From the NCBI GenBank assembly GCA_030748415.1, contig JASMMA010000004.1, positions 150,501 to 214,500 of the forward strand: DNA of 64,000 nt, read 5' to 3'. A program made the translations under genes and the position numbers. Each line of letters starts with the position of its first letter. Positions within the stretch are counted from its first letter, which is position 1. Below are positions 1 through 64,000 of the stretch, piece by piece. Below the pieces are notes generated by a model that saw only the letters and a program-made list of their open reading frames with translations, did no database searches and was not told the DNA's origin. The stretch is from Planctomycetota bacterium. GTDB lineage: Bacteria > Planctomycetota > UBA1135.

Positions 1-1
1 T

Positions 2-1645
2 CTCGTTGAGAATTCTCTCCCGATTCCAGAAGACCCAAACTCTCCCGGCGGAGGATTCAAACCCCACCTTCAAGAGCCGGCCAATGATGTTTTTGTTCGA
101 AAAATTGGAGAACCGGTTGAAGACCGAGACATCATGATTGAAGAGATTCTCCGGGCATTTCAATTCCGTGGTGTGATGAATACTTACGATCATGCCCAGG
201 TTCAGGGGACTCGCCTTGTTCCAGTATTTAGAACTTTGCGGGCTTTGGACACCGGCGAGGGATACCCAGGACGATTAGATCGAGTTGCGATTATGCAACC
301 CGACACCGCCGGGTTGTCCACCCCACCTTGGTACACCATTGAATGGGCTTGTGCTGTCCCCTTTCAAGATGCACGCCTTTTTTCCGTCGGAAGCACCTAT
401 GTTGCTTTCCAAGAGACTCCCGGCTTGCCCTATCTCGCAACCGATTTAAGCTCTTTGGATCCCGAGGCTGGTGATTGGGACCCCCGAATGATTGCTCGGA
501 TTTGCAAGTTCCCAAGTGGGGAACGCCCATTAGAGCTTCAATCTTTATCACTTGGCGGAAGTGTTCTCGGCGGCGGCGCTTTATCTGGTTTCATGGATGA
601 GGTTTTCGTTCATTCGGCAGGGGGGCTGGGGTCTCCCAACCTTCCTACCGCACGAGGTTCCTTTGTTTTGTCTGCAGATCTGCCAGAGGGGGCAAGCGAT
701 TCCTTTGAGTTGCATTTGTATGCCCTCACTGTGGACAATCATCGAGTGTGGGCTCCCACCTCTGGCTTGTTTTTAGACATGCTCCCAGAAAGTGGACTTC
801 TTGACATTGATGGCGAACGCATTGCCTATATGTCTCGAGATTCTTCAACGGGTTTGTTTCAAATCGCACCAAATGGTCGAGGGTTGCATGGGACCCAAGA
901 GCGGGGGCACGCAGCCGGAACTTCGGTTTGGCTAGTGGACTCTCGTCCGTTTACAGTCTTGGTGAATGATGTTGGCCCTGCCGACTCGGTTTTCCCCGTC
1001 GAAGATTCAGCATCAATGGCCGCTCGCCCTCTTTTATTAGTGGGCGATGAGTTAGTGCACACCCCCTTGAGGTCTCCTGATGGTGCATTAGCTATGCCTC
1101 AGCGCCGACCTCCAAAGGACGATGCCTCATCTTCCTTGAGCGACGGTGGGGAAGGACTTTTGCGAGGTCGATTTGGAACCCTCCCTGCTGCCCACGCGGT
1201 AGGGACTCCGGTTTATTCCATGCCCCATCGATTTGAGGATCGCTGGATTGAACATTCCGATTCCCCAGCAGGTGCCTGGGCAGAATTTTCTTTCGACGAG
1301 CCCAATGCCTTTTGGCGAGGCATTCAATGGCAAGCGGATATTCCTGATTCTTCAATAAGGCTTCATGTTCGAGCGCGCGCCGGCTCCGCTGAGTGGGGGG
1401 ACATCCCTGAAGAAACTCGTGGCCTTCTCAATTTAGATGAGCCACCCGGGCCCGATGGTTTAATTCCTCTTGGCCTTCACTCCGACCGCTTAGATGTGCG
1501 TTTTAGTTTTGATTGGGGCGCAGGCGCTTTTGACCCAGTTGATTTCCTTTCAATTGGGTGGCTGCAAATGCCAGTACTTGAAGAAGTTATTTTGGACTAC
1601 TTTGCGGAGCCCAGAATTGAGTTGAGGGAGGAAATTCGAGAATGA
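2..1645 (+). CDS. hypothetical protein, 5' end truncated by the window edge
   Basis: The reading frame of the 134..1645 ORF stays open back to nt 2 with no stop codon. The stop overlaps the next gene start (ATGA). I recognise no family motif. Confidence 0.5.
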   Translation, partial: LVENSLPIPEDPNSPGGGFKPHLQEPANDVFVRKIGEPVEDRDIMIEEILRAFQFRGVMNTYDHAQVQGTRLVPVFRTLRALDTGEGYPGRLDRVAIMQPDTAGLSTPPWYTIEWACAVPFQDARLFSVGSTYVAFQETPGLPYLATDLSSLDPEAGDWDPRMIARICKFPSGERPLELQSLSLGGSVLGGGALSGFMDEVFVHSAGGLGSPNLPTARGSFVLSADLPEGASDSFELHLYALTVDNHRVWAPTSGLFLDMLPESGLLDIDGERIAYMSRDSSTGLFQIAPNGRGLHGTQERGHAAGTSVWLVDSRPFTVLVNDVGPADSVFPVEDSASMAARPLLLVGDELVHTPLRSPDGALAMPQRRPPKDDASSSLSDGGEGLLRGRFGTLPAAHAVGTPVYSMPHRFEDRWIEHSDSPAGAWAEFSFDEPNAFWRGIQWQADIPDSSIRLHVRARAGSAEWGDIPEETRGLLNLDEPPGPDGLIPLGLHSDRLDVRFSFDWGAGAFDPVDFLSIGWLQMPVLEEVILDYFAEPRIELREEIRE

Positions 1646-2562
1646 GACATTCTCCCCATCTGTATCGAAAATCAGGAATGACTTTGGTGGAAGTCACTCT
1701 TGCACTTGCCCTTCTTGCTCTCTTGGGTCTTTTTGTAACGGGTGTCGTTCGCTCAGTTCTTGGAATATGGCAAACGGCCGAACGGCAAGGCAAAGGGGAC
1801 ATCTCCTTTAATTCATGTCATGAGCTGATGAGTTCCGATATTGCGGCCTTGCACACGGGCCCTCGTGGCTGGATGGTGCTTGACCAATGGGAAGCACTTC
1901 CCGCTACAGAAGAGCAACCTGCTTGGTTATTGCCGCGCTTGCGTTTTTTGGCTCGCGCGAGTGGCCTTCGAGATAATCCAGGCTTTCGAGGTGGAATGGA
2001 AGTAATGTGGACTCTTGTTCCAGAAAATTCCAGCAACTCTCGTCTGTGCCGCTTGATGCGCTTTACTCAGCCGGACACATTAGAGCAGAGCTTTCAAAGC
2101 GACCGCTATGCGACCGCCATGCTTCGAAGCGATATCGGACTCCCTGTTCTGGATGGAATTCCCTGGTTGGAATGGGAAGCTCAAGAAACGAATGGTGACA
2201 CAAGCACCATCACAGAAGTTGCTTCCCAAACTCCGACCGACTTCCCCGTGGCCTTGCAGCTTCGACTTGAGCACATCGCGGGCTCATCAAGGGAACGCCC
2301 ACCAACATTAGATGAGCCCATTGCTTCATCTCAAAAATCCGCGAGAATACGAGGAACCATGCCCCTCCGCACTTCAAAGTGGGCCCTTCTCGGACTGGAA
2401 TGGGTGGAGTTTTCTGGGAAAGCCCCCCAGCTTTCTTTCACCCATCGTGGGGAACGGGCCACTGTTTCGAGGAGTCATGAGCGTGGAGCCTCCGTTCTCT
2501 TTCCTCGTCCCTTCTCAAGTCGGCTCCCTCTTCCCGCAAAGGGGCGGAGGATTCAGCCATGA
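1642..2562 (+). CDS. pseudopilin-like protein with prepilin-type N-terminal cleavage/methylation motif
   Basis: The N-terminus reads ...KSG|MTLVEVTLALALLALLGLF, i.e. G-[FM]-T-L-x-E followed by a hydrophobic helix. It has 4-nt overlaps with both neighbouring genes. Confidence 0.6.
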   Translation: MRHSPHLYRKSGMTLVEVTLALALLALLGLFVTGVVRSVLGIWQTAERQGKGDISFNSCHELMSSDIAALHTGPRGWMVLDQWEALPATEEQPAWLLPRLRFLARASGLRDNPGFRGGMEVMWTLVPENSSNSRLCRLMRFTQPDTLEQSFQSDRYATAMLRSDIGLPVLDGIPWLEWEAQETNGDTSTITEVASQTPTDFPVALQLRLEHIAGSSRERPPTLDEPIASSQKSARIRGTMPLRTSKWALLGLEWVEFSGKAPQLSFTHRGERATVSRSHERGASVLFPRPFSSRLPLPAKGRRIQP

Positions 2563-2975
2563 AACAAAGAGGGTTCACAATTGTCGAAGTTCTCCTCGCC
2601 ATGGCTCTTTTTGTCGTGGGAGTTACAGCATTGCTGGGCCTTTTCCACTTTGGTGGGGGCTTAGAGCAAGAGGCTCGCACCCACGCAGAATTGGCACCAC
2701 TGATTCCAGCAATTGTGGCCGAGGCCAAAGAAAGGGCCTGGGAGCTGGATGACTCCGGTAACTTGCTGGGTCCCAAAAACCTTTCAGGGATGATGGTTAC
2801 CGGTGCCCCTAGTTACAAGTACGATTTGGAGGTGGTTTCTGGAAACGACCCCGCCCTGGGTCGGGCAACATTGGTCCTTTACAGAAAAAACCCAGACCGG
2901 CCGGCAACAACTCTTCGCTTTCTCCTCCCGAGAATGGTTTCGATGGAAAAACGATTAGAACTTGTAGGAAAATGA
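2559..2975 (+). CDS. small pseudopilin (GspI/minor-pilin-like) with prepilin N-terminal methylation motif
   Basis: MKQRG|FTIVEVLLAMALFVVGV is the classic G-FT-I-V-E motif. The protein is 138 aa, and its stop overlaps the next start. Confidence 0.7.
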   Translation: MKQRGFTIVEVLLAMALFVVGVTALLGLFHFGGGLEQEARTHAELAPLIPAIVAEAKERAWELDDSGNLLGPKNLSGMMVTGAPSYKYDLEVVSGNDPALGRATLVLYRKNPDRPATTLRFLLPRMVSMEKRLELVGK

Positions 2976-4441
2976 TGATTGAATACTTACTTTTAGCAAC
3001 ACTCCCCAGTTTTTCCTGCATTCAGGATGAACCCGCAGAGCTTCTTCGTATGCGAGATGGGCGCATTTTGGTTTGTGACATTTTGGACCACAACATCGAT
3101 GGCCTTTCTGTCCTTTCGCTTCGGAATGGGGGACGGTTTGATTTGACCTGGTCCGACTTGTTCCCTGGCGAGGCTGACCGGATGCGCTCCGAATTGGGTT
3201 ACAAGCTTGATGTCGTGGTTCCTGAAGTTCCAGCCGACCGACTATTGCTCGTGAATAGTCAAGTCCTGGTGGGTCGAATCGTTGGTCGCGATAACGAAAA
3301 CATCCACTTGCGAACATTCGAAAGTACGAGCATTATCCCGCGCTCTCGTTTAGCTGCGCCACCCGAGCCAGTCATGGTGCCTGCACCCGAAGTCCTGACT
3401 CCGGAACAGTTTTATCAGGAACGAGTGAGTTCGGTTGACTCCAGCGACCCCCTTGCCCTTTTAGCCTTTGCGCTCGAACTTCAGTTTGTATTCTCTTTGG
3501 ATCGCGCACTCGAGGTCTTAGACCAGGCTGCCGTCCTTGCTACTGAGGACTCTTCTTTACCGGCTCGCATTCAGAACATGCGCCGCTCAGTTTCCTTGAC
3601 CTTGGAGAACCGTGTTCAAGCTGAAGCATTAGAAAGTATTCGTCATCAAATAAATCGAAAGAGATTTGCGGCGGCAGAGGAAATGCTGGTGACTTTTGGG
3701 GAAGAAAACCCGGACTCACCCCTACGAGTGGAGTACCAAGACTTGATGGACCGCTTTGAAGTCCAGCGAGTGAGTGCAATGGAAGATTTTCTTGCCCGCA
3801 ACTGGTATGGGCGCACTGTTGCCATCGTAAAAAAGAGAGCTCTTGAAAGAGATGCATCTGTTTCTGAACTTCAGACTTGGTCGGAGACTGAGCTTCCACA
3901 ATTGGTTCGCCATGAATTGTTGGCTGACCTTCAAGTGATGAAAGCAGATATCCAAACGGAGGACATTGAAGAGCTGTGGGCCCAACGGATTTCACATGGA
4001 GCTAAAAGGCACCAGGCAGGTTATGGGGTAGGGTCTTGGATTCTAGGAGAAGACCGTGCCCGGGATGGCTTAGATGTAAAAGAAGATACGGCAGACGATG
4101 GGAAGTCCGAACAATTGAAGGCACTTGAAGAGCGCGCAAAGCGATATTTGGACAACCTTGACCGTGCCCGTCGCCAAAGTACGGGTGATGATGAAGAAAC
4201 GCCCGAAGATTGGTGGCGTAGGGCGGGAGCGAACTCTCGCTTTCAATGGTTGATGGCCTACTACGCTGAAAACTCAGGTGACTATGAACTAACTCACGTC
4301 AGTTTCACTGACTGCGCAACATGCGCGGGAAGTGGAGTCATTAGTTCCATTGAACTTGGGAACCAAGGCGGCAAAACTCGGAAGAAGCAGTGCCCGACCT
4401 GTCACACGATTGGCATTCGTCGCTCAATTACCTTCCGCTAG
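2972..4441 (+). CDS. hypothetical protein with C-terminal CxxC...CxxC zinc-ribbon
   Basis: The C-terminus is CATCAGSGVISS...CPTCHTIG, which resembles a DnaJ-type zinc finger. The gene belongs to the same overlapping operon. Confidence 0.45.
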   Translation: MMIEYLLLATLPSFSCIQDEPAELLRMRDGRILVCDILDHNIDGLSVLSLRNGGRFDLTWSDLFPGEADRMRSELGYKLDVVVPEVPADRLLLVNSQVLVGRIVGRDNENIHLRTFESTSIIPRSRLAAPPEPVMVPAPEVLTPEQFYQERVSSVDSSDPLALLAFALELQFVFSLDRALEVLDQAAVLATEDSSLPARIQNMRRSVSLTLENRVQAEALESIRHQINRKRFAAAEEMLVTFGEENPDSPLRVEYQDLMDRFEVQRVSAMEDFLARNWYGRTVAIVKKRALERDASVSELQTWSETELPQLVRHELLADLQVMKADIQTEDIEELWAQRISHGAKRHQAGYGVGSWILGEDRARDGLDVKEDTADDGKSEQLKALEERAKRYLDNLDRARRQSTGDDEETPEDWWRRAGANSRFQWLMAYYAENSGDYELTHVSFTDCATCAGSGVISSIELGNQGGKTRKKQCPTCHTIGIRRSITFR

Positions 4442-4444
4442 AGA

Positions 4445-5308
4445 ATGTCCCCGTTTCGTTTTACGCTTTTACTATGGATTCTCGCAGGGTGTTCAACTCC
4501 TTCTCTGGTTGAGTCTCCAAAACTAAATATTTCGGGCGTTGCTGCTGTTCAAATAAATGGCGCTTCCCTAAACCCTCAAGCTTTTTCTGCGGAGGCGGAG
4601 TTTCTATTCCCGGAAGAAATGCAGGCTGTTCGCCGTGCTCTCCTCAGAAGTGAGATTGCTCGCCTAGAAGGGACTCGGCTTCAGATAGAAATCCCTCCCG
4701 AAGAAATCCAAAGAACTCTTGAGCAAACTGTGCAAGACCTCGAGTCAAACTTGGGTGGACGAGATCATTTTGAGGCATGGTGCCAAAGCCGTTGGGGATG
4801 TTCTCGCGCTGGCTTCGAAGTTTCGCTGAGGCAAAGATTGGCCGATAACCTCCTTTACCAAAGAGTGATGAGAGCAGGCTCCTTCCAGGACGGGTCCTGG
4901 GTGGTATTGGCGGTATCCGCTCGTAGCTTCGAAGAAGCTGAAGATTTTGGGGAGCGGCTTCAGTTAGGGGCAGACCCTCGTGAATGGGGGGTCCCGGTTC
5001 AGAAAGAAGTTCTCCAGTCTTATTGCGTGGAACCCATTGCAGGCGAATTAGATTCTGCCGAGGCCGGCGATGTCATAGGACCCTTCCGCCTGGAAGGAGA
5101 TTCGAACTGGTTTCTTTTCCGTATTCTGGAGAGTCGGGCCAAAACGGAGTATTTGCCTCCTCGAGATGTGCTGCGTCAGGATTTGACCGATTTGCCCCCA
5201 GGCCCGATAGAGGCCCGGTCTTGGTGGGAAGAGATGCTCCGCCGCTATACTGCCAGCGAGAGCCCTTCGGCAATCCTTAAACCCACTCGGAGCTTTGGCG
5301 TCTTCTGA
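4445..5308 (+). CDS. lipoprotein, possibly a degenerate SurA/PpiC (parvulin)-like chaperone
   Basis: It has a lipobox (LLLWILAGC|S). The C-terminal segment GDVIGPFRLEGDSNWFLFRILESR loosely resembles a parvulin domain. Confidence 0.4.
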   Translation: MSPFRFTLLLWILAGCSTPSLVESPKLNISGVAAVQINGASLNPQAFSAEAEFLFPEEMQAVRRALLRSEIARLEGTRLQIEIPPEEIQRTLEQTVQDLESNLGGRDHFEAWCQSRWGCSRAGFEVSLRQRLADNLLYQRVMRAGSFQDGSWVVLAVSARSFEEAEDFGERLQLGADPREWGVPVQKEVLQSYCVEPIAGELDSAEAGDVIGPFRLEGDSNWFLFRILESRAKTEYLPPRDVLRQDLTDLPPGPIEARSWWEEMLRRYTASESPSAILKPTRSFGVF

Positions 5309-5930
5309 AAACCAACCCCCTGAGATCCCGGAAGAACAACTCCGGGTTCTATTTGCACTTCTGTTTTCATCCCCTGACCCAGTCGGGATGGACCGGATTC
5401 GTGAAATGATGTATCCAGATTCCTGCGATGCCGATTCCGAGCCGAAAGAAGAGCTATATAGCCCACGCCAATTCTTGGAAGCGATGGAAGCATGGATCGC
5501 TGAAAGGAATCTCCCTTTGACCCTTCGTCAGGTCGGGAGGGCATGGCGCATGCTTACCTCAGAAGATGTCGCTGAATCCTTGGAGCCAGTTCGTAAACGC
5601 GCCCAAACGGATCGATTGGGCCCAGCTGCCTTGGAGGTCTTAGCCTTAATTGCTTACCGCCAACCTGTTCTCAAAGCAGATATCGATGCCATTCGAGGGG
5701 TCAAAAGCGGACCCCACCTCCGCCATCTGTTAGATCTAAAGCAGATTCGAATCTTGGGCCGCGCCGAACTGCCAGGCCGCCCGTTTCTTTACGGAACAAC
5801 CCGTGAATTTATGGACAAGTTCGGTCTTCGAAATCTATCGGAGCTTCCCGAAGCTGGCCGTTTGGCTCAGCCCGTAGAGGAACCGCCCACCCCCCAAGAG
5901 GCGGAAAGCGCCCAAGGCGAAGCTGAATAG
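5295..5930 (+). CDS. scpB: segregation and condensation protein B
   Basis: The segment LEVLALIAYRQPVLKADIDAIRGV...GRPFLYGTTREFMDKFGL is a typical ScpB winged-helix signature. The start codon is TTG. Confidence 0.85.
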   Translation: MASSENQPPEIPEEQLRVLFALLFSSPDPVGMDRIREMMYPDSCDADSEPKEELYSPRQFLEAMEAWIAERNLPLTLRQVGRAWRMLTSEDVAESLEPVRKRAQTDRLGPAALEVLALIAYRQPVLKADIDAIRGVKSGPHLRHLLDLKQIRILGRAELPGRPFLYGTTREFMDKFGLRNLSELPEAGRLAQPVEEPPTPQEAESAQGEAE

Positions 5931-5987
5931 CTCAAAGCCCTGCCGTGAGGGTACACTTTGCGGCCCGACCGATTGGTCCTACCTCAC

Positions 5988-7733
5988 ATGAATACTCCCC
6001 AAAAGGACACTTCTCAAACTGCACCCGAACTGGAATCCCCTAAGAACAAGTGGGTTCTTTTGGGCTTGGCAATCTTTTGTCTGCTCATCTTCTCAATTAC
6101 GGGTCCCATGACCACTGTTTTTCGAAATATGATGAATGGTGGGCCACCTGAAATGGCAAGAATGGACCTCCCGAGTGGCCCTGCCGTGATAACCCTCGAG
6201 GAATACCGCCTCGCCAGCAATTTCATGCAATGGGATAGCCGTATTTTTGGGGGTCCACGCTCAAGCAATGAAGAGCAAGTGCTGGCCATGGCTGCCAAGC
6301 GAAAACTGGTTGATGATTTAGAGATTGTGGTGGACGACTCTCGTCTTGCAGATTTTCTTTCGATGCAAATGCAGCAACTCCGTCAGGCAGAGTATGCCAA
6401 CATTTGGCGCGGTTTGGGATTCCGGTCTGCTCTTGAATACGAGGGCGTTCTTCGGGAACTATTGCGAGTTCGGACTTTGGGCTCTCTTTTAGCCTCGGGT
6501 GTCAACCCAGGCCCTGAAGAAACCCTGGCTCAATGGTCGAAGGACTTTTCAGAGGTCCGCTATCAGTGGGTTAGTTTTGCGACGAGTGAGTTTGAAAAAG
6601 AAGCTGCGGAACTGCACCCCGAGCAAGAGGCTCTTGCCGCCTTCTACGAAAATGACCTGGACTTTCAGCAGCGCTCCCAACTGGAAAATGAAGAAAGTGT
6701 TGCCTTTGAAACCCTTCTATTGAGCCAAGACTCTCTTGGCACTGATTCGGTGAAGGCCTGGGCACCTTCTGAAGAGCCATCCGAAGAGGCTCTCCAAGCC
6801 TTTTATGACTTCCGTCGATTTACCCTCTATCACCGAGATGATACCGATGAGAAGATTGAGGAGAATCCCACCCTAACCCGCGAAGAATTGGGCGACCAAC
6901 TATCAAAAGACTATCGTTTGAACCGCGCGGCTTTGGAACTTCGGAGCGCTTTAGGGGAAGCTGAAAGTAACGAAGGGTTCTCTCTTGTGGACTTTGCTAC
7001 TGAGAAGGGTGTGGAGCTGATTCGATTTGAAGAAGCAGTTCCATCCTCCGAGATTCCCAAGCTTGAAAGAGTGGGCTCCGCTGGCCTCCGCGACCTTGCC
7101 TTCGCAGAACTTGGAAAGTGGCTCGGGGAGCCACTTCTTCAGGATGGCGTTGCGGTTCTTGCCCGGCCTTTTGAACAGAATGCTCGTGCCATGCCAGAGC
7201 TTGCTGAAGTTCAGGAGTCGGTAGTCGATTTCTGGCGCGAAAAAGAACAGGCGCGCTTAGCCCGAGAAGCAGCCGAAGCATTTGTTGCTGCTGTTCCACT
7301 GGCCGAAGGTGCCCTTGAAGGGGACCCCATCACTCAATCTGCTGAAGAATTTGCTGCGGCTGTTGCCGCCGCAGGCCGAGTGGTTCGCGTTCAAGATTGG
7401 ATTTGTCGCCGGATGCGAATGGTAAACGACCCTCGTTGGGATTCCGAAGAGAAGGTTCGCCCATGGTTGCGAAATATGGTAGGTGCTCAAGCAGAAGAAC
7501 TTCTTGATGGAGAAATTCTTGAGCCCCTTGAAAATGCTCGCGAAGGAATCTTTGTTGTCGCTCAACTCTTGGAACAAAGAGAGGCCGATAGCGAGAAGAT
7601 GTGGCCTGGCGAAGTTGACTATGCGCGTCGAACTGCCCGCCAGGAAGCGACCCGCCGCTTTTGGGATGAAGGTCTTTCTTATGAAGGGCTTGCCCGGGCT
7701 TACAACATCGAGAAAATCAACAGCGAGAATTAA
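5988..7733 (+). CDS. membrane-anchored periplasmic protein, PpiD/SurA-N-like (function uncertain)
   Basis: There is an ATG at 5988, in frame with the track ORF that starts at TTG 5958. The protein has one N-terminal TM helix (WVLLGLAIFCLLIFSITG) followed by a long acidic helical region. Confidence 0.4.
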   Translation: MNTPQKDTSQTAPELESPKNKWVLLGLAIFCLLIFSITGPMTTVFRNMMNGGPPEMARMDLPSGPAVITLEEYRLASNFMQWDSRIFGGPRSSNEEQVLAMAAKRKLVDDLEIVVDDSRLADFLSMQMQQLRQAEYANIWRGLGFRSALEYEGVLRELLRVRTLGSLLASGVNPGPEETLAQWSKDFSEVRYQWVSFATSEFEKEAAELHPEQEALAAFYENDLDFQQRSQLENEESVAFETLLLSQDSLGTDSVKAWAPSEEPSEEALQAFYDFRRFTLYHRDDTDEKIEENPTLTREELGDQLSKDYRLNRAALELRSALGEAESNEGFSLVDFATEKGVELIRFEEAVPSSEIPKLERVGSAGLRDLAFAELGKWLGEPLLQDGVAVLARPFEQNARAMPELAEVQESVVDFWREKEQARLAREAAEAFVAAVPLAEGALEGDPITQSAEEFAAAVAAAGRVVRVQDWICRRMRMVNDPRWDSEEKVRPWLRNMVGAQAEELLDGEILEPLENAREGIFVVAQLLEQREADSEKMWPGEVDYARRTARQEATRRFWDEGLSYEGLARAYNIEKINSEN

Positions 7734-9649
7734 TCCTCTGGCGATTCTGGTCCAAGATAGGGACCGGAGTCTTCGAGTGTCCTAAGCAGCAACTCCCTAA
7801 CGGATTTTTCCGCGGGTGCTTCGTGTCGCGCCAACCGTTCAAATAGTGGGCGCTGCTGGTCTGCGTAAAAAGCGGCCTGTGAAAGTTCTTCGCGGCATAC
7901 TTCGTGGGCACTTCGACGAGCTGCTGCGAAAGCTAAGAATGAATGCCCCATCAAGAAGTGAGCACGGGCCTTCTTTTGGTTTTCAAGTAGGGATAGAGTT
8001 CCATTCCTGTTTTGGGTGGTCCCCATTTCTTCAAGCCAAAGAGTGCGCGCTTCCCTGATGGATGGGTGTTGGGCGGCAAACGATTCTGCTTGAATTAAAT
8101 ACTCATGAGCCAGGAGAGGGGAACCTGAAAGCATTTCAAGTTTGAGCAAGCTGGTGAGTGCAAAGAGGTCCGCAGGGTCTTGAGAGATTGCGTTTTTGAG
8201 AGCCTGTCGGACCTGGTCGGGATTGTTGCCCAATCGGCTTAATCTTGAAGCTTCCAAATCCCATGCAACTGCGTGCCAGGGTCGCCACCAAAGAGCGCGT
8301 TGAATATTTTGGGCTTCAACGGTGAACTCATGCTTATCCAAATCGCCTTCCAACACCGAACGGGATAAAAAGTATTCCCCCGCGAGTTGTGGAACAGCAG
8401 CAACACCAGCCAAAAGCGCGAATCCACCAAGAAGAAGCCGAGAAAAAGGACCCTGCTTGGAAGGCGAGCCTGATGAGTCACAGGGATTATTGGTAGTTGA
8501 GGAACTCGCGAGCAATAGAGCAGCAAATGCAAGTGAGGCTCCGTTGTCAGCAAAAGGGGAACGTACGCTTGCATGAACAGCCATGGCAACTAAAGGGGCC
8601 CATGTCCAGGTGCTGCGATAGGGACGGCGGAGCAATCGGAAAAAGCAAAAAAGGAGAAAAGCAAATCCCAACCAGCCAGTTTCCACCCAAGCAAGAAGGG
8701 CTTCATTGTGCGGATCTTTCGCTCTGGGTGTTGCGGGATCAGAGAAGTTATGGCTCGCGACCCGCAAAATCTCTGGGTTTTGCCAATGCGGATGGTGCTT
8801 TTCGTATTGCCCAAGGCCGATGCCAAGTGGGTGGGTCATTGCGTATTGAGCAACCGATAGGCTAGTTAACCACCGAACTTGAATGGAAACATTTGTTTCA
8901 CTTTGAGACTCGTTGTTTGGGAGGGCAACCGTTTCTGGCTCGGAACCCGATTCCTCAAAATGTCCGAGTGAATCACCGAAGGCCATTGCGAGAAGGACAA
9001 AGCCCAGAATGAAAAGTTGTTGGGGCTTTTTCCACGGAAGCAGGAACAGCATCCCAATTAATAAGGAGACCCAGGCAGCAAAAACATGAAGGCTTCCTAA
9101 AAAGAAAGCAACCGGAACCAAAAGGAGAATGCGAGCGGTGAGAGTGCGGGGCCACTCAAGAGCCAAAGCAGCCAGTAACGCAGGAGCTAGGATTTCAGCG
9201 GCATGATTGGTTCCTGGCAGTGGGGCTGTTGGTGCGGAATGGGACATAGGCCGCCAAGAAAATGGGTCGAACCCAAACAGTTGGAGGAGCCCATAACCGG
9301 CAGCTGCAAAGATGCCGCCTAAAACCCATGGCCAAGCCTTTGCTAGTGCCTTTGATTGATGAGCCCCAACACAAAGAATTGTAAAGGCACCCAGCCAAGG
9401 AGCTCGATCCACCAAACCGCCCAAAATAGAAAAAGAAGAGGAAGATGTTTCAATAAAAAGAGGCAAGCATCCTAGGAAAATGAAAGCTGCAAATGGAAGA
9501 GTTCCAGAAACAGGAGTCGGTCGTTTCCATAAATAAGCAATCAGAGCAATTAGGGAAAGCAGGGCCCCATCAAAACGGGCAGCGTCCAAAAGGCCGGGTG
9601 ACCAGGCCCAAACCGGAACTAGGACCGCAGCAATCAGGAGCCACATCAT
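7730..9649 (-). CDS. O-antigen ligase (Wzy_C) domain membrane protein with C-terminal TPR-like region
   Basis: It is polytopic, contains the motif DPHNEALLAWVETGWLGFAFLL typical of O-antigen ligase/polymerase domains, and has a helical-repeat C-terminus. Its start overlaps the ftsY stop. Confidence 0.65.
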   Translation of the reverse strand: MMWLLIAAVLVPVWAWSPGLLDAARFDGALLSLIALIAYLWKRPTPVSGTLPFAAFIFLGCLPLFIETSSSSFSILGGLVDRAPWLGAFTILCVGAHQSKALAKAWPWVLGGIFAAAGYGLLQLFGFDPFSWRPMSHSAPTAPLPGTNHAAEILAPALLAALALEWPRTLTARILLLVPVAFFLGSLHVFAAWVSLLIGMLFLLPWKKPQQLFILGFVLLAMAFGDSLGHFEESGSEPETVALPNNESQSETNVSIQVRWLTSLSVAQYAMTHPLGIGLGQYEKHHPHWQNPEILRVASHNFSDPATPRAKDPHNEALLAWVETGWLGFAFLLFCFFRLLRRPYRSTWTWAPLVAMAVHASVRSPFADNGASLAFAALLLASSSTTNNPCDSSGSPSKQGPFSRLLLGGFALLAGVAAVPQLAGEYFLSRSVLEGDLDKHEFTVEAQNIQRALWWRPWHAVAWDLEASRLSRLGNNPDQVRQALKNAISQDPADLFALTSLLKLEMLSGSPLLAHEYLIQAESFAAQHPSIREARTLWLEEMGTTQNRNGTLSLLENQKKARAHFLMGHSFLAFAAARRSAHEVCREELSQAAFYADQQRPLFERLARHEAPAEKSVRELLLRTLEDSGPYLGPESPED

Positions 9650-10563
9650 TCAACCGATTGAGGTTCAAGGAGGGCTTCAAGGAATTCTTCAGAGTTGAAG
9701 ACTTCAAAGTCATCAACTTGTTCTCCGAGGCCGATGAATTTCACCGGTACTCCGAGTTCTCTAGAAATGCCAAGAACAGCCCCACCTTTTGCGGTGCCAT
9801 CCAATTTAGAGAGAATGACCCCGGAAAGGGGGGTAGATTCGCCAAAGCGCCGTGCTTGTTGGATTGCATTTTGACCTGTTGTGGCATCCATGACCAGGAG
9901 TGTTTCATGGGGCGCATCAGGTATCTGTCGTTTGATAATTCGAGCAATTTTCTCCAGTTCACTCATTAAGTTCTTTTGAGTATGCAAACGACCAGCAGTA
10001 TCGATGACTAGAACATCAGCATCGCTTGAAAGCAATCTTGCGCAAGCATCGTGAGCCACGGCAGCAGGATCCGAAGTGTCACTTCCGCGTACACATTCAA
10101 CACCGAGTCGTTCACTCCATATGCAAAGTTGTTCAACGGCGGCAGCTCGGAAAGTGTCAGCCGCAGCAATCAATGGCCGCCGACCTTGTTCCTGGAGCCA
10201 ACGCACGAGTTTGGCAACACTTGTGGTTTTCCCCGACCCATTGACCCCAACAACAAGCAAAACTGTGGGGCCAATTTCTGCAAATCGAATGGGCGAAGGG
10301 TTGGAGTCTGGAAGAATTTCCCGAAGGCTGTTCTGGAGCCATGCAGGAATATCAGAAGGGCTTCCGATGTCGCCCGATTGGAGTTTTGATTCGGCTTCGA
10401 TTAGCAAGGACTCGGCCAGCGGCCCTACATCTGCCGTGTAAAGTAGTTCCTCAAGGGTCTCAAGGGTAACTTGAGTGCTGGTGTCTCCCCCGAGTTTTCG
10501 CAGCGCATGAGATATGCGGTTTCGCGTTCGGGTTAGCCCCCGTTTGAAGGAAGCTAGGACCAA
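9646..10563 (-). CDS. ftsY: signal recognition particle receptor FtsY
   Basis: SRP GTPase motifs are present: GVNGSGKTT, DTAGRLH, LSKLDGTAKGG. Confidence 0.95.
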   Translation of the reverse strand: MVLASFKRGLTRTRNRISHALRKLGGDTSTQVTLETLEELLYTADVGPLAESLLIEAESKLQSGDIGSPSDIPAWLQNSLREILPDSNPSPIRFAEIGPTVLLVVGVNGSGKTTSVAKLVRWLQEQGRRPLIAAADTFRAAAVEQLCIWSERLGVECVRGSDTSDPAAVAHDACARLLSSDADVLVIDTAGRLHTQKNLMSELEKIARIIKRQIPDAPHETLLVMDATTGQNAIQQARRFGESTPLSGVILSKLDGTAKGGAVLGISRELGVPVKFIGLGEQVDDFEVFNSEEFLEALLEPQSVE

Positions 10564-10566
10564 GTG

Positions 10567-11166
10567 TTAGCCCTCCTCCGGGTCCGTTTTCGGGATGCGT
10601 GTTCGAGGTTGTGGTGTTGGAGGAACAGGCGGAGCCACCATGGACGATTTTTCATCGCCCATTGTAGGAGGGGCAAGGGATGGTTCGCGCATGGGTGGGG
10701 CTGGATGTTCAACTCCCATTTCTCTTTGTTCATTAATGATGAGACGGGCGCGATCTAGGATTCCGTTCACAAAAGAGCCACTCTGCGCTGTCGAATATCG
10801 CTTGGCTACATCAATTGCTTCGTTAATCACCACCTTAAAGGGAACATCTTGAATGAAGAGCAATTCATAAATTGCAATTCGCAAAATGTTACGGTCAATA
10901 TGAGCCATACGCTCCAGGCGCCAGTTAGAGGCAATGCGCTCAATCCAGGTATTCAACTCATGAAGGTGAAGCTGAACCCCATCGATGAGAGTTTTGGAGT
11001 AAGTTGCAACTTCTTCTCGCCCTTTCTTGTCTGGATTCCTTTGGGTGTGGTGCTTGATGAATGCATCCCAGTCTTCCATAGCTTGGCCACCACGGAGTTC
11101 CAGCATGAAAAGGAACTGAAGGGAAAGCTCACGGGCGCGGGTACGGCGGCGGACGGGTACAGACAT
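10567..11166 (-). CDS. nusB: transcription antitermination factor NusB (with Pro-rich C-terminal extension)
   Basis: It contains ARELSLQFLF...AIDVAKRYSTAQSGSFVNGILDR and lies in the conserved ribH-nusB arrangement. Confidence 0.9.
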   Translation of the reverse strand: MSVPVRRRTRARELSLQFLFMLELRGGQAMEDWDAFIKHHTQRNPDKKGREEVATYSKTLIDGVQLHLHELNTWIERIASNWRLERMAHIDRNILRIAIYELLFIQDVPFKVVINEAIDVAKRYSTAQSGSFVNGILDRARLIINEQREMGVEHPAPPMREPSLAPPTMGDEKSSMVAPPVPPTPQPRTRIPKTDPEEG

Positions 11167-11684
11167 TAAATTTGTTCGAGCAAGTTGCTCATTTGGAGGA
11201 GCACTTCGGCTGCTTCTGAACCTTTATTGGATTCAGAGGATGTTTTTTCTGTTCGCCCCTCACCCTCGGAAGGCGCTTGGCCCAGAACCGAGAGGCTCGC
11301 TCTTAGTTTTGCTTGCTTTAGGGTGTCGGTCGTGAGTACACCAAAAACAAGGGGCAATGAATGCCTAAGCATGCAGTCCATCACTCCTCGAGCGCACTCT
11401 CCCGCAACATAATCAAAGTGTGGAGTATCGCCACGGATTACCGCCCCGAGGGCAATGATTCCAGCGTAATCCCCTGAGGCAGCAAGGCGGTCGCAAGTGA
11501 GAGGGATTTCAAAAGCGCCGGGAACTCGAACGACTGTGACCGCATCATCAGATAGGCCATGTGTTCGAAAAGTGTGAAGACTGCCCTCGAGGAGAGCCCC
11601 AGTAATGTCAGGGTTGAAATCGGCGACCACCACCGCAAAGCGATGAGGGGACGCGGAACATTTGCCTTCAAGGAACTGGGTCAT
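11166..11684 (-). CDS. ribH: 6,7-dimethyl-8-ribityllumazine synthase
   Basis: It contains FAVVVADFN...VVRVPGAFEIPL...ALGAVIRGDTPHFDYV. Confidence 0.93.
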   Translation of the reverse strand: MTQFLEGKCSASPHRFAVVVADFNPDITGALLEGSLHTFRTHGLSDDAVTVVRVPGAFEIPLTCDRLAASGDYAGIIALGAVIRGDTPHFDYVAGECARGVMDCMLRHSLPLVFGVLTTDTLKQAKLRASLSVLGQAPSEGEGRTEKTSSESNKGSEAAEVLLQMSNLLEQI

Positions 11685-11737
11685 GACTGGCCGTGGGAAG
11701 AGGGGATTTTCTCTCCATTCAACCCGTTTGGCAAGTC

Positions 11738-14700
11738 CTAGCGCGAGAAAAGTCGGTCAAAGACCTCAGCGCGGAGAATAGCGCCAAAATCTTGCAGCAC
11801 GGTATAAAGCAGGGGGACCACCCAAAGGGTGAAGAAGGTTGTAAATGTGAGTCCGCCAGAGACTCCAACAGCAAGCCCTTGGAAGGAAATTCCCGAACCA
11901 TCAGGTTTGGAGAGGGCCAAAGGGAGAAGGCCAGCGATTGTGGTCATGGCGGTCATCAAGACTGGCCGTAAACGGTCTTGGACACCACGCACCACAGCTT
12001 CAGACCTAGGCAGGCCTGATTTCTCCAACCGGATAATTCGATCCACGAGCACAATCCCGTTGTTTACAACAACCCCGGCCAAAACAATCATTCCAATCAT
12101 GGCCACGAGGTCCATGGGGGTGCCTGTGAGTTTAAATGCCCAGTTTGCGCCAACTACGGCAAAGCCAATAGTGACGAGAACGGAAAAGGGAAGAGCCAGG
12201 GATTCGAAAAGGAGCCCCATCAATAAGAAAACCAATGCAACGGCAAGCGCGAAGGCTGACTTCAGTTCACCCATGTCTTGCTGGAAAGAGCTCCAGCCGC
12301 CGGCTTGTTCCCACGCAAACCCATCAGGCATTTCAATGCCTGCCATGAGTTTTTTGGTGTCATTCGCAGCCTTCCGCATGTCATCGCTGGAATGTTTAAG
12401 GCCAACAACGGCCATGGTTTTTCCATCTCGCCGAAAGATACTGGAGGGCGCGCGGCGGTCTTCGAACTCAGCGAAAACAGATAACGGGGTGGGAGCGCCC
12501 TTTTCCCAACCTGCAACAGTCATTTCTCGAAGGACTTCTCGGTCGGGGTTTTCAGGGCGGTCAAACTCCAAGATGACAGGGATTTCACCACGCTCCGTTT
12601 GGAATCGAGAGACCATGAGACCACGGAGTCCATATTCGATGCTTCCTAAAACTGCTCGGCTGGAGCTCCCCATTTTTTGAAGGCGGTCTCGGTTTAGTCG
12701 AACGAGTACTTCCCGAGAAGCTTGCTCATCTTCTTGGACAGCTTTCCAGTTGGAGCTTGCGCGAGCTGCTTCGCGAACTTGCTCCCCGAGGTCTGCGACA
12801 GTTGTTGAATCTGGGCCAGCAATAGCGATGCGGGTCCACTTGTCTTGCTGAGACATTCGGTCATATCGGTCCTCAATTTTAAGTTCGTAAGCAGGTCGCT
12901 TTGGAAGGGACTCCTTTAAGGTGGCTTGAATATGTTCCTTTTGCTCCGGAGATTGTTTGCCTTCGTGCCACAAGTTGATTTCGCCGCCCCTCTTGTTGAA
13001 ATCTATGCCAACCGTCGGAGAGCCAAGCTTTTCATTCAAAGGGCCGTTGAGGGTCTCTTCCAGCAAAATGACCGATTCTTCGGCTTCCTGCAGGCTGGTG
13101 TTTGCGGCAAACTCAAAGGAATAGGATATTTGTCCACCACCTAGGAGCATCCCTTCTTGGAATGAATTTCCAGAGCTTGCAAAAGAGCCAGATGCTAAAA
13201 AGAGCAGGGAGAGGCTTCCGGCCTTAAGGCGATTTTGCAGGGACCACCGTGCAAGTCGAGGCATCCAGGACCGGAACCCTGAGCTTGGAAAGGAGTGAGG
13301 GTTATCGCTTGGTGCCAATGCTCGCCCTTTGCGAGTTGGGCCGCGAGAAAGAAGGCGGCAGGCAGTGGGTACGACCAGTTCTGCAAGAATGAGGGCAGAA
13401 ACAAGAGCTACGCAAAGGGGGATACCCATGGCATGGGTAAATGTTTTGGCCATCCGGTCATCGGCCATAAAGATAAGAGGAAGAAAAACAACAACGGTGG
13501 TTAATGTCGCAGTCGTTACAGCGAGCGCCATTTCTGATGGGCCATTGATGCATGCGTCATCAACTGACTCACCCCGTTCTCTTCTTTGGATAATACTTTC
13601 AACAATGACAACAGCATTATCCACAAGCATCCCGATGGAAATGGTGATTCCCATCATGGACATCATGTTGAAGCTGTCGCCGGCAAAGTAAAGCCAAGCA
13701 AGGGTGGCAAGGACCGAAAAAGGAATCGAGCATGCCACAAGAAGGGTGTAGCCAATCCGGCGCATAAAAATAAACAAAACCACACACGCAATCAGCCCAC
13801 CGTAGAGAGAGTTTTTGACGAGGGCTTCGAGGGAGGACTGAATAGACTCGCCTTCTGACCAAAAGACTGAGTATTCCATCTTCCCCAGCAAGGGGTGGTT
13901 CGGCAACTCATTCTCCATTAAGTCAGTCAAGCGCTTGCAAACTTCAAAAGTGTTGGCAGACGTTTCTTTGGTGATAGACATTCCCATGGAGTAACGCCCA
14001 TCAATCCTAAATAGGTCATCAGGGAGGCTCCGGACCGCAACAACTTGAGCGACATCTTTGATTTTTAATCCCTTGCGAATCGGGAACTCTTCAATGTCTT
14101 GGAGGCTGGTAAACCTCCCATCAATACGAACAATATGTCTGGAATCTCCTTCCTCTAAATCACCAATAGGTGAAGAGATATTGTCGGCTTGGAGGCTACG
14201 GAACAAGGCTCCAATATCCACGCGGTTTGCAGCTGATAGTTCCTGGTCAATTAAAATTCGAACAGAGCGAGGTTCCAGACCTCGCACTCGAACCGAGGCC
14301 ACGCCATCTTCTGATTCCAGTCGGGGAATCAAGACATCTGCAACGATTCCTTGAACTTCATCGCGGTCTTCAGGGTCGAACATGACCCCGCACCAAAGAA
14401 CAGGCATGGAATCTCCGGACCATCGTCGTGCAGAAACGCGATCGGCTTCTTTGGGCAAACTTAGGCGAGCTCGCTCAATGTGGTCAGCGACTTCGGCATA
14501 GGCCTCGTTCATGTCGGCATCGCCAGAAAAAGATAAGTTAATAACCGCGCGGCCTTCTGAGGCCACGGAATTCATTTCTTTGAGTCCTACGATACTCCTG
14601 AACTCTTCTTCCATTGGGCGAATAACCTGCTGTTCAATTTCGCTTGGGTTGGCGCCGGTCCAAGGAATGGAAACAGAAACCGTGGACGAACCAAACCCTT

Positions 14701-14827
14701 TGGGAAGAAGTTCAATTGGAATTCTGGAAGCGGCAATCCAGCTAAGACCCAGAAGGGCAACAACAAACATGAGTACCGCAATAGGTCGGTAAACCAATCT
14801 TCTGAAAAAACTTTGAAGTTCAATCAT
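11738..14827 (-). CDS. RND efflux permease (AcrB/MdtC family)
   Basis: The protein is 1029 aa with a 12-TM RND architecture and conserved segments (GMLVDNAVVIVE, VLAGVVVNNGIVLVD). Confidence 0.9.
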   Translation of the reverse strand: MIELQSFFRRLVYRPIAVLMFVVALLGLSWIAASRIPIELLPKGFGSSTVSVSIPWTGANPSEIEQQVIRPMEEEFRSIVGLKEMNSVASEGRAVINLSFSGDADMNEAYAEVADHIERARLSLPKEADRVSARRWSGDSMPVLWCGVMFDPEDRDEVQGIVADVLIPRLESEDGVASVRVRGLEPRSVRILIDQELSAANRVDIGALFRSLQADNISSPIGDLEEGDSRHIVRIDGRFTSLQDIEEFPIRKGLKIKDVAQVVAVRSLPDDLFRIDGRYSMGMSITKETSANTFEVCKRLTDLMENELPNHPLLGKMEYSVFWSEGESIQSSLEALVKNSLYGGLIACVVLFIFMRRIGYTLLVACSIPFSVLATLAWLYFAGDSFNMMSMMGITISIGMLVDNAVVIVESIIQRRERGESVDDACINGPSEMALAVTTATLTTVVVFLPLIFMADDRMAKTFTHAMGIPLCVALVSALILAELVVPTACRLLSRGPTRKGRALAPSDNPHSFPSSGFRSWMPRLARWSLQNRLKAGSLSLLFLASGSFASSGNSFQEGMLLGGGQISYSFEFAANTSLQEAEESVILLEETLNGPLNEKLGSPTVGIDFNKRGGEINLWHEGKQSPEQKEHIQATLKESLPKRPAYELKIEDRYDRMSQQDKWTRIAIAGPDSTTVADLGEQVREAARASSNWKAVQEDEQASREVLVRLNRDRLQKMGSSSRAVLGSIEYGLRGLMVSRFQTERGEIPVILEFDRPENPDREVLREMTVAGWEKGAPTPLSVFAEFEDRRAPSSIFRRDGKTMAVVGLKHSSDDMRKAANDTKKLMAGIEMPDGFAWEQAGGWSSFQQDMGELKSAFALAVALVFLLMGLLFESLALPFSVLVTIGFAVVGANWAFKLTGTPMDLVAMIGMIVLAGVVVNNGIVLVDRIIRLEKSGLPRSEAVVRGVQDRLRPVLMTAMTTIAGLLPLALSKPDGSGISFQGLAVGVSGGLTFTTFFTLWVVPLLYTVLQDFGAILRAEVFDRLFSR

Positions 14828-17800
14828 TGCGCGCCGCGGGAGAGATTTTCTCGACGGTGCGATAAATCACCGGAATAACGAGTAGGGTCAATAGAGTCGA
14901 AGAGAGCAAACCAGCGATTACAACCAGAGCCATAGGAGCTCGTAGTTCCGTTCCTTCAGCGTTACCAACGCCTGCCAGCCACCCGGTTAGAGGAATCATT
15001 CCCAGAACGGTCGTGAAGGTGGTCATAAGAATGGGGCGTAACCGTGTTTGAGCAGCTTCCACAATAGAATCGTCAAGACTCATGCCCGTTCGTCGATTTC
15101 GGTTCATGCGATCGACTAAAACGATTGCATTGTTGACCACAATTCCAGCAAGAACAACAAAACCAAGAAGAGCTACAACAGACACTGGAGTACCACTCAA
15201 TAGAAGAGCCCATGCCGCTCCAATTCCTGCTAAAGGAACCGAAAACATAATCACAAATGGCTGAAGTAATGATTCAAATTGAGCAGCCATGACCGCATAA
15301 ACCAAAAAGATGGCAAGCAGAAGGGCGAAGTTGAGAGAACTCAGCGCCTGCTCCATTTCTTGTTTTTGGCCACCGATAAGAACAGATGATGCCAAAGGAA
15401 GGGAAAGGTCCGCAAGCGCGGAATCCATTTCGCCTGAGATTTCACCAAGGCTCAAACCATCAGTCGCGACGGAAGCAGAGAGAATCGCCGCTCGCCGGCT
15501 ACCAATGTGCCGAATTTCACTTGGACCAAAGGCGGTAGTGAGTTCCGCAACCGCGCCCAAAGGGAGAGGGCGCTCAGCTTCAGGATTAACAGGCAAATCA
15601 CGAAGTTGTTCCACCGTTTGCATTTCAGACAGGTCAGCACGGACTCGGATATCCAAGCGCTCATCAGATTCTGGGAATGTTGTGGCAACTTCCCCCTCAA
15701 CAGCAAGGCGTAGGCGAGTAGCAACTTGTCCAAGATTCAGATTGTGCTCCGCGAGCCGTTCACGATCTAAAACAACACGAACCTCAGGGTTCCCTTTTCG
15801 GAGGGAACTCCTCAAATCCAATACACCAGGAATACCCAGTAGGCGTTCGAGGACGGAATCGGTGATGACCGAGAGTTCGGAAAGGTCTTCTGCATAGACT
15901 TCGACCTCCAGAGGAGCTTTAAGCGCTAGAAGAGTCGGGCGGCGAATCTCAAATCGCCGAAGTTCAGGTTGTCGAGAAAGCAGATGGCGCAGCTTGCTTT
16001 CGACTTCAGATTCGAGCACCCGGCGATTGGGCACATCATCTAGGCGGATTGTGATTCGCCCAACATGAGGCCCATCTTCATCATTGCTAATGGATTCACG
16101 GTCAGCGCCCGAAACAGCGGCAGAATCTCGAATGCCTGGGATGGACGAAATCTTTTTTTCAAGTTTGGTCGTGAGGGAGTCTGTTTCTTCAAGCGGATAA
16201 CCCGATGGGAAAATAAGTTCGGCGGTGAGCTCGCCTTGCATTACCTCGGGCAGGAGTTCGCGGCCTAATTTTTGGCTAGCCTGAAGAGTTGCCAAAACCA
16301 GAAGCACAGTCAGGCCAAGGACGAGGCCAGGTCGCGTGAGGGTCCGGCGGAGAAGGGCTGGGTATTTTGAATCCAGCTTTTTTTGAGCAACTTCAACACA
16401 ACTCGCTGCTGGACGAAGAACCCAGCCGAGAGGAACAAACACAATGAACAGAAGAGCGCGGAAGAGAGAGGACAGTAGGCCCGATGTGTCAGCAAAAAAA
16501 CGGCCAAGTACTAAAAAGAGAGAGCGCCCCCCTGTCCACAAAAATGGAATGAGGGCAACTAAAGCCCAAAACCCAAGGGCCGCCGAAAGTTCTTTGGCTT
16601 CATCGGGAATTCCCCAACCACCCCACTTCAATTGTTCTGCATAAGGGGCCATGACAGAGTTTTTCCAAGCAGAAAGGCTAAGCCAAGCAACAACAGAAAG
16701 GCTTCCAATGAAAACGCGTAATTTCTTCTTATGCGGGTTCCCTTGAGGTAGGTTTTTGAAAAGTCCACTTCGAATTCTGGCAAATAGAACAGGTCGTTCA
16801 GAAGTAGGTCGGCGGCCTTCATCCATGTGGAAGCGAGCCGCGAGGCCGGGAATAAAGAACAGCGCAACTGTTAAAGAAAGGAGGAGGGAAGATACAACAG
16901 TTAATGCCTGATCACCGAACACTTGGCCAGCAACACCCTCAACAAAAATAATCGGTGCAAAAACGGCAATTGTGGTCAAGGTTGAAGCCGTAACAGCAGA
17001 GCCCACTTCGCGAACACCTCGAACAGCTGCATCTAGAGGGTCATCTCCCTCGTCTCGACATCGAGAGACAGACTCCAGAACAACAATTGCGTTGTCCACG
17101 AGCATTCCAATGCCAAGAGCAAGTCCACCAAGGGACATTACATTCATGCTAACTTCGGCAACATACATTGCGCCGAAGGTGGCGATGATGGACACGGGAA
17201 TGGCTAAGCCAATAATGGCAGTGATAGCCAGGCGGCGAAGGAATAAAAAGCAAACAAGGATGGCTAAGAGTCCACCCACAAATGCGGCGCCTTGTACTTC
17301 AGAAATTGCGCCGCGAACAAAAAGCGATTGGTCTGAAAGAACCGTGAGCTTCATCCCAGGTGGAAGTTTCTCCACGAGGGATTTTTTTTGCATCCTTCCC
17401 CTGCCGGAGCTTGAGTGCTGGCCTCCTCTGCGGCTGCTTGAAGAGGATTCGGCTGGTTTTTCAAATAGTCGGGCGTGAACAGATGCGGCCACATCCACAA
17501 TGTTGGAGCCTGCTTCTCGAAAGATGTCAATTTCAACAGCTTCTTTGCCACCAACTCGGAGAACAACATCGCGATCCTTGTGAGTTCTAGAGACTCGGGC
17601 AATGTCGGACAGAAGAATGGATGCACTTCCCTTTTGGACAATAGGGAGGGAACTGATTTCATCAAGGGTGCGGAATTCGTTTAGCGTGCGTACTACATAT
17701 TCCACGGCCCCTTCTTCCAGTTTTCCGCCTGGAACATTCAGGTTTTCATCTTGAAGTCTTTGACGAATAGCCTCAGGGGTCAGATTAAGAGCGGCAAGTC

Positions 17801-18377
17801 TTTGAGTGTCCAATAAAACTTGAATCTCATCCTCTAGGCCTCCACGAACTTTGACAGCGGCAACTCCGTCAAGCGCTTCAAGGGTTCGCTCAATTTCTTG
17901 TTCCGCAACATCGCGCAACCGAACTAAATCCTCGTCACCCGAGAGGGCAAGCCGCAATACGGGGTCCAAGCTTGGGTCGTAACGAAGAATGAGAGGCCGT
18001 TCCACCCCCGAAGGCAAGAACACTCGATCTAATCGCTCGCGCACATCTTGGACAAGGAAGGAAAGATTCGAACCCCATTCAAACTCCAACAGAATCTCGG
18101 AGAGCTCCGCGCGGGAGCTTGACCGCATTCGCTCCAAACCGCCCACCGTGGCCAAGGCATCTTCAAGGCGTTCGGTAACCCGTTCTTCAAGATCTTCGGG
18201 TGCAGCGCCTGACCAAGTCGTGCGTACCGTGATTGATGGATAATCAACTTGAGGAAGTAAATCGAAGGGAAGTTTCCCCAAGGAAACAAATCCAAAAACG
18301 ACAAGCGCCGAAAAAACCATGAGAACGCCCACCGGTCGGTGGACGCCCAGTGCCAACAAACCGCCTTTAGAGGTCAT
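14820..18377 (-). CDS. RND efflux permease (AcrB/MdtB family), unusually long
   Basis: The protein is 1185 aa with RND motifs (GIGMLVDNAIVVLE, VLAGIVVNNAIVLVD). It carries extra Ser/Gly/Arg-rich and hydrophobic insertions mid-protein. Confidence 0.9.
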   Translation of the reverse strand: MTSKGGLLALGVHRPVGVLMVFSALVVFGFVSLGKLPFDLLPQVDYPSITVRTTWSGAAPEDLEERVTERLEDALATVGGLERMRSSSRAELSEILLEFEWGSNLSFLVQDVRERLDRVFLPSGVERPLILRYDPSLDPVLRLALSGDEDLVRLRDVAEQEIERTLEALDGVAAVKVRGGLEDEIQVLLDTQRLAALNLTPEAIRQRLQDENLNVPGGKLEEGAVEYVVRTLNEFRTLDEISSLPIVQKGSASILLSDIARVSRTHKDRDVVLRVGGKEAVEIDIFREAGSNIVDVAASVHARLFEKPAESSSSSRRGGQHSSSGRGRMQKKSLVEKLPPGMKLTVLSDQSLFVRGAISEVQGAAFVGGLLAILVCFLFLRRLAITAIIGLAIPVSIIATFGAMYVAEVSMNVMSLGGLALGIGMLVDNAIVVLESVSRCRDEGDDPLDAAVRGVREVGSAVTASTLTTIAVFAPIIFVEGVAGQVFGDQALTVVSSLLLSLTVALFFIPGLAARFHMDEGRRPTSERPVLFARIRSGLFKNLPQGNPHKKKLRVFIGSLSVVAWLSLSAWKNSVMAPYAEQLKWGGWGIPDEAKELSAALGFWALVALIPFLWTGGRSLFLVLGRFFADTSGLLSSLFRALLFIVFVPLGWVLRPAASCVEVAQKKLDSKYPALLRRTLTRPGLVLGLTVLLVLATLQASQKLGRELLPEVMQGELTAELIFPSGYPLEETDSLTTKLEKKISSIPGIRDSAAVSGADRESISNDEDGPHVGRITIRLDDVPNRRVLESEVESKLRHLLSRQPELRRFEIRRPTLLALKAPLEVEVYAEDLSELSVITDSVLERLLGIPGVLDLRSSLRKGNPEVRVVLDRERLAEHNLNLGQVATRLRLAVEGEVATTFPESDERLDIRVRADLSEMQTVEQLRDLPVNPEAERPLPLGAVAELTTAFGPSEIRHIGSRRAAILSASVATDGLSLGEISGEMDSALADLSLPLASSVLIGGQKQEMEQALSSLNFALLLAIFLVYAVMAAQFESLLQPFVIMFSVPLAGIGAAWALLLSGTPVSVVALLGFVVLAGIVVNNAIVLVDRMNRNRRTGMSLDDSIVEAAQTRLRPILMTTFTTVLGMIPLTGWLAGVGNAEGTELRAPMALVVIAGLLSSTLLTLLVIPVIYRTVEKISPAARND

Positions 18378-19579
18378 TCCGTTGCAATCTCCACCGAGTC
18401 TCCGTCAGCCAAACGGTCAGCACCCACCATGACAACTTCGTCGCCCGCTTTTAGGCTGCCATCGACAGACAGGGCCTCAATAAAATTAGGCTCTTCGAAG
18501 CCAGGAGTAATTGAAACTCGAACTGCTTTGTCCTCTTGAACAACAAAGCAAAACATTTCTTTTCCCTTAAATTGGATTGCTTTTTTAGGCACCATGAGTG
18601 CTTGAGGGTGCTCGTCAAGAACGAGCCTTAATTTGACAAGAACGCCAATCGGAATGGGGCCCGCGTCTGTGTTCAGAGAAGCGGTTACTTTGAAGGTTCC
18701 ACTTTCCATGTCCACGACCGGAGACACCCGATCGATTTTCCCGTGCAATGATCGACCTGGCAGGGCTTCTGATTCTGCTTGGAAAAGTTGGTTTTTGTGG
18801 AGAAGAGACAACTCTCTTTGGGGCCTGTAAAAAATTGCCTTTGGTTGTGAGTCATCAACAATTTGAAAGGCGCGAGCTGAAGGGTTCGCCATATCACCCA
18901 AGGAAATTTCACGAGTGGCAATGGTGCCTGCAATCGGTGCACGGATTACGGTTTGTTCCATTTCAAATTTTGCACGGTCTTGCGCAACTTTTGCCGCGGC
19001 ATGTGCAGTGCTTGCGGTGACCATGGCCTGTCGACTGGTCTCGAGTTCCCGATCTGAAATGAGTTGGGTACCGGTTTCACCAGTAGATTCTTTCAGGGAA
19101 GTATTCCGGGCGTGATCTCGCTCCGCTCGCGCATTTTCGTTTTCAGCTTCACTTAGGCGGACCTGTGCCTCAGCTAGAGCAAGTTGTTCAACCTTGTCAC
19201 GCAGTCTGGCAAGGACCTGGCCAGAATGAACGCGATCCCCTTCCTCGACCAGCAGCTCCACGATGGGTTGAGTTCTTTCAGGAAAGACATCAACTTCATC
19301 TAGGGAGACAACATCGGCAACTGCAACCAAGCTTTTTTGAGCTAGGCGGCGTTGTAGGGTGGTAGTTCGAACCAGCGCAACATCTTTGGCCTGATTGGCG
19401 GCCTCAGCCCCGCTCCAAGCACGGTCAGAGTGGGTCTTTGGGGATTCCTCATTCGAAGAAACGCCTTTAGTTTCGCTGTTTGAGGGATTGTTGTCCTCCT
19501 TGGGTGAGGGATCAGGCGAGCCACAAGAACCCAAGAAGAGGAGAGCGATGAGGCATGTAGTGGGGGAGATTCGTTTCAT
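18374..19579 (-). CDS. RND periplasmic adaptor (HlyD/MFP family) lipoprotein
   Basis: It has a lipobox (LLFLGSC|G), a coiled-coil hairpin and a beta-barrel region (IRAPIAGTIA). Its stop overlaps the RND gene start. Confidence 0.85.
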   Translation of the reverse strand: MKRISPTTCLIALLFLGSCGSPDPSPKEDNNPSNSETKGVSSNEESPKTHSDRAWSGAEAANQAKDVALVRTTTLQRRLAQKSLVAVADVVSLDEVDVFPERTQPIVELLVEEGDRVHSGQVLARLRDKVEQLALAEAQVRLSEAENENARAERDHARNTSLKESTGETGTQLISDRELETSRQAMVTASTAHAAAKVAQDRAKFEMEQTVIRAPIAGTIATREISLGDMANPSARAFQIVDDSQPKAIFYRPQRELSLLHKNQLFQAESEALPGRSLHGKIDRVSPVVDMESGTFKVTASLNTDAGPIPIGVLVKLRLVLDEHPQALMVPKKAIQFKGKEMFCFVVQEDKAVRVSITPGFEEPNFIEALSVDGSLKAGDEVVMVGADRLADGDSVEIATE

Positions 19580-19653
19580 CGTGACAGGATTGTGACAGTA
19601 CTACGCATAACTGGGGCTTCCATTAAACCATTCTCTAGGGGAAGATAGGCAAC

Positions 19654-20901
19654 ATGGGAGGAGAAATCTGTGACCAAGAGCATCGTGGGCATGAATTGAT
19701 TGCCTATCCCCAAGCGGTTGAAGCTGTGTTGGGAAGGGCAAGACCAGTGGAGCGACCATTCGAGTTGATTCCCTTAGACCGTGCCCAAGGCCGTGTTTTG
19801 GCCCATCCTGTGGCTATGGACCGTTCCGAGCCACCCGTTCCCCGCTCCGCCATGGATGGATTCGCGGCTCGGTCTGAAGATGGTGATGCAATCCGAACTC
19901 TAGTAGGGAGAGTTTTTGCAGGAACCTCAGAAATCCCCACCCTAGGTCCCGGTGAAGCGGTGGCCGTCATGACAGGAGGGACCGTCCCCCCGGGATCCGA
20001 TGTCGTAATCCCCATTGAGCATTGCCAAGTAGATGGGAACACCGTTCGCTTCGAGAACACTCCCGTTGCTGGTCGCCATGTTCGGTTGGCCGGAGAGATG
20101 GGGGTATCCGGCCGGGTTCTTATTGAGCCAGGCGTTCGCTTGGCGGATAGCGATTTGGCCGCCGCTGCTGGCTGCGGCCTTTCCTCGCTAAATGTATTTC
20201 CCCGGCCTCGTGCAATTGTGATTTCAACGGGTGATGAAGTCATTCAGTGGGAGTTAAATCCCGCCGCGCACCAAGTTCGAGACTCAAATCGTCTTGGGTC
20301 TGCTCTCCAACTCCAGAGGGCCGGCGCTGAAGTTGTTCGGCACCTTCATGTTCCTGATGACCCTGTCGCCCTCCGTGGGGCCGTGGAGTCTGCACTGGAT
20401 GATGCCGACCTCGTCGTAACGATTGGCGGAGTAAGCATGGGCGAAAAAGACTTCATGCCCATTGTTTTTGAAGAACTTTCCGTTAAGGAATTGTTCCATG
20501 GCGTTTCTATCCAACCCGGAAAGCCGGTTTGGGCTGGCCATCGGGAAAACAAATGGGTTCTCGGCCTTCCCGGAAACCCCATTTCCTCTTTTGTCATTCT
20601 TGAAGTACTAGGGTTGCCTTTAGTGCGAAAACTATCTGGATGCCGTGGCGTCGATTCTGCTCGAATTCCTGAAAAGGGGTCAGCAGGTGGCGAAGCGCGC
20701 TCTAAGAAAAGGGAACGGTTTTTGCCTGCCGACTTAAAAGTGAACGCTAACGGGACAACAATTGTGACACCCAGACCCGAACACGGCTCGGGTGATTGGA
20801 CATCTCTTGCTGGCGCAACGGCTCTCCTGCACTTGCCACCAAGAACTCAAATGCAAACTGGGCAGACGGCATTTTTCTTACGCTTAGATTCAGCTCATTG
20901 A
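19654..20901 (+). CDS. moeA: molybdopterin molybdenumtransferase MoeA
   Basis: The domain order and motifs are MoeA-like: SAMDGFA, GEAVAVMTGG, VISTGDEV, GGVSMGEKDF, PGKP, LPGNP. Confidence 0.85.
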   Translation: MGGEICDQEHRGHELIAYPQAVEAVLGRARPVERPFELIPLDRAQGRVLAHPVAMDRSEPPVPRSAMDGFAARSEDGDAIRTLVGRVFAGTSEIPTLGPGEAVAVMTGGTVPPGSDVVIPIEHCQVDGNTVRFENTPVAGRHVRLAGEMGVSGRVLIEPGVRLADSDLAAAAGCGLSSLNVFPRPRAIVISTGDEVIQWELNPAAHQVRDSNRLGSALQLQRAGAEVVRHLHVPDDPVALRGAVESALDDADLVVTIGGVSMGEKDFMPIVFEELSVKELFHGVSIQPGKPVWAGHRENKWVLGLPGNPISSFVILEVLGLPLVRKLSGCRGVDSARIPEKGSAGGEARSKKRERFLPADLKVNANGTTIVTPRPEHGSGDWTSLAGATALLHLPPRTQMQTGQTAFFLRLDSAH

Positions 20902-22517
20902 AATATCCGCGAATATTACCGCTCGCATCCGCCTGTTTAAGGGCGGCCGCCCTTCCTGGTTGGCTTACTCCCTGGTTGGGCCCTTTGTCGGTCATTCCCC
21001 GCATTGTTTATTGGGAAATCGGCGGCGATCGGCGCGGAGACCTTATGGGTGGCATTTTATTTTGGGGTCTCGCCTTTAGCATTCTTTCCACCACTGGGGG
21101 TTTGATGCCCTTCGGGGCTGCCCTCGTCATGGGCGGGCTATGGGTTTTTGAAGGCTTCCTTTTTCGAAGGCTCCGTAGTTTTTTCAAACCGGAGTTTGCA
21201 GCTCCCTTATCGTTATTTACCACCCAATGGTTGGTTGGCGAGTTCTTTTTTGGTGGGGTTCCGTGGGCCACTTGGGGATTAGGGTTTGCCGACAACAGTT
21301 GGTTTCTCACGATGGCAACAGCAGTGGGTGAAAATGGTGTCTCCCTTCTCATCCTCCTCCTTGGTGGCTGGCTCTGGTCCTTTTCTCGTGGTTGGAAAGG
21401 CGTTGGTTTTCTTTGCCCAGTCCTTCTTTTGTTTGCATTTGAGATAGGTCGCACCCAAGAAAGCGAGCCTGTGTCCCATGTTTCCTTTGCTGCCGTCCAA
21501 CCCAATTTGGGTCTAGGGGCCAAAACAGCAAATGGGGGTGAGGTTGCCATCTTCCAAAAGCATGAGTCCATGCTTTCAGCAGCATTGGGTAATTCCGCTC
21601 CCCCTGAGCTTCTCTGCTGGGCTGAAACGATGTTCTTGCTGCCTGCGACTCTGTCCGAGGCAGATGGAGAAATCCGGATTCCCCGCCGAGGGCTTCCAGG
21701 GCAACCCACGGTTTATCCTGCCGATGGAGTTCGCGATTTGATGGAACACGCCGCCGCCCAGGTGGCATCTCCACTTTCGGAAGGTGGGCATTTCCTGACA
21801 GGTGCTCACACCTATGAACCAGTGGCCCCTGAGCTGGCTGGGAATGTTGTTTCTCCTCGTTCCTCCAGCACCTTGGTCTTTAATCAGGCGGGAGCACTCG
21901 TTGGAAACGTTGGAAAAAGTGAGCTCGTTCCATTTGGTGAGACCCTGCCCTTCGATGGACGATTCCCTGGCTCACCTGCAATCGCCAACTGGGTTTTTGA
22001 GAAATTCGGCCTTTCCCCAGATTTTGCAAGAGCTCCTGAGCCTGAGCCACTTTTACTTTCACGCCCTGATGGAACTTCCTGGAGCCTTGGAACGGCTGTT
22101 TGCTGGGAGAATGCATTTGAGCGAGTTTTCCGGGAGCAAGCCCAGGGAAACTGTCAGGCCTTCATCATTTTCTCAAATGAGGCCTGGTATGGGCTTGGTG
22201 CCGAGATGGATCAGATGGTCGCGACAACCCGATTTCGCGCCGCGGAAACCGGTAGGGCCATCCTTCGTGCCACGAATACCGGGATTACCGTCTTGATGGA
22301 CTCACGAGGAAAAGAAATTACATCTCTTCCCCGCGGGACTGAAAGTGTCCTGTTTGGGGAACTCCCTCTCGTGGACGAAGGCGTCCGAACTCCTTATCTT
22401 GTATGGGGTTGGGTTGTTTCTCCTCTCCTTTCTTCCCTTTGTCTTTTGCTTGTCGGCTTGGCCACCTTAAAGGGAAAAACGGGAAAAGAGAAGGCTTCAG
22501 GGCCTCCTCTTTCTTGA
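20898..22517 (+). CDS. lnt: apolipoprotein N-acyltransferase
   Basis: It has an N-terminal polytopic region plus a C-terminal CN-hydrolase domain (AVCWENAF, SNEAWYG). The start is uncertain: I propose the in-frame TTG at 20898, which overlaps the moeA stop, whereas the track ORF begins at 20796 inside moeA. Confidence 0.8.
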   Translation: MKYPRILPLASACLRAAALPGWLTPWLGPLSVIPRIVYWEIGGDRRGDLMGGILFWGLAFSILSTTGGLMPFGAALVMGGLWVFEGFLFRRLRSFFKPEFAAPLSLFTTQWLVGEFFFGGVPWATWGLGFADNSWFLTMATAVGENGVSLLILLLGGWLWSFSRGWKGVGFLCPVLLLFAFEIGRTQESEPVSHVSFAAVQPNLGLGAKTANGGEVAIFQKHESMLSAALGNSAPPELLCWAETMFLLPATLSEADGEIRIPRRGLPGQPTVYPADGVRDLMEHAAAQVASPLSEGGHFLTGAHTYEPVAPELAGNVVSPRSSSTLVFNQAGALVGNVGKSELVPFGETLPFDGRFPGSPAIANWVFEKFGLSPDFARAPEPEPLLLSRPDGTSWSLGTAVCWENAFERVFREQAQGNCQAFIIFSNEAWYGLGAEMDQMVATTRFRAAETGRAILRATNTGITVLMDSRGKEITSLPRGTESVLFGELPLVDEGVRTPYLVWGWVVSPLLSSLCLLLVGLATLKGKTGKEKASGPPLS

Positions 22518-22670
22518 CCCTCAGGCATAGGGCAATTATCTTGCCGCACTCGCAAATAGGCGTGATACCGGTCCATCGGAAACGTCTAGAATGCCTTGTG
22601 CCAATGTTGGCACGAAATCCCAACAAATCCCCCATGTAGCCGGATCAAACCGGAACCCCAAAATCAACGG

Positions 22671-23525
22671 ATGAGCACTGTAGGCAAACTTTTCGTAGTC
22701 GTGAACTTAGTTCTGGCCGGTCTTTTTGTAGGCTCTGCGGCCAGCCTGATTGGCACGAGTCAAGAATACCGCGCGCAGTTTGAGAGTGAGCAATCGGCTC
22801 GCGCTTCGGACAACGCCGAGAACAAAAATACGATTGCCGACCTCCAAGGTCAGGTGGACGAACTCGAAAGTCAGAACGCCGGTCGCGCTTCTGATTTGAA
22901 GGCTTCGCAGGCGGAAAATGATAATCTCCGTTCGCAATTAGAGTCTTCCGAATCAAAAGTTTCGACTTTGTCAGCTTCCCTTGGCGAGTACAACAACAAG
23001 CTGGACGACTTAGTTTCAGCAAATGCCTCTACAAGCGCCGCCCTCGAAGATGCCCACCGCGACCTGAAGAATGCGCGCGAAGAGCGTGACGACGCTTTGG
23101 ATGAGCGGGAATCAGCGGAAGCTGCTCAAACCGCCGCCGAAGAAAAGGCTCAACTAGCTCAGCGCTCCGCCAGGGATCTTGAGAGCTCCCTCCGCCTTGC
23201 CAACAATCGCGCCACTGATGCCCAAACCAAGTTGGATGAAGTCGTTAAGCGCTTCAACCTCAAACAGAACGATCTCGGTGCCCAGCCTGAAATCAGTGGA
23301 TTCGTCACCGATGTTTCTTACGACGGTGGAATGCCCATTGTCATCATTGCCGCTGGCAAAGACCAAGCTGTGCGAACTGGCTACACCTTCGATGTTTGGA
23401 ACGAACACCAGTACAAAGGCGAGATTCGCGTTGAAGTTGTCAACGCAAGAAGTTCTGCATGCACCATACAAACTAATGGTGACTTCCAAATCCGCCCGAA
23501 CGATAAGTTCGCAACCTCCCTATAG
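22671..23525 (+). CDS. membrane-anchored coiled-coil protein, unknown function
   Basis: The ATG at 22671 gives MSTVGKLFVVVNLVLAGLFVGSAASLIG (TM helix). This is followed by about 170 aa of heptad-like acidic coiled coil and a small beta-rich C-terminal domain. Confidence 0.5.
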   Translation: MSTVGKLFVVVNLVLAGLFVGSAASLIGTSQEYRAQFESEQSARASDNAENKNTIADLQGQVDELESQNAGRASDLKASQAENDNLRSQLESSESKVSTLSASLGEYNNKLDDLVSANASTSAALEDAHRDLKNAREERDDALDERESAEAAQTAAEEKAQLAQRSARDLESSLRLANNRATDAQTKLDEVVKRFNLKQNDLGAQPEISGFVTDVSYDGGMPIVIIAAGKDQAVRTGYTFDVWNEHQYKGEIRVEVVNARSSACTIQTNGDFQIRPNDKFATSL

Positions 23526-23533
23526 GAACTGAC

Positions 23534-23797
23534 ATGGCCGCTCGTCGTCGTAAGAAAGTTACTGCCAAGAGGGAACGAAAGCCCAAAAAGGCTCGGAAAC
23601 CCAAGGCTCCGAAGGCCCCGAAAGCTCCGAAGGCCGTCGAGGCTCCCAAGCCTGGCATGCCCATGGAGAGTGCGGCAGTCATCGTGACCACCCTGATGCT
23701 CTTGATGGCCCTTATTTTGGTTCAATACGAAAAAGGGCTCCATTACGGAGAGGGGATGTTCGACACTAAGTACCAGGGAAGCAGCTCCTCCGAGTAA
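23534..23797 (+). CDS. small Lys/Pro-rich single-pass membrane protein
   Basis: The 87-aa protein has an N-terminus of RRRKKVTAKRERKPKKARKPKAPKAPKAPK and then a TM helix (AAVIVTTLMLLMALILV). A strong terminator follows the gene. Confidence 0.4.
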   Translation: MAARRRKKVTAKRERKPKKARKPKAPKAPKAPKAVEAPKPGMPMESAAVIVTTLMLLMALILVQYEKGLHYGEGMFDTKYQGSSSSE

Positions 23798-23818
23798 TTC
23801 GGACTACTTTCCAGGCAA

Positions 23819-23856
23819 AAGGGCCCGTTCTTCAAGGACGGGCCCTTGTTTTTTTT
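23819..23856 (+). terminator. rho-independent terminator
   Basis: The 10-bp stem aagggcccgt/acgggccctt has a 9-nt loop and is followed by a T8 run. Confidence 0.75.
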
Positions 23857-23946
23857 GGGTTGGGACTAGGATTCCGGTATTCCTAATTGCTACACTCGCA
23901 CCCGGCGCTACCCCCGCGCCAACTGACCTCTTACCCCGGAAACCCA

Positions 23947-24999
23947 ATGGATTGGCTGCTTGGGAGATTTTCTCTCGCCGAAGACCTCGGCATCGACCTC
24001 GGAACCGCGAACACGCTCGTTGCTTCGCGCGAAAGAGGCATCATTCTTGACGAACCCTCAGTTGTTGCTGTTTACAAGGGCACAAATGAAGTCATCCTCG
24101 ATGGGATGGGTGTAGGCGACGAGGCCTACCAGATGCTGGGGAAGACTCCTGGCAATATTGCTGCTGTCCGCCCCATGAAAGATGGCGTCATTGCGGACTT
24201 CGAGATTACCGAGAAGATGCTGCGTTACTTTTTACGGAAAGCGCATGAAGGCCGCGCCTGGATGCGACCCCGGGTTGTGATAGCGGTTCCTTCTGGAATC
24301 ACAACCGTGGAACAACGCGCCGTTATCAACTCTGCTGAACGCGCTGGTGCCCGGAAGGTTTATTTGGTAGATGAACCCATGGCGGGTGCATTGGGCGCCT
24401 CCCTCCCCATTGCTGAAGCCACAGGCTCCATGATTGTGGATATTGGCGGTGGTACGACCGAAGTTGCAATCCTGGCCTTGTCCGGGCCTGTTGAAGTAAA
24501 GTCTGTCAAAGTCGCTGGTGATGAAATGGATGAAGCGGTGATTACTTATCTCCGTGCGAACCACAACCTGCAAGTGGGTCCTCAAACTGCTGAACTCATT
24601 AAGAAAACTATTGGTTCTGCGGCTCCTATGGGCCAAGAGAAGTCGGTTGAAATTGCAGGCCGCGATACTTTGACCTTACGGCCTCGCAAGGCAGTGATTA
24701 CTTCCGAAGAGATTCGCGAAGCTCTTCGTGAACCATTGGACTCCATTGCCCGCGCGGTTTTGGATTGTCTAGAAGCGGCACCCCCCGAGATTGGCTCCGA
24801 CCTTTTGGAAACCGGAATCACCATTGTGGGTGGTGGCGGCCTTCTACCGGGCCTTTCGAGCTTCTTCACCCAGCAGACGGGTCTTCCTGCCAAGTTGGAT
24901 GATGATCCCATGACTGCGGTTGTTCGCGGAACTGCCAAGTTTGTAGAGAACTTGGACCTCTACGGTCCAGTCCTAACAGGCGAAATCGAAGTCAGCTAA
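23947..24999 (+). CDS. mreB: rod shape-determining protein MreB
   Basis: From the ATG at 23947 the protein reads MDWLLGRFS..DLGIDLGTANTLV, followed by IVDIGGGTTEVA and ITIVGGGGLL actin-fold motifs. The track ORF starts upstream at a TTG. Confidence 0.95.
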   Translation: MDWLLGRFSLAEDLGIDLGTANTLVASRERGIILDEPSVVAVYKGTNEVILDGMGVGDEAYQMLGKTPGNIAAVRPMKDGVIADFEITEKMLRYFLRKAHEGRAWMRPRVVIAVPSGITTVEQRAVINSAERAGARKVYLVDEPMAGALGASLPIAEATGSMIVDIGGGTTEVAILALSGPVEVKSVKVAGDEMDEAVITYLRANHNLQVGPQTAELIKKTIGSAAPMGQEKSVEIAGRDTLTLRPRKAVITSEEIREALREPLDSIARAVLDCLEAAPPEIGSDLLETGITIVGGGGLLPGLSSFFTQQTGLPAKLDDDPMTAVVRGTAKFVENLDLYGPVLTGEIEVS

Positions 25000-25003
25000 G
25001 TCG

Positions 25004-26161
25004 GTGTACCATCAGCCGGACGCAGAGCGAGCTCGGCGCGTTCTGAGCTTGATTGGGCTGGTGGGGGTCTGCGCCCTCTTGGCATGGTGGCCCCAACCGC
25101 GTTTGGATTCGATGGCGAGGGGTTTGGTGGGGCCCTTGAGTCGAATCTTGAACCCCATGGCAGGTTGGCTTGTGGGGGATAGTTTGCGTGCTACGCCAAA
25201 CCTGAAGAGGCCCCCGACTTCCCTTGGCCGACTCGAGGAGGCCATCGGAAAACCTCCCAGCATTTCAGGTTTCCGTTGGCTATCCGTTCCTGTGCTGAAG
25301 CATAACTCGCAAGAGTTAACTTTAGCCTCGGGTTCCTTGTCTGGTTTGGCACCGGGGCAAATTGCAGTTTTCGGGCGCACCTGTTTGGGGCGAGTGAGTC
25401 AAGTTGAAGAAAACCGGGCCACCCTTCAGCTTTGGACTGCCTCTGGAGAGCGCACGGGAGTTTTGCTCCCGTCCAAACGCGCACCCCTGAAAAGTGTTTG
25501 TTTTGGAAGGGGAAAAAAGGAGCCCCTCGTTCGCTTTGTTGAATCTCGCGATGACCCTCTTCGCGACTTACCTGTTTTGTGGCGGTCAAAAGCCAATGAC
25601 CCACCCAGCTTAATGGAGCCTGGTTTGGAGTTGGGGATTTTGCGGCGCAAGGGAAACCCTGAAAGAGGGGAAGGGCATTGGGTTGTGGAGCCCACCCGAC
25701 CCGCTGGTGCCGAGGGTCGAGTTTTCGTTGCGGTTGGTGCCTTGCCAGCTCAATTGCCGCCCACTCCGGCCCATGAGACATCCACACTGGAGCCCAGTTT
25801 GGTTTTGGATGCAGTCCTCGGTCCTCAAGTTGGCTCGGTTTTAACCTCCGCCGACCCCAATCCTGTTGCGGTTTTGACTTCTGGACGTGTGGTCGGCCCC
25901 GTTGTTGGAAAGTCGGGTGGAATCGCCTGGGTTCTTCGCAGGTCAGTTAATTCCTGGGGAAAAGATTCCGTTGCCTTTGACCCCATTCGCCATGTCTTGA
26001 GACCTGGCCAGGATGCTGAACCTGAGGATCGCTTGTTTAGTCGCGGCTCTGAACAATTCCCCAGAGGGTTATTCCTTGGTCAACCTGACCAGGCATCACT
26101 TCCTCTTGCTGGAAAGTTGGAAGGAGTTTCTATGCCCACGCATTTGGAGGAACCAGAATGA
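25004..26161 (+). CDS. mreC: rod shape-determining protein MreC (divergent)
   Basis: The call rests on its position between mreB and mreD, an N-terminal TM helix, and a GTG start. Sequence similarity alone is weak. Confidence 0.65.
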   Translation: MYHQPDAERARRVLSLIGLVGVCALLAWWPQPRLDSMARGLVGPLSRILNPMAGWLVGDSLRATPNLKRPPTSLGRLEEAIGKPPSISGFRWLSVPVLKHNSQELTLASGSLSGLAPGQIAVFGRTCLGRVSQVEENRATLQLWTASGERTGVLLPSKRAPLKSVCFGRGKKEPLVRFVESRDDPLRDLPVLWRSKANDPPSLMEPGLELGILRRKGNPERGEGHWVVEPTRPAGAEGRVFVAVGALPAQLPPTPAHETSTLEPSLVLDAVLGPQVGSVLTSADPNPVAVLTSGRVVGPVVGKSGGIAWVLRRSVNSWGKDSVAFDPIRHVLRPGQDAEPEDRLFSRGSEQFPRGLFLGQPDQASLPLAGKLEGVSMPTHLEEPE

Positions 26162-26643
26162 GGGTTCCCCGTTATCGCGTGTTGCTCCCGGTTGCCCTTC
26201 TTTTAACTATGGCAACTCCAACCTTGAGAAGTCTTCCATGGGGGGCCTTTCTTCCAGATCCATGGCTTCTTCTTTTGTTAGTTGCGATTCCTGTAAAGAT
26301 TGGCTCATTAGGTCGCGCGAGTTTTTTGGTTTTTCTTTTTGGTGCCCTTCGTTCCGCTGTCACAGTTGTCAGCCCCTTCTCTTCTTGGGCAGCTTTGGGT
26401 GGAGCCTTGGCTTTTCGTTGGTGGAGTCACCGGCATTTATCCGACGATCGTTTCCTTCCCCGCTTTTTAGTCGGCGGAGTTTCCACCATACCGATGGCCT
26501 TTTTGGATTGGCGAACTAGTGAACTTCTTGGTCTGGCCTTGCCGATTGAAATTTTCCTCTGGCGTTCTTTTTGGGTTGCCGCCCTTTGGGCTCTTCTTCG
26601 CACTCCGCCGTCTTTGAATGCCCAACGGGAGCTTGCGGTATGA
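26158..26643 (+). CDS. mreD: rod shape-determining protein MreD
   Basis: It is a small polytopic membrane protein in the mreBCD position, with ATGA overlaps on both sides. Confidence 0.65.
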   Translation: MRVPRYRVLLPVALLLTMATPTLRSLPWGAFLPDPWLLLLLVAIPVKIGSLGRASFLVFLFGALRSAVTVVSPFSSWAALGGALAFRWWSHRHLSDDRFLPRFLVGGVSTIPMAFLDWRTSELLGLALPIEIFLWRSFWVAALWALLRTPPSLNAQRELAV

Positions 26644-29198
26644 GGCATGCCCGCCTATTGCGCTTGGCCATTGTTTTCCTGAGTGTGCTATTTCTTTTAA
26701 TTGCTCGGCTTTGGCAGATGCAAGTCGTTCAACACGAAGACTGGTTAAGCGAGGCACGAAGCTCACGGAGCCATGTACGCCGCTTGCCTTATTCCCGTGG
26801 TCGCATTGTTGATGCCGAAGGCGAAGTGCTTGCCCGTGACCGCCGTTCCTTTCAACTCTCTTTTGAATATCGCAGCTTCCGCCGAAGCCACCCAGCGGGT
26901 CAGCTCTTTGAAGTTCTCGGACTTTTAGGGGGAGCAGAAGGTGGGTTAGATTGGTGTTGGGAAAACGCTGAGAATATTGGAGAGTCACTTTTAGACTTGC
27001 ACCCTTCTCAACTTCTCGGCTTGAATTCCGGAATGAGGGGAGACTTACTTTTCTATCTTCGGCGCCTTTGTCAACTTGAGGGCCCTGATGTGGGAGAACA
27101 GTTGCAAGAGTGGGCTCAAGAAGGGGAACTTTCCTTTTCTGCGGCATTCCCTCAGGCCCGCAAAGGGTTCACTCGGAACATTCAAGAGACCCGGTTTTCT
27201 TGGCGAACCCTTGAAGACAAACTTCCCAATTTAATGCAAGAATTGGAATCTGAACGCCGCCGATTGGAGTGGTGGGTTCGGCAAAGAGGGTTGCGCGAAG
27301 CTGCGGGACGGGGTTTTGGGTTGACTGCATGGCAGGTGTACCGGGAGTTAACAGGAGAATTAGAAGACTCTGAGGAACTTCTGGCTAAACTTCGCGCCCG
27401 CTGGTCCTTAGCCGAAGAAAAACCCGTCGGCTTGGAGTTGGGTCTTTTATTGACTCGTGGTCCAGCACTTCAAAAGAACGAACGGCAAGTGCAATTTGAT
27501 TCCATGGGCGCCCTCTTGCGAAAAGTAGAAGAGGAAATGCCCGAAGACCTTCAAGGTGCGCGCCGGAAAATTGTTCGAGATGTTCATGGGAATCGAATCG
27601 TGCGCCTTCGCCGAGATTTGGAATATGAACTGGTGGATTTGTTAGCTCGGCATCCCAGTCAATACCCAGGTCTTTTCCCAATCGAAGAATCGGTTCGAGC
27701 TCTGGACTCTGATGTCGCGCCCCATTTAGTCGGCCGAATGCGGGCACCTTCCCGGGAAGAGGTTTCTCGGTATGAGGAACTTCGAGCAGATTATCGGCGC
27801 TTGGCTCGTACTTTAGATCGAACCGCAGTCGAGGAAGCCAGTTTTATCGCCTTACGCGACCAGCTACGAAGCACTGCCCTTCGTCCTGATGAACGAACGG
27901 GCGCTTCGGGAATCGAAAGTTTCTGCAGTGAGACTTTGGGCGGTGAACGAGGCTATTTGGAGTACCTGGAAGTGGGCGAGGAAACATCCGACGATTTGGC
28001 TTTTCGGCCTGCCCGGAATGGGAAGCAGGTTCAATTGAGTTTGAATGCTCGCCTTTTCTTAGCCGCCGAGGAAGCTGTTCGAGTCGGATACCGAATCGCT
28101 CGTCATGAGCTTCGACAAAAAGGTGGAAAGAAAGAATCGTTGCTCCTGCTTGAAGAGGAAACTGCCGGCTTTGCTTTGATGGATCTCAGGGATGGTGGTA
28201 TTCCAGTACTCTGCACTTCTCCTTCCTATTCCACGGAAGATTTTCAGGTCCGTTATGCAAGCCTTGCGGCGGATCGCAACCGCGCCCCTTTGCGACACCG
28301 TGCATTAGCGGGTGGTGCAAATGGAAACCAAATCCCATATCCAGGTTCGACATTTAAATTGCTTGCAGCAGTTGAAGCCCTAGAACAAGATTCGAGTTGG
28401 TGGGACCGCGAACTCATGTGCGAACGAGTCTTTTTTATCCCGGGCTCCACCAGTGTTCTTCATTGCGAGGGCTATCACGGCCCCACAAAAATGAATCGAG
28501 CCATTCGGCAATCGTGCAACATTTATTTTTACCGCTTAGGTTTGGAACTGGGGTATCCAGCTCTTTGGAAACGCGCCAAGGAGTTAGGTTTTGGGAAGCC
28601 AACCGGTTTAGAGCTGACTGGAAAAGAAACAAAAGATGGGAGTTGGGAGTTGTCTGGGCTAAATGCTCAACTTGAACTGGGGGCCAATAGCATGCTGCAC
28701 CCATCCAAAGCGAAGGGGAAAGTCCCCGCCATGCACTTTGCAATTGGGCAGGCCCACATCACGGCAAGTCCTCTCCAAATGGCTCGTTTTTATGGTTGGC
28801 TAGCCAACGGCAAGTTGTGGCGCCCTCATTTGCTGAAAAACATAGGCGGCCAGACCATCAATCCAGAATGGGCCTCCGTTCCACTTTCTGAAGAGAACCG
28901 CCTTCGTCTTCGAACTGCACTTTCCGAGGTTGTGAACCATTCTGCGGGCACTGCTTGGCATGAGGACTACTCTCTATCTGAATGGGGAGTCGTAGGAAAG
29001 ACGGGAACTGCCCAGGTTGGGGTAAGAGGTGGGTCGCCATTGCCCAAACATGCTTGGTTCACAGGCTATTTCCCGGAAGAAAACCCGCGTTGGTCTTTTG
29101 CAATTTTTTGTGAAGGTGCAGATTTGCACGGTGGAGAAATCGCGACCCGAATTTTGCATAGTTTCTTGTCCGAGGTAGGGGAGGAACTTTTGCAATGA
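26640..29198 (+). CDS. mrdA: penicillin-binding protein 2 (elongasome transpeptidase)
   Basis: The ATG at 26640 overlaps the mreD stop. The N-terminal TM helix is followed by SxxK (GSTFK), SxN (SCN) and KTG (KTGTA) motifs. The N-terminal module is unusually long. Confidence 0.9.
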   Translation: MRHARLLRLAIVFLSVLFLLIARLWQMQVVQHEDWLSEARSSRSHVRRLPYSRGRIVDAEGEVLARDRRSFQLSFEYRSFRRSHPAGQLFEVLGLLGGAEGGLDWCWENAENIGESLLDLHPSQLLGLNSGMRGDLLFYLRRLCQLEGPDVGEQLQEWAQEGELSFSAAFPQARKGFTRNIQETRFSWRTLEDKLPNLMQELESERRRLEWWVRQRGLREAAGRGFGLTAWQVYRELTGELEDSEELLAKLRARWSLAEEKPVGLELGLLLTRGPALQKNERQVQFDSMGALLRKVEEEMPEDLQGARRKIVRDVHGNRIVRLRRDLEYELVDLLARHPSQYPGLFPIEESVRALDSDVAPHLVGRMRAPSREEVSRYEELRADYRRLARTLDRTAVEEASFIALRDQLRSTALRPDERTGASGIESFCSETLGGERGYLEYLEVGEETSDDLAFRPARNGKQVQLSLNARLFLAAEEAVRVGYRIARHELRQKGGKKESLLLLEEETAGFALMDLRDGGIPVLCTSPSYSTEDFQVRYASLAADRNRAPLRHRALAGGANGNQIPYPGSTFKLLAAVEALEQDSSWWDRELMCERVFFIPGSTSVLHCEGYHGPTKMNRAIRQSCNIYFYRLGLELGYPALWKRAKELGFGKPTGLELTGKETKDGSWELSGLNAQLELGANSMLHPSKAKGKVPAMHFAIGQAHITASPLQMARFYGWLANGKLWRPHLLKNIGGQTINPEWASVPLSEENRLRLRTALSEVVNHSAGTAWHEDYSLSEWGVVGKTGTAQVGVRGGSPLPKHAWFTGYFPEENPRWSFAIFCEGADLHGGEIATRILHSFLSEVGEELLQ

Positions 29199-30343
29199 GG
29201 CGTGGAACCGTAGCTTGGCATTTGTGGAGACCGGTTCGTTTCCTTCAGCGAACTGATTGGATTCTCGCCCTAGTAGTTCTTCTGATTGCAGGGTGTGGTT
29301 TGATGGTTCAATGGTCGATTACAGGGCCCAGTCGTTTTCCGGAAGGGCATGTCATTCGTCTTGCTGCTGCAAGCATTGCTGCAATTTTTGCCGCCGCCTA
29401 TGGGGCTCGCCGTTGGCAAGATTCCGCCTGGTTTTTTTACGGCACTAGTTTGGCTTTGCTGGTTCTCGTTTTGCTTGTAGGTCGTGCAACGAATAATGCA
29501 AATCGTTGGCTCGACCTTGCTGGGGGGTTCAAGCTTCAACCTTCCGAATTGATGAAGCTCGGCCTCATGCTCGCTCTGGCTCGTTGGTTTTCTGAGAAGA
29601 GGAATGCGCCTGCAAAGATGGGGGACCTTTTCGTTCCAGGCCTCATGACCGCGATTCCTGCTGGCTTGGTTCTCCTTCAACCGGATCTTGGAACCGCTCT
29701 TACTTTTGGACCTGTCTTTCTGGGCATGTCCTGGGTTGCAGGCGCTCCCTGGAAATTATTGAAGTGGTTTCTGCTTGTCCCACTCGCCATCTTCCCCTTC
29801 GCTCTTTTTGCTGTACATGATTATCAATTGGAGCGTATTGATATTTGGTGGAATCAAGACTCCTTGACTCAAGAACAAAAAAATGACGCTGGCTATCACT
29901 TGTGGCATTCCAAACTTGCGATAGGGAGTGGCGGAATGAACGGTGCAGGTTGGGCACAAGGCCCAGAAAATCGGTTGGACCGTTTGCCAGAACGCCACAA
30001 CGATTTTATATTTCCGGTTATTGCCGAAGAGTGGGGATTTGTTGGCGCAACGACCTTCCTCGGCCTATATGCCCTTCTTGTGCTTTCAGCTTTTTCCGCC
30101 GCCCGCCGCTACCGAGATCCTTTTACTCGCTTTGTAGTTGCCGGAGTCGGGATGCACTTTGCAGTTCATTTATGCTTGAATGTTGGAGTTACATTGGGAG
30201 TTTTCCCCACGACCGGTTTGCCCCTTCCTATGGTTTCTTTTGGTGGTACATCCATGCTGGTTAGCGGTCTCGCCATTGGCCTCGCCCTAGCCGTAGGCGC
30301 GAGCAAAGCCCCCGTCTTCTCCAACCGAGCCTTCGAGGAATAG
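29195..30343 (+). CDS. rodA: peptidoglycan glycosyltransferase RodA (SEDS family)
   Basis: SEDS motifs are present: FKLQPSELMKL, LLQPDLGTA, DFIFPVIAEEWGF, TGLPLPMVSFGGTS. Confidence 0.92.
   Translation: MRRGTVAWHLWRPVRFLQRTDWILALVVLLIAGCGLMVQWSITGPSRFPEGHVIRLAAASIAAIFAAAYGARRWQDSAWFFYGTSLALLVLVLLVGRATNNANRWLDLAGGFKLQPSELMKLGLMLALARWFSEKRNAPAKMGDLFVPGLMTAIPAGLVLLQPDLGTALTFGPVFLGMSWVAGAPWKLLKWFLLVPLAIFPFALFAVHDYQLERIDIWWNQDSLTQEQKNDAGYHLWHSKLAIGSGGMNGAGWAQGPENRLDRLPERHNDFIFPVIAEEWGFVGATTFLGLYALLVLSAFSAARRYRDPFTRFVVAGVGMHFAVHLCLNVGVTLGVFPTTGLPLPMVSFGGTSMLVSGLAIGLALAVGASKAPVFSNRAFEE
30304..30333 (+). repeat. 30-bp direct repeat, copy 1 (inside the rodA 3' end)
   Basis: caaagcccccgtcttctccaaccgagcctt is repeated perfectly at 33819..33848. 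Confidence 0.9.
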
Positions 30344-30381
30344 CGCCGCTAGAATTCAGTTTCCCCATTGGAAACCCTCCC

Positions 30382-31449
30382 TTGAAAGCCATCCAAATGG
30401 CCCGGCCTGAACCGGGTGCCGCCGTTTTTGTTAAAGACCTTCCCGAGCCGCAAGCCGGCCCGGGCCAGGTGCGAGTTCGGATTTCCAAGGCTGCGATTTG
30501 TGGAACGGACCGACACATTTTTCACTGGGATCCCAGCATTGCACCCCTGCTTTCGCCTCCGGTTGTGATTGGGCATGAGTTCTGCGGTCATATCGACCAA
30601 GTCGGTGCCGAGGTTACTGGCTGGGAAGAAGGAGATTATGTTTCGGCAGAGATGCACATTGTTTGTGGAAAGTGCCGTGCATGTAGGGCTGGCAATCAGC
30701 ATGTTTGTGAGGACACTGAAATTGCGGGACTTCATTGCGACGGTGCATTCGCCGAGTTTGTCGTGGTGCCGTCCCAGAACCTTGTTCGGCTCGACCCTGC
30801 TGTGGTACCTCCTCACATTGGCGCCTTTTTAGATGCACTGGGAAATGCTGTTCACACCGTGCAGGCCGCTTCTTCGATTGCAGGCCGGCATATTTTGCTT
30901 TCAGGGTACGGCGCAATTGGAGCCATGGCCGCCGCTGTTGTGGAGTTTGAAGGTGCCGCAAGCCTTTGCATTACGGAAGTCGCACCGGGCCACCTCAGCC
31001 GCGCGCGGGAATGGGTTTCAAAATTGAATGGCCCTGTTCCCGTTCATGTATTCGACCCTCGCGAAGAAGGGACTGCTGAAAAAATCCGCCAAATCACCGG
31101 CGGTGGGGTGGATGTTGTTCTGGAAATGAGTGGGGCTCCACCTGCCATTAACATGGGGCTTGAACTCCTGTACCCGGGCGGAGAAATGATGATGCTTGGT
31201 CTTCCTTCCGGTTCGGATCTCTCTTTGGAGGGGTTTGCGCGCAATGTCATTTTTAAGGGCCTCCACCTTCACGGTGTCGTGGGGCGACGCATTTTCGCCA
31301 CATGGACTGAGATGTTGGGGCTTTTGGCCCGAGGGCTTAACATTGAGCACATCGTGACCCATCGCTTGCCGCTTTCTTCTTTCACCGAAGGAATTGGCCT
31401 TCTGGATGCGGCCGAAGCTCACAAGGTCATTTTGGATCCAACTACTTGA
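30382..31449 (+). CDS. tdh: L-threonine 3-dehydrogenase
   Basis: It is a Zn-MDR protein with AICGTDRHIF, GHEFCG and CGKCRACRAG. It is co-located with kbl. The start codon is TTG. Confidence 0.9.
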   Translation: MKAIQMARPEPGAAVFVKDLPEPQAGPGQVRVRISKAAICGTDRHIFHWDPSIAPLLSPPVVIGHEFCGHIDQVGAEVTGWEEGDYVSAEMHIVCGKCRACRAGNQHVCEDTEIAGLHCDGAFAEFVVVPSQNLVRLDPAVVPPHIGAFLDALGNAVHTVQAASSIAGRHILLSGYGAIGAMAAAVVEFEGAASLCITEVAPGHLSRAREWVSKLNGPVPVHVFDPREEGTAEKIRQITGGGVDVVLEMSGAPPAINMGLELLYPGGEMMMLGLPSGSDLSLEGFARNVIFKGLHLHGVVGRRIFATWTEMLGLLARGLNIEHIVTHRLPLSSFTEGIGLLDAAEAHKVILDPTT

Positions 31450-31451
31450 AC

Positions 31452-31772
31452 ATGAAGAACCACCTGCTTTCTCTTTCCCTTCTCCTTTCTTTGTCTTCCG
31501 TTTCCTGCTCTACCCTTTCGGAAGATCAGGTTCAGGCACTTGTTGCCCATCACCAGGAAGAAACCATTCGCTTGGAGCAAGAGAAGCAAAGTCTGCTTGC
31601 CCAAGTTGAAGCAGTCATTAATCAGATTGCCAGGATTGATTCCGAAATTGCCCAGCTCCAAGTGGACCGTGTAGAGGCTCTCGAAAGCCAAGCTAAGCTT
31701 GAAGAGTCCGTTCTGGGCATGGACCAGAAAATTGCCGAGAATCAAGATAAGCTCGAAGACCTTCAAGACTGA
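31452..31772 (+). CDS. small coiled-coil lipoprotein
   Basis: The signal peptide is [19 protein letters not shown]|S, followed by a heptad-like Q/E-rich helix. The ATG at 31452 lies just inside the track ORF. Confidence 0.4.
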
Positions 31773-31783
31773 GCTCCGTTCGC

Positions 31784-32995
31784 ATGAGCGATACCGCCCA
31801 AAATCATTTTCGGTCAGGTCTCCAGTCGGAGCTTCAAGAGATTCGTGAATCAGGGCTCTGGAAATCCGAACGAGTTATTGCAACTCCCCAAGGGGCGGAT
31901 ATTCGGGTAAAGTCGGGCGAAGAAGTTTTAAACTTTTGCGCTAACAATTATTTGGGACTTTCCGATGACCCTGCTGTGGTGGATGCCGCGCGAAAGAGTT
32001 TGGACACTCATGGTTTTGGAATGTCTTCCGTGCGCTTTATTTGTGGCACCCAAGATATACACAAAGAGTTGGAAACCAAAATATCTGATTTCTTGGGTTT
32101 TGAAGACACCATTCTTTATACATCTTGTTTTGATGCAAATGGGGGACTGTTTGAAACTTTACTCACAGCCGAAGATGCTGTTATCTCCGATGAGCTGAAC
32201 CACGCATCCATTATTGATGGGGTGCGTTTGTGTAAGGCGAATCGCTTCCGCTACAAAAATTCCGACATGGAGGATTTAGAACGATGCTTGCGCGAAGCCG
32301 ATGAAGCTGGCGCACGGCGCAAACTTATTTCCACCGACGGTGTTTTCTCCATGGATGGTTTTGTTGCCAAACTGGGTGAGATTTGCGATTTGGCAGACCG
32401 TTATGGCGCGTGGGTGCATGTAGATGATTCCCACTCCACAGGTTTTATGGGCAAGACCGGTCGCGGTACGCACGAACATTGCGGTGTGATGGGGCGCGTG
32501 AACATCATCACCTCCACTTTGGGGAAAGCCCTTGGTGGTGCAAGTGGGGGCTATACCTCGGCCTCGACAGAGGTCGTGGACATGTTGCGGAACCGCTCCC
32601 GCCCCTATTTGTTTTCGAACTCGGTAGCGCCTCCTATTGTTGCGGCGAGCATTGCGGTATTTGACCGCTTGAGCGCAACGACCGAATTGCGAGATCGTTT
32701 GGAAAATAACACGGCCCACTTCCGTGCAAAGATGACCGACGCGGGTTTCAAAATCCAGCCGGGCGTGCACCCTATTGTTCCCATTATGTTGGGTGATGCG
32801 CGACTCGCGGCAGAAATGGCGGACGACCTTCTCGCAGAAGGAATCTATGTTGTCGGGTTTAGCTTCCCTGTCGTGCCCAAAGGAAAAGCCCGGATTCGGG
32901 TTCAGATTTCAGCCGCTCATACCCGAGAACACCTCGACCGCGCCCTTGCCGCCTTTATCAAGGTTGGCCGCGCAAAAGGCGTGATTGATTCCTAA
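31784..32995 (+). CDS. kbl: 2-amino-3-ketobutyrate CoA ligase (glycine C-acetyltransferase)
   Basis: It belongs to the PLP-dependent alpha-oxoamine synthase family ([23 protein letters not shown]). Confidence 0.92.
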
Positions 32996-33007
32996 CCAGG
33001 GTGTGCT

Positions 33008-33736
33008 CTAACCCAACATTTCCCGCACGCGCGGGTGCAAGATGTTGTTTTCTTTATGGATGTGGCGATGAATGTCCGATTCACATTCTTCGAGACCTTT
33101 GATTAAGGCAGTAAGAGTGGTGCAGGCGTTTTCAGGAACGGTGTAGTCGTTCGTAAGTTCTCTCATTCGGCGCAATGCGTTGCCAGCGTTGTCATGTTCA
33201 GCTTCCATCACTTGCATCGGAGCTTCAGGGGTCATGCAACCGGGGCCATCAGGGTTTGCTGGCTCTCCACCGGCAAGCCGCCGAATCATGGGAAAGAGAA
33301 TCTCTTCTTCTTTCTGAAGGTGGTTGTGCAGTTCATTGAAAAGAAGTCCTGTAGTTTGATGGAGTTCAACATACTCAGGGTGGTTTTCACTATGGGCATT
33401 TAGGACCTTCTTCATCATTTCCCAAAGAGCAGGCATGGCTTCCTTGAGATAGGTGTGATGCATACTTTCAATGTGGTCGCATAGTTGGTCGAGGGGCGCA
33501 TGGAGGAGATTTAGACCATCGTCAGTTCTTTCTAACTCGGCGATTTCCCTCTGAACGGTCTCCATGTCAGCTCCCGCGCGCTCGCAGGCCTCGGCAAGGG
33601 GGCGGTTGCCACCACAGCAATAGTCCATTTTGTGGCGAGCAAAAATACCCGTAGCAAGAGGAAGGTGGGCGGCAATATCGCCGACGGTGGTTTCAGGAGT
33701 GATGGTGGGCAGAGTGTCCATTTTGAAGGGGTCCAA
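33008..33736 (-). CDS. ytfE: iron-sulfur cluster repair di-iron protein (RIC/ScdA/YtfE family)
   Basis: It has the ScdA_N motif DYCCGGNRPL and hemerythrin-like His/Glu motifs (HHTYLKE, EEEILFP, EHDNAG). Confidence 0.85.
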   Translation of the reverse strand: MDPFKMDTLPTITPETTVGDIAAHLPLATGIFARHKMDYCCGGNRPLAEACERAGADMETVQREIAELERTDDGLNLLHAPLDQLCDHIESMHHTYLKEAMPALWEMMKKVLNAHSENHPEYVELHQTTGLLFNELHNHLQKEEEILFPMIRRLAGGEPANPDGPGCMTPEAPMQVMEAEHDNAGNALRRMRELTNDYTVPENACTTLTALIKGLEECESDIHRHIHKENNILHPRVREMLG

Positions 33737-33770
33737 AGGGGGGTGGAAGGAATCGTGGGGGAATATTACT

Positions 33771-33795
33771 TAGTCCACGGATTCAGACAAACTAG
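33771..33795. repeat. 25-bp duplicate of the trkH 3' terminus (intergenic copy)
   Basis: tagtccacggattcagacaaactag is identical to 33896..33920, which encodes the last codons and the stop of trkH on the minus strand. Confidence 0.9.
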
Positions 33796-33818
33796 GGGTT
33801 AACTCAAGGGACTGTGCC

Positions 33819-33848
33819 CAAAGCCCCCGTCTTCTCCAACCGAGCCTT
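33819..33848 (+). repeat. 30-bp direct repeat, copy 2 (intergenic duplicate of the rodA 3' end)
   Basis: It is a perfect match to 30304..30333. Confidence 0.9.
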
Positions 33849-33894
33849 TATGAATGAGGCAGAGTTTTTCTGGAGCGTGTTGAGGAAATAGGAA

Positions 33895-35394
33895 CTAGTC
33901 CACGGATTCAGACAAACTAGTGCCCCGCCAGCGGATTTTCTTAAGGACATCAGGGTGGAGAAGGGCCAGCACCGAGACGACTTCAAGGCGACCAAACCAC
34001 ATGGCGGCAGTGAGCAAGAGCTTTTGTGCAGCATTAAAGTTTGCAAAACTACCCATGGGGCCCACTTCGCCAAAACCAGGGCCAATGTTCCCAAGGCAGG
34101 CAAGAGAGGCGGAGAAGGCTTCTTCAAAGGGGGCCCCCAAAAGAACAAGCAAACTGCCCACCAGGATGTATCCCACTAAGTAAAGTGCGACCACAGTGAT
34201 GACCGCTCTTTGGATAGCATCGGGAATGGAACGAGACTTGTAGCGAAGAGGAATCACTGCGCGTGGGTGAAGCACGCGGGTGAGTTCGCGGTATAGGAAT
34301 TTAAGACTGAGTAAGTTTCGTACCGCTTTCGCGCCGCCCGCAGCGGAACCTGCGCACCCTCCAATGAGCATCATGAGAATCAAGAGGGTGCGGGGACTAT
34401 CACCCCATAAGTTGTAGTCGGTGCTGGCGTAACCGGTAGATGAAATCAAGCTTGCGCATTGAAAGGCCCCCGTTCGAAAATCTACTTCACCTGGGAGACC
34501 AGTTGAAAGTAGCCACGCAACACCAGCGCTTCCGGCAAGAATGGCGCCTAAGTAAAACCGGAACTCCCCATCTCGAATGGGCTCTCCAGGTCGGCGGGAA
34601 AGGGCAATCCATAGCAGGGGGAAACTCATGCCGCTAAGAATCATGAAACCCGTAATAATCCATTCGCCCATCACGGGGTCGTAGTTTGGGTATGCGGTCG
34701 AGTTTGCATACCCCATGAGCGATTCGGGGTTCGGAGAGAACCCGCCCGCCGGCATGGTCGTCAAAGCATGGCAAAGAGAATCGTAGAGAGGCATGCCTGC
34801 CCAAAAGAACAAGGAAACCATTTCCAAAATGGTCAGAAAGAAAAAAAGTACCCAAAGGCGAACTGCGGTGTCCCGAATTTTTGGAGCAATGGACTCGGAA
34901 GGGGCACTCGATGCTTCAGCAAAGAAAAGTTGGCGACCCCCAACGCCCAGGTGGGGGAGAACAACCACAAACAAGGCAAGTACGCCGACACCGCCAAACC
35001 ATTGAGTCATCGCGCGCCACAAAAAGAAAGCGCGCCCGCGTTCCCAATCGGTGAGAATCGTGGCACCTGTCGTGGTGAATCCGGACATGGATTCGAAGAA
35101 AGCATCTACGGGCGATAAGCCAGAAAGTACATAGGGGACTGCTGCGGAGGCAGCGATGATGAGCCAAGTGCCAGAAACAACGGCAAGCGCTTCGGCCCGG
35201 CGGAAGTTCACGGAAACGGGTAGGTTTCGGACCAGAAAGGAACCCACCATGAGTGCGACGAGTCCTCCGGATGCAAAGTGAAGGGCTTGGCCAGTTTGTT
35301 GATCCCAAAGCGCAAGTAAAAATGGAACAGCGAAGGCGAGGCTAAATAAGCGCAAGATTCTCCCGACGATTCCAAGAACGAGAGCTAGTCGCAT
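33895..35394 (-). CDS. trkH: Trk-type K+ uptake protein TrkH
   Basis: It is a 499-aa polytopic protein with TrkH-family pore-loop motifs (SGFTTTGAT, SSTGYAS, LGNIGPGFG). Confidence 0.9.
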   Translation of the reverse strand: MRLALVLGIVGRILRLFSLAFAVPFLLALWDQQTGQALHFASGGLVALMVGSFLVRNLPVSVNFRRAEALAVVSGTWLIIAASAAVPYVLSGLSPVDAFFESMSGFTTTGATILTDWERGRAFFLWRAMTQWFGGVGVLALFVVVLPHLGVGGRQLFFAEASSAPSESIAPKIRDTAVRLWVLFFFLTILEMVSLFFWAGMPLYDSLCHALTTMPAGGFSPNPESLMGYANSTAYPNYDPVMGEWIITGFMILSGMSFPLLWIALSRRPGEPIRDGEFRFYLGAILAGSAGVAWLLSTGLPGEVDFRTGAFQCASLISSTGYASTDYNLWGDSPRTLLILMMLIGGCAGSAAGGAKAVRNLLSLKFLYRELTRVLHPRAVIPLRYKSRSIPDAIQRAVITVVALYLVGYILVGSLLVLLGAPFEEAFSASLACLGNIGPGFGEVGPMGSFANFNAAQKLLLTAAMWFGRLEVVSVLALLHPDVLKKIRWRGTSLSESVD

Positions 35395-35416
35395 ACGATG
35401 TCAGAATGAGAGGCGT

Positions 35417-36766
35417 TCAAAGTTCGAACCTTTGGAAGTAATGTCGCGCGGTATCTTCGTCTTCGCGCTTTGTGAAAACGAGGAGCCGATCGCCACCTGC
35501 AACTTCGTCGTCTCCGTGCGGGATGATGACCTTGCCTTCTCGAAGGATGGCCCCAATGATGGCGAATACGGGAGCGCGCATTTTTGCAAGGGGGGTAGGC
35601 GGGCGATGGGCGGGAACTTCGAGCCGTAGAACCACGACATCCCCGTGTTCCAATTCAGCCATGAGGTCCGTCTGAGATGCCACAATTCCTCGGGCAACTG
35701 ATGAAATGGCTGCACCACGGGCAGAGCGCACTACATCAATGCCCACTTTTTCAAACAAGCGTTCGTTGGATGACTTGTCTGCGCGAGTCACGATGCGTGG
35801 GACACCCAAGTGTTTTGCGAGTAAGGACACCATGAGGTTTTTTTCATCGTTACTCGTGACAGCAATCAAGACTGAACTTTCGCCTACATCTTCTTCCTGA
35901 AGGCGGTCCAAGTCTGTTCCGTCGAAATGAAGGACTAAAGCTTTGGGAAGTAGCGGGCTAATCTCTTCACAGCGGGCGCGGTCAGCATCAATCACTTTGA
36001 CCTCCCAGCCGGCGTCACTCAGCCCCTTGGCGACATCAAAGCCCACAAGCCCACCGCCAATCACTGTGGCGCGGCGGGCGCGGCCACGAGCGGATGCGGG
36101 GCGAAGCCATTTGTAGATGAGGCGATTGATTCCACCCAGGTTGCCCATTGCGGTAATTTGGTCGCCGGGTTGCAGATGGGTGGAGCCATTTGGAATAAAG
36201 ATTTCCTCTCCACGGCGCGCCATGACTAAGACAACTCCAGAAGGGATGCCCACCTCCTTTAAGGGTCCTTTGGAAATGAGGGTGTCCTCTTCAACCGCGC
36301 GTCGCACGAGGCGAACCCGCCCCCCCTCGAAGGCTTCGACTTCAAGAGCACCTGGTACAGTCACGATGCGGAGAATTTCTCTTGCGAGTCGTTCAGCAGG
36401 AAGAATGACCGTATCAATGCCAAGTTGGCGACCTAGGGCTTCCGCATCTTTTTCCGTTGAGCGCACATCACGCCTCAGAAGGAAGCAGGTCGCCCGACGG
36501 GCACCTGCCCGTTTCGCCGAAACGCAGGCAACTAGGTTGCGCTCGTCGGAAGGGGTGCAAGCGACGAAGAGGGCGGCCTTGTTTGCGCCAGCCTGCATCA
36601 AGATGTCCCAAGAGGTCACATTGCCAATAACTTTATCTACATCGAGTTGGTCGGGAATGGAGTCTTTCGATTCCTCGGAACAAATTAAGACCACCGAGTG
36701 GTCCTCCATTAAAACACGAGCCAAGCGGAAAGCCGTTTCGTCGTCGCCGCCAATTAAAATTTTCAT
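35417..36766 (-). CDS. trkA: Trk system NAD-binding protein TrkA (double RCK)
   Basis: It has two TrkA-N Rossmann folds (KILIGGDD.., TVIGGGLVGFDVA), each followed by a TrkA-C domain. Confidence 0.9.
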   Translation of the reverse strand: MKILIGGDDETAFRLARVLMEDHSVVLICSEESKDSIPDQLDVDKVIGNVTSWDILMQAGANKAALFVACTPSDERNLVACVSAKRAGARRATCFLLRRDVRSTEKDAEALGRQLGIDTVILPAERLAREILRIVTVPGALEVEAFEGGRVRLVRRAVEEDTLISKGPLKEVGIPSGVVLVMARRGEEIFIPNGSTHLQPGDQITAMGNLGGINRLIYKWLRPASARGRARRATVIGGGLVGFDVAKGLSDAGWEVKVIDADRARCEEISPLLPKALVLHFDGTDLDRLQEEDVGESSVLIAVTSNDEKNLMVSLLAKHLGVPRIVTRADKSSNERLFEKVGIDVVRSARGAAISSVARGIVASQTDLMAELEHGDVVVLRLEVPAHRPPTPLAKMRAPVFAIIGAILREGKVIIPHGDDEVAGGDRLLVFTKREDEDTARHYFQRFEL

Positions 36767-37455
36767 CAGTTATCGAACTCCGCAACAAATCGAGCGATAT
36801 CTTTCTTTTCTCCAACAGCTGTAATTTCGCAACCCTCAGGCAAGATGGTGTCTGCCGTGGCGTGCTGAAGAGGGCTGTCTCCTGATTCGCGCCAACCAAT
36901 AATGGTGAGTTGATAACGCTGGCGCACTTCCAGTTCCGCCAAAGATTTTCCGCACATGCGGTCGGGGCAAGAAAGCTCGGCCAACTCCCAGTTGTCCCCA
37001 AGAGAGACTTCTTGCTTTACTAAATCGGTTGCTACACGGCCTGCGATTTGAGCGGCTTGGTCAATTTCTGGGATTATGATTCGGAATGCATGGGGACCAT
37101 CCATGCCGCGGTCAATGGCATTCAAGACTTCAGCGTGTTGTTCATCTTCAGCCTTGATAAAAATGCGACCGACACCTCGTTGGCGAAGGTGAAGAGCGGT
37201 CAAAGTCGTGGCATTCATGGAACCGCCCATTCCTAAGACGGCAGTATCCACAGGGCCGGTCTTTTCCATAATTCGGCCAAGCGATTCGGGATGGTCCAGG
37301 TTTGCCCCGAAGCATTCATGGACATACTTGGTTGAGGCTTGGCGCGCTTTTTCGTTTTTATCCACCGCAAAAACACGAACACCTTCGCGGCTTGCAAGCT
37401 CCGTAATCAAACGGTGCCCAAACTTGCCGAGGCCGAGGACGAGAATTTTATTCAC
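36766..37455 (-). CDS. KtrA/TrkA-N family K+ transport regulatory protein (single RCK)
   Basis: It begins MNKILVLGLGKFGHRL (GxGxxG), is 229 aa, and has a TrkA-C-like C-terminus. Confidence 0.75.
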   Translation of the reverse strand: MNKILVLGLGKFGHRLITELASREGVRVFAVDKNEKARQASTKYVHECFGANLDHPESLGRIMEKTGPVDTAVLGMGGSMNATTLTALHLRQRGVGRIFIKAEDEQHAEVLNAIDRGMDGPHAFRIIIPEIDQAAQIAGRVATDLVKQEVSLGDNWELAELSCPDRMCGKSLAELEVRQRYQLTIIGWRESGDSPLQHATADTILPEGCEITAVGEKKDIARFVAEFDN

Positions 37456-37487
37456 AGAAACTCCATCTAGGTGGTGGGCAGTTTAGC

Positions 37488-38828
37488 CTAGCCGACCGGA
37501 ATTGCCCCATCAGGATAATCCAAGGGGTCATCTGGAAGCGAACGAAAAAGTGCCCAGGCAATGGTCAGAGGGCCAAGTCGGCCAATAAACATTGCTACGG
37601 CGAGGGCCATTTGAGAAGTGGTGGAAAGCTCGCTCGTAATTCCAGTACTGAGGCCAACTGTCCCCAAGGCGCTGGCAGCTTCGAAGGAAAGGGCTTCAAG
37701 GCTAAAGGAAGCCGAAGAATCCAATAGAGCCAAGAGGCCAGTCAAGCCTGCCCATAACGCGGTCATCATGGAACAAATCAAAATGGAACGCCGGGCGATT
37801 CCTTGAGGGATTCGCCTTCCGAAGATAATCACTTTTCGTTGGCCACGAATGTGAGCAGCAAGAGCAACAAGGAAAATCCAAAGTGTTGTGGTTTTCATGC
37901 CGCCTGCGGTGCCTCCCGGGGCGGCACCAATAAGCATGAGGGGAATCATGCCCAAAAGAGTGATTCGTCGCGCTTGGCTTAGGTCCAACATGGAAAAACC
38001 TGCAGTTCGCGAGGTATTCCCTTGGAAAAAAGAGAGGACCGCTTGCTTGGAAGGAGAGTAGGAGTCCAAGAGTCCACCATTGGCTTCGGTGAGCCAGAAA
38101 AGAACAGGGCCCAAAAGGATGAGCGCGAAGCCACTCCATAAAATCATGCGTGCGGCGGCGTCGAGTCGCTTGGTTTCCTTTTTTGTCCACGAGCGAATCG
38201 CTGCAGGGAGGATGAACCCGAATCCGCCCAAGAGCCAGAGCACCGAAAGGGTAAGACCGATGGTGGGGTTACCGGCGTATGGGGTAATGCCTAATTGAAG
38301 GTTGTCAAAACCAGCATTGCAGAAAGCCGAAACCGTCAAAAAGAGTGCCGCCCATGCAGGGTTGGGTTCTTGACTCAGGGCTGGGTATAGAAAACAAAAC
38401 CCAACCGCTTCAATTAAAAGAGTGCCGCCCAACACCAAACTGAGAGTGTGGCGTGGGTTTCCACGAAAAACATGATCGCTTAAAGTGCTTTCCAAGAGTT
38501 CGCCCGATTGACCCGCAACGCGTTGGCGCAAACTTTCAAACACTAAAACTGCGAGCGTCATGACACCCAATCCGCCTAACTGAAAAAGAGCCAGAAGAAT
38601 TCCCTGGCCTAAAAAACTAAAATCGTGGGCGGTGCTGACCACGGTGAGTCCGGTCACGCATACGGCACTTGTTGAAGTGAAAAATGCTTCCGATAAGGAG
38701 AGAGGGAGCCGCCCCTCAACAACGGCTTGGGGCAACCCCAGCAAAACAGTCCCAAGAATAATGCACAGGACAAAGCCCAACGCTACGAAGACATGGCTTC
38801 GGTTCGAGTTGGACGAAACCAAATGCAT
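37488..38828 (-). CDS. KtrB/TrkH family K+ transporter
   Basis: It is a 446-aa polytopic protein with pore-loop motifs (TSAVCVTGL, SAFCNAGF, NTSRTAGF, ALGTVGLS). Confidence 0.8.
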   Translation of the reverse strand: MHLVSSNSNRSHVFVALGFVLCIILGTVLLGLPQAVVEGRLPLSLSEAFFTSTSAVCVTGLTVVSTAHDFSFLGQGILLALFQLGGLGVMTLAVLVFESLRQRVAGQSGELLESTLSDHVFRGNPRHTLSLVLGGTLLIEAVGFCFLYPALSQEPNPAWAALFLTVSAFCNAGFDNLQLGITPYAGNPTIGLTLSVLWLLGGFGFILPAAIRSWTKKETKRLDAAARMILWSGFALILLGPVLFWLTEANGGLLDSYSPSKQAVLSFFQGNTSRTAGFSMLDLSQARRITLLGMIPLMLIGAAPGGTAGGMKTTTLWIFLVALAAHIRGQRKVIIFGRRIPQGIARRSILICSMMTALWAGLTGLLALLDSSASFSLEALSFEAASALGTVGLSTGITSELSTTSQMALAVAMFIGRLGPLTIAWALFRSLPDDPLDYPDGAIPVG

Positions 38829-38835
38829 ACAGGCC

Positions 38836-40182
38836 CTAATTTGGTTTCAGACTACCGGCCTTTAGCTTTTTGAGATTCTTTTTCGCATCTCGAAGCGCAA
38901 TTCTAATTCGGTTGATTTCATCCGGCTCCATGCCTTCGGTATCGGTAAGGATTTCCTCTGCGCGGGCAGCGGCTTGAATGTAAAGGTCAGCGGCCTCTTC
39001 TTGGTCTCGTTGCAAGTAGTAATGGAGAATGACTGCAAGGTCATTCATAACTTGAGGGTCATCCGGCTGAAGCTTGAGGGCACTGCGATAAGCCGTAAGT
39101 GATTCTTCGCCTTCGCCGAGCTCCCGCAGGAAGAAAGCCAGGTTGTTCCAGGCTTCAGGGTCTTGGGGGCGGGCCTGAACGAGCCAACGCGATATCCCGG
39201 AAGCAGATTGAGCATCGCCGCCGGCATAGGCAGTTCCAGCAAGCCATTTCATGTCCGCAATGATGGCATCACCACCTTCGGCGGCTGCCGCCTGCAAGTG
39301 GGATGTGCCACCAGGGCCATTAAAGTACTTCGCCCATGCTCTTGCGGCATATCGGTATTCCTTAGTGGCTTCTCTAGTTTTGTCCTCCGCGGAATATCGT
39401 TGACCAACAAAGAAAGCCGCGTTCGCGAGGTAATACCAGCAACTTGTGTAGCTGGGTTCCAGTTCCATCGCTCGAAGAAGAGCCTTCTTGCACTCTTTCC
39501 AGTTTCCAGGAAGAGCGGCGTAATGGGCCATGCCCAAGTGCCAGAGAAGAAGAGGGTCTTCGCCAACTTTCTTCATGTGTTCATCAATGATGACCGCGGC
39601 TTCTACGCCACCCAACCACTGAGGTATAGATGCAAAGTCAACGGAGGAAGGCTCTCTCTTTAGGGCAAGTTTCCAAGAATCGATAGCGGCCTCTTTGTCT
39701 CCTAGGAAAACAAAAGTTTCACCGAGGCGGACGCAGGGAGCCCCACGCGTTTTATGGTCGGCAACGGCATCTTCAAGAACCGCTCGCGCTTTTTCCCAAA
39801 TGGCGATTTGCTTTTTCCCTTTGAGTTCTTGAGCAGAAGCCATATGAGTTTTTGCAAGTTGAAGCTGCAAGGAAAGTTCTTTGGGGTGCAGAATTAAGCC
39901 ATCTTCAGCGGCTTTGACTGCATTACGAAGATCGTTGCAGGCCATTAACGCCCTGGACAATGCTTCGTAGGCAGTGGCTTCTGCGCCCCCTGCTTGGCAA
40001 GCTTTTCGCAAAGTCCTGGACGCCTGGAAAAAAGCATCAGTAACTTCGAGGCCCTTTAGTTTTCCAGCAGCGAGAGCAGCCTCAGTTTCCTGAAGTTGTT
40101 GGAGACCTTTTTTTGTCAGTTCAGTCACATCGCCAGACTGAAAGAGGAGCAAGGCAAGAGGAGCTATGAGGAGTCCGTTCAT
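38836..40182 (-). CDS. secreted TPR-repeat protein
   Basis: It has a signal peptide (MNGLLIAPLALLLF) and repeated TPR-like A/L/Y/W helical pairs. It lies in an operon with the adjacent genes. Confidence 0.6.
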   Translation of the reverse strand: MNGLLIAPLALLLFQSGDVTELTKKGLQQLQETEAALAAGKLKGLEVTDAFFQASRTLRKACQAGGAEATAYEALSRALMACNDLRNAVKAAEDGLILHPKELSLQLQLAKTHMASAQELKGKKQIAIWEKARAVLEDAVADHKTRGAPCVRLGETFVFLGDKEAAIDSWKLALKREPSSVDFASIPQWLGGVEAAVIIDEHMKKVGEDPLLLWHLGMAHYAALPGNWKECKKALLRAMELEPSYTSCWYYLANAAFFVGQRYSAEDKTREATKEYRYAARAWAKYFNGPGGTSHLQAAAAEGGDAIIADMKWLAGTAYAGGDAQSASGISRWLVQARPQDPEAWNNLAFFLRELGEGEESLTAYRSALKLQPDDPQVMNDLAVILHYYLQRDQEEAADLYIQAAARAEEILTDTEGMEPDEINRIRIALRDAKKNLKKLKAGSLKPN

Positions 40183-41900
40183 TTGTTGAGCATTTCGGCC
40201 AAAACTGTTCGCAAGTAAGCAACTCCATTGCGTACAGCGAACGGGTAGTGCTTGACGCTTTCGTCTAAGTATGCAGGAGCGCGGTCCGTTCGGTTGTACC
40301 GGAGAAGATCCAGCCGTGCGAGGTTTTCCCAGGCATCACCGATAGACATGTCGGTGTATTGCCAAACCTTGGGCTCAGATTCTCGGTCAATGGTTTGGAG
40401 CTTTTTAGTTCCAAGCTGAATGGTACGGTGTAGCTGTTCCTCGGCAAGATCAAGGTCGTGGTCGAAGTAGTAAACAGCAAGGAGGGCGTGGTCATTCAGA
40501 ATGTTGGGATCATTGGGAGCAAGTTCAACTGCCCGCCCATAGGCGTCCCAAGCTTCTTCTAAAAGAGCCATGACATCCTCGGGTGGAGTGCCTCGCTTGA
40601 TTTGCGGTTCGGCAATGTCTCGGCAGGCAAGCCCGAGGTTGTTCCACCACATAGCATCTTGGTCATGAGACTGCACAACTCGCTTTAGAATGGAGCGAGC
40701 TCTTCGCATGTCGCGCTTTTGGAAAGCATCTCCAACCACGGCTTCAATGCCAAGCCGCAAAGTCGCCGCAGATGCTTCGGGTTCTAGGCGAGAGGGTGCG
40801 GCTTCAAGGGCGGCTAGAAAGGCTTGAGCTGCATCATCAACTCGACCCTCTTCCCAAAGCGCCCACCCCCGAGCAGTACGAACAAGGTGCAGCCATTGGT
40901 CGCAAGAATCCGCGAACTCTGGGCGGAGTGTTCGTGCTTGAAGGAAGCATTCTTCAGCACGATCAATTGATTCATAAGCAGCAAGGTAATCTTGGCCAAC
41001 CCGTGCGGAAGTTTGGTGGCCGAAGCGCGCTTCTCCTAAATACCAAAGGATGAAGCCATTGCCCGGAACTTCGTTTCGAACCAGCTCAAGGGACTGCACC
41101 AATTTCGCAGGGTCGTTGGAGTGAATGTTTTTCAGGCGACCTAATGCTTCAGAGTCTTCGGGCACTTTAGAAAGATAAGAAATCAAAACTTGGCTGGCTT
41201 GAGTATGCAAACCTTGCCAGGCATAAAGGTCACTCAGAAGTGTTGCGGACCCGGGCACTCCTTCCTTTGTTAATGGTTGAAGCCATTCACTTGTGGTGGT
41301 AGCAGCAGCAGGCGAACCTTTACCAGCTTGGATGGTTTCAATTGTGAGCGCCAAACCTGCGCGTCCAAACTCTAGCTTAGATTGAAAAGTTAATGCTTCT
41401 GCGTTTTGATTTGCTCCCTCCAGAGCGCAATCCCATGCTCGTTGATATTCACCAGCGTTTCGATATGCAGAAGTCGCAGCTACCCAAAGTTGCTGGCTTG
41501 GCTGAAGTGCTGCCGCTTTTTCAAAAGCACGACCGGCATCCAATTGAAGCCCTTGAAGCAATAAGCCATCGGATTCGCCCTGAGCAATACGCTCTTCAAA
41601 AAATGCGAGGTTGGTATCGCCAACGAGGCTCCAGAAAGTCGCCGATTCTGCTTGGGCTACAGAGGCCTCGTCAAAGCGGTTGAGGGCGGTATTCCAGTCT
41701 CCGCGGAGTTTTGCAGCTTGACCAAGGAGGTAGGGGTCTTCGGAAGCGGGGGCAGATTCAGTTTGGGAAGTAGGTGTGGAGCCTAAAGGGGGCTCAGAAT
41801 CACCCCCTGGGAGGGCACAGGCAGAGAAAATTCCCCCAAAAAGGGGAATCAGCAACATTGCTCGAATTTCAGGGGAGAAAAGAAGGGCCATCGGCGTCAT
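40179..41900 (-). CDS. TPR-repeat lipoprotein
   Basis: Starting at 41900 gives MTPMALLFSPEIRAMLLIPLFGGIFSAC|A, which contains a lipobox. The track ORF extends to 42347, but that extension is antisense to the neighbouring gene and reads the Gly tract as poly-Pro. Confidence 0.6.
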   Translation of the reverse strand: MTPMALLFSPEIRAMLLIPLFGGIFSACALPGGDSEPPLGSTPTSQTESAPASEDPYLLGQAAKLRGDWNTALNRFDEASVAQAESATFWSLVGDTNLAFFEERIAQGESDGLLLQGLQLDAGRAFEKAAALQPSQQLWVAATSAYRNAGEYQRAWDCALEGANQNAEALTFQSKLEFGRAGLALTIETIQAGKGSPAAATTTSEWLQPLTKEGVPGSATLLSDLYAWQGLHTQASQVLISYLSKVPEDSEALGRLKNIHSNDPAKLVQSLELVRNEVPGNGFILWYLGEARFGHQTSARVGQDYLAAYESIDRAEECFLQARTLRPEFADSCDQWLHLVRTARGWALWEEGRVDDAAQAFLAALEAAPSRLEPEASAATLRLGIEAVVGDAFQKRDMRRARSILKRVVQSHDQDAMWWNNLGLACRDIAEPQIKRGTPPEDVMALLEEAWDAYGRAVELAPNDPNILNDHALLAVYYFDHDLDLAEEQLHRTIQLGTKKLQTIDRESEPKVWQYTDMSIGDAWENLARLDLLRYNRTDRAPAYLDESVKHYPFAVRNGVAYLRTVLAEMLNK

Positions 41901-41913
41901 TATAGGTAGAGAG

Positions 41914-44781
41914 ATGACCCGTAACGCCCCCTTGCCCGCCCCCCGCATATTCTTGCTTCCTCTATCTGTGGGAATCAGTTTGGTGTTGGCCGTGGCATGC
42001 ACGACCGAGAACGCCGGCGGCTTATTCGGCGGAGGTGGCGGCGGAGGTGGCGGCGGAGGTGGAGGAACCCCTCCTGGTCCGGCCGTCCCGCCAATCGAGG
42101 GTTCCATCAAATCGGATTCCACTTTGCGCGCCACCCATATTTTTCCTTCTTCTGGGAGTACAGGGCTGGATGTTAAAACACCCATCGCAGTCTGGTTTTC
42201 TGAAAGTGTCAACTTCTCGACCGTGACTTCGAGTTCCCTTGCTGTTCGACCTGAGGGCAGTGCGGGTTCTGTGACTTGGACCGCGTTGGGTTTTTCAGGG
42301 GACCGTGGAATCATTCTCGCGCCCGTTACGGATTTGCTGGTTGACACAACTTATGAAATCTTCGCCACTGAAGATATCACCGATTTGGATGGCGAGCGCT
42401 TAGATCCGGGGACCACGGGTGTGCTGGGTACTTTTACAACGGCTTCGGCTCTAACAGGAATTGCTCCACAAATATTGGGGAGCTTTCCGCCTAGTGGTTC
42501 TGAGAATGAACCCAATACTTATTCTGCAACTTTGATTTTTTCAAAGCCGATGGACTTTGTTGGGATGTCCTCTGCGACAACCTGGGAAGCCGATGGTGTT
42601 CCTGTTTCTGCAAGTCCTCCTGTTGGTTACTTCGCACCCACGGGGACGGCCTATCGAGTCGTTGAGTTTCCTCACATTTCGGCAGGAAGTGATTTGGGAG
42701 TCACAATGACATTGAATGTTGCGGACACCCTTACGGATGTCGAGTTTTCCCCACAGAACTTGCAAGCACCTCTTAGTTCGAGTTGGACCACTCTCAACTT
42801 TGGCTCCCCAACGGGCATCGATATTTTTGGTGAGCCTGCGGTCAACTTGTCGAATTTGTCCAGCTTTCCGACCCAAACCACTTTAGCTTCCACCATTTTG
42901 GCGGGGGATACGGTGGAACTTGAGATTTGGGAGACCTGGGGTGGTGATTCGGTTGAAAATACCGCTACGACCACCGAGGACGGGCCAACCACCGTCCTTT
43001 ACTTTACGGATTTGACTGACCCTGAAGAGAGCGGTTCACCTTTTCTAACCGACGGGCCACTTTATTTAGCCTCTTATGTTGAACGCGGTGCTCTTCGTTC
43101 TGCAATACATGTAACAGGTTCATTTCATCAGGACACCCTTCGCCCGAGCCTGTCCGAATTTGGCCCTCCCGCGGATTCCAGCCCGAGTCGTTTCCGCACA
43201 GACTTACCAGAAATTCGTCCCTATGGCTACGCAACGGAGCCTATTCAATCCGTGGATGTCGGGGGTGATGTCCGAACAGGCGTGGGGAGCAGCGTGGCAA
43301 GTTTTTTCATTGGGCATGCTTTCAATCCAGGTCCGCCTGACGGAACCGAAGTATTGTTTGACTTGTCGCTCACGGATTTAGCGAACAATCCTATGGAGAG
43401 TTCCATTCAAGGTAGGGCCGTTCGCCGCGGATTCGTAGGTGTTGACCCAGCTCTAGGGGGGGTCACCGTTGAATGTTTCAATAAGCGTTCTTTGAATCCC
43501 ATTTCTGGGGCCACGGTTTACATACAAGACGCGGGCGGGGGTAGCCTTTTAGAGGATTCTGCAACTACCGGATCAGGTGGCACAGTGTCCTTTGATGACA
43601 GCGTTTTAACTGGCTCGCGAAACGGTCCACAAACGATTACTGTAATCCACCCCAATTTTCACGCAGTAACTCTGGTTGGAGTGGATGCATCTTTGGTTTC
43701 GCTTCCCCTTCGAGAAAAGTCAGCACCTTCCGAATCCCTTTCGCTTACGGTTTCAGGTCAAACATCGGGCCTTCTTCGGGTTGCCACACCACTATTGGGT
43801 GAGACTTCTACCAAATCAGAGCCCGACTTCATGTTGGATTTTGATTTAGACCAAGCATTTAGCAGTTTGACTGTTTTACCCGATCGCCCGGCTTGGTTTT
43901 CCGCGTTCTACGAAGTGGATAGCCACGCAGGCGGGGGAGCCCAACCCTACTTCGATTTGTACGCCATCGAGCCCCGTGTTTTAGTGGATGCTCCCGACTC
44001 ATCTCGAAGTTCTCTCGCTAACCCTCTTCTAGGTCTTCTTCCAAGTACAAACTCATCTCTCCCTGGCTCGGAAGAATATCTTTTTGAAATCCAGTCCATG
44101 GCCTCCGGTGGCGGGTTTAGTGGACTAACAGAAAGAACAGCCATCACCCTTTCACCTTTGCCTGGGCTTGCAGGCCCAGCCATAACAGGGGTAGGGGGGC
44201 TAAACGGGCTGAACGCTTCAGTGGAACTTGAGCAAGCTCTCCAAACTTTGGCCGAAGCTGAGGGCGGTCTTCCCGGCAAGACCATTCTTCAAGTTTATGC
44301 TGAGGACGCCGACGGAGACCGAATTATTGGGCGTGTTGGGATTGATGTGGTTTCAAATCCACCTGCCCTGCCTTCGCTGACCCTGCCCGGGGTTCCGACC
44401 CCAGCCGCCCCGACTGGGCTAAGCTGGCCCAACATCACGCTCAATTTCACGGATGTGCTGACTGGTGAAGGGGACTGGAACCGGCTTCTATTGGTTGATG
44501 ACTCCCTCAGCCCAACGGAATGGGACATTTGGGTCCCTGCCGATTCGGATTCTGTAGCTGATTCCGTTATCCTTCCAACTCTGGCTCCCGCCTCTGGTTC
44601 GGCCTCAGATGCACCTCCCTTGGCCTTTGGTTCTGGAGAACTCTGGACCCTCCAGGTGGAAGCCTTCGACTTGCCTGATGCGACCTTTACAAGTCCTTCT
44701 GGCATCTTTTTCGCGCAGCTCCTTCGGGACTGCATGGGATGGGCTCTCACCATCCCGAGTACCGGCTTCGAAGTCCAATGA
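41914..44781 (+). CDS. large surface lipoprotein with poly-Gly linker and Ig-like (SbsA/Big-type) repeats
   Basis: The ATG at 41914 gives MTRNAPLPAPRIFLLPLSVGISLVLAVAC|T, which contains a lipobox. A run of 13 Gly follows, then repeated modules of the form P..GS..V....I.V.FSE.V..STV. Confidence 0.55.
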   Translation: MTRNAPLPAPRIFLLPLSVGISLVLAVACTTENAGGLFGGGGGGGGGGGGGTPPGPAVPPIEGSIKSDSTLRATHIFPSSGSTGLDVKTPIAVWFSESVNFSTVTSSSLAVRPEGSAGSVTWTALGFSGDRGIILAPVTDLLVDTTYEIFATEDITDLDGERLDPGTTGVLGTFTTASALTGIAPQILGSFPPSGSENEPNTYSATLIFSKPMDFVGMSSATTWEADGVPVSASPPVGYFAPTGTAYRVVEFPHISAGSDLGVTMTLNVADTLTDVEFSPQNLQAPLSSSWTTLNFGSPTGIDIFGEPAVNLSNLSSFPTQTTLASTILAGDTVELEIWETWGGDSVENTATTTEDGPTTVLYFTDLTDPEESGSPFLTDGPLYLASYVERGALRSAIHVTGSFHQDTLRPSLSEFGPPADSSPSRFRTDLPEIRPYGYATEPIQSVDVGGDVRTGVGSSVASFFIGHAFNPGPPDGTEVLFDLSLTDLANNPMESSIQGRAVRRGFVGVDPALGGVTVECFNKRSLNPISGATVYIQDAGGGSLLEDSATTGSGGTVSFDDSVLTGSRNGPQTITVIHPNFHAVTLVGVDASLVSLPLREKSAPSESLSLTVSGQTSGLLRVATPLLGETSTKSEPDFMLDFDLDQAFSSLTVLPDRPAWFSAFYEVDSHAGGGAQPYFDLYAIEPRVLVDAPDSSRSSLANPLLGLLPSTNSSLPGSEEYLFEIQSMASGGGFSGLTERTAITLSPLPGLAGPAITGVGGLNGLNASVELEQALQTLAEAEGGLPGKTILQVYAEDADGDRIIGRVGIDVVSNPPALPSLTLPGVPTPAAPTGLSWPNITLNFTDVLTGEGDWNRLLLVDDSLSPTEWDIWVPADSDSVADSVILPTLAPASGSASDAPPLAFGSGELWTLQVEAFDLPDATFTSPSGIFFAQLLRDCMGWALTIPSTGFEVQ
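42028..42066 (+). repeat. GGN codon tract (13 consecutive Gly codons, about 12-bp periodicity)
   Basis: The tract ggcggaggtggcggcggaggtggcggcggaggtggagga lies inside the lipoprotein linker. Confidence 0.8.
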
Positions 44782-45359
44782 ACCACTCCATACTTCCCCT
44801 CAGCCTTCTTCTCCTTTTCGCCGCCTGCACTGTTAATGAAAACGGTCAACTCGACCTGACTCGTTCTCCAAACTTGCCCGTGAACGAAACGGATTCCTAC
44901 GCGAACTTGTATTCGCAAAACTTTCCTGCTGAACTTGCGGTTCTTCCCCCTATTGATGAATCTCTTTCCTCTCTTGCACCCAAGGGAGAAATCAGGGAAG
45001 CAATTCGAACTTTCTTGCTCGATCGGAATTACTCGGTTCTTTCCAACGATTACCTGGACCGCAACTACAAAGCTGTAGAGGCTTCAACATTCTCCATGGA
45101 CAAGACTGGCGCAGTTGAATTGCTCATTCATTTTTGGGATGAGCGAAAAGCCCGTGCTGGCGGCGTACTCACTTACGACATTGAAGCAACTTTCTACGGC
45201 GAAAAAGGTGTTGTGCTTGCAAACCTTCGCTCTGCTCGCCAAACAAAACTATCTCCAGGTGAACTCTCCGCAAACCCTCCACAAGTGCGGTATTTAAAAC
45301 TGCTCCGCCACGTGGCCTCTTCTCTCCTGAACGAAGTCCCAAGCCCACCCCGACTTTGA
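44778..45359 (+). CDS. lipoprotein, unknown function
   Basis: The ATG at 44778 overlaps the upstream stop (ATGA) and gives MNHSILPLSLLLLFAAC|T, which contains a lipobox. Confidence 0.5.
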   Translation: MNHSILPLSLLLLFAACTVNENGQLDLTRSPNLPVNETDSYANLYSQNFPAELAVLPPIDESLSSLAPKGEIREAIRTFLLDRNYSVLSNDYLDRNYKAVEASTFSMDKTGAVELLIHFWDERKARAGGVLTYDIEATFYGEKGVVLANLRSARQTKLSPGELSANPPQVRYLKLLRHVASSLLNEVPSPPRL

Positions 45360-45490
45360 CTCGGAGTCAAATCGTTGCATTTTGCAACGCAACCGCTGAG
45401 GCCACTTTCCTGAGCTCACTGCACGAGGGAATCCGTTGCGCTCCCACAACACGCAAGTACCCAGAACAGAAGAGCCCCACAGCACGCAAG

Positions 45491-45563
45491 GGCCCAGAAA
45501 AAGGCGCAGAGATAGGTTTTTTGTGGCACAATAGTATCTCACTTGGCCCTTTTTCTGGGCCCT
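45491..45563. repeat. 15-bp perfect inverted repeat with 43-nt spacer
   Basis: gggcccagaaaaagg (45491-45505) pairs with cctttttctgggccc (45549-45563). The structure ends 12 nt before the target-gene ATG. Confidence 0.85.
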
Positions 45564-45575
45564 GAATAGATACCC

Positions 45576-46811
45576 ATGAAAAACCCCCTCCTCCTGACCC
45601 TTTCTCTTTTTGCAGTAGCAGCTCTTTCAAGCCCTGCATTCTCCCAAGCTACCCTCAGCGTGGACCCTGTTTATGAAGGTGGCACCGCCACCATGCACAT
45701 TACTGGAGGCTCCTCCAAATCAGCCATGATTATGTGCTACTCCTTTACTGGTGCAGGTCCTACCAGCTCGCCAAATGGCTTGGTCGTAGATCTTTCAATC
45801 CCAATTAAGCAAATGCAGCCCATCCAGTTGGACCGTACGGGCGCCGGGCAACTTGGCCCCCGTGCCATACCAGATACGATGCTGGTCGGCGACAGCGTGT
45901 GGGTCCAAGGTGTGGAAGTGGTTTTGGCAGGTAGTGTGTGGGGTATCCCCACCAACATGGTGCCGGTAACGGTGGAAAAAGAGCCCGGCCCCGACATGGT
46001 GTTTGTTTCAGGCGGCACCTTCGACATGGGCGACCACCACAATGTGGGGTGGCCACAAGAACAACCCGTCCACTCAGTAACCTTGGACTCGTTCTACATG
46101 GACCAATACGAGGTGACGAATCAGAAATTTGCCGACTACTTAAACTCGGCATATGCGCAAGGTACTGTGACAGTTTCAGGAAGCAGTGTTTACCAAGTCG
46201 GAGGAAGTGCTAATGAAATTTGTTACCTGTCTAATGGACTGACCTGGAATGGGAGTAGTTTTCAGATTGACAGTGGCAAAACAAATCATCCAGCGGTTTA
46301 CATGACTTGGTACGGCGCCTGCCACTATGCCAACTGGCGAAGTAGCGAAGATAATTTTACCCCGTGCTACGACGAAACGACATGGGATTGTGATTTCCAA
46401 GCCGACGGTTATCGCTTACCCACCGAAGCCGAATGGGAATACGCCGCTCGCGGTGGGGCGCATAACCCTTACTACCAATATCCTTGGAACCGCAATGACA
46501 TTAACTCGGGTGATGCTCAATATGGTGGTGGTGGCACAGTCGATGTCGGCAACTACGCTCCCAACGGTTACGGTCTCTACGACACTTCTGGCAATGTCTG
46601 GGAGTGGTGCAACGATTGGTACGACGGCAACTACTACTCCTACTCACCTAGCAGCAACCCCACTGGCCCTAGTAGTAGCTCGCACCGCGTGATACGGGGC
46701 GGTGGCTGCACCAATTCTGCTATCTCCCTGCGTTCGGCGTATCGGTTCAACTACTACCCGTCGGACCGCGCCAGAAGCCTCGGCTTGCGCTTGCTTGCAG
46801 TTTCTTTCTGA
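45576..46811 (+). CDS. DGR target protein: secreted FGE-sulfatase / C-type-lectin-fold protein with C-terminal variable region
   Basis: The signal peptide is MKNPLLLTLSLFAVAALSSPAFSQA. FGE-domain motifs are present (GGTFDMG, YEVTNQKF, YRLPTEAEWEYAARGG, GNVWEWCNDWY). The last 45 codons form the VR. Confidence 0.9.
   Translation: MKNPLLLTLSLFAVAALSSPAFSQATLSVDPVYEGGTATMHITGGSSKSAMIMCYSFTGAGPTSSPNGLVVDLSIPIKQMQPIQLDRTGAGQLGPRAIPDTMLVGDSVWVQGVEVVLAGSVWGIPTNMVPVTVEKEPGPDMVFVSGGTFDMGDHHNVGWPQEQPVHSVTLDSFYMDQYEVTNQKFADYLNSAYAQGTVTVSGSSVYQVGGSANEICYLSNGLTWNGSSFQIDSGKTNHPAVYMTWYGACHYANWRSSEDNFTPCYDETTWDCDFQADGYRLPTEAEWEYAARGGAHNPYYQYPWNRNDINSGDAQYGGGGTVDVGNYAPNGYGLYDTSGNVWEWCNDWYDGNYYSYSPSSNPTGPSSSSHRVIRGGGCTNSAISLRSAYRFNYYPSDRARSLGLRLLAVSF
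46677..46800 (+). repeat. DGR variable repeat (VR)
   Basis: This 124 bp aligns without gaps to TR 48378-48501. There are 19 mismatches, 17 of them at TR adenines. The 3' 19 nt (ggcttgcgcttgcttgcag) are identical in both (IMH-like). Confidence 0.9.
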
Positions 46812-46931
46812 GCTCAAGAACCAGTCATGAGCGGAGGCAGAGCGGGAATATGGTGTGGGGCGTGCGGAGCCGCCCCCGAGCGGAGCGAGAACCATTCCCA
46901 CTCCTGCCGTAGCGAATCAGAAAAATAAGTC

Positions 46932-47399
46932 ATGCAGTTTTACATTTTTTCCGTTCCTGCCCATGGGGATCCTCAAGCCATGGAGGAACTCAATCATTTT
47001 CTGCGCGCCAATCGGGTGGTTGATGTGCGCAAAGAATTGGTTAACCACGGCAATAACCCCACTTGGACCTTTTGCGTGGAGTGCCTTGAGCATGCCCCGA
47101 ATGTAGTGAAAAACCCAAAAGCAAAAGAGTCCAAAATTGATTACAAAGATGTATTGAACGCCGAGGATTTTTCCCTTTTTCAAAAATTGCGTGAGAAACG
47201 GAAGCAACTTGCCCTGAAAGATGGGTCCCCAGTTTGGTCGGTGGCGAATAATGCGCATATAGCAGCCATGGCACAGGCGCGTTGCCAAAGTAAAGCTGAA
47301 CTTTTGAAAATCGATGGCTTTGGCGAGTCCAAGGTGGACAAACACGGCCAAGCCTTTCTGGAATTAATTAAAAATGAAAAGAGCGGGAAAGCTGATTGA
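46932..47399 (+). CDS. DGR accessory protein, HRDC-domain type
   Basis: The C-terminal half (FSLFQKLREKRKQLALKDGSPVWSVANNAHIAAMAQARCQSKAELLKIDGFGESKVDKHGQAFLELI) fits the HRDC pattern. The gene overlaps the RT start by 26 nt. Confidence 0.8.
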   Translation: MQFYIFSVPAHGDPQAMEELNHFLRANRVVDVRKELVNHGNNPTWTFCVECLEHAPNVVKNPKAKESKIDYKDVLNAEDFSLFQKLREKRKQLALKDGSPVWSVANNAHIAAMAQARCQSKAELLKIDGFGESKVDKHGQAFLELIKNEKSGKAD

Positions 47400-48378
47400 A
47401 AAAATTGCCTCGTATGACAACCTTCGTTTAGCTTTTCATCTCGCCTGTCGCGGGCGGCGTATGAAACGCGAAGTCTTAAATTTTCGAGATAACTTAGATA
47501 TTGAATTGAGGGCTTTGTCTAAGGAACTCCTCGCTGGCGAAGTTAATTGGGGAGAGTATTTTAGTTTTGTAGTGCGCGACCCCAAAGTTCGCACGATTTA
47601 TGCGGCTCCATTCCGTTCGCATGTAGCCCATCACGCCATGATAAATGTATGTGGGCCAGTATTTGAACGATATCAAATTGAGGAAAGCTATGCCTGCCGA
47701 AAGGGAAAGGGCTTAGACGGTGCCCTGAATCGTGCTCGCCGTTTTGCGCGAAGTTCAAAGTGGTACTTGCAAATGGACATCCGCAAATATTTTAATTCCA
47801 TCGACCATCAGGTTTTGTTTGCCTTGCTCGAGAGGCGGTTCAAAGATCCGATAGTGTTGAATCTGTTTTCTGAAATTTTGGACACTTACCATCACACTTT
47901 GGGGAAGGGTGTTCCAATCGGAAATCTAACTAGCCAGTATTTTGCCAATCATTATTTGGCGCCTTGTGACCATTTCCTGAAAGAACAACTGCGGCAAAAG
48001 AAAGTAGTTCGTTATATGGATGACTTTGTGGTGTGGAGCGATTGCAAGGACGATTTGCTGAAAGTTCGCGAGGCAGTTAGTGAGTACTTGTCCGAGCATT
48101 TGGCTTTGGACTTGAAATACGCCCGCTTGAACAGAATGAGCAAAGGGCTGACTTTTTTAGGCTATCGCCTGTTCCCCAATCGTATCGGTTTGTCCCGTAG
48201 AACCCGCGACCGATTCAGGAGAAAGAGCCGAAAATTGGTTGAGGAATTCCATTCCGGAACGATTTCAGAACAGGATTTGGTGGCCCATCTCGACCCAATG
48301 TTAGATTTTGTGCGTCGTGGCGGATCTTTCAGATTCCGCCAGCGGTGTTTGTTAGAATTGGAGCGGGCAAACCCATAA
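47374..48378 (+). CDS. DGR-type reverse transcriptase
   Basis: RT motifs are present, including the DGR-specific IGNLTSQYFANHYL (I/LGxxxSQ) and the catalytic YMDDFV. At 334 aa its size is typical of DGR RTs. Confidence 0.95.
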   Translation: MKRAGKLIEKIASYDNLRLAFHLACRGRRMKREVLNFRDNLDIELRALSKELLAGEVNWGEYFSFVVRDPKVRTIYAAPFRSHVAHHAMINVCGPVFERYQIEESYACRKGKGLDGALNRARRFARSSKWYLQMDIRKYFNSIDHQVLFALLERRFKDPIVLNLFSEILDTYHHTLGKGVPIGNLTSQYFANHYLAPCDHFLKEQLRQKKVVRYMDDFVVWSDCKDDLLKVREAVSEYLSEHLALDLKYARLNRMSKGLTFLGYRLFPNRIGLSRRTRDRFRRKSRKLVEEFHSGTISEQDLVAHLDPMLDFVRRGGSFRFRQRCLLELERANP

Positions 48379-48501
48379 GCTCGAACCGCGTGATACGGGG
48401 CGGTAGCTGGAACAATTCTGCTATCAACCTGCGTTCGGCGAATCGGAACAACAACAACCCGACGAACCGCAACAACAACATCGGCTTGCGCTTGCTTGCA
48501 G
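48378..48501 (+). repeat. DGR template repeat (TR)
   Basis: It starts on the last base of the RT stop codon. Read in the VR frame it encodes SSNRVIRGGSWNNSAINLRSANRNNNNPTNRNNNIGLRLLA, with 13 AAC/AAT codons. Confidence 0.9.
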
Positions 48502-48575
48502 CTCAGAGTTGTGCCGGATAGCCAACTAGGAACAGGGTCTTGTCCGGCCCCTTTTCGAGGGCAAATCTGTTTTTG

Positions 48576-48632
48576 GGCTGGGTGTTTAGTCGTTTGATTG
48601 GATTATCGGACAAACTTCGCCCAGCCTTTTTT
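48576..48632 (+). terminator. putative terminator of the TR-containing transcript
   Basis: The stem ggctgggtg/cgcccagcc (one G-U pair) encloses a 33-nt structured loop and is followed by T6. Confidence 0.5.
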
Positions 48633-48793
48633 AATCGGCTTGATTTTGGCTGGAATGTATGTTGAATAGAAGTGAGATTCTAAATTACATAAAATGATTC
48701 CGCACTCTATACGAAAAAGTATCTTATCGCGGCTCAATGAATTTCCAGCCGTAGCCAAATTGTGCCAATGTTTGTCCCATCATTATTGGAAGA

Positions 48794-48892
48794 TAACCAC
48801 GGCAATAACCCAACCTGGACCTTTTGCGTGGAGTGACTTGACCATGCCCCGAATGTCGTGAAAAACCCAAAAGCAAAAGAGTCGAAAGTTGC
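48794..48892 (+). pseudogene. decayed fragment of a second HRDC-type DGR accessory gene
   Basis: This 99 bp aligns to 47042-47140 with 7 mismatches by manual alignment. One mismatch, TGC to TGA, creates an in-frame stop. No homology extends beyond the fragment. Confidence 0.75.
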
Positions 48893-48904
48893 ACCGCCTT
48901 TTTT

Positions 48905-48975
48905 TATGTGTTCATCCATGGCTCGCGGCAGTGCGGAAAGACGACTTTGGCGCTAAAGATTGGTCAGCAAACTGT
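48905..48975 (+). pseudogene. possible remnant of a P-loop (AAA/DUF4143-like) ATPase gene
   Basis: It translates to FIHGSRQCGKTTLALKIGQQ, i.e. a Walker A motif GxxxxGKT in the context typical of GPRQxGKTTLA ATPases. The frame then runs into repeat sequence with no further protein-like content. Confidence 0.35.
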
Positions 48976-49005
48976 TGATGGTCCTCTATCACCAAGCGCC
49001 AGTTT

Positions 49006-49171
49006 TAACGGCCGTTATCGCCCAAACCGATTGGGGGTGTGGGGTGGAGGTGGGGGCGCGAGGGCAATCCTATTTCGCGGAGCTTCGGAGAAACGAGCGC
49101 CTGTGGCGCGAGTTTTTCCGGCGGAGCCGAAATGGGATGTGCCCGGGAGCCCCAGCAACACGCAAGGAGCC
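49006..49171 (+). repeat. 166-bp repeat element, copy 1
   Basis: The reverse complement of 52958-53123 matches it with 7 mismatches in about 166 nt, and the central stretch of over 110 bp is identical. It abuts the folA stop codon. Confidence 0.9.
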
Positions 49172-49675
49172 CTAACCCCGGTAAACGCAAAAACAAAACC
49201 GAAGCCCGTTCTCTTCTTGAACTGGAGACTCAGACCGAAGATTCCACTGAGACTCGTCAGGAAGGAAGAAAGTGTCGCAATCAAATGTTGCGTGAACCGC
49301 AGTCAGGAAGATTGCGTTGCAATCACCATGCTTAAGAGCTTCCTGGTAAAGGGAACCGCCTCCGATGACAAAAACCTCATCGGAATCAGCTGCAAGCCCT
49401 AATGCCTCATCAAGAGAATGGGCGAGGCCAGTTCCTTCGGGCAAAGAAAAATCAGCTTGCCTGGACAACACAATATTTTTTCGGCCGGGCAATGGCCGAT
49501 ACTTTTCAGGAATGGAGTCCCAAGTTTTTCGACCCATGATGACAGCGTTGCTTCCTTTGCCCGTTGTGGTTTCTCGAAAATACTTCATGTCCGCAGACAA
49601 TTTCCAAGGCAAGTCTCCATCTTTTCCAATGCCACCCTTTTCATCCATCGCAACAATGATGGAGAACGGGCTCAC
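49172..49675 (-). CDS. folA: dihydrofolate reductase
   Basis: It contains [18 protein letters not shown]...[12 protein letters not shown]...[11 protein letters not shown]. Confidence 0.93.
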
Positions 49676-50454
49676 ACTGCAACCTCGAATTTAATGAAGG
49701 GTGCGTGTTCGTAATTATGAAGAGTAATATCTTCGAAGACGAGGTCCGCCATCGCTTTATTCGCAATCTTCACCTGAGGAAGGGTCCCAGGAGTGCGTTC
49801 GAGTTGTTTGCGTACGCCTTCAACATGGTTCAAGTAAATATGTGCATCGCCAATCGTGTGAACAAAGCAACGGGGGGTCATGCCGACTTCTTTGGCAACC
49901 ATCATGAGTAGGAGGGCGTAGGAGGCGATATTGAACGGCACTCCCAAGGCCAAATCCGCCGAGCGTTGGTAAAGCTGAAGATCCAGCTCGCCATTATTCG
50001 TGGCGTAGAATTGAAAAATTGTGTGGCACGGTTGAAGGCGCATCTTGGGGAGATCCTCCACATTCCAGGCGCTGACTAAATTCCGCCGACTGGTGGGGTC
50101 GGATTTCAGGAGGTCAATGGCTCCCTGAATTTGGTCATGACCCCGCCCACCCCAACTGCGCCATTGCGCCCCATAAATCGGACCCAGGTCGCCACTCTCA
50201 TCGGCCCATGCATCCCAGATGGGAGTGTGCTCGGTGAGGTCATCGTGAATGTTGGTGGAGCCCTTGAGAAACCAGAGAAGTTCTCGGACAACTGCCGAAA
50301 AGAGGACCTTTTTGGTGGTTAAGAGGGGAAAACCGCCCCGCAAGTCGTAGCGGCTCTGAGTACCAAAAACGGACAAAGTACCGGTACCGGTCCGGTCCGA
50401 GCGCTCTTCGCCGCTCTCGAGGACTTGGGTCAAAAGGCTGAGGTATTGCTTCAA
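49672..50454 (-). CDS. thyA: thymidylate synthase (ThyA)
   Basis: It contains [20 protein letters not shown]...[11 protein letters not shown]...[15 protein letters not shown]. Confidence 0.95.
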
Positions 50455-50519
50455 GGATTGTATCCGGCAGGGTGGATATCGGTTAGCATAGGAAAACCGC
50501 CCATGCGGTTGAAATACAC

Positions 50520-52886
50520 ATGATCATCCCCTCCATTCTTTTTTCACTTTTTCTGTTCCCCCAACAACCGGCTCCCCAAGGTGTTCCAGCCGATGCTCAG
50601 CATTTAGAGCATGGTTCTGTAATTGCCTGGACTTGGTCGGATTCTGAAGGGATTCCCCACTACAAAGTATCCCTGGACAAGGGGGAAACCTGGGGCCGTA
50701 CCCGTGAAACCTCTTACGACATCATGCTTCGCTATTCGGAGTTCGATCCGGTTGTTGATGGCGCGCCATCGGTTCCCGACGAACTGGCCGCTCCTGCAAA
50801 TAATGAACTTTGGATTGTTCAGTATGCCGGGAAAGGAGTAGAGCCTTTCCGCGAAGAGATTCGCGCAATGGGTGGAGTTGCCCACCGTTTCCTTGCGAAC
50901 CACGCAAACATTTGGCGGATGGATTCTGAAACAGCATCCAAAGTTTCTGAACTTCCCTTCGTGCGTTGGGTTGGTGCTTTCCACCCTGCCTACAAGTTGG
51001 AAAACGAATTGCTGGAGGCGTTCCTGAAAGATGAACTCCAAACTCGCCGCTACCACATAGTTGTGGGTGAGTGGGGGGAAGGCGAAAAGGTCACCCTGAC
51101 TCAAGCCCTTACGGCAATGGATGCCGAAGTGCTTTCTGCAATCCCTCAAGGGTGGATTGTGGATGCCCGATTGACCCCCGAACAGTTCCTGAATGTTATT
51201 GCGCGTAATGAAGTTGTGGGAATTGATCGCATGGGGGACCCGGAAACGGACATGAATGTTGTGCGCCAAAAAATGGGCGCCGATTATGTCGAGGGCATTG
51301 GCGGTTGGGATGGCACCGGAGTTCGCGCCGAGGTCATGGATGGCAACCTTTCAACCGGTTCATGGATTACACATTCCACTATTTGGCATGGTTCTCATTC
51401 GGGCTCTACATCCCATGGAACATCAACCTATAGCATCAACTTTTCCAATGGAACAGGCAACCCAAACCACCGCGGCGTGGCCCCTGATGCTCAAGGAATT
51501 TTTGCGGACTATTCAAGCTTTGGAAATCGTTACACCCACACTGCAGAATTGGTGGACCCAAACGACCAATACCGCGCAGTTTACCAGTCGAATTCCTGGG
51601 GCGACTCGCGAACCCGCTCCTACACTTCTAAATCACAGGAAATGGATGACATCATTTATATCAATGACATCGTGATTACTCAGTCGCAGTCTAATGCTGG
51701 AAACCAGGACTCCCGGCCCCAAGCATGGGCGAAGAATGTTGTTGCGGTGGGCGGTATTTACCACTACGGGAATACCAATGATGGAGATGACAAATGGAGC
51801 TCTGGTGGTTCAACAGGGCCAGCTGCTGATGGTCGCATCAAACCCGATTTGAGTGCTTACTATGACCAGATTCAAACTTCTGCCAGCAGTTCTTTTGGCG
51901 GAACTTCAGCTGCTTCTCCAATTGTTGCTGGCCACTTTGCTCTTCTGCACGAAATGTGGCATGACGGTGTGTTTGGAAACACTGTGGGTTCCGATGTTTT
52001 TGATAGCCGCCCGCATAGTTCAACCGCCCGCGCTCTCATGATTAACTCTGCATGGATGTGGCCATCCAATCAGGCCGACATTACCCGGATGCGTCAAGGG
52101 TGGGGCCGTCCTGATTTGGAACATATGTATGACAATGCGTTCAATACTCAGTGGGTGGATGAGGGCATTGTCTTGAAAGATATGGAGTCTTACACCACTC
52201 AGGTGGATGTGCCACCTGGCCAAACTGAATTCCGCGCCACCATGGTTTACATGGACCGTGCTGGAACGACCTCTTCTTCATTGCACCGCATCAACGATAT
52301 GTCGCTTCAGGTGACGGACCCTTCTGGCACTGTTTACTGGGGCAACAATGGTCTTTCCAACGCCAATGTTTCCAGCTCTGGCGGAACTTCCAACACGAAA
52401 GACACCGTCGAGCGCGTCATTGTTGCGAACCCAAGCTCTGGAACTTGGACTGTGACCGTTCATGCCGATGACATCAATCAGGACACTCATCCTGAAAATG
52501 GTTCCACGCCACCCGATGCTGATTTTTCTTTGGCAATCACTCCAGCTCTTCCGATTGGTGGAAATGACACCATTAACTTGATTGGCCCTACGGTTGCCTG
52601 GCCCAACACCACACTGAATTGGACCTGGACCGGCGTTCCTCCGGGAAGTACCTACTACTTTGCTTACAGCAACAGTGGAGCGGGAACCGTTTACCAAGGT
52701 CATGACTTTGACTTAGGTTTCCCACCGATAATTTTGGATACTGGAACTTCTTCCAATAATGGCTCTGGTTCCTTCACAGCAAGAGTTCCAGCCGGAACCT
52801 CCGGCCGCACGGTTTATTTTGAAACCGTTGCGACTGTCAACGGAAATTGGTACGACTCCAACATGTTGGCGTTGACGATTCTGTAA
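50520..52886 (+). CDS. secreted subtilisin-like (S8 family) serine peptidase with C-terminal beta-rich domains
   Basis: It has a signal-like N-terminus, candidate catalytic Asp (VRAEVMDGN) and His (SHGTSTY) motifs, and a clear Ser motif ([13 protein letters not shown]). Confidence 0.75.
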
Positions 52887-52957
52887 TACCGAACCCGACC
52901 CTTTTTACCGAGAAAAAAAGACCCGACTCATAAGAGGCTCCCAGGGTTTTCTATTGC

Positions 52958-53123
52958 GGTTCCTTGGGTGCTGCTGGGGCTCCCGGGCACATCCCATTTC
53001 GGCTCCGCCGGAAAAACTCGCGCCACAGGCGCTCGTTTCTCCGAAGCTCCGCGAAATAGGATTGCCCTCGCGCCCCAACCTCCACCCCACACCCCCAACC
53101 GGTTTTGGCGATATCGGCCGTTA
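52958..53123 (-). repeat. 166-bp repeat element, copy 2 (inverted relative to copy 1)
   Basis: See copy 1. It begins 72 nt after the peptidase stop codon. Confidence 0.9.
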
Positions 53124-53240
53124 GAAGTTGGTTTTAGACCATCGCCCCAAATTCCTAGTGGCGGATTTGGTGGGTCACTTATTGGCTCGAGGGTCCGGTT
53201 GCGCGTATTTTGGCGCTATGCCGCCGGAGGCGGCTTAGTG

Positions 53241-53390
53241 CCACTGGAGCGCAACGGATTCCCTCGCGCAAAAAAAAACAAACACTACCCAACAAAGACC
53301 ATCACAAACAAATCATCCACTGGAGCGCAACGGATTACCTCGTGCAAAAAAACAAACACTACCCAACAAAGACCATCACAAACAAATCAG
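53241..53390. repeat. tandem direct repeat, 2 units of about 75 bp, strongly C/A-rich on the plus strand
   Basis: Unit 1 (53241-53316) and unit 2 (53317-53390) differ only by a few substitutions and the length of an A-run. Each starts ccactggagcgcaacggatt. Confidence 0.9.
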
Positions 53391-53391
53391 G

Positions 53392-54123
53392 TCAACGCAA
53401 ATAAGTAAAAGTAGGATTGGAAAACTTGTCCTTTCGAATTTCTTGAGCGAGGGCAAGTTCGGCGGGGAGCCAATCGCCCTGGGTAAATGAGTATTGGGTT
53501 CCCTTTTCAAGAGCGGCAACGAGGTGGGGGATATGTGGCTCGGTGCCAAGGGCAGCGATGTTGGGCGTTTCTTGAGGGGCAGAAAGGACGAGGCTTCCGT
53601 GAAAGAGAACCCAGCCACTCCGCCGGCGGGCCGCCGACCCAAGGAGTTTTTTATTATCCAGTCCAATATCGAGCGGGGAAGAATCTTCAAAGCACCATGC
53701 CGAGTGAGGGACATCACTTCTCATTTTTTCACCGATGCGTAAGTTCACGGAGCCCTTTGCTTGAAGGGACAGTTCTTCCAAGAGGCAGCAATGGATTATT
53801 TCCATGGTCTTGGCTGGGCCGCCGGAAAGGAAGCCCTCCTCAGGCACGCAAAGAGAGTAGGTGAGCTCATGTTCGTGCAGAATTGCCTTCCCACCGGTCG
53901 TGCGCCGCACAATGTCACAGCCGCGTTTGCGAACTGTCTCCAGCGGCAGGTCCTCGGCCGTTTGAAAGTAGCCCAAGCTCAAAGTGGGTCGCACCCAACG
54001 ATAAAAACGCAAGCTTGGAATCGAACGCAATTCGAGGAGCGCTTCATCTCGCGCCATGTTGAGCGCGCCATCGAGAGGCGGGTCCAAAAGGAGGCGTGCG
54101 GTTTGCCCCCCGGTGCAACTCAT
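53392..54123 (-). CDS. lipoate-protein ligase / octanoyltransferase family protein (LplA/LipM-like)
   Basis: It shows the BPL_LplA_LipB pattern (LNMARDEALLE, RRTTGGKAILHEHELTYS). The ATG at 54123 overlaps the gcvPB stop (ATGA). It is the last gene of the gcv operon. Confidence 0.75.
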   Translation of the reverse strand: MSCTGGQTARLLLDPPLDGALNMARDEALLELRSIPSLRFYRWVRPTLSLGYFQTAEDLPLETVRKRGCDIVRRTTGGKAILHEHELTYSLCVPEEGFLSGGPAKTMEIIHCCLLEELSLQAKGSVNLRIGEKMRSDVPHSAWCFEDSSPLDIGLDNKKLLGSAARRRSGWVLFHGSLVLSAPQETPNIAALGTEPHIPHLVAALEKGTQYSFTQGDWLPAELALAQEIRKDKFSNPTFTYLR

Positions 54124-55577
54124 TTTTGTGCCCAAGTCAAAATGGGTTCCTTGACAGCGCGCGCTTCATCTACACGACTCACGGGCATATTTTGAGGTGC
54201 GGAGTTCAAACGAGAGTCTCCCGCTTCAGCTTCTTTAGCAATCTCAATCATGGTTTGAGCGAAGGCATCCAAAGTTGCTTTAGATTCCGTTTCGGTCGGC
54301 TCGATCATGATGGCTTCATTCACAACCAGAGGAAAGTAAACCGTGGGCGGGTGGTAGCCCCGTTCGATTAAGCGTTTTGCGATATCCATAGTGCGGATTC
54401 CATTCTCGCGCATCGATTTCTTGGGGCGGGCAACAAATTCGTGCGTGCAAATGCGGTCGTAAGGAACGCGCCAATGGTCACGAAGTTTGACCCGCAAGTA
54501 GTTCGCATTGAGGACGGCGTTTTCGGCTACGCGCAACATGCCCTCGGGGCCGAGTCGTTTAATGTAAGTCCATGCTCGCAGAAGAACGAGAAAGTTTCCA
54601 TGGAAAGCGCGCAGGCGGCCAATCGAGGAATCGTTGCCATTCTCAATTCGGTAGCCGTTCTCGTCTTCCACAACACGCGGGTTAGGAAGATAAGGTCCAA
54701 GCTCTTCAGTTACACAAATGGGGCCAGAACCCGGGCCCCCTCCGCCGTGCGGAGTGGAAAAGGACTTGTGCAAGTTCAAATGCATCATGTCCACGCCAAA
54801 ATCACCCGGACGAGTAATCCCCATGATGGCATTGAAGTTTGCGCCATCCATGTAAACTTTCCCCCCAGCTTCATGAACTGCATCGCATATTTCGCTGATG
54901 CTCTCTTCAAAGAGACCCAATGTATTTGGGTTTGTAATCATCAAGCCCGCAGTGTCGGGGCCAAGATGGGCCCGCAAGTCTTTGCGGTCGAGAAGCCCGC
55001 GCTTTGAAGATTGAATCGTGACCACCTTGAAACCGGCAAGGGTGCAAGACGCAGGGTTCGTGCCGTGGGCACTATCTGGAATCAAAATAGTGCGTCGCTC
55101 TGTTTCACCGCGCTCATCCAGCCAAGCACGCAAAACCATAAGAGCGGTGAGTTCGCCGTGCGCACCTGCAGCTGGGTGGAGCGTAACCTCGGGCAAACCG
55201 GTCGCCTCTGCAAGGTCTTCTTGAAGTTCCCACATTAAAGAGAGCGCGCCTTGAACTTCGCCATCATCTTGCCATGGGTGAAGCCCACTCCAATGGCTGC
55301 GGGCTGCAACGCTTTCATGAAGTGTTGGGTTGTACTTCATGGTGCAGGAACCCAGAGGGTAGAAATGAGTCGTAATAGCAAAATTTTTCTGACTCAAACG
55401 AGTGAAATGTCGGACAACATCGATTTCGCTCAATTCAGGTAACTTTGGAGCTTGCTCCCGGAGTTCAGATTCCGGAAGACCGGCGATTGCAGCTTTTCTA
55501 TCCGCGCCCGCAGTGCGAACACATCGGCGGCCAGGAACACTTTCTTCATTCAACAAGGGGACGATTTCCAAGTTCAT
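54120..55577 (-). CDS. gcvPB: glycine dehydrogenase (decarboxylating) subunit 2
   Basis: The start at 55577 (MNLEIVPLL) overlaps the gcvPA stop. The PLP region is HLNLHKSFSTPHGGGGPG. Confidence 0.93.
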   Translation of the reverse strand: MNLEIVPLLNEESVPGRRCVRTAGADRKAAIAGLPESELREQAPKLPELSEIDVVRHFTRLSQKNFAITTHFYPLGSCTMKYNPTLHESVAARSHWSGLHPWQDDGEVQGALSLMWELQEDLAEATGLPEVTLHPAAGAHGELTALMVLRAWLDERGETERRTILIPDSAHGTNPASCTLAGFKVVTIQSSKRGLLDRKDLRAHLGPDTAGLMITNPNTLGLFEESISEICDAVHEAGGKVYMDGANFNAIMGITRPGDFGVDMMHLNLHKSFSTPHGGGGPGSGPICVTEELGPYLPNPRVVEDENGYRIENGNDSSIGRLRAFHGNFLVLLRAWTYIKRLGPEGMLRVAENAVLNANYLRVKLRDHWRVPYDRICTHEFVARPKKSMRENGIRTMDIAKRLIERGYHPPTVYFPLVVNEAIMIEPTETESKATLDAFAQTMIEIAKEAEAGDSRLNSAPQNMPVSRVDEARAVKEPILTWAQK

Positions 55578-56935
55578 AGTGAAATCTCCATGCGGAATGT
55601 GTTTCGAGCTTGGGCGCAAAGGCGTTTGATGTCTTCGGGCCGCGTTCGTTCGGTACAAGCGAGGGTGAAAATGCCCTCCATGCCTTCGTACCATTTGCTC
55701 ATAGGAAGGACTGCCTGGATACCTGCCTGACTGAGGGCAGTTTTGAATTGGGCGACGGCTGGCGCTCCACCGGCAGCGCGGAATGCGACCTCGTTGAAGA
55801 ATGGGCGATTGGGGTAGGCGAGTTCAAGGCCATCAACTGCACACAATTCCTCGGCAAGTTGAAGGGCGCGCTGTCGCGAGACGCAGGCGATTTCTTCGAG
55901 CCCCTGAGGCCCAAGAGCTGCGAGGTGAATGCACCCTCGAAGGGCCATGAGAGCATTATTCGTGCAAATGTTGGATGTGGCCTTTTCGCGGCGAATGTGT
56001 TGTTCGCGTGTTTGGAAAGTCAGGGTGTAAGCGGTTCGACCATCTTGGTCCACACTTGCGCCCACGAGTCGTCCAGGAATTTTGCGCACAAACTTTTGGC
56101 GGGTAGCAAAGAAGCCAAAGTGAGGGCCGCCATAACTCATGGGGACACCCAAGGGTTGGCCCTCTCCTACAACAATGTCAAAACCGGCCGCACCAGGTGA
56201 GCGAAGAAGTCCCAAGGCGATGGGGTTCACCGATGCAATCGCAAGGGCTCCCGTTTCTTGGCAAGACGCCGCGACCGGATCCAGGGATTCAACATTTCCC
56301 AAAAAGTTGGGTTGTTGAACCAATACCGCAGCAGTTTCAGGGTTCACGAAACCATTCCAATCAGTAACGCCATCTCGAAGCGGTGCCTCGACGATTTCAA
56401 TGTTTTGATATTTGAGATAAGTTTGAATGGTAGCCCGCGAATCAGGGTGAAGGCCTGCAGAAACTACGACACGCTTTCGGCGTGTAGTAGATGTTGCAAG
56501 TAGTAATGCTTCTGCACAAGAGGATGCGCCGTCATACATGGACGCGTTTGCGACATCCATGCCGCAGAGTTCTGCAATCATGGACTGAAATTCGAAAATG
56601 CTCTGAAGGGTACCCTGCGAACATTCTGGTTGATAAGGAGTGTAAGCGGTTAGGAATTCAGACCGCCCCGAAAGTTGATCCACGATTGATGGCCAAGAAT
56701 GGTCCCAGGTTCCACCACCGAGGAAGCAAGAACCATCCGCAGCGGAACGGTTCCAGGAACCTTTTTCTTTAAGCTGGCGATCTAGGTCCTGTTCGGTCAG
56801 GCCTCCCTCAATTTCAAGTGGACGATTGAGCTGGATAGCCTCAGGAATATTTGTAAATAGCTCCTGGATGTTTTTGGCGCCCATGTCACCAAGCATCTCC
56901 AATCGCTCTTGGTCAGTGTTGGGGATGTAAGGCAT
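55574..56935 (-). CDS. gcvPA: glycine dehydrogenase (decarboxylating) subunit 1
   Basis: It begins MPYIPNTDQERLEML and contains TAYTPYQPECSQGTLQ. Confidence 0.93.
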   Translation of the reverse strand: MPYIPNTDQERLEMLGDMGAKNIQELFTNIPEAIQLNRPLEIEGGLTEQDLDRQLKEKGSWNRSAADGSCFLGGGTWDHSWPSIVDQLSGRSEFLTAYTPYQPECSQGTLQSIFEFQSMIAELCGMDVANASMYDGASSCAEALLLATSTTRRKRVVVSAGLHPDSRATIQTYLKYQNIEIVEAPLRDGVTDWNGFVNPETAAVLVQQPNFLGNVESLDPVAASCQETGALAIASVNPIALGLLRSPGAAGFDIVVGEGQPLGVPMSYGGPHFGFFATRQKFVRKIPGRLVGASVDQDGRTAYTLTFQTREQHIRREKATSNICTNNALMALRGCIHLAALGPQGLEEIACVSRQRALQLAEELCAVDGLELAYPNRPFFNEVAFRAAGGAPAVAQFKTALSQAGIQAVLPMSKWYEGMEGIFTLACTERTRPEDIKRLCAQARNTFRMEISL

Positions 56936-56940
56936 TTCAG

Positions 56941-57324
56941 TTATTGGACAGATTCGACGAGCTTTTCGTAGGCTTCGGCATCGAGGAGGCCGGCGACAGA
57001 ATCAGAACCGGAAACTTTTAGTTTCAAGAGCCAGCCATTTCCGAATGGGTCCTCTTGAAGTTGCGCCAGATTGTCGGCAAGTTCGGTATTGACCTCAGAA
57101 ATTTCACCTTCAACTGGGGAAGAGAGATCCGATACGGCTTTCACAGATTCAACTTCACCAAAGTTCTCGCCTTTGGAAATGGAATCTCCAGCATCGGGTA
57201 GGTCAAGGTAAACCAATTCGCCAAGTTGTTCGATGGCGAAATCCGTAATGCCAATGGTGACAGTGTCGCCTTCGAGTTTTGCCCACTCGTGGCTTTCAAG
57301 GTAAAAACGATCTTCAGGGCGCAT
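56941..57324 (-). CDS. gcvH: glycine cleavage system H protein
   Basis: The start at 57324 gives MRPEDRFYLESHEWAKLEGD. The lipoyl-Lys motif is VESVKAVSD. Confidence 0.93.
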   Translation of the reverse strand: MRPEDRFYLESHEWAKLEGDTVTIGITDFAIEQLGELVYLDLPDAGDSISKGENFGEVESVKAVSDLSSPVEGEISEVNTELADNLAQLQEDPFGNGWLLKLKVSGSDSVAGLLDAEAYEKLVESVQ

Positions 57325-57331
57325 GTTTGAA

Positions 57332-58417
57332 TCAGTCGCGTGAGCGATGAGGTACAAAGGGGAGAGTGGAAACTTCGACGGGCATTTCTTTGCCGCGGAA
57401 GCTAACAGTGAAAGGGCCCTCGAGGTTTTTTTCAACGAGAGCTGTAGCGATGGGCTTATCTAAGTTGGCGGACCAAATTCCTGAGCAAATGGTGCCCACT
57501 TCCCGGCCGTCGCAAAGAACAGGATAGCCTTCGCGAGGGACCCGCTTCTCGGCCGTGAAACCGATAATTTCGCGCGTGGGTTCGGGGAGGGAACGAAGGG
57601 TGTCGGAACCAACAAAGTTGCGTGTTTTCCAGCCTCGAATCCCGAACCGAAGGCCTGCCTCAAAAGGATTAACTTTTTCGTGAATTTCGTGGCCGTAGAG
57701 GGGGAGGCCGGCTTCGAGGCGGAGGACATCCCGCGAGCCAAGGCCGACAGGAGCGGCGCCCAATTCCAGGAGGCGGCTCCAAAGTTCAGTTGCCTGATTG
57801 GGTTGAAAAAAGATTTCGTAGCCGTGCTCCCCTGTGTAGCCAGTGCGGGCAATGGTGATGGGGCCGATTTTGGGGATTTCGAGAGTTGCTAAATCCAGAA
57901 AGGCGGGGCAGAAACCGGAACGGCCCGAGAGAGCTTCCAGAATTTCGCGCGAGCGGGGGCCCTGCAGGGCCAAAATCCCACCGCCATCTTCAGTAACATC
58001 TTCGAAAGATGCATCGATCATCCGTTTGGATAGGGTGTCGAGGTCGCGTTGGCGGTTCGCCGCATTGACGACCATAAAGAATTCTTCCTCTCCGGTGCGG
58101 TAAACGATGAGGTCATCTAGGATTCCAGCATCCTGCTGAAGTAAAAGGCTGTAGCGGGCCTTGTTTAGAGAGAGGTCGTCCATGCGAGCACCGAGGGCGG
58201 AATCGAGCTCTTTTTCAGCTTGGGGACCACGAAACCAAAAGCGCGCCATGTGGGAAACATCGAAAAGGCCGGCACCAAGTCGAACTTTTTTAGATTCTTC
58301 CAAAATCGACCCATAATCCAGGGGCATTTCCCAACCGGCAAATGGAACCAACTTTGCGCCGGCGGCGTGGTGGGCGGCGTGGAGGGGAGTTTGGTGAAGA
58401 GTGGAAGTTTCGGACAT
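57332..58417 (-). CDS. gcvT: glycine cleavage system aminomethyltransferase T
   Basis: The start at 58417 gives MSETSTLHQTPLHAAHHAAGAKLVPFAGWEMPLDYG. The track ORF's extra 49 codons cover the riboswitch. Confidence 0.93.
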   Translation of the reverse strand: MSETSTLHQTPLHAAHHAAGAKLVPFAGWEMPLDYGSILEESKKVRLGAGLFDVSHMARFWFRGPQAEKELDSALGARMDDLSLNKARYSLLLQQDAGILDDLIVYRTGEEEFFMVVNAANRQRDLDTLSKRMIDASFEDVTEDGGGILALQGPRSREILEALSGRSGFCPAFLDLATLEIPKIGPITIARTGYTGEHGYEIFFQPNQATELWSRLLELGAAPVGLGSRDVLRLEAGLPLYGHEIHEKVNPFEAGLRFGIRGWKTRNFVGSDTLRSLPEPTREIIGFTAEKRVPREGYPVLCDGREVGTICSGIWSANLDKPIATALVEKNLEGPFTVSFRGKEMPVEVSTLPFVPHRSRD

Positions 58418-58429
58418 GGAACCAGATTG

Positions 58430-58625
58430 AGACCTGTCTGGCTGCCCATTCAGGATTCCGTCCGGCCGCGGTCCTTTTACCTGAGAGTTTGGCGGTTGCC
58501 CGCTTGCCCCTTCGGTGTCCGGGGATCCCCGGAGCTCTCCCGCAACTTTCGCTCGGATGAGCATTATCCGTCTTCCCCCAGGCTGAGGTCAACCAATAGG
58601 ACTCTGACCTAATCGGCTGGGGCAC
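58430..58625 (-). promoter_or_regulatory. glycine riboswitch (one clear aptamer, core about 58469-58542, plus an upstream degenerate stem-loop)
   Basis: The minus strand reads GCGGGAGAGCUCCGGGGAUCCCCGGACACCGAAGGGGCAAGCGGGCAACCGCCAAACUCUCAGGUAAAAGGACCGC. This matches the GGAGAG...CACCGAAGGGGCAA...CUCUCAGG.AAAAGGAC consensus, and it lies directly 5' of gcvT. Confidence 0.8.
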
Positions 58626-58843
58626 CCGCGTTCGCAAACTCCCAACGAGTAACAATTTGAAATGGAAAAACTGCTGGGGGCTCACCAAAAACAAAAAAAG
58701 TGCCTAAGTCTCTTTCTTCTAATCTTTTAGATTCCATGTGACCCAGGGGATTAGGTCAGTGTCTTAGTGGGGGCGCCCTTGACGATGGCGCCCCTAACCC
58801 CTAAGATTCCCGGCTCCCTTGTCATTCAACAAGGAATAAAACC

Positions 58844-59152
58844 ATGTCTCGTAAGTGCGAAGTTAGCGGAAAAAGTACCCGAAGCGGCAAAGCCATTGCC
58901 CGCCGTGGTCTCCCCAAAAAGAAGGGTGGCGTTGGTCTCAAAACGACTGGCCACACCAAACGCAAGTTCAAGTCGAACATTCAGAAGCTTCGCGTATTGC
59001 TTCCGAATGGAACTGTTCGTCGAATGAAACTTGCGACATCTGTCATCAAAAAAGGTGAAATCACTGTCAAGATTGACGGCGTTGAACAAACAGTTCCCTT
59101 GGTGAAAGCGCTTCGCGGTCGCAACCGTGAGTTTGTAAAAGGTCAAGCTTAA
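58844..59152 (+). CDS. rpmB: 50S ribosomal protein L28 (with C-terminal extension)
   Basis: It begins MSRKCEVSGKSTRSGKAIARRG....KRKFKSNIQKLRV. Confidence 0.9.
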   Translation: MSRKCEVSGKSTRSGKAIARRGLPKKKGGVGLKTTGHTKRKFKSNIQKLRVLLPNGTVRRMKLATSVIKKGEITVKIDGVEQTVPLVKALRGRNREFVKGQA

Positions 59153-59174
59153 GTCCTAAACATTTCCCAAACTC

Positions 59175-59216
59175 CGCCCAGAAACTTAATTTTCTAGAGT
59201 TTCTGGGCGATTTTTT
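59175..59216 (+). terminator. rho-independent terminator
   Basis: The 12-bp perfect stem cgcccagaaact/agtttctgggcg has an 11-nt loop and is followed by a T6 run. Confidence 0.75.
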
Positions 59217-59317
59217 ATTCGACACAGCCGAAAGAGTCCTTTATGAAGGTGTAGTACCTTCTTCGGGGGACACCTGTCCTCTGACTGAATTCAGATTAAC
59301 CCATTAATGGAGTAACC

Positions 59318-59635
59318 ATGGCAGCTAAGAAAAAACGCAAGGTCGCTAAGCGCAAAGCTACAAAGCGCAAAGCAACCAAACGGAAAGCTACAAAACGGAA
59401 AGCCACAAAGAAAAGGGCTACCAAAAAGAAAGCTACAAAACGGAAAGCCAAAAAGAAAAAGGCTACCAAGAAAAAAGCAACAAAGCGCAAAGCCAAGAGA
59501 AAGGTAGCCAAGAGAAAGGCCACCAAGAAGAAGGCAACAAAGCGTAAAGCTAAGAAGAAGACCACCAAGCGCAAGGCCAAAAAGAAGACTGCCAAGCGTA
59601 AGACCACCAAGAAAAAGGCCGTACGCCGCAAATAG
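59318..59635 (+). CDS. histone H1-like lysine/alanine/threonine repeat protein (putative nucleoid-associated)
   Basis: The 105-aa protein consists almost entirely of reiterated KRKATK/KKKATK units. It lies immediately upstream of HU. Confidence 0.6.
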   Translation: MAAKKKRKVAKRKATKRKATKRKATKRKATKKRATKKKATKRKAKKKKATKKKATKRKAKRKVAKRKATKKKATKRKAKKKTTKRKAKKKTAKRKTTKKKAVRRK

Positions 59636-59774
59636 TGGGCAAATTAGCCGCTTTTAGGCCAAAAGGCCAAATCAACCCTTGACGGGTTGCCAGGTCCTGG
59701 GGGAAGATGGACTCTCTCCCCAGGACCTGAACATTTCCCCCCTCTTAATAAAGTACCTACAAAGGACGAATCTG

Positions 59775-60047
59775 ATGAACAAGCGAGAATTAATCGACTA
59801 CGTTTGCGAAGAACTTGAAACTACCAAGTCTTCCTCCGAAGAAATTGTGAACACCGTATTCGACGGCATCCAGTATGGCGTTAAAAAAGATGGAACTGTT
59901 TCCATTGCTGGCTTTGGCTCCTGGAACAAGCGTAAGCGTGCAGCTCGCATGGGCCGCAATCCCCAGACTGGTGAGGCCATCAAGATTAAGGCAAGCAAGT
60001 CTGTTGCCTTCAAGCCTGCCAAGGCTTGGAAAGAAGATCTGAACTAG
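59775..60047 (+). CDS. hup: DNA-binding protein HU
   Basis: The ATG at 59775 gives MNKRELIDYV...GFGSWNKRKRAARMGRNPQTGEAIKIKASKSVAFKPAKA. The protein is 90 aa. Confidence 0.9.
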   Translation: MNKRELIDYVCEELETTKSSSEEIVNTVFDGIQYGVKKDGTVSIAGFGSWNKRKRAARMGRNPQTGEAIKIKASKSVAFKPAKAWKEDLN

Positions 60048-60065
60048 AGTTAGTTCTTCTTTCAT

Positions 60066-60099
60066 GCGGCACCTCCTGAAAAGAGGTGCCGCTTTTTTT
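60066..60099. terminator. bidirectional rho-independent terminator between convergent hup and metG
   Basis: The 10-bp stem gcggcacctc/gaggtgccgc has a 7-nt loop and is followed by a T7 run. Confidence 0.75.
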
Positions 60100-61852
60100 A
60101 TGCTTTCAGTTGAGAGGCATTCAGGAGATTTTCAATTTCATTTTGAACTTCCTGGTCCTCAATCTTCTTGAAAAGAACTCCGGCCTCTCCCAATGCAAGG
60201 CCCGGTGAAATTTTTGCAGGTGGCGAATCCACTCCTTCCTCACCCCAGAGACTTCCATCACCCGAAGCAACATCTCCCAACATATCTCGCAGTTTTTGGG
60301 CAGAGGTTGGGCAAAACGGAGCCAATCTCCGGGATAGAAGTTCTAGATAAGCAATGCAGCGCTCCAAAACAGCAGAACACTCTTCTAGGTCGGCTTTATT
60401 CTCGGACTTGATGAGTTTCCAGGGAGCTCGGGAATCAAAAAATTGGTTCAAAGAATCACAACCAGCCATAAGGGATTGAGAAGCTTTCCGGTATTCATTT
60501 TTTTCAAGATGGGGGCCCACGGCAGCCCAGGCGCGATCAGCGTCTTTTAATGCCTGGTCGCCATCGCAGCACCCATTCGAAGATGGAACCATCGCGTCGT
60601 ACCTTTTGGCGTTAAATTTCAGAACACGGCTCGCGAAGTTGCCCAACTTGTCGGCGAGGAGGGAGTTGTTCGTGGTTTGGAAGCCTTCCCAAGTAAATTC
60701 GCTATCGGAAGTTTCTGGTGCGGTTATCAACAAATGAAAACGCGCCGCATCGGCAGAGTAGTTCTCGAAAAACTTCTCGTTGTCTAAGTACCAATTTTCC
60801 GAAGTAGAAAATTTGCGACCTTGCAAGTTGTAAAACTCATTTGCAGGAACTGACCAAGGCAAGTTGAGCGGTTTTCCATCCCATGAGTCGCCCTGCCCAA
60901 GGAGCATCGAAGGGAAAACAACCATGTGGAAGGCAATGTTGTCCTTTCCAATAAAATGCACAACTCTGCAATCAGGGTTTTGCCACCAATCGCGCCATGC
61001 CTCGAGATTTCCCTGCTTTTCGGCCCATTCCATTGTTTGAGAAATGTATCCAATGGGCGCATCGAACCAGACATAGAGAACTTTCCCTTCTTCGTCTGTG
61101 ATTCCATCAGGCAATGGCACACCCCAAGGTAAATCCCGCGTGATGGGTCGTTCTTGCAAATCTTTGAGCATAGCTTTGACATGGCCATGTACGTTTGGTT
61201 TCCAATCTGCGTGCGGGCGGCTGGAATCCTTGCCGGTGTACCAATCTTCAAGGCCCAGCTCCTGAATTTTCGGCAAATCCAAATACCAATGACGAGTATC
61301 TTTCAGGATGGGTTTCGAGCCATCAATTAAGCTCGTTGGGTTACCCAGCTGGCTAGCATCAATCCAAGTTCCGCAGGCAGGGCATTCATCGCCCCGAGCT
61401 TTTTCGTGCCCACAGTCCGGACATGTTCCCTGTAGATAACGGTCCGGCAAGAACCGGCCACTTTCTTCGGAAAACCATTGCTTTTCGACTCGATCTTGGA
61501 CGAGCTTTTGCTCAAGAAGGTGCGCGAAGAAAGCCTGAGCCGTTTTCTCGTGGTGTGGACAGCGGGAAGTTCCGCTGAAAATGTCGAAGTGAATCCCAAA
61601 TCGATCAAAGAGGGCCCTGATTTCATTGTGCCATTTATCCAAATATTCGCGGTAGTCACTTCCCTCCTGCTCGGCTTTGAGAGTGATGGCGACCCCATAT
61701 TCATCGGTTCCGCAAACATAAAGCACATCGTTCCCCGTCATGCGCAAATAGCGCACATAAACATCAGCGGGAAGGTAGGCACCCGCCACATGGCCAAAGT
61801 GAATGGGGCCATTGGCGTAAGGAAGCGCAGAAGTCACCAGGAATTGGGCCAT
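60098..61852 (-). CDS. metG: methionine--tRNA ligase
   Basis: The start at 61852 gives MAQFLVTSALPYANGPIHFGHVAG (HIGH-type motif). Zinc-knuckle CPDCG...CPACG and a KFSTS (KMSKS-type) motif are present. Confidence 0.93.
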   Translation of the reverse strand: MAQFLVTSALPYANGPIHFGHVAGAYLPADVYVRYLRMTGNDVLYVCGTDEYGVAITLKAEQEGSDYREYLDKWHNEIRALFDRFGIHFDIFSGTSRCPHHEKTAQAFFAHLLEQKLVQDRVEKQWFSEESGRFLPDRYLQGTCPDCGHEKARGDECPACGTWIDASQLGNPTSLIDGSKPILKDTRHWYLDLPKIQELGLEDWYTGKDSSRPHADWKPNVHGHVKAMLKDLQERPITRDLPWGVPLPDGITDEEGKVLYVWFDAPIGYISQTMEWAEKQGNLEAWRDWWQNPDCRVVHFIGKDNIAFHMVVFPSMLLGQGDSWDGKPLNLPWSVPANEFYNLQGRKFSTSENWYLDNEKFFENYSADAARFHLLITAPETSDSEFTWEGFQTTNNSLLADKLGNFASRVLKFNAKRYDAMVPSSNGCCDGDQALKDADRAWAAVGPHLEKNEYRKASQSLMAGCDSLNQFFDSRAPWKLIKSENKADLEECSAVLERCIAYLELLSRRLAPFCPTSAQKLRDMLGDVASGDGSLWGEEGVDSPPAKISPGLALGEAGVLFKKIEDQEVQNEIENLLNASQLKA

Positions 61853-61962
61853 GGCGGCACAGGATACGGTCTCCACCGTCTTTCCCCTTCTTAGGGGGGA
61901 GCCTAAAGTGTGTGCGGCTTGTGCGCGCCACCCCCAAATCCAAGCGCGCCCAAACCCATCCC

Positions 61963-63141
61963 ATGGCAAGTTTTACTGAACTCGACTTCTACGACCTCAC
62001 GGGCATGCTCGCCGAGGACGACCTCATGGTCCGTGACATGGTGCGTTCATACTGCACCGACAAACTGATGCCCATTGTGGCAGAGCATTGGGAGGCCGGC
62101 ACATTCCCGACTCATGTCATCAAAGAAATGGGCGAACTCGGTTTGCTTGGCCCATCCGTTGCCGAGGAATACGGCGGCGCGGGCATGAGCGGCATTCAAT
62201 ACGGAATCATTTGTCAGGAAATCGAACGCGTGGATTCGGGTTTGCGTTCATTTAATTCCGTTCAAGGGTCTTTGGTGATGTATCCCATCGAAGCCTTCGG
62301 TTCCGAAGAACAAAAGAAGGAGTGGCTCCCCAAACTTGCCTCTGGCGACGCTGTCGGGTGCTTCGGCCTCACCGAGCCTGATTTTGGTTCCGATCCTGCC
62401 GGTATGCGCACTCGTTGTCGCCGCGATGGCGACGATTGGGTTTTAGACGGCCAGAAAATGTGGATTACGAATGGAACGATGTCAGATATTGCCATTGTTT
62501 GGGCCAAAGACGACAGTGGTGTCGTTCAAGGCTTTATTGTTGAAACTGAACGGGACGGTTTTTCCGCTCCCGAACAGAAACACAAGTGGTCTCTCCGGTG
62601 CAGCGTGACGAGTGAGCTTGTGTTGGACGGCGTTCGAGTTCCCGATTCGAACCGTTTGCCGAACACTTCCAACATGAAGTCTCCGTTGAGCTGCTTGACT
62701 CAGGCCCGATACGGAATCGCATGGGGTGCAGTGGGGGCCATGCAAGCATGTTTTGACGAAGCACTCCGCTATTCCAAAGAAAGGAAAATTTACGACAAAC
62801 CCCTGGCCGGTTTTCAACTCACCGCTGACAAGTTGGCGGAGATGGCAACTGAAATCACGAAAGCTCAATTGTTAGCATTCCGGTTGGGTCAACTAAAAGA
62901 TGCGGGCACTCTCTTGCCAAAGCATGTATCCATGGCCAAACGGAATAATGTTTCTAAAGCCCTCGAAATGGCCCACACTTGCCGCACAATGTTGGGCGCC
63001 AACGGAATTACCCTCGAATATCAATCGGGTCGCCATATGTGCAACTTGGAAACCGTTCTGACTTATGAAGGCACTCACGAAATTCACTCTCTGATTTTGG
63101 GCCATGCCCTATCAGGGGTAGCCCCTTACGGAGATCGTTAA
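61963..63141 (+). CDS. gcdH: glutaryl-CoA dehydrogenase (acyl-CoA dehydrogenase family)
   Basis: The ATG at 61963 gives MASFTELDFYDLTGMLAEDDLMVRDMVRSY. ACAD motifs follow (CFGLTEPDFGSDPAGM, YEGTHEIHSLILG). Confidence 0.8.
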   Translation: MASFTELDFYDLTGMLAEDDLMVRDMVRSYCTDKLMPIVAEHWEAGTFPTHVIKEMGELGLLGPSVAEEYGGAGMSGIQYGIICQEIERVDSGLRSFNSVQGSLVMYPIEAFGSEEQKKEWLPKLASGDAVGCFGLTEPDFGSDPAGMRTRCRRDGDDWVLDGQKMWITNGTMSDIAIVWAKDDSGVVQGFIVETERDGFSAPEQKHKWSLRCSVTSELVLDGVRVPDSNRLPNTSNMKSPLSCLTQARYGIAWGAVGAMQACFDEALRYSKERKIYDKPLAGFQLTADKLAEMATEITKAQLLAFRLGQLKDAGTLLPKHVSMAKRNNVSKALEMAHTCRTMLGANGITLEYQSGRHMCNLETVLTYEGTHEIHSLILGHALSGVAPYGDR

Positions 63142-63143
63142 AG

Positions 63144-64000
63144 ATGAGTGATTTCTTTCGCTGGCTCATGCACACCCCCGGGCAACCTCTCATCAAAGAG
63201 GAGGGGACTGCACCGGAACCAGGCCCCGGAGAAGTTCGGGTCAAAATTGCTGGTTGTGGTGTTTGCCATACGGATATCGGCTTCCATACTGAGGGGGGCG
63301 TTCGAACGAATCACGAACTGCCACTAGCCCTGGGACATGAAATCTCCGGAACTGTTGAAGTTTGTGGAGAGGGTTCCGAGGAATGGGCGGGCCGCCCCGT
63401 TGTTGTTCCGGCAGTTTTGCCTTGCGGGGACTGCGAACTCTGTAAGGCAGGTTGTGAAACATCATGTCGGCAACAGAAAATGCCCGGCAACGATTTCCAC
63501 GGCGGCTTTGCTTCTCACATCGTTTTGCCATCGCGTTGGTTGGTGGATGCTAGCGGTCTTCCTGAAGAGCTAGCCCTTGCGGATGTTTCAGTCCTCGCCG
63601 ATGCCATTTCCACTCCTTACCAAGCTTGCGTTCGGGCTGATGTTTGTGATGGCGATTCCATGGTCATCATTGGCGCTGGCGGAGTCGGTTCTTTCGGAAT
63701 TCAGATTGCCCGTGCCATGGGTGCCCGCGTAATTGCTGTAGATATTGATGACAGCAAACTTGAACGCGCGCTTGAGTACGGTGCCATTGCAACCGTGAAC
63801 ACCCGCGGAATGGAACCAAAAGAAGCGCGAAAAGCGGTCCAAACTGCTTGCAAGGAACATTCCTTTCCTCGGGTCAAATTAAAGGTGCTCGAAATGAGTG
63901 GGACTCCTCCTGGGCAAGAGCTCGCTTGGAACCTCATGAACTTTTCGGGCGTTGTTGGAATTGTGGGTTTCACTCTCAAGCGAGTTGAAGTTCGCCTCTC
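63144..64000 (+). CDS. zinc-dependent alcohol dehydrogenase (MDR) family protein, 3' end beyond the window
   Basis: This frame is absent from the ORF track because it has no stop codon. I translated it by hand: GCGVCHTD, GHEISG, CGDCELCKAGCETSC and IIGAGGVGSFGIQIA. It stays open to nt 64000. Confidence 0.8.
   Translation, partial: MSDFFRWLMHTPGQPLIKEEGTAPEPGPGEVRVKIAGCGVCHTDIGFHTEGGVRTNHELPLALGHEISGTVEVCGEGSEEWAGRPVVVPAVLPCGDCELCKAGCETSCRQQKMPGNDFHGGFASHIVLPSRWLVDASGLPEELALADVSVLADAISTPYQACVRADVCDGDSMVIIGAGGVGSFGIQIARAMGARVIAVDIDDSKLERALEYGAIATVNTRGMEPKEARKAVQTACKEHSFPRVKLKVLEMSGTPPGQELAWNLMNFSGVVGIVGFTLKRVEVRL

Follow-up and report, generated by a model that had tools for sequence, protein, structure and literature searches.

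An HRDC-type diversity-generating retroelement of a marine planctomycete: natural variation of its target and a conserved RNA element 3' of its TR

HRDC-type cassettes were already recognised in the first surveys of diversity-generating retroelements (DGRs). To our knowledge, the DGR mechanism has been worked out solely for an Avd-type phage element, and the published survey of RNA elements that flank DGRs reportedly dealt with Avd-containing DGRs only. DGRs are catalogued by the tens of thousands, the PVC superphylum included (PMC8144416). The DGR of Treponema denticola has TvpA as its target and an HRDC accessory (PMC5758913; PMC4891356); such an accessory is the known Treponema-type 'Architecture C' (Wu et al. 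2018, PMC5758913). For Bordetella phage BPP-1 (mtd-avd-TR-brt), a TR117-129:Sp47-56 duplex with a priming A56 has been described (bioRxiv 10.1101/2023.10.23.563531), and Naorem et al. (2017) proposed a model in which a cDNA-linked RNA primer pairs with the IMH of VR (PMC5703328). RNA motifs RT-1 to RT-19 have been suggested to act in priming (Weinberg et al. 2017, PMC5737381).

Here we describe a locus within a window of 64,000 nt, which is the whole stretch of DNA that was analysed. With a probability of roughly 0.9, we regard it as a complete, chromosomal DGR that is currently active in a marine Planctomycetota bacterium and belongs to the HRDC-accessory (T. denticola-like) type. In itself it contributes little as a DGR, being a new HRDC-type example whose layout and type are already known; it is also a clean natural case of a secreted lectin-fold protein diversifying in an uncultured marine planctomycete.

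The cassette and its relatives

The cassette consists of three open reading frames (ORFs) and a VR/TR pair, as follows.

45576-46811, + strand: target gene, encoding a secreted 411-aa protein with an FGE-sulfatase/C-type-lectin domain (aa 138-407)
46677-46800, + strand: variable repeat (VR), encoding target aa 368-409 (C-terminus)
46932-47399, + strand: accessory gene, 155 aa; a beta-alpha-beta-beta domain at the N-terminus (aa 2-51) is joined by a disordered linker to an HRDC domain (aa 71-149)
47374-48378, + strand: DGR reverse transcriptase (RT) gene, 334 aa, with IGNLTSQ and YMDD motifs
48378-48501, + strand: template repeat (TR), non-coding; its first base is the last base of the RT stop codon

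The initial annotation had recognised four co-oriented parts, and all of them were confirmed at these positions, with the accessory and RT genes overlapping by 26 nt. It had also singled out the target-accessory-RT-TR order, which is present here but is no special feature, since target-HRDC-RT-TR is the norm in this RT clade (36 of 53 related loci). A-biased TR/VR pairs occur in the same architecture at these 53 loci, 47 of which have the same two-domain accessory. The reported AT-richness of the RT and accessory genes relative to their flanks is real but modest in size: their GC content is 46%, whereas the window has 52% and the target gene 53%. The genes around the cassette are housekeeping genes, and no phage or integrase Pfam family was detected among the 39 ORFs of the window. 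We found no further copy of the VR/TR 3' block elsewhere in the window and no flanking repeat pair (a sign of mobility) around the cassette, where just short scattered motifs occur. Directly downstream of the cassette lie an accessory-gene pseudogene fragment and a truncated ATPase. A 98-nt downstream copy of the accessory gene was considered as a part of the system and rejected, because it contains an in-frame stop and is missing from relatives.

VR and TR are each 124 nt long and 85% identical, and exact alignment bore out the constant, gap-free offset of 1701 nt between them. The 19 mismatches are not spread evenly over the four bases: 17 fall on TR adenines, one on a G, and one on a C, which, with 34 adenines in TR, is a strong enrichment (hypergeometric p = 8.3e-10). 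The counts first given for these mismatches and adenines were thus exact, as was that of 13 Asn codons (AAC/AAT) when TR is read in the VR frame. Adenines of TR lie at codon positions 1-2 in 32 of 34 cases, and no stop codon can be reached by adenine mutagenesis of TR; the 19 variable residues correspond to ~1e19 proteins.

The target was described as a secreted FGE/C-type-lectin-fold protein, and our searches agree. It has a signal peptide without a lipobox Cys (by sequence inspection), followed by an N-terminal region of ~110 aa and an FGE domain (Pfam PF03781, E = 9e-56) that matches FGE (PDB 6muj, E = 4e-31) and T. denticola TvpA (2y3c, E = 1e-20). As is typical of DGRs, VR occupies the 3' end of an ORF for a variation-tolerant fold (C-type lectin or Ig), here FGE/CLec. 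The 2-kb contig carrying the closest target homolog is uninformative for synteny.

The 155-aa accessory ORF is also present, but its product is an HRDC-domain protein, not an Avd. Among the DGR accessory types (Avd, HRDC, MSL, or CH1), it is assigned to HRDC by Pfam (PF00570, E = 2e-16), by PDB sequence, and by fold; its AF2 model (pLDDT 80) is predicted to superimpose on the RecQ HRDC domain with a TM score of 0.88-0.90 and an rmsd of 1.0 (Foldseek). The N-terminal domain has 18 invariant positions across seven homologs, and the accessory family counts 1019 representatives at E <= 1e-10. The cassette combines an internal HRDC gene with a CLec1/FGE target and has no avd, as is the case for HRDC-type DGRs.

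The IGNLTSQ and YMDD motifs noted in the RT are both present, and they align with IGSLTSQ/YMDD of PDB 8ub7, its best solved-structure match (E = 1e-45; group II intron and retron RTs, ~1e-12). BPP-1 brt matches it at 34% identity (E = 1e-40; 128 phage RT matches). The NCBIfam models for group II, retron, Abi, and DRT RTs all scored far under their cut-offs, including those for the group II intron RT/maturase (TIGR04416, 98.8 bits versus 300), retron St85 (57.5 versus 235), Drt3a (49.8 versus 200), and AbiA (38 versus 250), and no group II intron or retron RNA was matched in Rfam scans of the window and related loci. Judged by its sequence, including the clade signature ([I/L]GxxxSQ, YxDD), the RT groups with DGR RTs, which were far ahead of the other classes in this placement. 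It is next to inconceivable that the RT is of another class (group II intron, retron, or Abi/DRT) and that the TR/VR pair is due to chance or a duplicated gene fragment: the best NCBIfam match by name is a group II intron RT/maturase and relatives are labelled 'retron-type' in their sources, but this match and those to the remaining RT families are sub-threshold, DGR RTs match better by 30 or more orders of magnitude, the adenine bias is pronounced (p = 8e-10), and the Rfam scans were free of the RNAs that such RTs would bring.

Like the T. denticola DGR, the locus is chromosomal and free of phage genes, its target is of the FGE-sulfatase-type C-type-lectin kind with a C-terminal VR, and an HRDC accessory gene in place of avd overlaps the RT start; Treponema loci are present among the RT relatives. 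The two differ in that TvpA is a lipoprotein, whereas the target here has a signal peptide without a lipobox cysteine, and in the host, here a marine Planctomycetota MAG. With BPP-1, the locus shares the RT clade and adenine-specific mutagenesis of a C-terminal CLec VR; BPP-1, in contrast, has an Avd pentamer and a phage tail fibre where an HRDC protein and a secreted cellular protein are found here, and its TR precedes the RT rather than following it.

VR diversification in natural populations

A contig from an independent metagenome (L001) was compared with the window. Outside VR, 7,578 nt were identical, with 0 differences, and the TR was unchanged; all 21 differences lay within VR, 19 of them at TR adenines, and the remaining two at positions where the window VR departs from TR. 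The L001 VR differs from TR at adenines only (14/14). A sister lineage (67% identical), represented by three samples, showed the same behaviour: 25 of 34 A columns were polymorphic compared with 3 of 97 non-A columns, while the flanks were identical. The suggestion that population data would reveal variation at TR-adenine positions was therefore borne out in both lineages, as between-sample variation with an invariant TR. These results show that VR diversifies among natural populations while all else stays constant, and that the element is active in nature.

Could these differences be assembly artefacts, such as TR/VR chimeras or consensus errors in repeats? Contigs do break at or near VR and other repeats, and the window is a MAG consensus whose two non-A mismatches are missing in L001. 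However, chimeras with TR would yield blocks of TR sequence, not new G, C, and T bases scattered at adenines only; the L001 VR contains 14 non-TR bases, every one of them at an A; and the pattern recurs in the independent sister-lineage assemblies. We consider an artefact highly improbable. Scarcely more credible is a decayed DGR relic, in which the parts are recognisable while the target is no longer diversified. The pseudogene fragment and truncated ATPase just downstream, a 3' RNA module that is off consensus in the window (see below), and the two VR mismatches at non-adenines would all suit such decay, but the three ORFs are intact, and two populations have VRs that differ at 19 adenine positions within an identical 7,578-nt flank and with an unchanged TR. 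The relic reading is thus already largely refuted.

Further VR haplotypes were sought with a VR pattern (N at each TR adenine) in a metagenome-wide scan, which gave no match, not even to TR itself, because the scanned collection lacks this organism. Clustered at 90%, the target protein stands alone and hence yields no VR variants.

The RNA element 3' of TR

A conserved RNA element follows TR directly. Its parts are listed below.

48497-48632, + strand: whole RNA element
48497-48550, + strand: 5' module at the TR 3' end, with helices P0 and P1
48499-48535, 48501-48533, 48503-48531, 48504-48530, + strand: P0 pairs
48508-48526, 48509-48525, 48510-48524, 48511-48523, 48513-48522, 48514-48521, + strand: P1 pairs
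48515-48520, + strand: P1 loop, CGGAUA
48529-48535, + strand: GGAACAG, containing the invariant GAAC
48542-48546, + strand: GUCCG, a hypothetical pseudoknot partner of the P1 loop
48548-48566, + strand: small candidate hairpin (seen by eye in several lineages), then a (G)CAAA block conserved in the alignment of relatives
48575-48632, + strand: predicted terminal stem (48575-48584/48618-48627) with an inner hairpin, and a U-run (48627-48632)

The structure was obtained by anchored trimming and explicit pair counting. RNAalifold predicted no fold from raw MAFFT alignments of the region downstream of TR, as these are disrupted by variable insertions. P0 and P1 were paired in 83% of cases, compared with 72% in shuffles (0/500) and 25-45% when slid; the pair 8-39 is C-G in 19 sequences, U-A in 6, and broken in none. 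Covariance model R1 scored 51.7 bits on the window (E = 3e-11). In 611 kb it gave 42 matches, a single one for each locus, and each lay on the RT strand at the 3' end of TR, also in a locus (L053) whose TR does not adjoin the RT. In this match set, 89% of cells were paired, with double changes at 10 of 11 pairs. The first helix of the element, which covaries strongly, is predicted to fold the TR end onto the invariant GAAC.

For the window itself, the minimum-free-energy structure lacks P0 and P1 and favours a CCGGAU/GUCCGG helix; in stability, folds of the region do not significantly exceed shuffled sequences (z = -1.6). A covariation test gave no support to the pseudoknot between the CGGAU loop and GUCCG, which is unproven since its pairs hardly vary. 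The 3' module has the consensus GU(U/G)AGUAG...CGAAAG in relatives; the window has GUC in place of GUA at 48589-48591, a departure at one position conserved to at least 90%. From its predicted fold, 48575-48632 is likely to be both the 3' module of the element and the intrinsic terminator of the operon, and the four parts of the cassette would probably be transcribed as a single unit ending there.

Searches of Rfam 15 (gathering thresholds and E <= 10) with the window element and 20 related loci returned no relevant family. Like the RT-10 motif of the BPP-1 TR-brt spacer and the other RT-1 to RT-19 motifs, the element is a structured RNA beside a DGR TR; it may be one of them, the comparison made here being with Rfam 15.

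The VR flank and a proposed route of homing

Identity between VR and TR ends exactly at G48501, and there is no direct homology past G46800/G48501. The DNA beyond this point is as follows.

46801-46813, + strand: VR 3' flank, TTTCTTTCTGAGC, which holds the target stop codon and complements RNA 48528-48532 plus 48501-48508

In the window, this flank forms 13 of 13 pairs, two of them T.G, with the segments that border hairpin P1, and the same pairing is seen in two sister lineages (L006, 12/12; L007, 13/13). Across 29 loci, the DNA that follows a VR mirrors, as reverse complement, the TR-flank hairpin of the same locus: the complementarity score was 13.6 for cognate combinations, compared with 5.6 ± 1.9 for non-cognate ones, 5.6 in the direct orientation, and 5.4 after shuffling. 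In the window the complementarity spans just 13 nt with two wobbles, and the identity-only score, 6.0, is inside the non-cognate range; the complementarity draws its significance from the sister lineages and from the pattern across the family. Relatives carry a full inverted hairpin after VR, whereas a DNA hairpin after the window VR is not significant (z = -0.97). The idea that the VR flank is rewritten in each homing event was considered and rejected, because complementarity between the flanks and the TR hairpins is imperfect and the flanks differ at non-adenine positions.

These observations point to 46801-46813 as a candidate docking site for a cDNA-attached RNA primer. By analogy with BPP-1, P0 would be the cis-priming duplex. 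We propose that the RNA 3' of TR folds back via P1 so that the invariant GAAC (48531-48533) sits on the TR end, and that A48531 or A48532 then primes cDNA synthesis in cis, with copying of the template beginning at G48501. The RT, presumably with the HRDC accessory protein, would reverse transcribe the TR RNA with random misincorporation opposite adenines. The RNA primer would remain on the cDNA and base-pair with the 13 nt after VR, sending the cDNA to VR, not TR; replacement of VR would then alter as many as 19 residues of the target's ligand-binding face.

In BPP-1, too, the RNA 3' of TR folds onto the TR end beside a conserved adenosine, and a VR flank is needed or used in homing, the latter putatively here. 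Direct VR/TR homology (IMH/IMH*) runs beyond the cDNA start in BPP-1, however, whereas here it halts at the predicted cDNA start, and what adjoins VR is instead an inverted complement of the RNA. Pairing of this flank would fit RNA-primer-guided homing as proposed for BPP-1. As in the model of Naorem et al., RNA that ends at the proposed priming adenosine complements DNA 3' of VR and not TR's own flank, an asymmetry that would make homing directional; that model concerned one element, in contrast to the comparative, cognate-specific support from 29 loci of an Avd-less clade obtained here, where the complementary RNA is a whole hairpin or its two flanking strands.

We therefore put forward, tentatively and as possible rather than probable, that Avd-less HRDC DGRs carry an undescribed, phylum-spanning RNA element 3' of TR with a GAAC cis-primer; that the RNA from the first templated base to the priming adenosine is mirrored as a reverse complement directly after every cognate VR; and that homing uses an RNA-DNA pairing code co-evolving with the TR flank, in place of a direct IMH repeat. 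The TR-flank element and its inverted VR complement yield sequence-level predictions for the Avd-less class (priming site, template start, and homing address) and independent comparative support for a cDNA-linked RNA primer selecting VR, an idea that bears on DGR re-targeting for directed evolution. If the pairing code is true, sequence alone could suffice to read and reprogram target specificity.

The TR-flank hairpin and its inverted VR copy may instead not be pairing partners. One protein could recognise the shape of both an RNA hairpin and a DNA cruciform, or the VR-flank copy could be a by-product, the historical trace of primer-hairpin integration. The stem sequence of the BPP-1 VR hairpin is free, with just structure and loop counting (PMC3240598); the VR bottom strand imitates the RNA hairpin, because a hairpin stays a hairpin when reverse-complemented; and matches between the VR and TR flanks are imperfect. 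We hold this explanation to be less likely than not. Shape recognition has no need of cognate-specific stem sequences, and the VR flank of the window lineage is without P1 but retains the two single strands that border it, in register with the VR end; loss of P1 with these strands kept suits base pairing better than hairpin shape.

Composition and setting of the cassette

The initial annotation had described a complete diversity-generating retroelement (DGR) at 45576-48632, comprising a target gene with a variable repeat (VR), an accessory gene, a reverse transcriptase (RT) gene, and a template repeat (TR). The three ORFs share one orientation:

45576-46811, target ORF, 411 aa
46677-46800, VR
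46932-47399, accessory ORF, 155 aa
47374-48378, RT ORF, 334 aa
48378-48501, TR

The target matches the Pfam family FGE-sulfatase (E = 9e-56) and, among solved structures, formylglycine-generating enzymes as well as TvpA, the variable protein of Treponema denticola (2y3c, E = 1e-20); its N-terminus bears a signal peptide without a lipobox cysteine. The accessory protein has an HRDC domain at residues 80-146 (Pfam, E = 2e-16), and its AlphaFold model (pLDDT 80) superposes on RecQ HRDC with a TM of 0.88-0.90 and an rmsd of 1 Å. Upstream of the HRDC domain lies a strongly conserved beta-alpha-beta-beta domain of ~50 residues (aa 1-55, window 46932-47096), in which 18 residues are invariant in 7 homologs and which has neither a Pfam family nor a significant match among PDB folds. 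This N-terminal domain occurs throughout the two-domain accessory family (>1000 cluster representatives); the 1019 sequences at E <= 1e-10, each representing a 50%-identity cluster, are nearly all 150-170 aa long. The accessory and RT ORFs overlap by 26 nt, and the HRDC and RT genes of the T. denticola DGR likewise overlap (Nimkulrat et al., PMC4891356).

Among phage RTs (128 matches), the annotated brt of Bordetella phage BPP-1 was 34% identical to the window RT (E = 1e-40). The best solved relative was 8ub7 (E = 1e-45), which we take to be the BPP-1 bRT, and IGNLTSQ aligned with its IGSLTSQ. By comparison, group II intron, retron, Cas-RT, and DRT structures scored ~1e-12 or worse, and the NCBIfam models of group II, retron, Abi, and DRT RTs were all far under their cut-offs, placing this protein with DGR-type RTs rather than with group II, retron, or Abi RTs.

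The three proteins correspond to MDP6941140-42 of a Planctomycetota MAG. A Pfam scan of 39 window ORFs returned housekeeping functions only (including ScpB, FtsY, NusB, RibH, an RND efflux pump, MoeA, MreB/MreC/PBP2/RodA, Trk, glycine-cleavage genes, MetRS, and acyl-CoA dehydrogenase) and no phage or integrase family, as the initial annotation had noted. The AT-richness of the accessory and RT genes that it had judged by eye is also real but modest (46% GC versus 52% for the window). The central part of the accessory gene (47042-47139) recurs at 48794-48891 as a 98-nt copy, 93% identical and with an in-frame TGA, which adjoins a fragment (48908-48975) encoding an AAA-ATPase Walker-A N-terminus (VFIHGSRQCGKTTLA). 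Related loci lack this copy, and it looks like a rearrangement scar 3' of the DGR. A 166-nt inverted repeat (49003-49168 and 52958-53123, 96% identical), perhaps REP/MITE-like, flanks folA, thyA, and a 788-aa subtilase-like gene, with short akin motifs at 45420-45500 and 53246-53389; the DHFR and thymidylate synthase calls are those precomputed for L001, an independent metagenome contig with the window's RT. A glycine riboswitch aptamer (58459-58552, minus strand; Rfam RF00504, 67.8 bits) sits 5' of gcvT-gcvH-gcvP, the expected arrangement.

An RT-alignment scan using one genome per species yielded 80 loci from Planctomycetota, Bacteroidota, Verrucomicrobiota, Spirochaetota (Treponema), Cloacimonadota, Chlorobiota, Proteobacteria, Cyanobacteria, and others. 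An adenine-biased TR/VR pair was detectable in 53, of which 47 had the two-domain HRDC accessory; 36 of these kept the strict order VR, HRDC (abutting RT), RT, TR, with the TR beginning a median 33 nt past the RT match. The target-accessory-RT-TR layout is not unusual. Of 372 DGRs examined by Wu et al. (PMC5758913), 14 had HRDC genes (Architecture C, Treponema clade), and a global survey includes PVC-group DGRs (PMC8144416). Since both HRDC-type and PVC DGRs are already described, the window DGR belongs to a known kind, and it is ordinary in kind and layout. Its interest lies in what the comparison with relatives yielded besides: an RNA element that is linked to the TR and conserved among the loci and, at each VR, an inverted complement of the cognate flank. 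These two make priming and homing of HRDC-type DGRs directly testable. One relative, L028 (3465-7355), has two HRDC gene copies and two TR copies that both match one VR, and looks as if its DGR core had been duplicated in tandem.

Adenine-directed variation in natural populations

A computed comparison of VR and TR gave a gap-free direct repeat of 124 nt at a constant offset of 1701 nt. Seventeen of the 19 mismatches fall on TR adenines, one on G, and one on C; with 34 A in the 124-nt TR, this bias has a hypergeometric p of 8.3e-10. Read in the target frame, the TR contains 13 AAY (Asn) codons; codon positions 1 and 2 hold 32 of the 34 adenines, and randomizing the adenines can change 19 residues, giving ~1e19 proteins and never a stop codon. 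The repeat, offset, mismatch, adenine, and Asn-codon counts of the initial annotation were all reproduced.

The window's exact RT sequence occurs on four further contigs. L001 (JGI 3300035204) overlaps window 46701-54378 and differs at 21 positions, all within 46704-46779: 19 are TR-adenine positions, and at two, which are non-adenine mismatches of the window, L001 agrees with the TR. The rest of the overlap (7,578 nt, TR included) is identical, and all 14 differences between the L001 VR and the TR are at adenines. In a sister lineage from marine metagenomes (RT 67% identical), polymorphic columns across three samples comprised 25/34 adenine versus 3/97 other columns, and 1,500 nt of flank differed at 0-1 positions. 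The element is an active HRDC-type DGR; adenine bias, RT class, and the L001 VR variation, the population check that the initial annotation had proposed, all support the reading first made from the sequence.

The sister-lineage TR (L007-L013; e.g., L008:2435-2565 and L010:2309-2439) has a G/C polymorphism at one non-adenine column, where some VRs match their own TR and others the alternative allele, suggesting mixed TR alleles in the population or earlier homing from the other allele. Two VRs carry insertions relative to their own TR (6 nt in L007:760-896 and 3 nt in L011:255-388), and such length changes are not expected under simple retrohoming. Metagenome and MAG contigs with these DGRs (L001-L016) often stop inside the VR/target gene or at local repeats, so DGR targets are likely under-recovered in short-read assemblies.

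A conserved RNA element adjoining the TR

From each of 39 loci we aligned the TR end together with the next 160 nt and found conserved blocks: AGCUCA, a CGGAU loop, GAACAG, GGCAAA, GU(U/G)AGUAG...CGAAAG, and a U-run. Structure was assessed on 25 trimmed sequences for P0, a helix of the TR end CAGCUCA with UGAACAG, and P1, the hairpin between its strands. P0+P1 cells were paired in 83%, compared with 72% in column shuffles (none of 500 reached 83%) and 25-45% when the partner was slid. One P0 pair was C-G in 19 sequences, U-A in 6, and broken in 0; double changes were frequent in P1 pairs, and a loop-GUCCG pseudoknot lacked covariation support in this set. A covariance model of P0+P1 (R1) matched 42 times in 611 kb, once per locus, always on the RT strand and adjoining the TR 3' end, with ~17 of these loci outside the training set; in L053, whose TR is upstream of the target, the match still abuts the TR. 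In the 42-match set, 89% of cells were paired and 10/11 pairs had compensatory changes. The window matches at 48497-48550 (51.7 bits), and its own MFE fold favours a different pairing over P0+P1.

The distal part of the element, the 3' module, follows the consensus GU(U/G)AGUAG...CGAAAG by alignment (window 48585-48617), from which the window departs at one highly conserved position (GUC for GUA). Judged by its sequence, the module resembles an AGUA/GAA bulged-G (sarcin-ricin-like) motif enclosing a hairpin, whose loop often again has GGA(U).

Rfam 15 has no family that matches the element, whether in the window or in 20 relatives. The survey of TR-flanking RNA elements by Handa et al. (bioRxiv 10.1101/2023.10.23.563531) was confined to Avd-containing DGRs, and Weinberg et al. 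(PMC5737381), who list RT-associated motifs, give the BPP-1 spacer as RT-10. More distant relatives, cyanobacterial ones among them (L085-L097; RT 37-40% identical), have a TR after the RT and adenine-biased VRs, with no match to the two-domain HRDC profile or to R1, and thus probably use other accessory and RNA elements.

Proposed priming and the inverted VR flank

In BPP-1, spacer 47-56 is base-paired to TR117-129, priming is from A56, and templating starts at G117 (bioRxiv 10.1101/2023.10.23.563531; PMC5703328). In all three Planctomycetota lineages, VR/TR identity ends exactly at an invariant G (48501), which pairs with the invariant C of GAAC to close P0. By analogy, we infer that cis-priming could occur from A48531 or A48532, the counterparts of A56, with the first base templated by G48501 in place of G117.

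Past each VR, the DNA reads as the reverse complement of the hairpin that flanks the cognate TR; in L026, for example, GCTCATGGGTATGGTC follows the TR and GACCATACCCATGAGC the VR. Reverse-complemented TR flanks scored a mean of 13.6 against their own VR flank, versus 5.6 ± 1.9 against those of other loci, 5.6 in direct orientation, and 5.4 for shuffled flanks, and the cognate flank was the top match in 22/29 loci. All six multi-target loci have the inverted flank at every VR, although these VRs are partly gene duplicates. In the window's lineage, the VR flank retains just the two strands bordering P1 (matches of 12/12 in L006 and 13/13 in L007); in the window, 13/13 nt of 46801-46813 pair with 48528-48532 plus 48501-48508, allowing two T·G pairs.

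Because the VR flank is complementary to the TR-flank RNA, the VR bottom strand resembles primer RNA continued by cDNA. For BPP-1, Naorem et al. (PMC5703328) proposed that a cDNA-linked RNA primer pairs with the VR IMH and sets homing direction; the inverted flank is what this model predicts and, at the level of sequence comparison, lends it support from an Avd-less clade. It is possible that the flank instead mimics the shape of the hairpin rather than pairing with it, for which the BPP-1 cruciform is a precedent (PMC3240598). Rewriting of the VR flank at every homing event is ruled out by the imperfect complementarity.

Follow-up and report, generated by a model that had tools for sequence, protein, structure and literature searches.

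Inverted hairpin-forming intergenic repeats at two convergent gene junctions in a planctomycete contig

In this planctomycete contig two near-identical sequences in opposite orientation bracket folA, thyA and the gene for an S8 family peptidase. What kind of element are they, and do they have anything to do with the genes that end on them? An earlier note on the locus had proposed three options: a 3'-UTR element, a MITE/REP-like family, or recombination substrates that could invert the intervening segment. The best explanation, in which we have moderate confidence, is a lineage-specific structured intergenic repeat of the REP/BIME or ERIC kind, serving as a two-sided 3'-end module with a core that gene conversion probably keeps identical. 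The window, i.e. the whole stretch of DNA that was analysed, is 64 kb long. Its relevant features are the following:

45420–45500, plus strand: mosaic of module A (45420–45444) and two B modules (45440–45467, 45473–45500), upstream of the DGR target gene
48378–48501, plus strand: template repeat (TR) of the diversity-generating retroelement (DGR), ending 501 nt upstream of E1, on the strand of the E1 G-rich sense
49003–49171, plus strand (G-rich, better-folding sense): element copy 1 (E1), between the DGR TR (+) and the folA stop (-)
49031–49051, plus strand: G-rich tract; E2 counterpart 53078–53098
49053–49157, plus strand: identical core of 105 nt, forming a long imperfect hairpin; E2 counterpart 52972–53076
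49087–49119, no strand assigned: hairpin tip, terminator-like on both strands; E2 counterpart 53010–53042
49149–49176, plus strand: module B at the 3' edge of E1, CCCAGCAACACGCAAGG; E2 counterpart 52953–52980 (minus strand)
49172–49675, minus strand: folA, by domain match (DHFR_1)
49672–50454, minus strand: thyA, by domain match (Thymidylat_synt)
50520–52886, plus strand: S8 family peptidase
52958–53126, minus strand (G-rich sense): element copy 2 (E2), between the peptidase stop (+) and lplA (-)
53241–53389, minus strand: two tandem 76-nt units, each made up of a 44-nt GU-rich module T and module A, separating E2 from the lplA stop
53392–54135, minus strand: lplA-like lipoate-protein ligase, the last gene of the gcv operon, converging on the peptidase across E2

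A repeat search of the window recovered the two copies as inverted arms of 169 nt each, 95% complementary and spaced by 3786 nt. They form the longest inverted repeat found in the window and also its largest repeat. The near-identity reported earlier for 49006–49171 is real: base-by-base comparison gave 7 differences in that interval and 8 over the full 169 nt (at 49005, 49015, 49023, 49030, 49052, 49158, 49162 and 49169). The identical centre is shorter than the "over 110 bp" that had been claimed, as the longest identical run is 105 nt (127 nt with one mismatch permitted). None of the mismatches falls within this 105-nt hairpin core and all 8 lie in the 64 flanking nt, which has a probability of about 3e-4 under uniform placement. 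A 19-mer of the element occurs in only two sites, E1 and E2, against a chance expectation of 0.05. Upstream of both copies no added homology was detected past 49003 and 53126.

E1 adjoins the folA stop codon (TAG, complement of 49172–49174) and E2 starts 71 nt past the peptidase stop at 52886; the positions relative to these genes had been given correctly. It had also been noted that each copy lies in the 3' flank of an outward-facing gene. This is true, but it omitted the inward-facing units, the DGR reverse transcriptase and TR (+) and lplA-gcvP (-), which end on the copies as well. The E1 spacer thus separates the DGR cassette (+) from the converging folA (-), and the E2 spacer separates the peptidase (+) from the converging lplA-gcv genes (-). 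That both outward transcripts would read the element in the same sense likewise holds but is indecisive, because the inward DGR and lplA-gcv transcripts also share one sense. Since both copies are found between convergent genes, context cannot settle the sense strand.

In the closest relatives, at 78% nucleotide identity, gene order and orientation are unchanged, the spacers measure only 51 nt and 55 nt, and the element is missing. The spacer that holds E2 here measures 505 nt, compared with 55 nt in the relatives. E1 is located exactly at a synteny break: the relatives have cinA and tRNA-Gln beside folA, while the window has the DGR and unrelated core genes. As the element is absent from both orthologous sites in the relatives, it represents a recent lineage-specific gain. 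No copy was found in the relatives' loci (~175 kb), and a covariance model derived from E1 and E2 detected no other sequence than these in the window plus 18 loci (~240 kb).

Searches of public data were also largely empty. A 20-mer scan of GTDB representatives (one genome per species) returned 1 match, deemed a chance one as it lies inside an unrelated ORF and nothing else there resembles the window, and the same scan of JGI metagenome contigs returned four chance matches. The JGI scan missed L018, a JGI contig which carries both copies, and negatives from these collections are therefore weak evidence. Scans of viral contigs returned nothing, whether the query was the element, module A or module T, and blastn against plasmid and phage collections found no match to the element. 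The concatenated six-frame translation of the element, used to pick up other copies that had been miscalled as ORFs, had zero hits at E <= 10 among 5.8 billion predicted proteins.

The two strands of the element fold very differently. Folding of the G-rich strand gave -80 and -85 kcal/mol for the two copies (z -5.8 and -7.8), and the opposite strand, the one read in the earlier note, gave -55 and -62 kcal/mol (z -3.0 and -4.7). The hairpin of the G-rich strand contains 4–5 G-U pairs and a tandem G-A mismatch, with no A-C mismatch. The 15-bp hairpin described previously exists but is merely the tip of this ~105-nt structure. Among Rfam covariance models the glycine riboswitch was the sole match in the window at gathering score, and the element itself matched nothing even at E <= 10. 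6S RNA, known sRNAs and other Rfam families were rejected for lack of a covariance-model match. A G-quadruplex was rejected too, as the canonical motif is present in copy 1 only and 7 such motifs in the window make it not distinctive.

The hairpin tip reads GGAGAAAC-GAGCGCC-TGT-GGCGCGAG-TTTTTCC, a GC stem between A-rich and T-rich runs. On one strand GCGCC-TGT-GGCGC is followed by GAGTTTTTCC, and on the other GCGCC-ACA-GGCGC is followed by TCGTTTCTCC, in both copies. With its GC stem placed between A-rich and U-rich runs, the tip resembles an intrinsic terminator read from either side. A terminator scan detected the pattern in both copies and on both strands, in each case with an A-run before the stem and a U-run after it. 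The U-runs, UUUUU and UUUCU, are short and stand 3 nt away from the GC stem, and the tip is weaker than canonical terminators of the window such as 23819–23847 and 60066–60092 (10–13-bp stems, 7–8 T). Enrichment in the terminator scan was modest overall (12 found vs 7.0 +/- 2.8 in shuffles). The earlier 3'-UTR option fits the position of the copies and the two-strand terminator pattern, but the same-sense argument made for it does not decide the matter and the opposite, G-rich sense folds better. In bidirectional intrinsic terminators, too, a GC stem-loop with A-rich and U-rich flanks lies between convergent genes and is detected on both strands, and both copies here occupy such a site. Unlike the element, ordinary ones are 30–40 nt long and lie outside any 169-nt repeated unit. 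Stem-loops are known to position the point at which polymerases collide or terminate between convergent genes.

The two-sided 3'-end module would work as follows. The element occupies the space where two transcription units converge, with the ~105-nt hairpin at its centre. The hairpin would stop or pause polymerases arriving from both sides and may shield the upstream mRNAs against 3' exonucleases, as REP/BIME and ERIC sequences do in enterobacteria. In the folA/peptidase sense the hairpin is followed by a C-rich tract devoid of G, the opposite strand of the G-rich tract (49031–49051; 53078–53098); by its composition it resembles a tract on which Rho could load onto the transcripts of folA and the peptidase gene. 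A role in termination or stabilisation is the most likely one. The element is younger than the divergence of this lineage from the closest relatives sampled, and gene conversion between the arms, or very recent copying, probably kept the hairpin core identical.

Several known repeat families are comparable. A precedent comes from the REPs of E. coli, which are reported to terminate transcription in part and to stabilise mRNA; where they lie between convergent genes, both genes tend to be more highly expressed. Like the REP/BIME sequences of E. coli and other proteobacteria, the element is non-coding, hairpin-forming and intergenic, in the convergent or 3'-UTR positions where these often occur; the mosaic organisation and the variation between close lineages are shared as well. 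According to PMC3733652, REP units are 20–40-bp palindromes with a GTAG or CGTC tag. In the present element the hairpin is ~105 nt long within a 169-nt unit, and GTAG, CTAC, CGTC and GACG are absent from both copies. REP/BIME sequences have hundreds of copies and linked RAYT (TnpA-REP) transposases, while here the known copies number only two; no RAYT was seen, and no Y1 transposase domain was found in the window ORFs tested.

ERIC/IRU sequences of enterobacteria are 127-bp imperfect palindromes in transcribed intergenic regions, present or absent at orthologous sites. The element shares with them its size class, a single long imperfect hairpin, the intergenic location and the presence/absence pattern among related genomes, but there is no sequence relationship and the phylum is a different one. 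We know of no A-run, GC stem and U-run motif embedded in ERIC. Correia elements (CREE) of Neisseria are intergenic, 100–155 bp long and form a long hairpin when transcribed; they influence where transcripts end and how stable they are, and they are markers of rearrangement breakpoints. Their terminal inverted repeats are clear, their target duplication is TA and their copies number in the hundreds. The present element is similar in its intergenic location, its size class and its long hairpin, but the terminal inverted repeats, TA duplication and high copy number of Correia elements were not seen here.

Shorter sequences related to the element are scattered over other intergenic sites. The short piece mentioned earlier at 45471–45494 is present, and a further copy lies at 45440–45467. 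For the consensus pattern of module B, 0.08 matches were expected in the window and 4 were found. Module T recurs in part, with its first 29 nt, after tRNA-Gln in contig L020, from a sample that contains this organism and in which a protein identical to one of the window is present. Short modules of this REP/BIME-type mosaic thus occur, in differing combinations, at 45.4 kb, at 53.3 kb, at the element edge and after tRNA-Gln in L020. On the best reading of these sequences the element is the largest module of a small intergenic repeat mosaic. As only two 169-nt copies are known and the genome is sampled by the 64-kb window, the claim of a family rests on the shorter modules.

Among the alternatives the foremost, though an unlikely one, is that the pair is a neutral by-product of rearrangement: ~170 bp were duplicated in inverted orientation during reshuffling and have no function, the hairpin being incidental. 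The location of E1 at the precise end of synteny with the relatives, the growth of the E2 spacer from 55 nt to 505 nt and the two known copies, with a public homologue not found, all agree with such an origin. A functionless duplication does not account well for the far from uniform mismatches (0 in the 105-nt hairpin vs 8 in the 64 flanking nt) or for the extreme, strand-biased structure (z down to -7.8). Both copies are moreover situated in convergent spacers with every gene undamaged, and the adjacent short modules recur elsewhere.

It is rather improbable that the element is a non-autonomous mobile element, either a MITE or a palindrome-associated IS200/IS605 derivative, with its transposase encoded elsewhere in the genome. 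Its presence here and absence from both orthologous sites in relatives, the near-identical copies and the typical size and hairpin would suit a MITE, and short-read contigs do break at the element (contig L003 ends at 49128, where a k=31 graph would branch). However, the outer ends carry no terminal inverted repeats (aligned with the reverse complement of the last 35 nt, the first 35 nt match over 5 nt at best), and a check for target-site duplication saw no direct repeat in the flanks of the copies, where the element edges are fuzzy. The ends of a MITE are usually its best-conserved part, but divergence here is greatest at the edges. Among the window ORFs tested none showed a transposase domain, in line with the earlier statement that no transposase is present, and there are only two copies in 64 kb and none in ~175 kb of the relatives' loci. 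Of the earlier MITE/REP-like proposal, the absence in relatives and the modules shared with other intergenic sites (one of them outside the window) stand in its favour, while terminal inverted repeats and the GTAG/CGTC tag are missing, no target-site duplication was seen, no transposase was found in the ORFs tested and only two copies are known.

More doubtful still is a pair of paralogous sRNA genes on the G-rich strand, converging on folA and the peptidase and acting as trans or antisense regulators. The much better folding of the G-rich strand, the perfectly conserved core between drifting flanks (as in sRNA paralogues) and the UUUUU after the hairpin tip on that strand are what such genes might show. 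On the other hand, 0 sigma-70-like promoter sites were detected in 48400–53600, no Rfam family matched even at E <= 10 and the relatives have no homologue. The U-run is also inside the long hairpin, and a terminated RNA would therefore lack the 3' half of the structure.

There is a slim chance that the element is instead a structured RNA gene of ~135–170 nt on the G-rich strand, not a passive 3' module, and concerned with the DGR template RNA or with antisense regulation. As E1 is found 501 nt downstream of the DGR template repeat and shares its strand, the 3' end of the template RNA could be set or processed by it. The other possibility is that E1 and E2 both serve as convergent antisense regulators, acting on the folate/thymidylate genes and on the peptidase gene. 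If this were true, the strand-specific fold, the perfectly conserved core and the lack of an Rfam family would together amount to a new planctomycete RNA class.

Least probable of all is that the arms are recombination sites for programmed inversion of the 3.8-kb folA-thyA-peptidase segment. The earlier suggestion of an inversion substrate is mechanistically possible: 105 bp of perfect inverted identity is ample for RecA-type recombination, every gene would stay intact because both arms are intergenic, and the identical core with diverged edges resembles a gene-conversion tract, gene conversion being the simplest account of the core. However, one orientation was found in three independent assemblies, namely the window, L018 (JGI 3300035204, both arms) and L002 (GCA_030747345.1, arm 1), with the caveat that a consensus may hide a minor isoform. 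This arrangement is also the ancestral one, seen in all relatives. The window ORFs tested contain no recombinase, invertase or integrase domain, and promoter-gene relationships inside the segment would be unchanged, which leaves no obvious switch logic.

Three further identities were rejected. A small-protein gene has no supported common start codon or frame, no protein homologue and no coding signal. An integron attC should have inverse core sites (RYYYAAC ... GTTRRRY) at its two ends, cassettes in one orientation and intI close by; here the YTAAC at both ends of copy 1 is direct rather than inverse, the copies are mutually inverted and no integrase was found in the window ORFs tested. A retron msr-msd RNA would not be placed as here, where the element is not upstream of the reverse transcriptase and E2 has no reverse transcriptase nearby.

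Descriptions of structured intergenic repeats are plentiful for proteobacteria, Neisseria and streptococci but, to our knowledge, very scarce for Planctomycetota. The element described here was gained recently at two convergent junctions, one of which is a synteny breakpoint, and its hairpin resembles a two-sided terminator. In practical terms, it breaks short-read assemblies at the locus. If its function were confirmed, the element would illustrate cleanly, in nature, how a repeat can insulate transcription units that converge, and it could serve to mark rearrangement driven by recombination in this uncultured marine lineage.

Two arms of 169 nt, 95% complementary and 3786 nt apart, were recovered by the repeat search and form the longest inverted repeat in the 64-kb window. 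Base-by-base comparison gives eight differences between them (49005, 49015, 49023, 49030, 49052, 49158, 49162 and 49169). Seven fall within 49006-49171, as the earlier note had counted. Because of where the eight lie, the identical core measures 105 nt (49053-49157), slightly less than the "over 110" bp claimed there. A 19-mer of the element occurs in the window at the two copies only (chance expectation 0.05), and neither blastn nor a covariance model found a third copy in the window. The element pair is real and well defined. The arms and their neighbors, with folA, thyA and the peptidase assigned by Pfam, are:

46677-46800, + strand, variable repeat (VR) of the FGE-sulfatase-type target gene of a diversity-generating retroelement (DGR)
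48378-48501, + strand, template repeat (TR) of the DGR
49003-49171, element copy 1, G-rich sense on the + strand
49172-49675, - strand, folA
49672-50454, - strand, thyA
50520-52886, + strand, S8 peptidase gene
52958-53126, element copy 2, G-rich sense on the - strand

Copy 1 directly adjoins the folA stop codon, as had been claimed, and copy 2 does lie 3' of the peptidase stop, at 71 nt rather than 72. The + strand left of copy 1 carries the DGR (target gene, HRDC accessory gene, RT and TR), and the - strand right of copy 2 carries the lipoate ligase gene and the glycine-cleavage operon. Each copy therefore lies between convergent transcription units. The two outward genes read the element in one sense, as the earlier note stated, but this does not choose a strand, since the inward operons share the opposite sense; gene context by itself does not point to either strand. 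The remainder of the window consists of ordinary chromosomal genes of an uncultured marine Planctomycetota bacterium (mreBC-PBP2-rodA, trk, RND efflux, ftsY, nusB, metG). The gcvT-gcvH-gcvP operon, which ends with lplA facing copy 2, has a glycine riboswitch upstream (RF00504 in Rfam, 67.8 bits; 58459-58552, - strand). Between the L28 and HU genes, 59333-59632 is a coding repeat with a 15-nt period (AAG/AAA/GCN codons) for a Lys/Ala-rich, histone-H1-like small protein, which relatives also possess.

Syntenic contigs of relatives were reached via peptidase homologues. The closest relative (four contigs) shows 89% amino-acid and 78% nucleotide identity, and more distant ones (six contigs) 66-67% identity. 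All share the order folA (-), thyA (-), peptidase (+), lplA (-), gcv genes with the relative orientation found in the window, which makes that orientation the ancestral one. The closest relative has spacers of 51 nt (between tRNA-Gln and folA) and 55 nt (between the peptidase gene and lplA); its nucleotide similarity to the window ends at the two stop codons, and neither blastn nor a covariance model found a trace of the element in the two spacers. The element was therefore gained recently in the window's lineage. The window's peptidase-lplA spacer is enlarged to 505 nt. Some distant relatives hold an extra gene of 576-584 aa here (L012 4329-6083, L013 12383-14113), missing from the window and the closest relative, which makes this spacer a site of recurrent gain and loss. 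Synteny breaks exactly at copy 1: beside folA, relatives have cinA-tRNA-Gln; the window lacks both of these and carries the DGR and unrelated core genes in that place. That the element is a functionless scar of rearrangement is unlikely.

The surrounding spacers are a mosaic of short repeat modules. Between lplA and copy 2 lie two tandem 76-nt units (53241-53389), each made of a 44-nt GU-rich module (T) and a 25-nt module (A). A further copy of module A, at 45420-45444, immediately precedes two copies of module B, the motif at the element's 3' edge; the 26-nt piece reported earlier is present and belongs to this B pair. All modules keep the relative orientation of the element's G-rich sense, co-directional with the upstream gene, in the few informative cases. 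A 1.8-kb contig (L020) carries cinA (80% identical to the relative's), tRNA-Gln, an 8-nt gap and, at the contig end (1776-1812), the first 29 nt of T. Another contig, from the sample that yielded L020, codes for an exact match to a window protein, so L020 is very probably from the window's organism, and at least module T is dispersed outside the window. The tRNA-Gln and folA, immediate neighbors in relatives, have been separated in this lineage. A MITE mobilised by a transposase is quite unlikely: as the earlier note held, no transposase domain, nor any recombinase domain, was found in any window ORF tested. MITE membership is not claimed, as the element has no terminal inverted repeats and its fuzzy edges show no flanking direct repeat (target duplication).

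Overlapping the second B module, a perfect 15-nt inverted repeat (GGGCCCAGAAAAAGG / CCTTTTTCTGGGCCC, 45489-45562) encloses TTGTGG...TAGTAT, which resembles a promoter and lies a short way before the start codon of the DGR target (45576). The DGR (45576-48501) appears to be active. A 15.8-kb JGI contig (L018) differs from the window at only 21 positions, all in VR (46704-46779; within L018 1-100) and 19 at TR adenines; TR and VR differ at 19 positions, 17 of them TR adenines. The accessory protein has an HRDC domain and is not Avd-like. A 98-nt direct repeat (93% identical) lies at 47042-47139, inside the HRDC gene and 242 nt past the VR end, and at 48794-48891, 293 nt past the TR end. The TR region thus looks like a duplicate of VR and its downstream flank, or the reverse.

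The 15-bp hairpin of the earlier note exists, but only as the tip of a hairpin of ~105 nt, which has exactly the extent of the identical core. Folding was computed on 147-nt segments:

G-rich strand (+ at copy 1, - at copy 2): -80 kcal/mol (copy 1) and -85 kcal/mol (copy 2), z -5.8 and -7.8
C-rich strand (sense of folA and the peptidase gene): -55 kcal/mol (copy 1) and -62 kcal/mol (copy 2), z -3.0 and -4.7

The G-rich strand has 4-5 G-U pairs and a tandem G-A mismatch where its complement has C-A and U-C mismatches, and this accounts for the asymmetry; no A-C mismatches occur in the G-rich hairpin. This pattern is suggestive of selection on the G-rich strand without proving it. A pair of sRNA genes on that strand is very unlikely; no Rfam match to the element was found, even at E <= 10. 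The tip (GGAGAAAC-GAGCGCC-TGT-GGCGCGAG-TTTTTCC) is a GC stem flanked by A-rich and T-rich runs, which a terminator scan finds terminator-like on both strands of both copies, though weaker than canonical terminators in the window (23819-23847, 60066-60092). Read in the C-rich sense, the hairpin precedes a C-rich, G-free tract of 21-26 nt, the composition expected for a Rho-loading site. The heptamer GCGGAGC flanks the central internal loop on both sides (49075-49082 and 49121-49127; in copy 2, 53047-53054 and 53002-53008). The pair is a direct, not inverted, repeat, unexpected in a simple palindrome, and the heptamer could be a protein-binding motif.

The 64 outer nt hold all eight arm differences, and the 105-nt hairpin is free of them (P ~3e-4 under uniform placement). 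It seems unlikely that purifying selection has barred all changes, even neutral G-U changes or compensatory ones; the simpler account is that the arms have undergone gene conversion or that the core was copied very recently. Conversion, if it occurs, would make occasional crossover, and hence inversion, possible as well. Programmed inversion is nevertheless highly improbable, as the present orientation is ancestral and no assembly compared holds the inverted isoform, although consensus assemblies could miss a minor one. L018 aligns collinearly with 46701-62529 of the window and reaches across both copies, the NCBI MAG GCA_030747345.1 (L002) spans copy 1 in the window's arrangement, and a Logan contig built with k=31 (L003) breaks off at 49128, the very position at which the repeat would make a graph branch.

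Scans of genome, metagenome and viral collections with 20-mers gave chance matches or nothing, nothing in the plasmid and phage collections matched the element, and its six-frame translation matched none of 5.8 billion proteins. These negatives are weak, since the metagenome scan missed L018. REP/BIME and ERIC are comparable structured intergenic repeats. REP membership is not claimed, as the element was tested for REP unit size and tag and has neither. In E. coli, REPs terminate transcription partially, in part through Rho, and stabilise mRNAs, and between convergent genes they accompany higher expression of both; stem-loops set the position of termination between such genes. The reading with most support, at about an even chance, is that the element is a lineage-specific structured intergenic repeat which, placed between converging operons, would provide a two-sided 3'-end module; it is most probably a further member of an already known kind of element.
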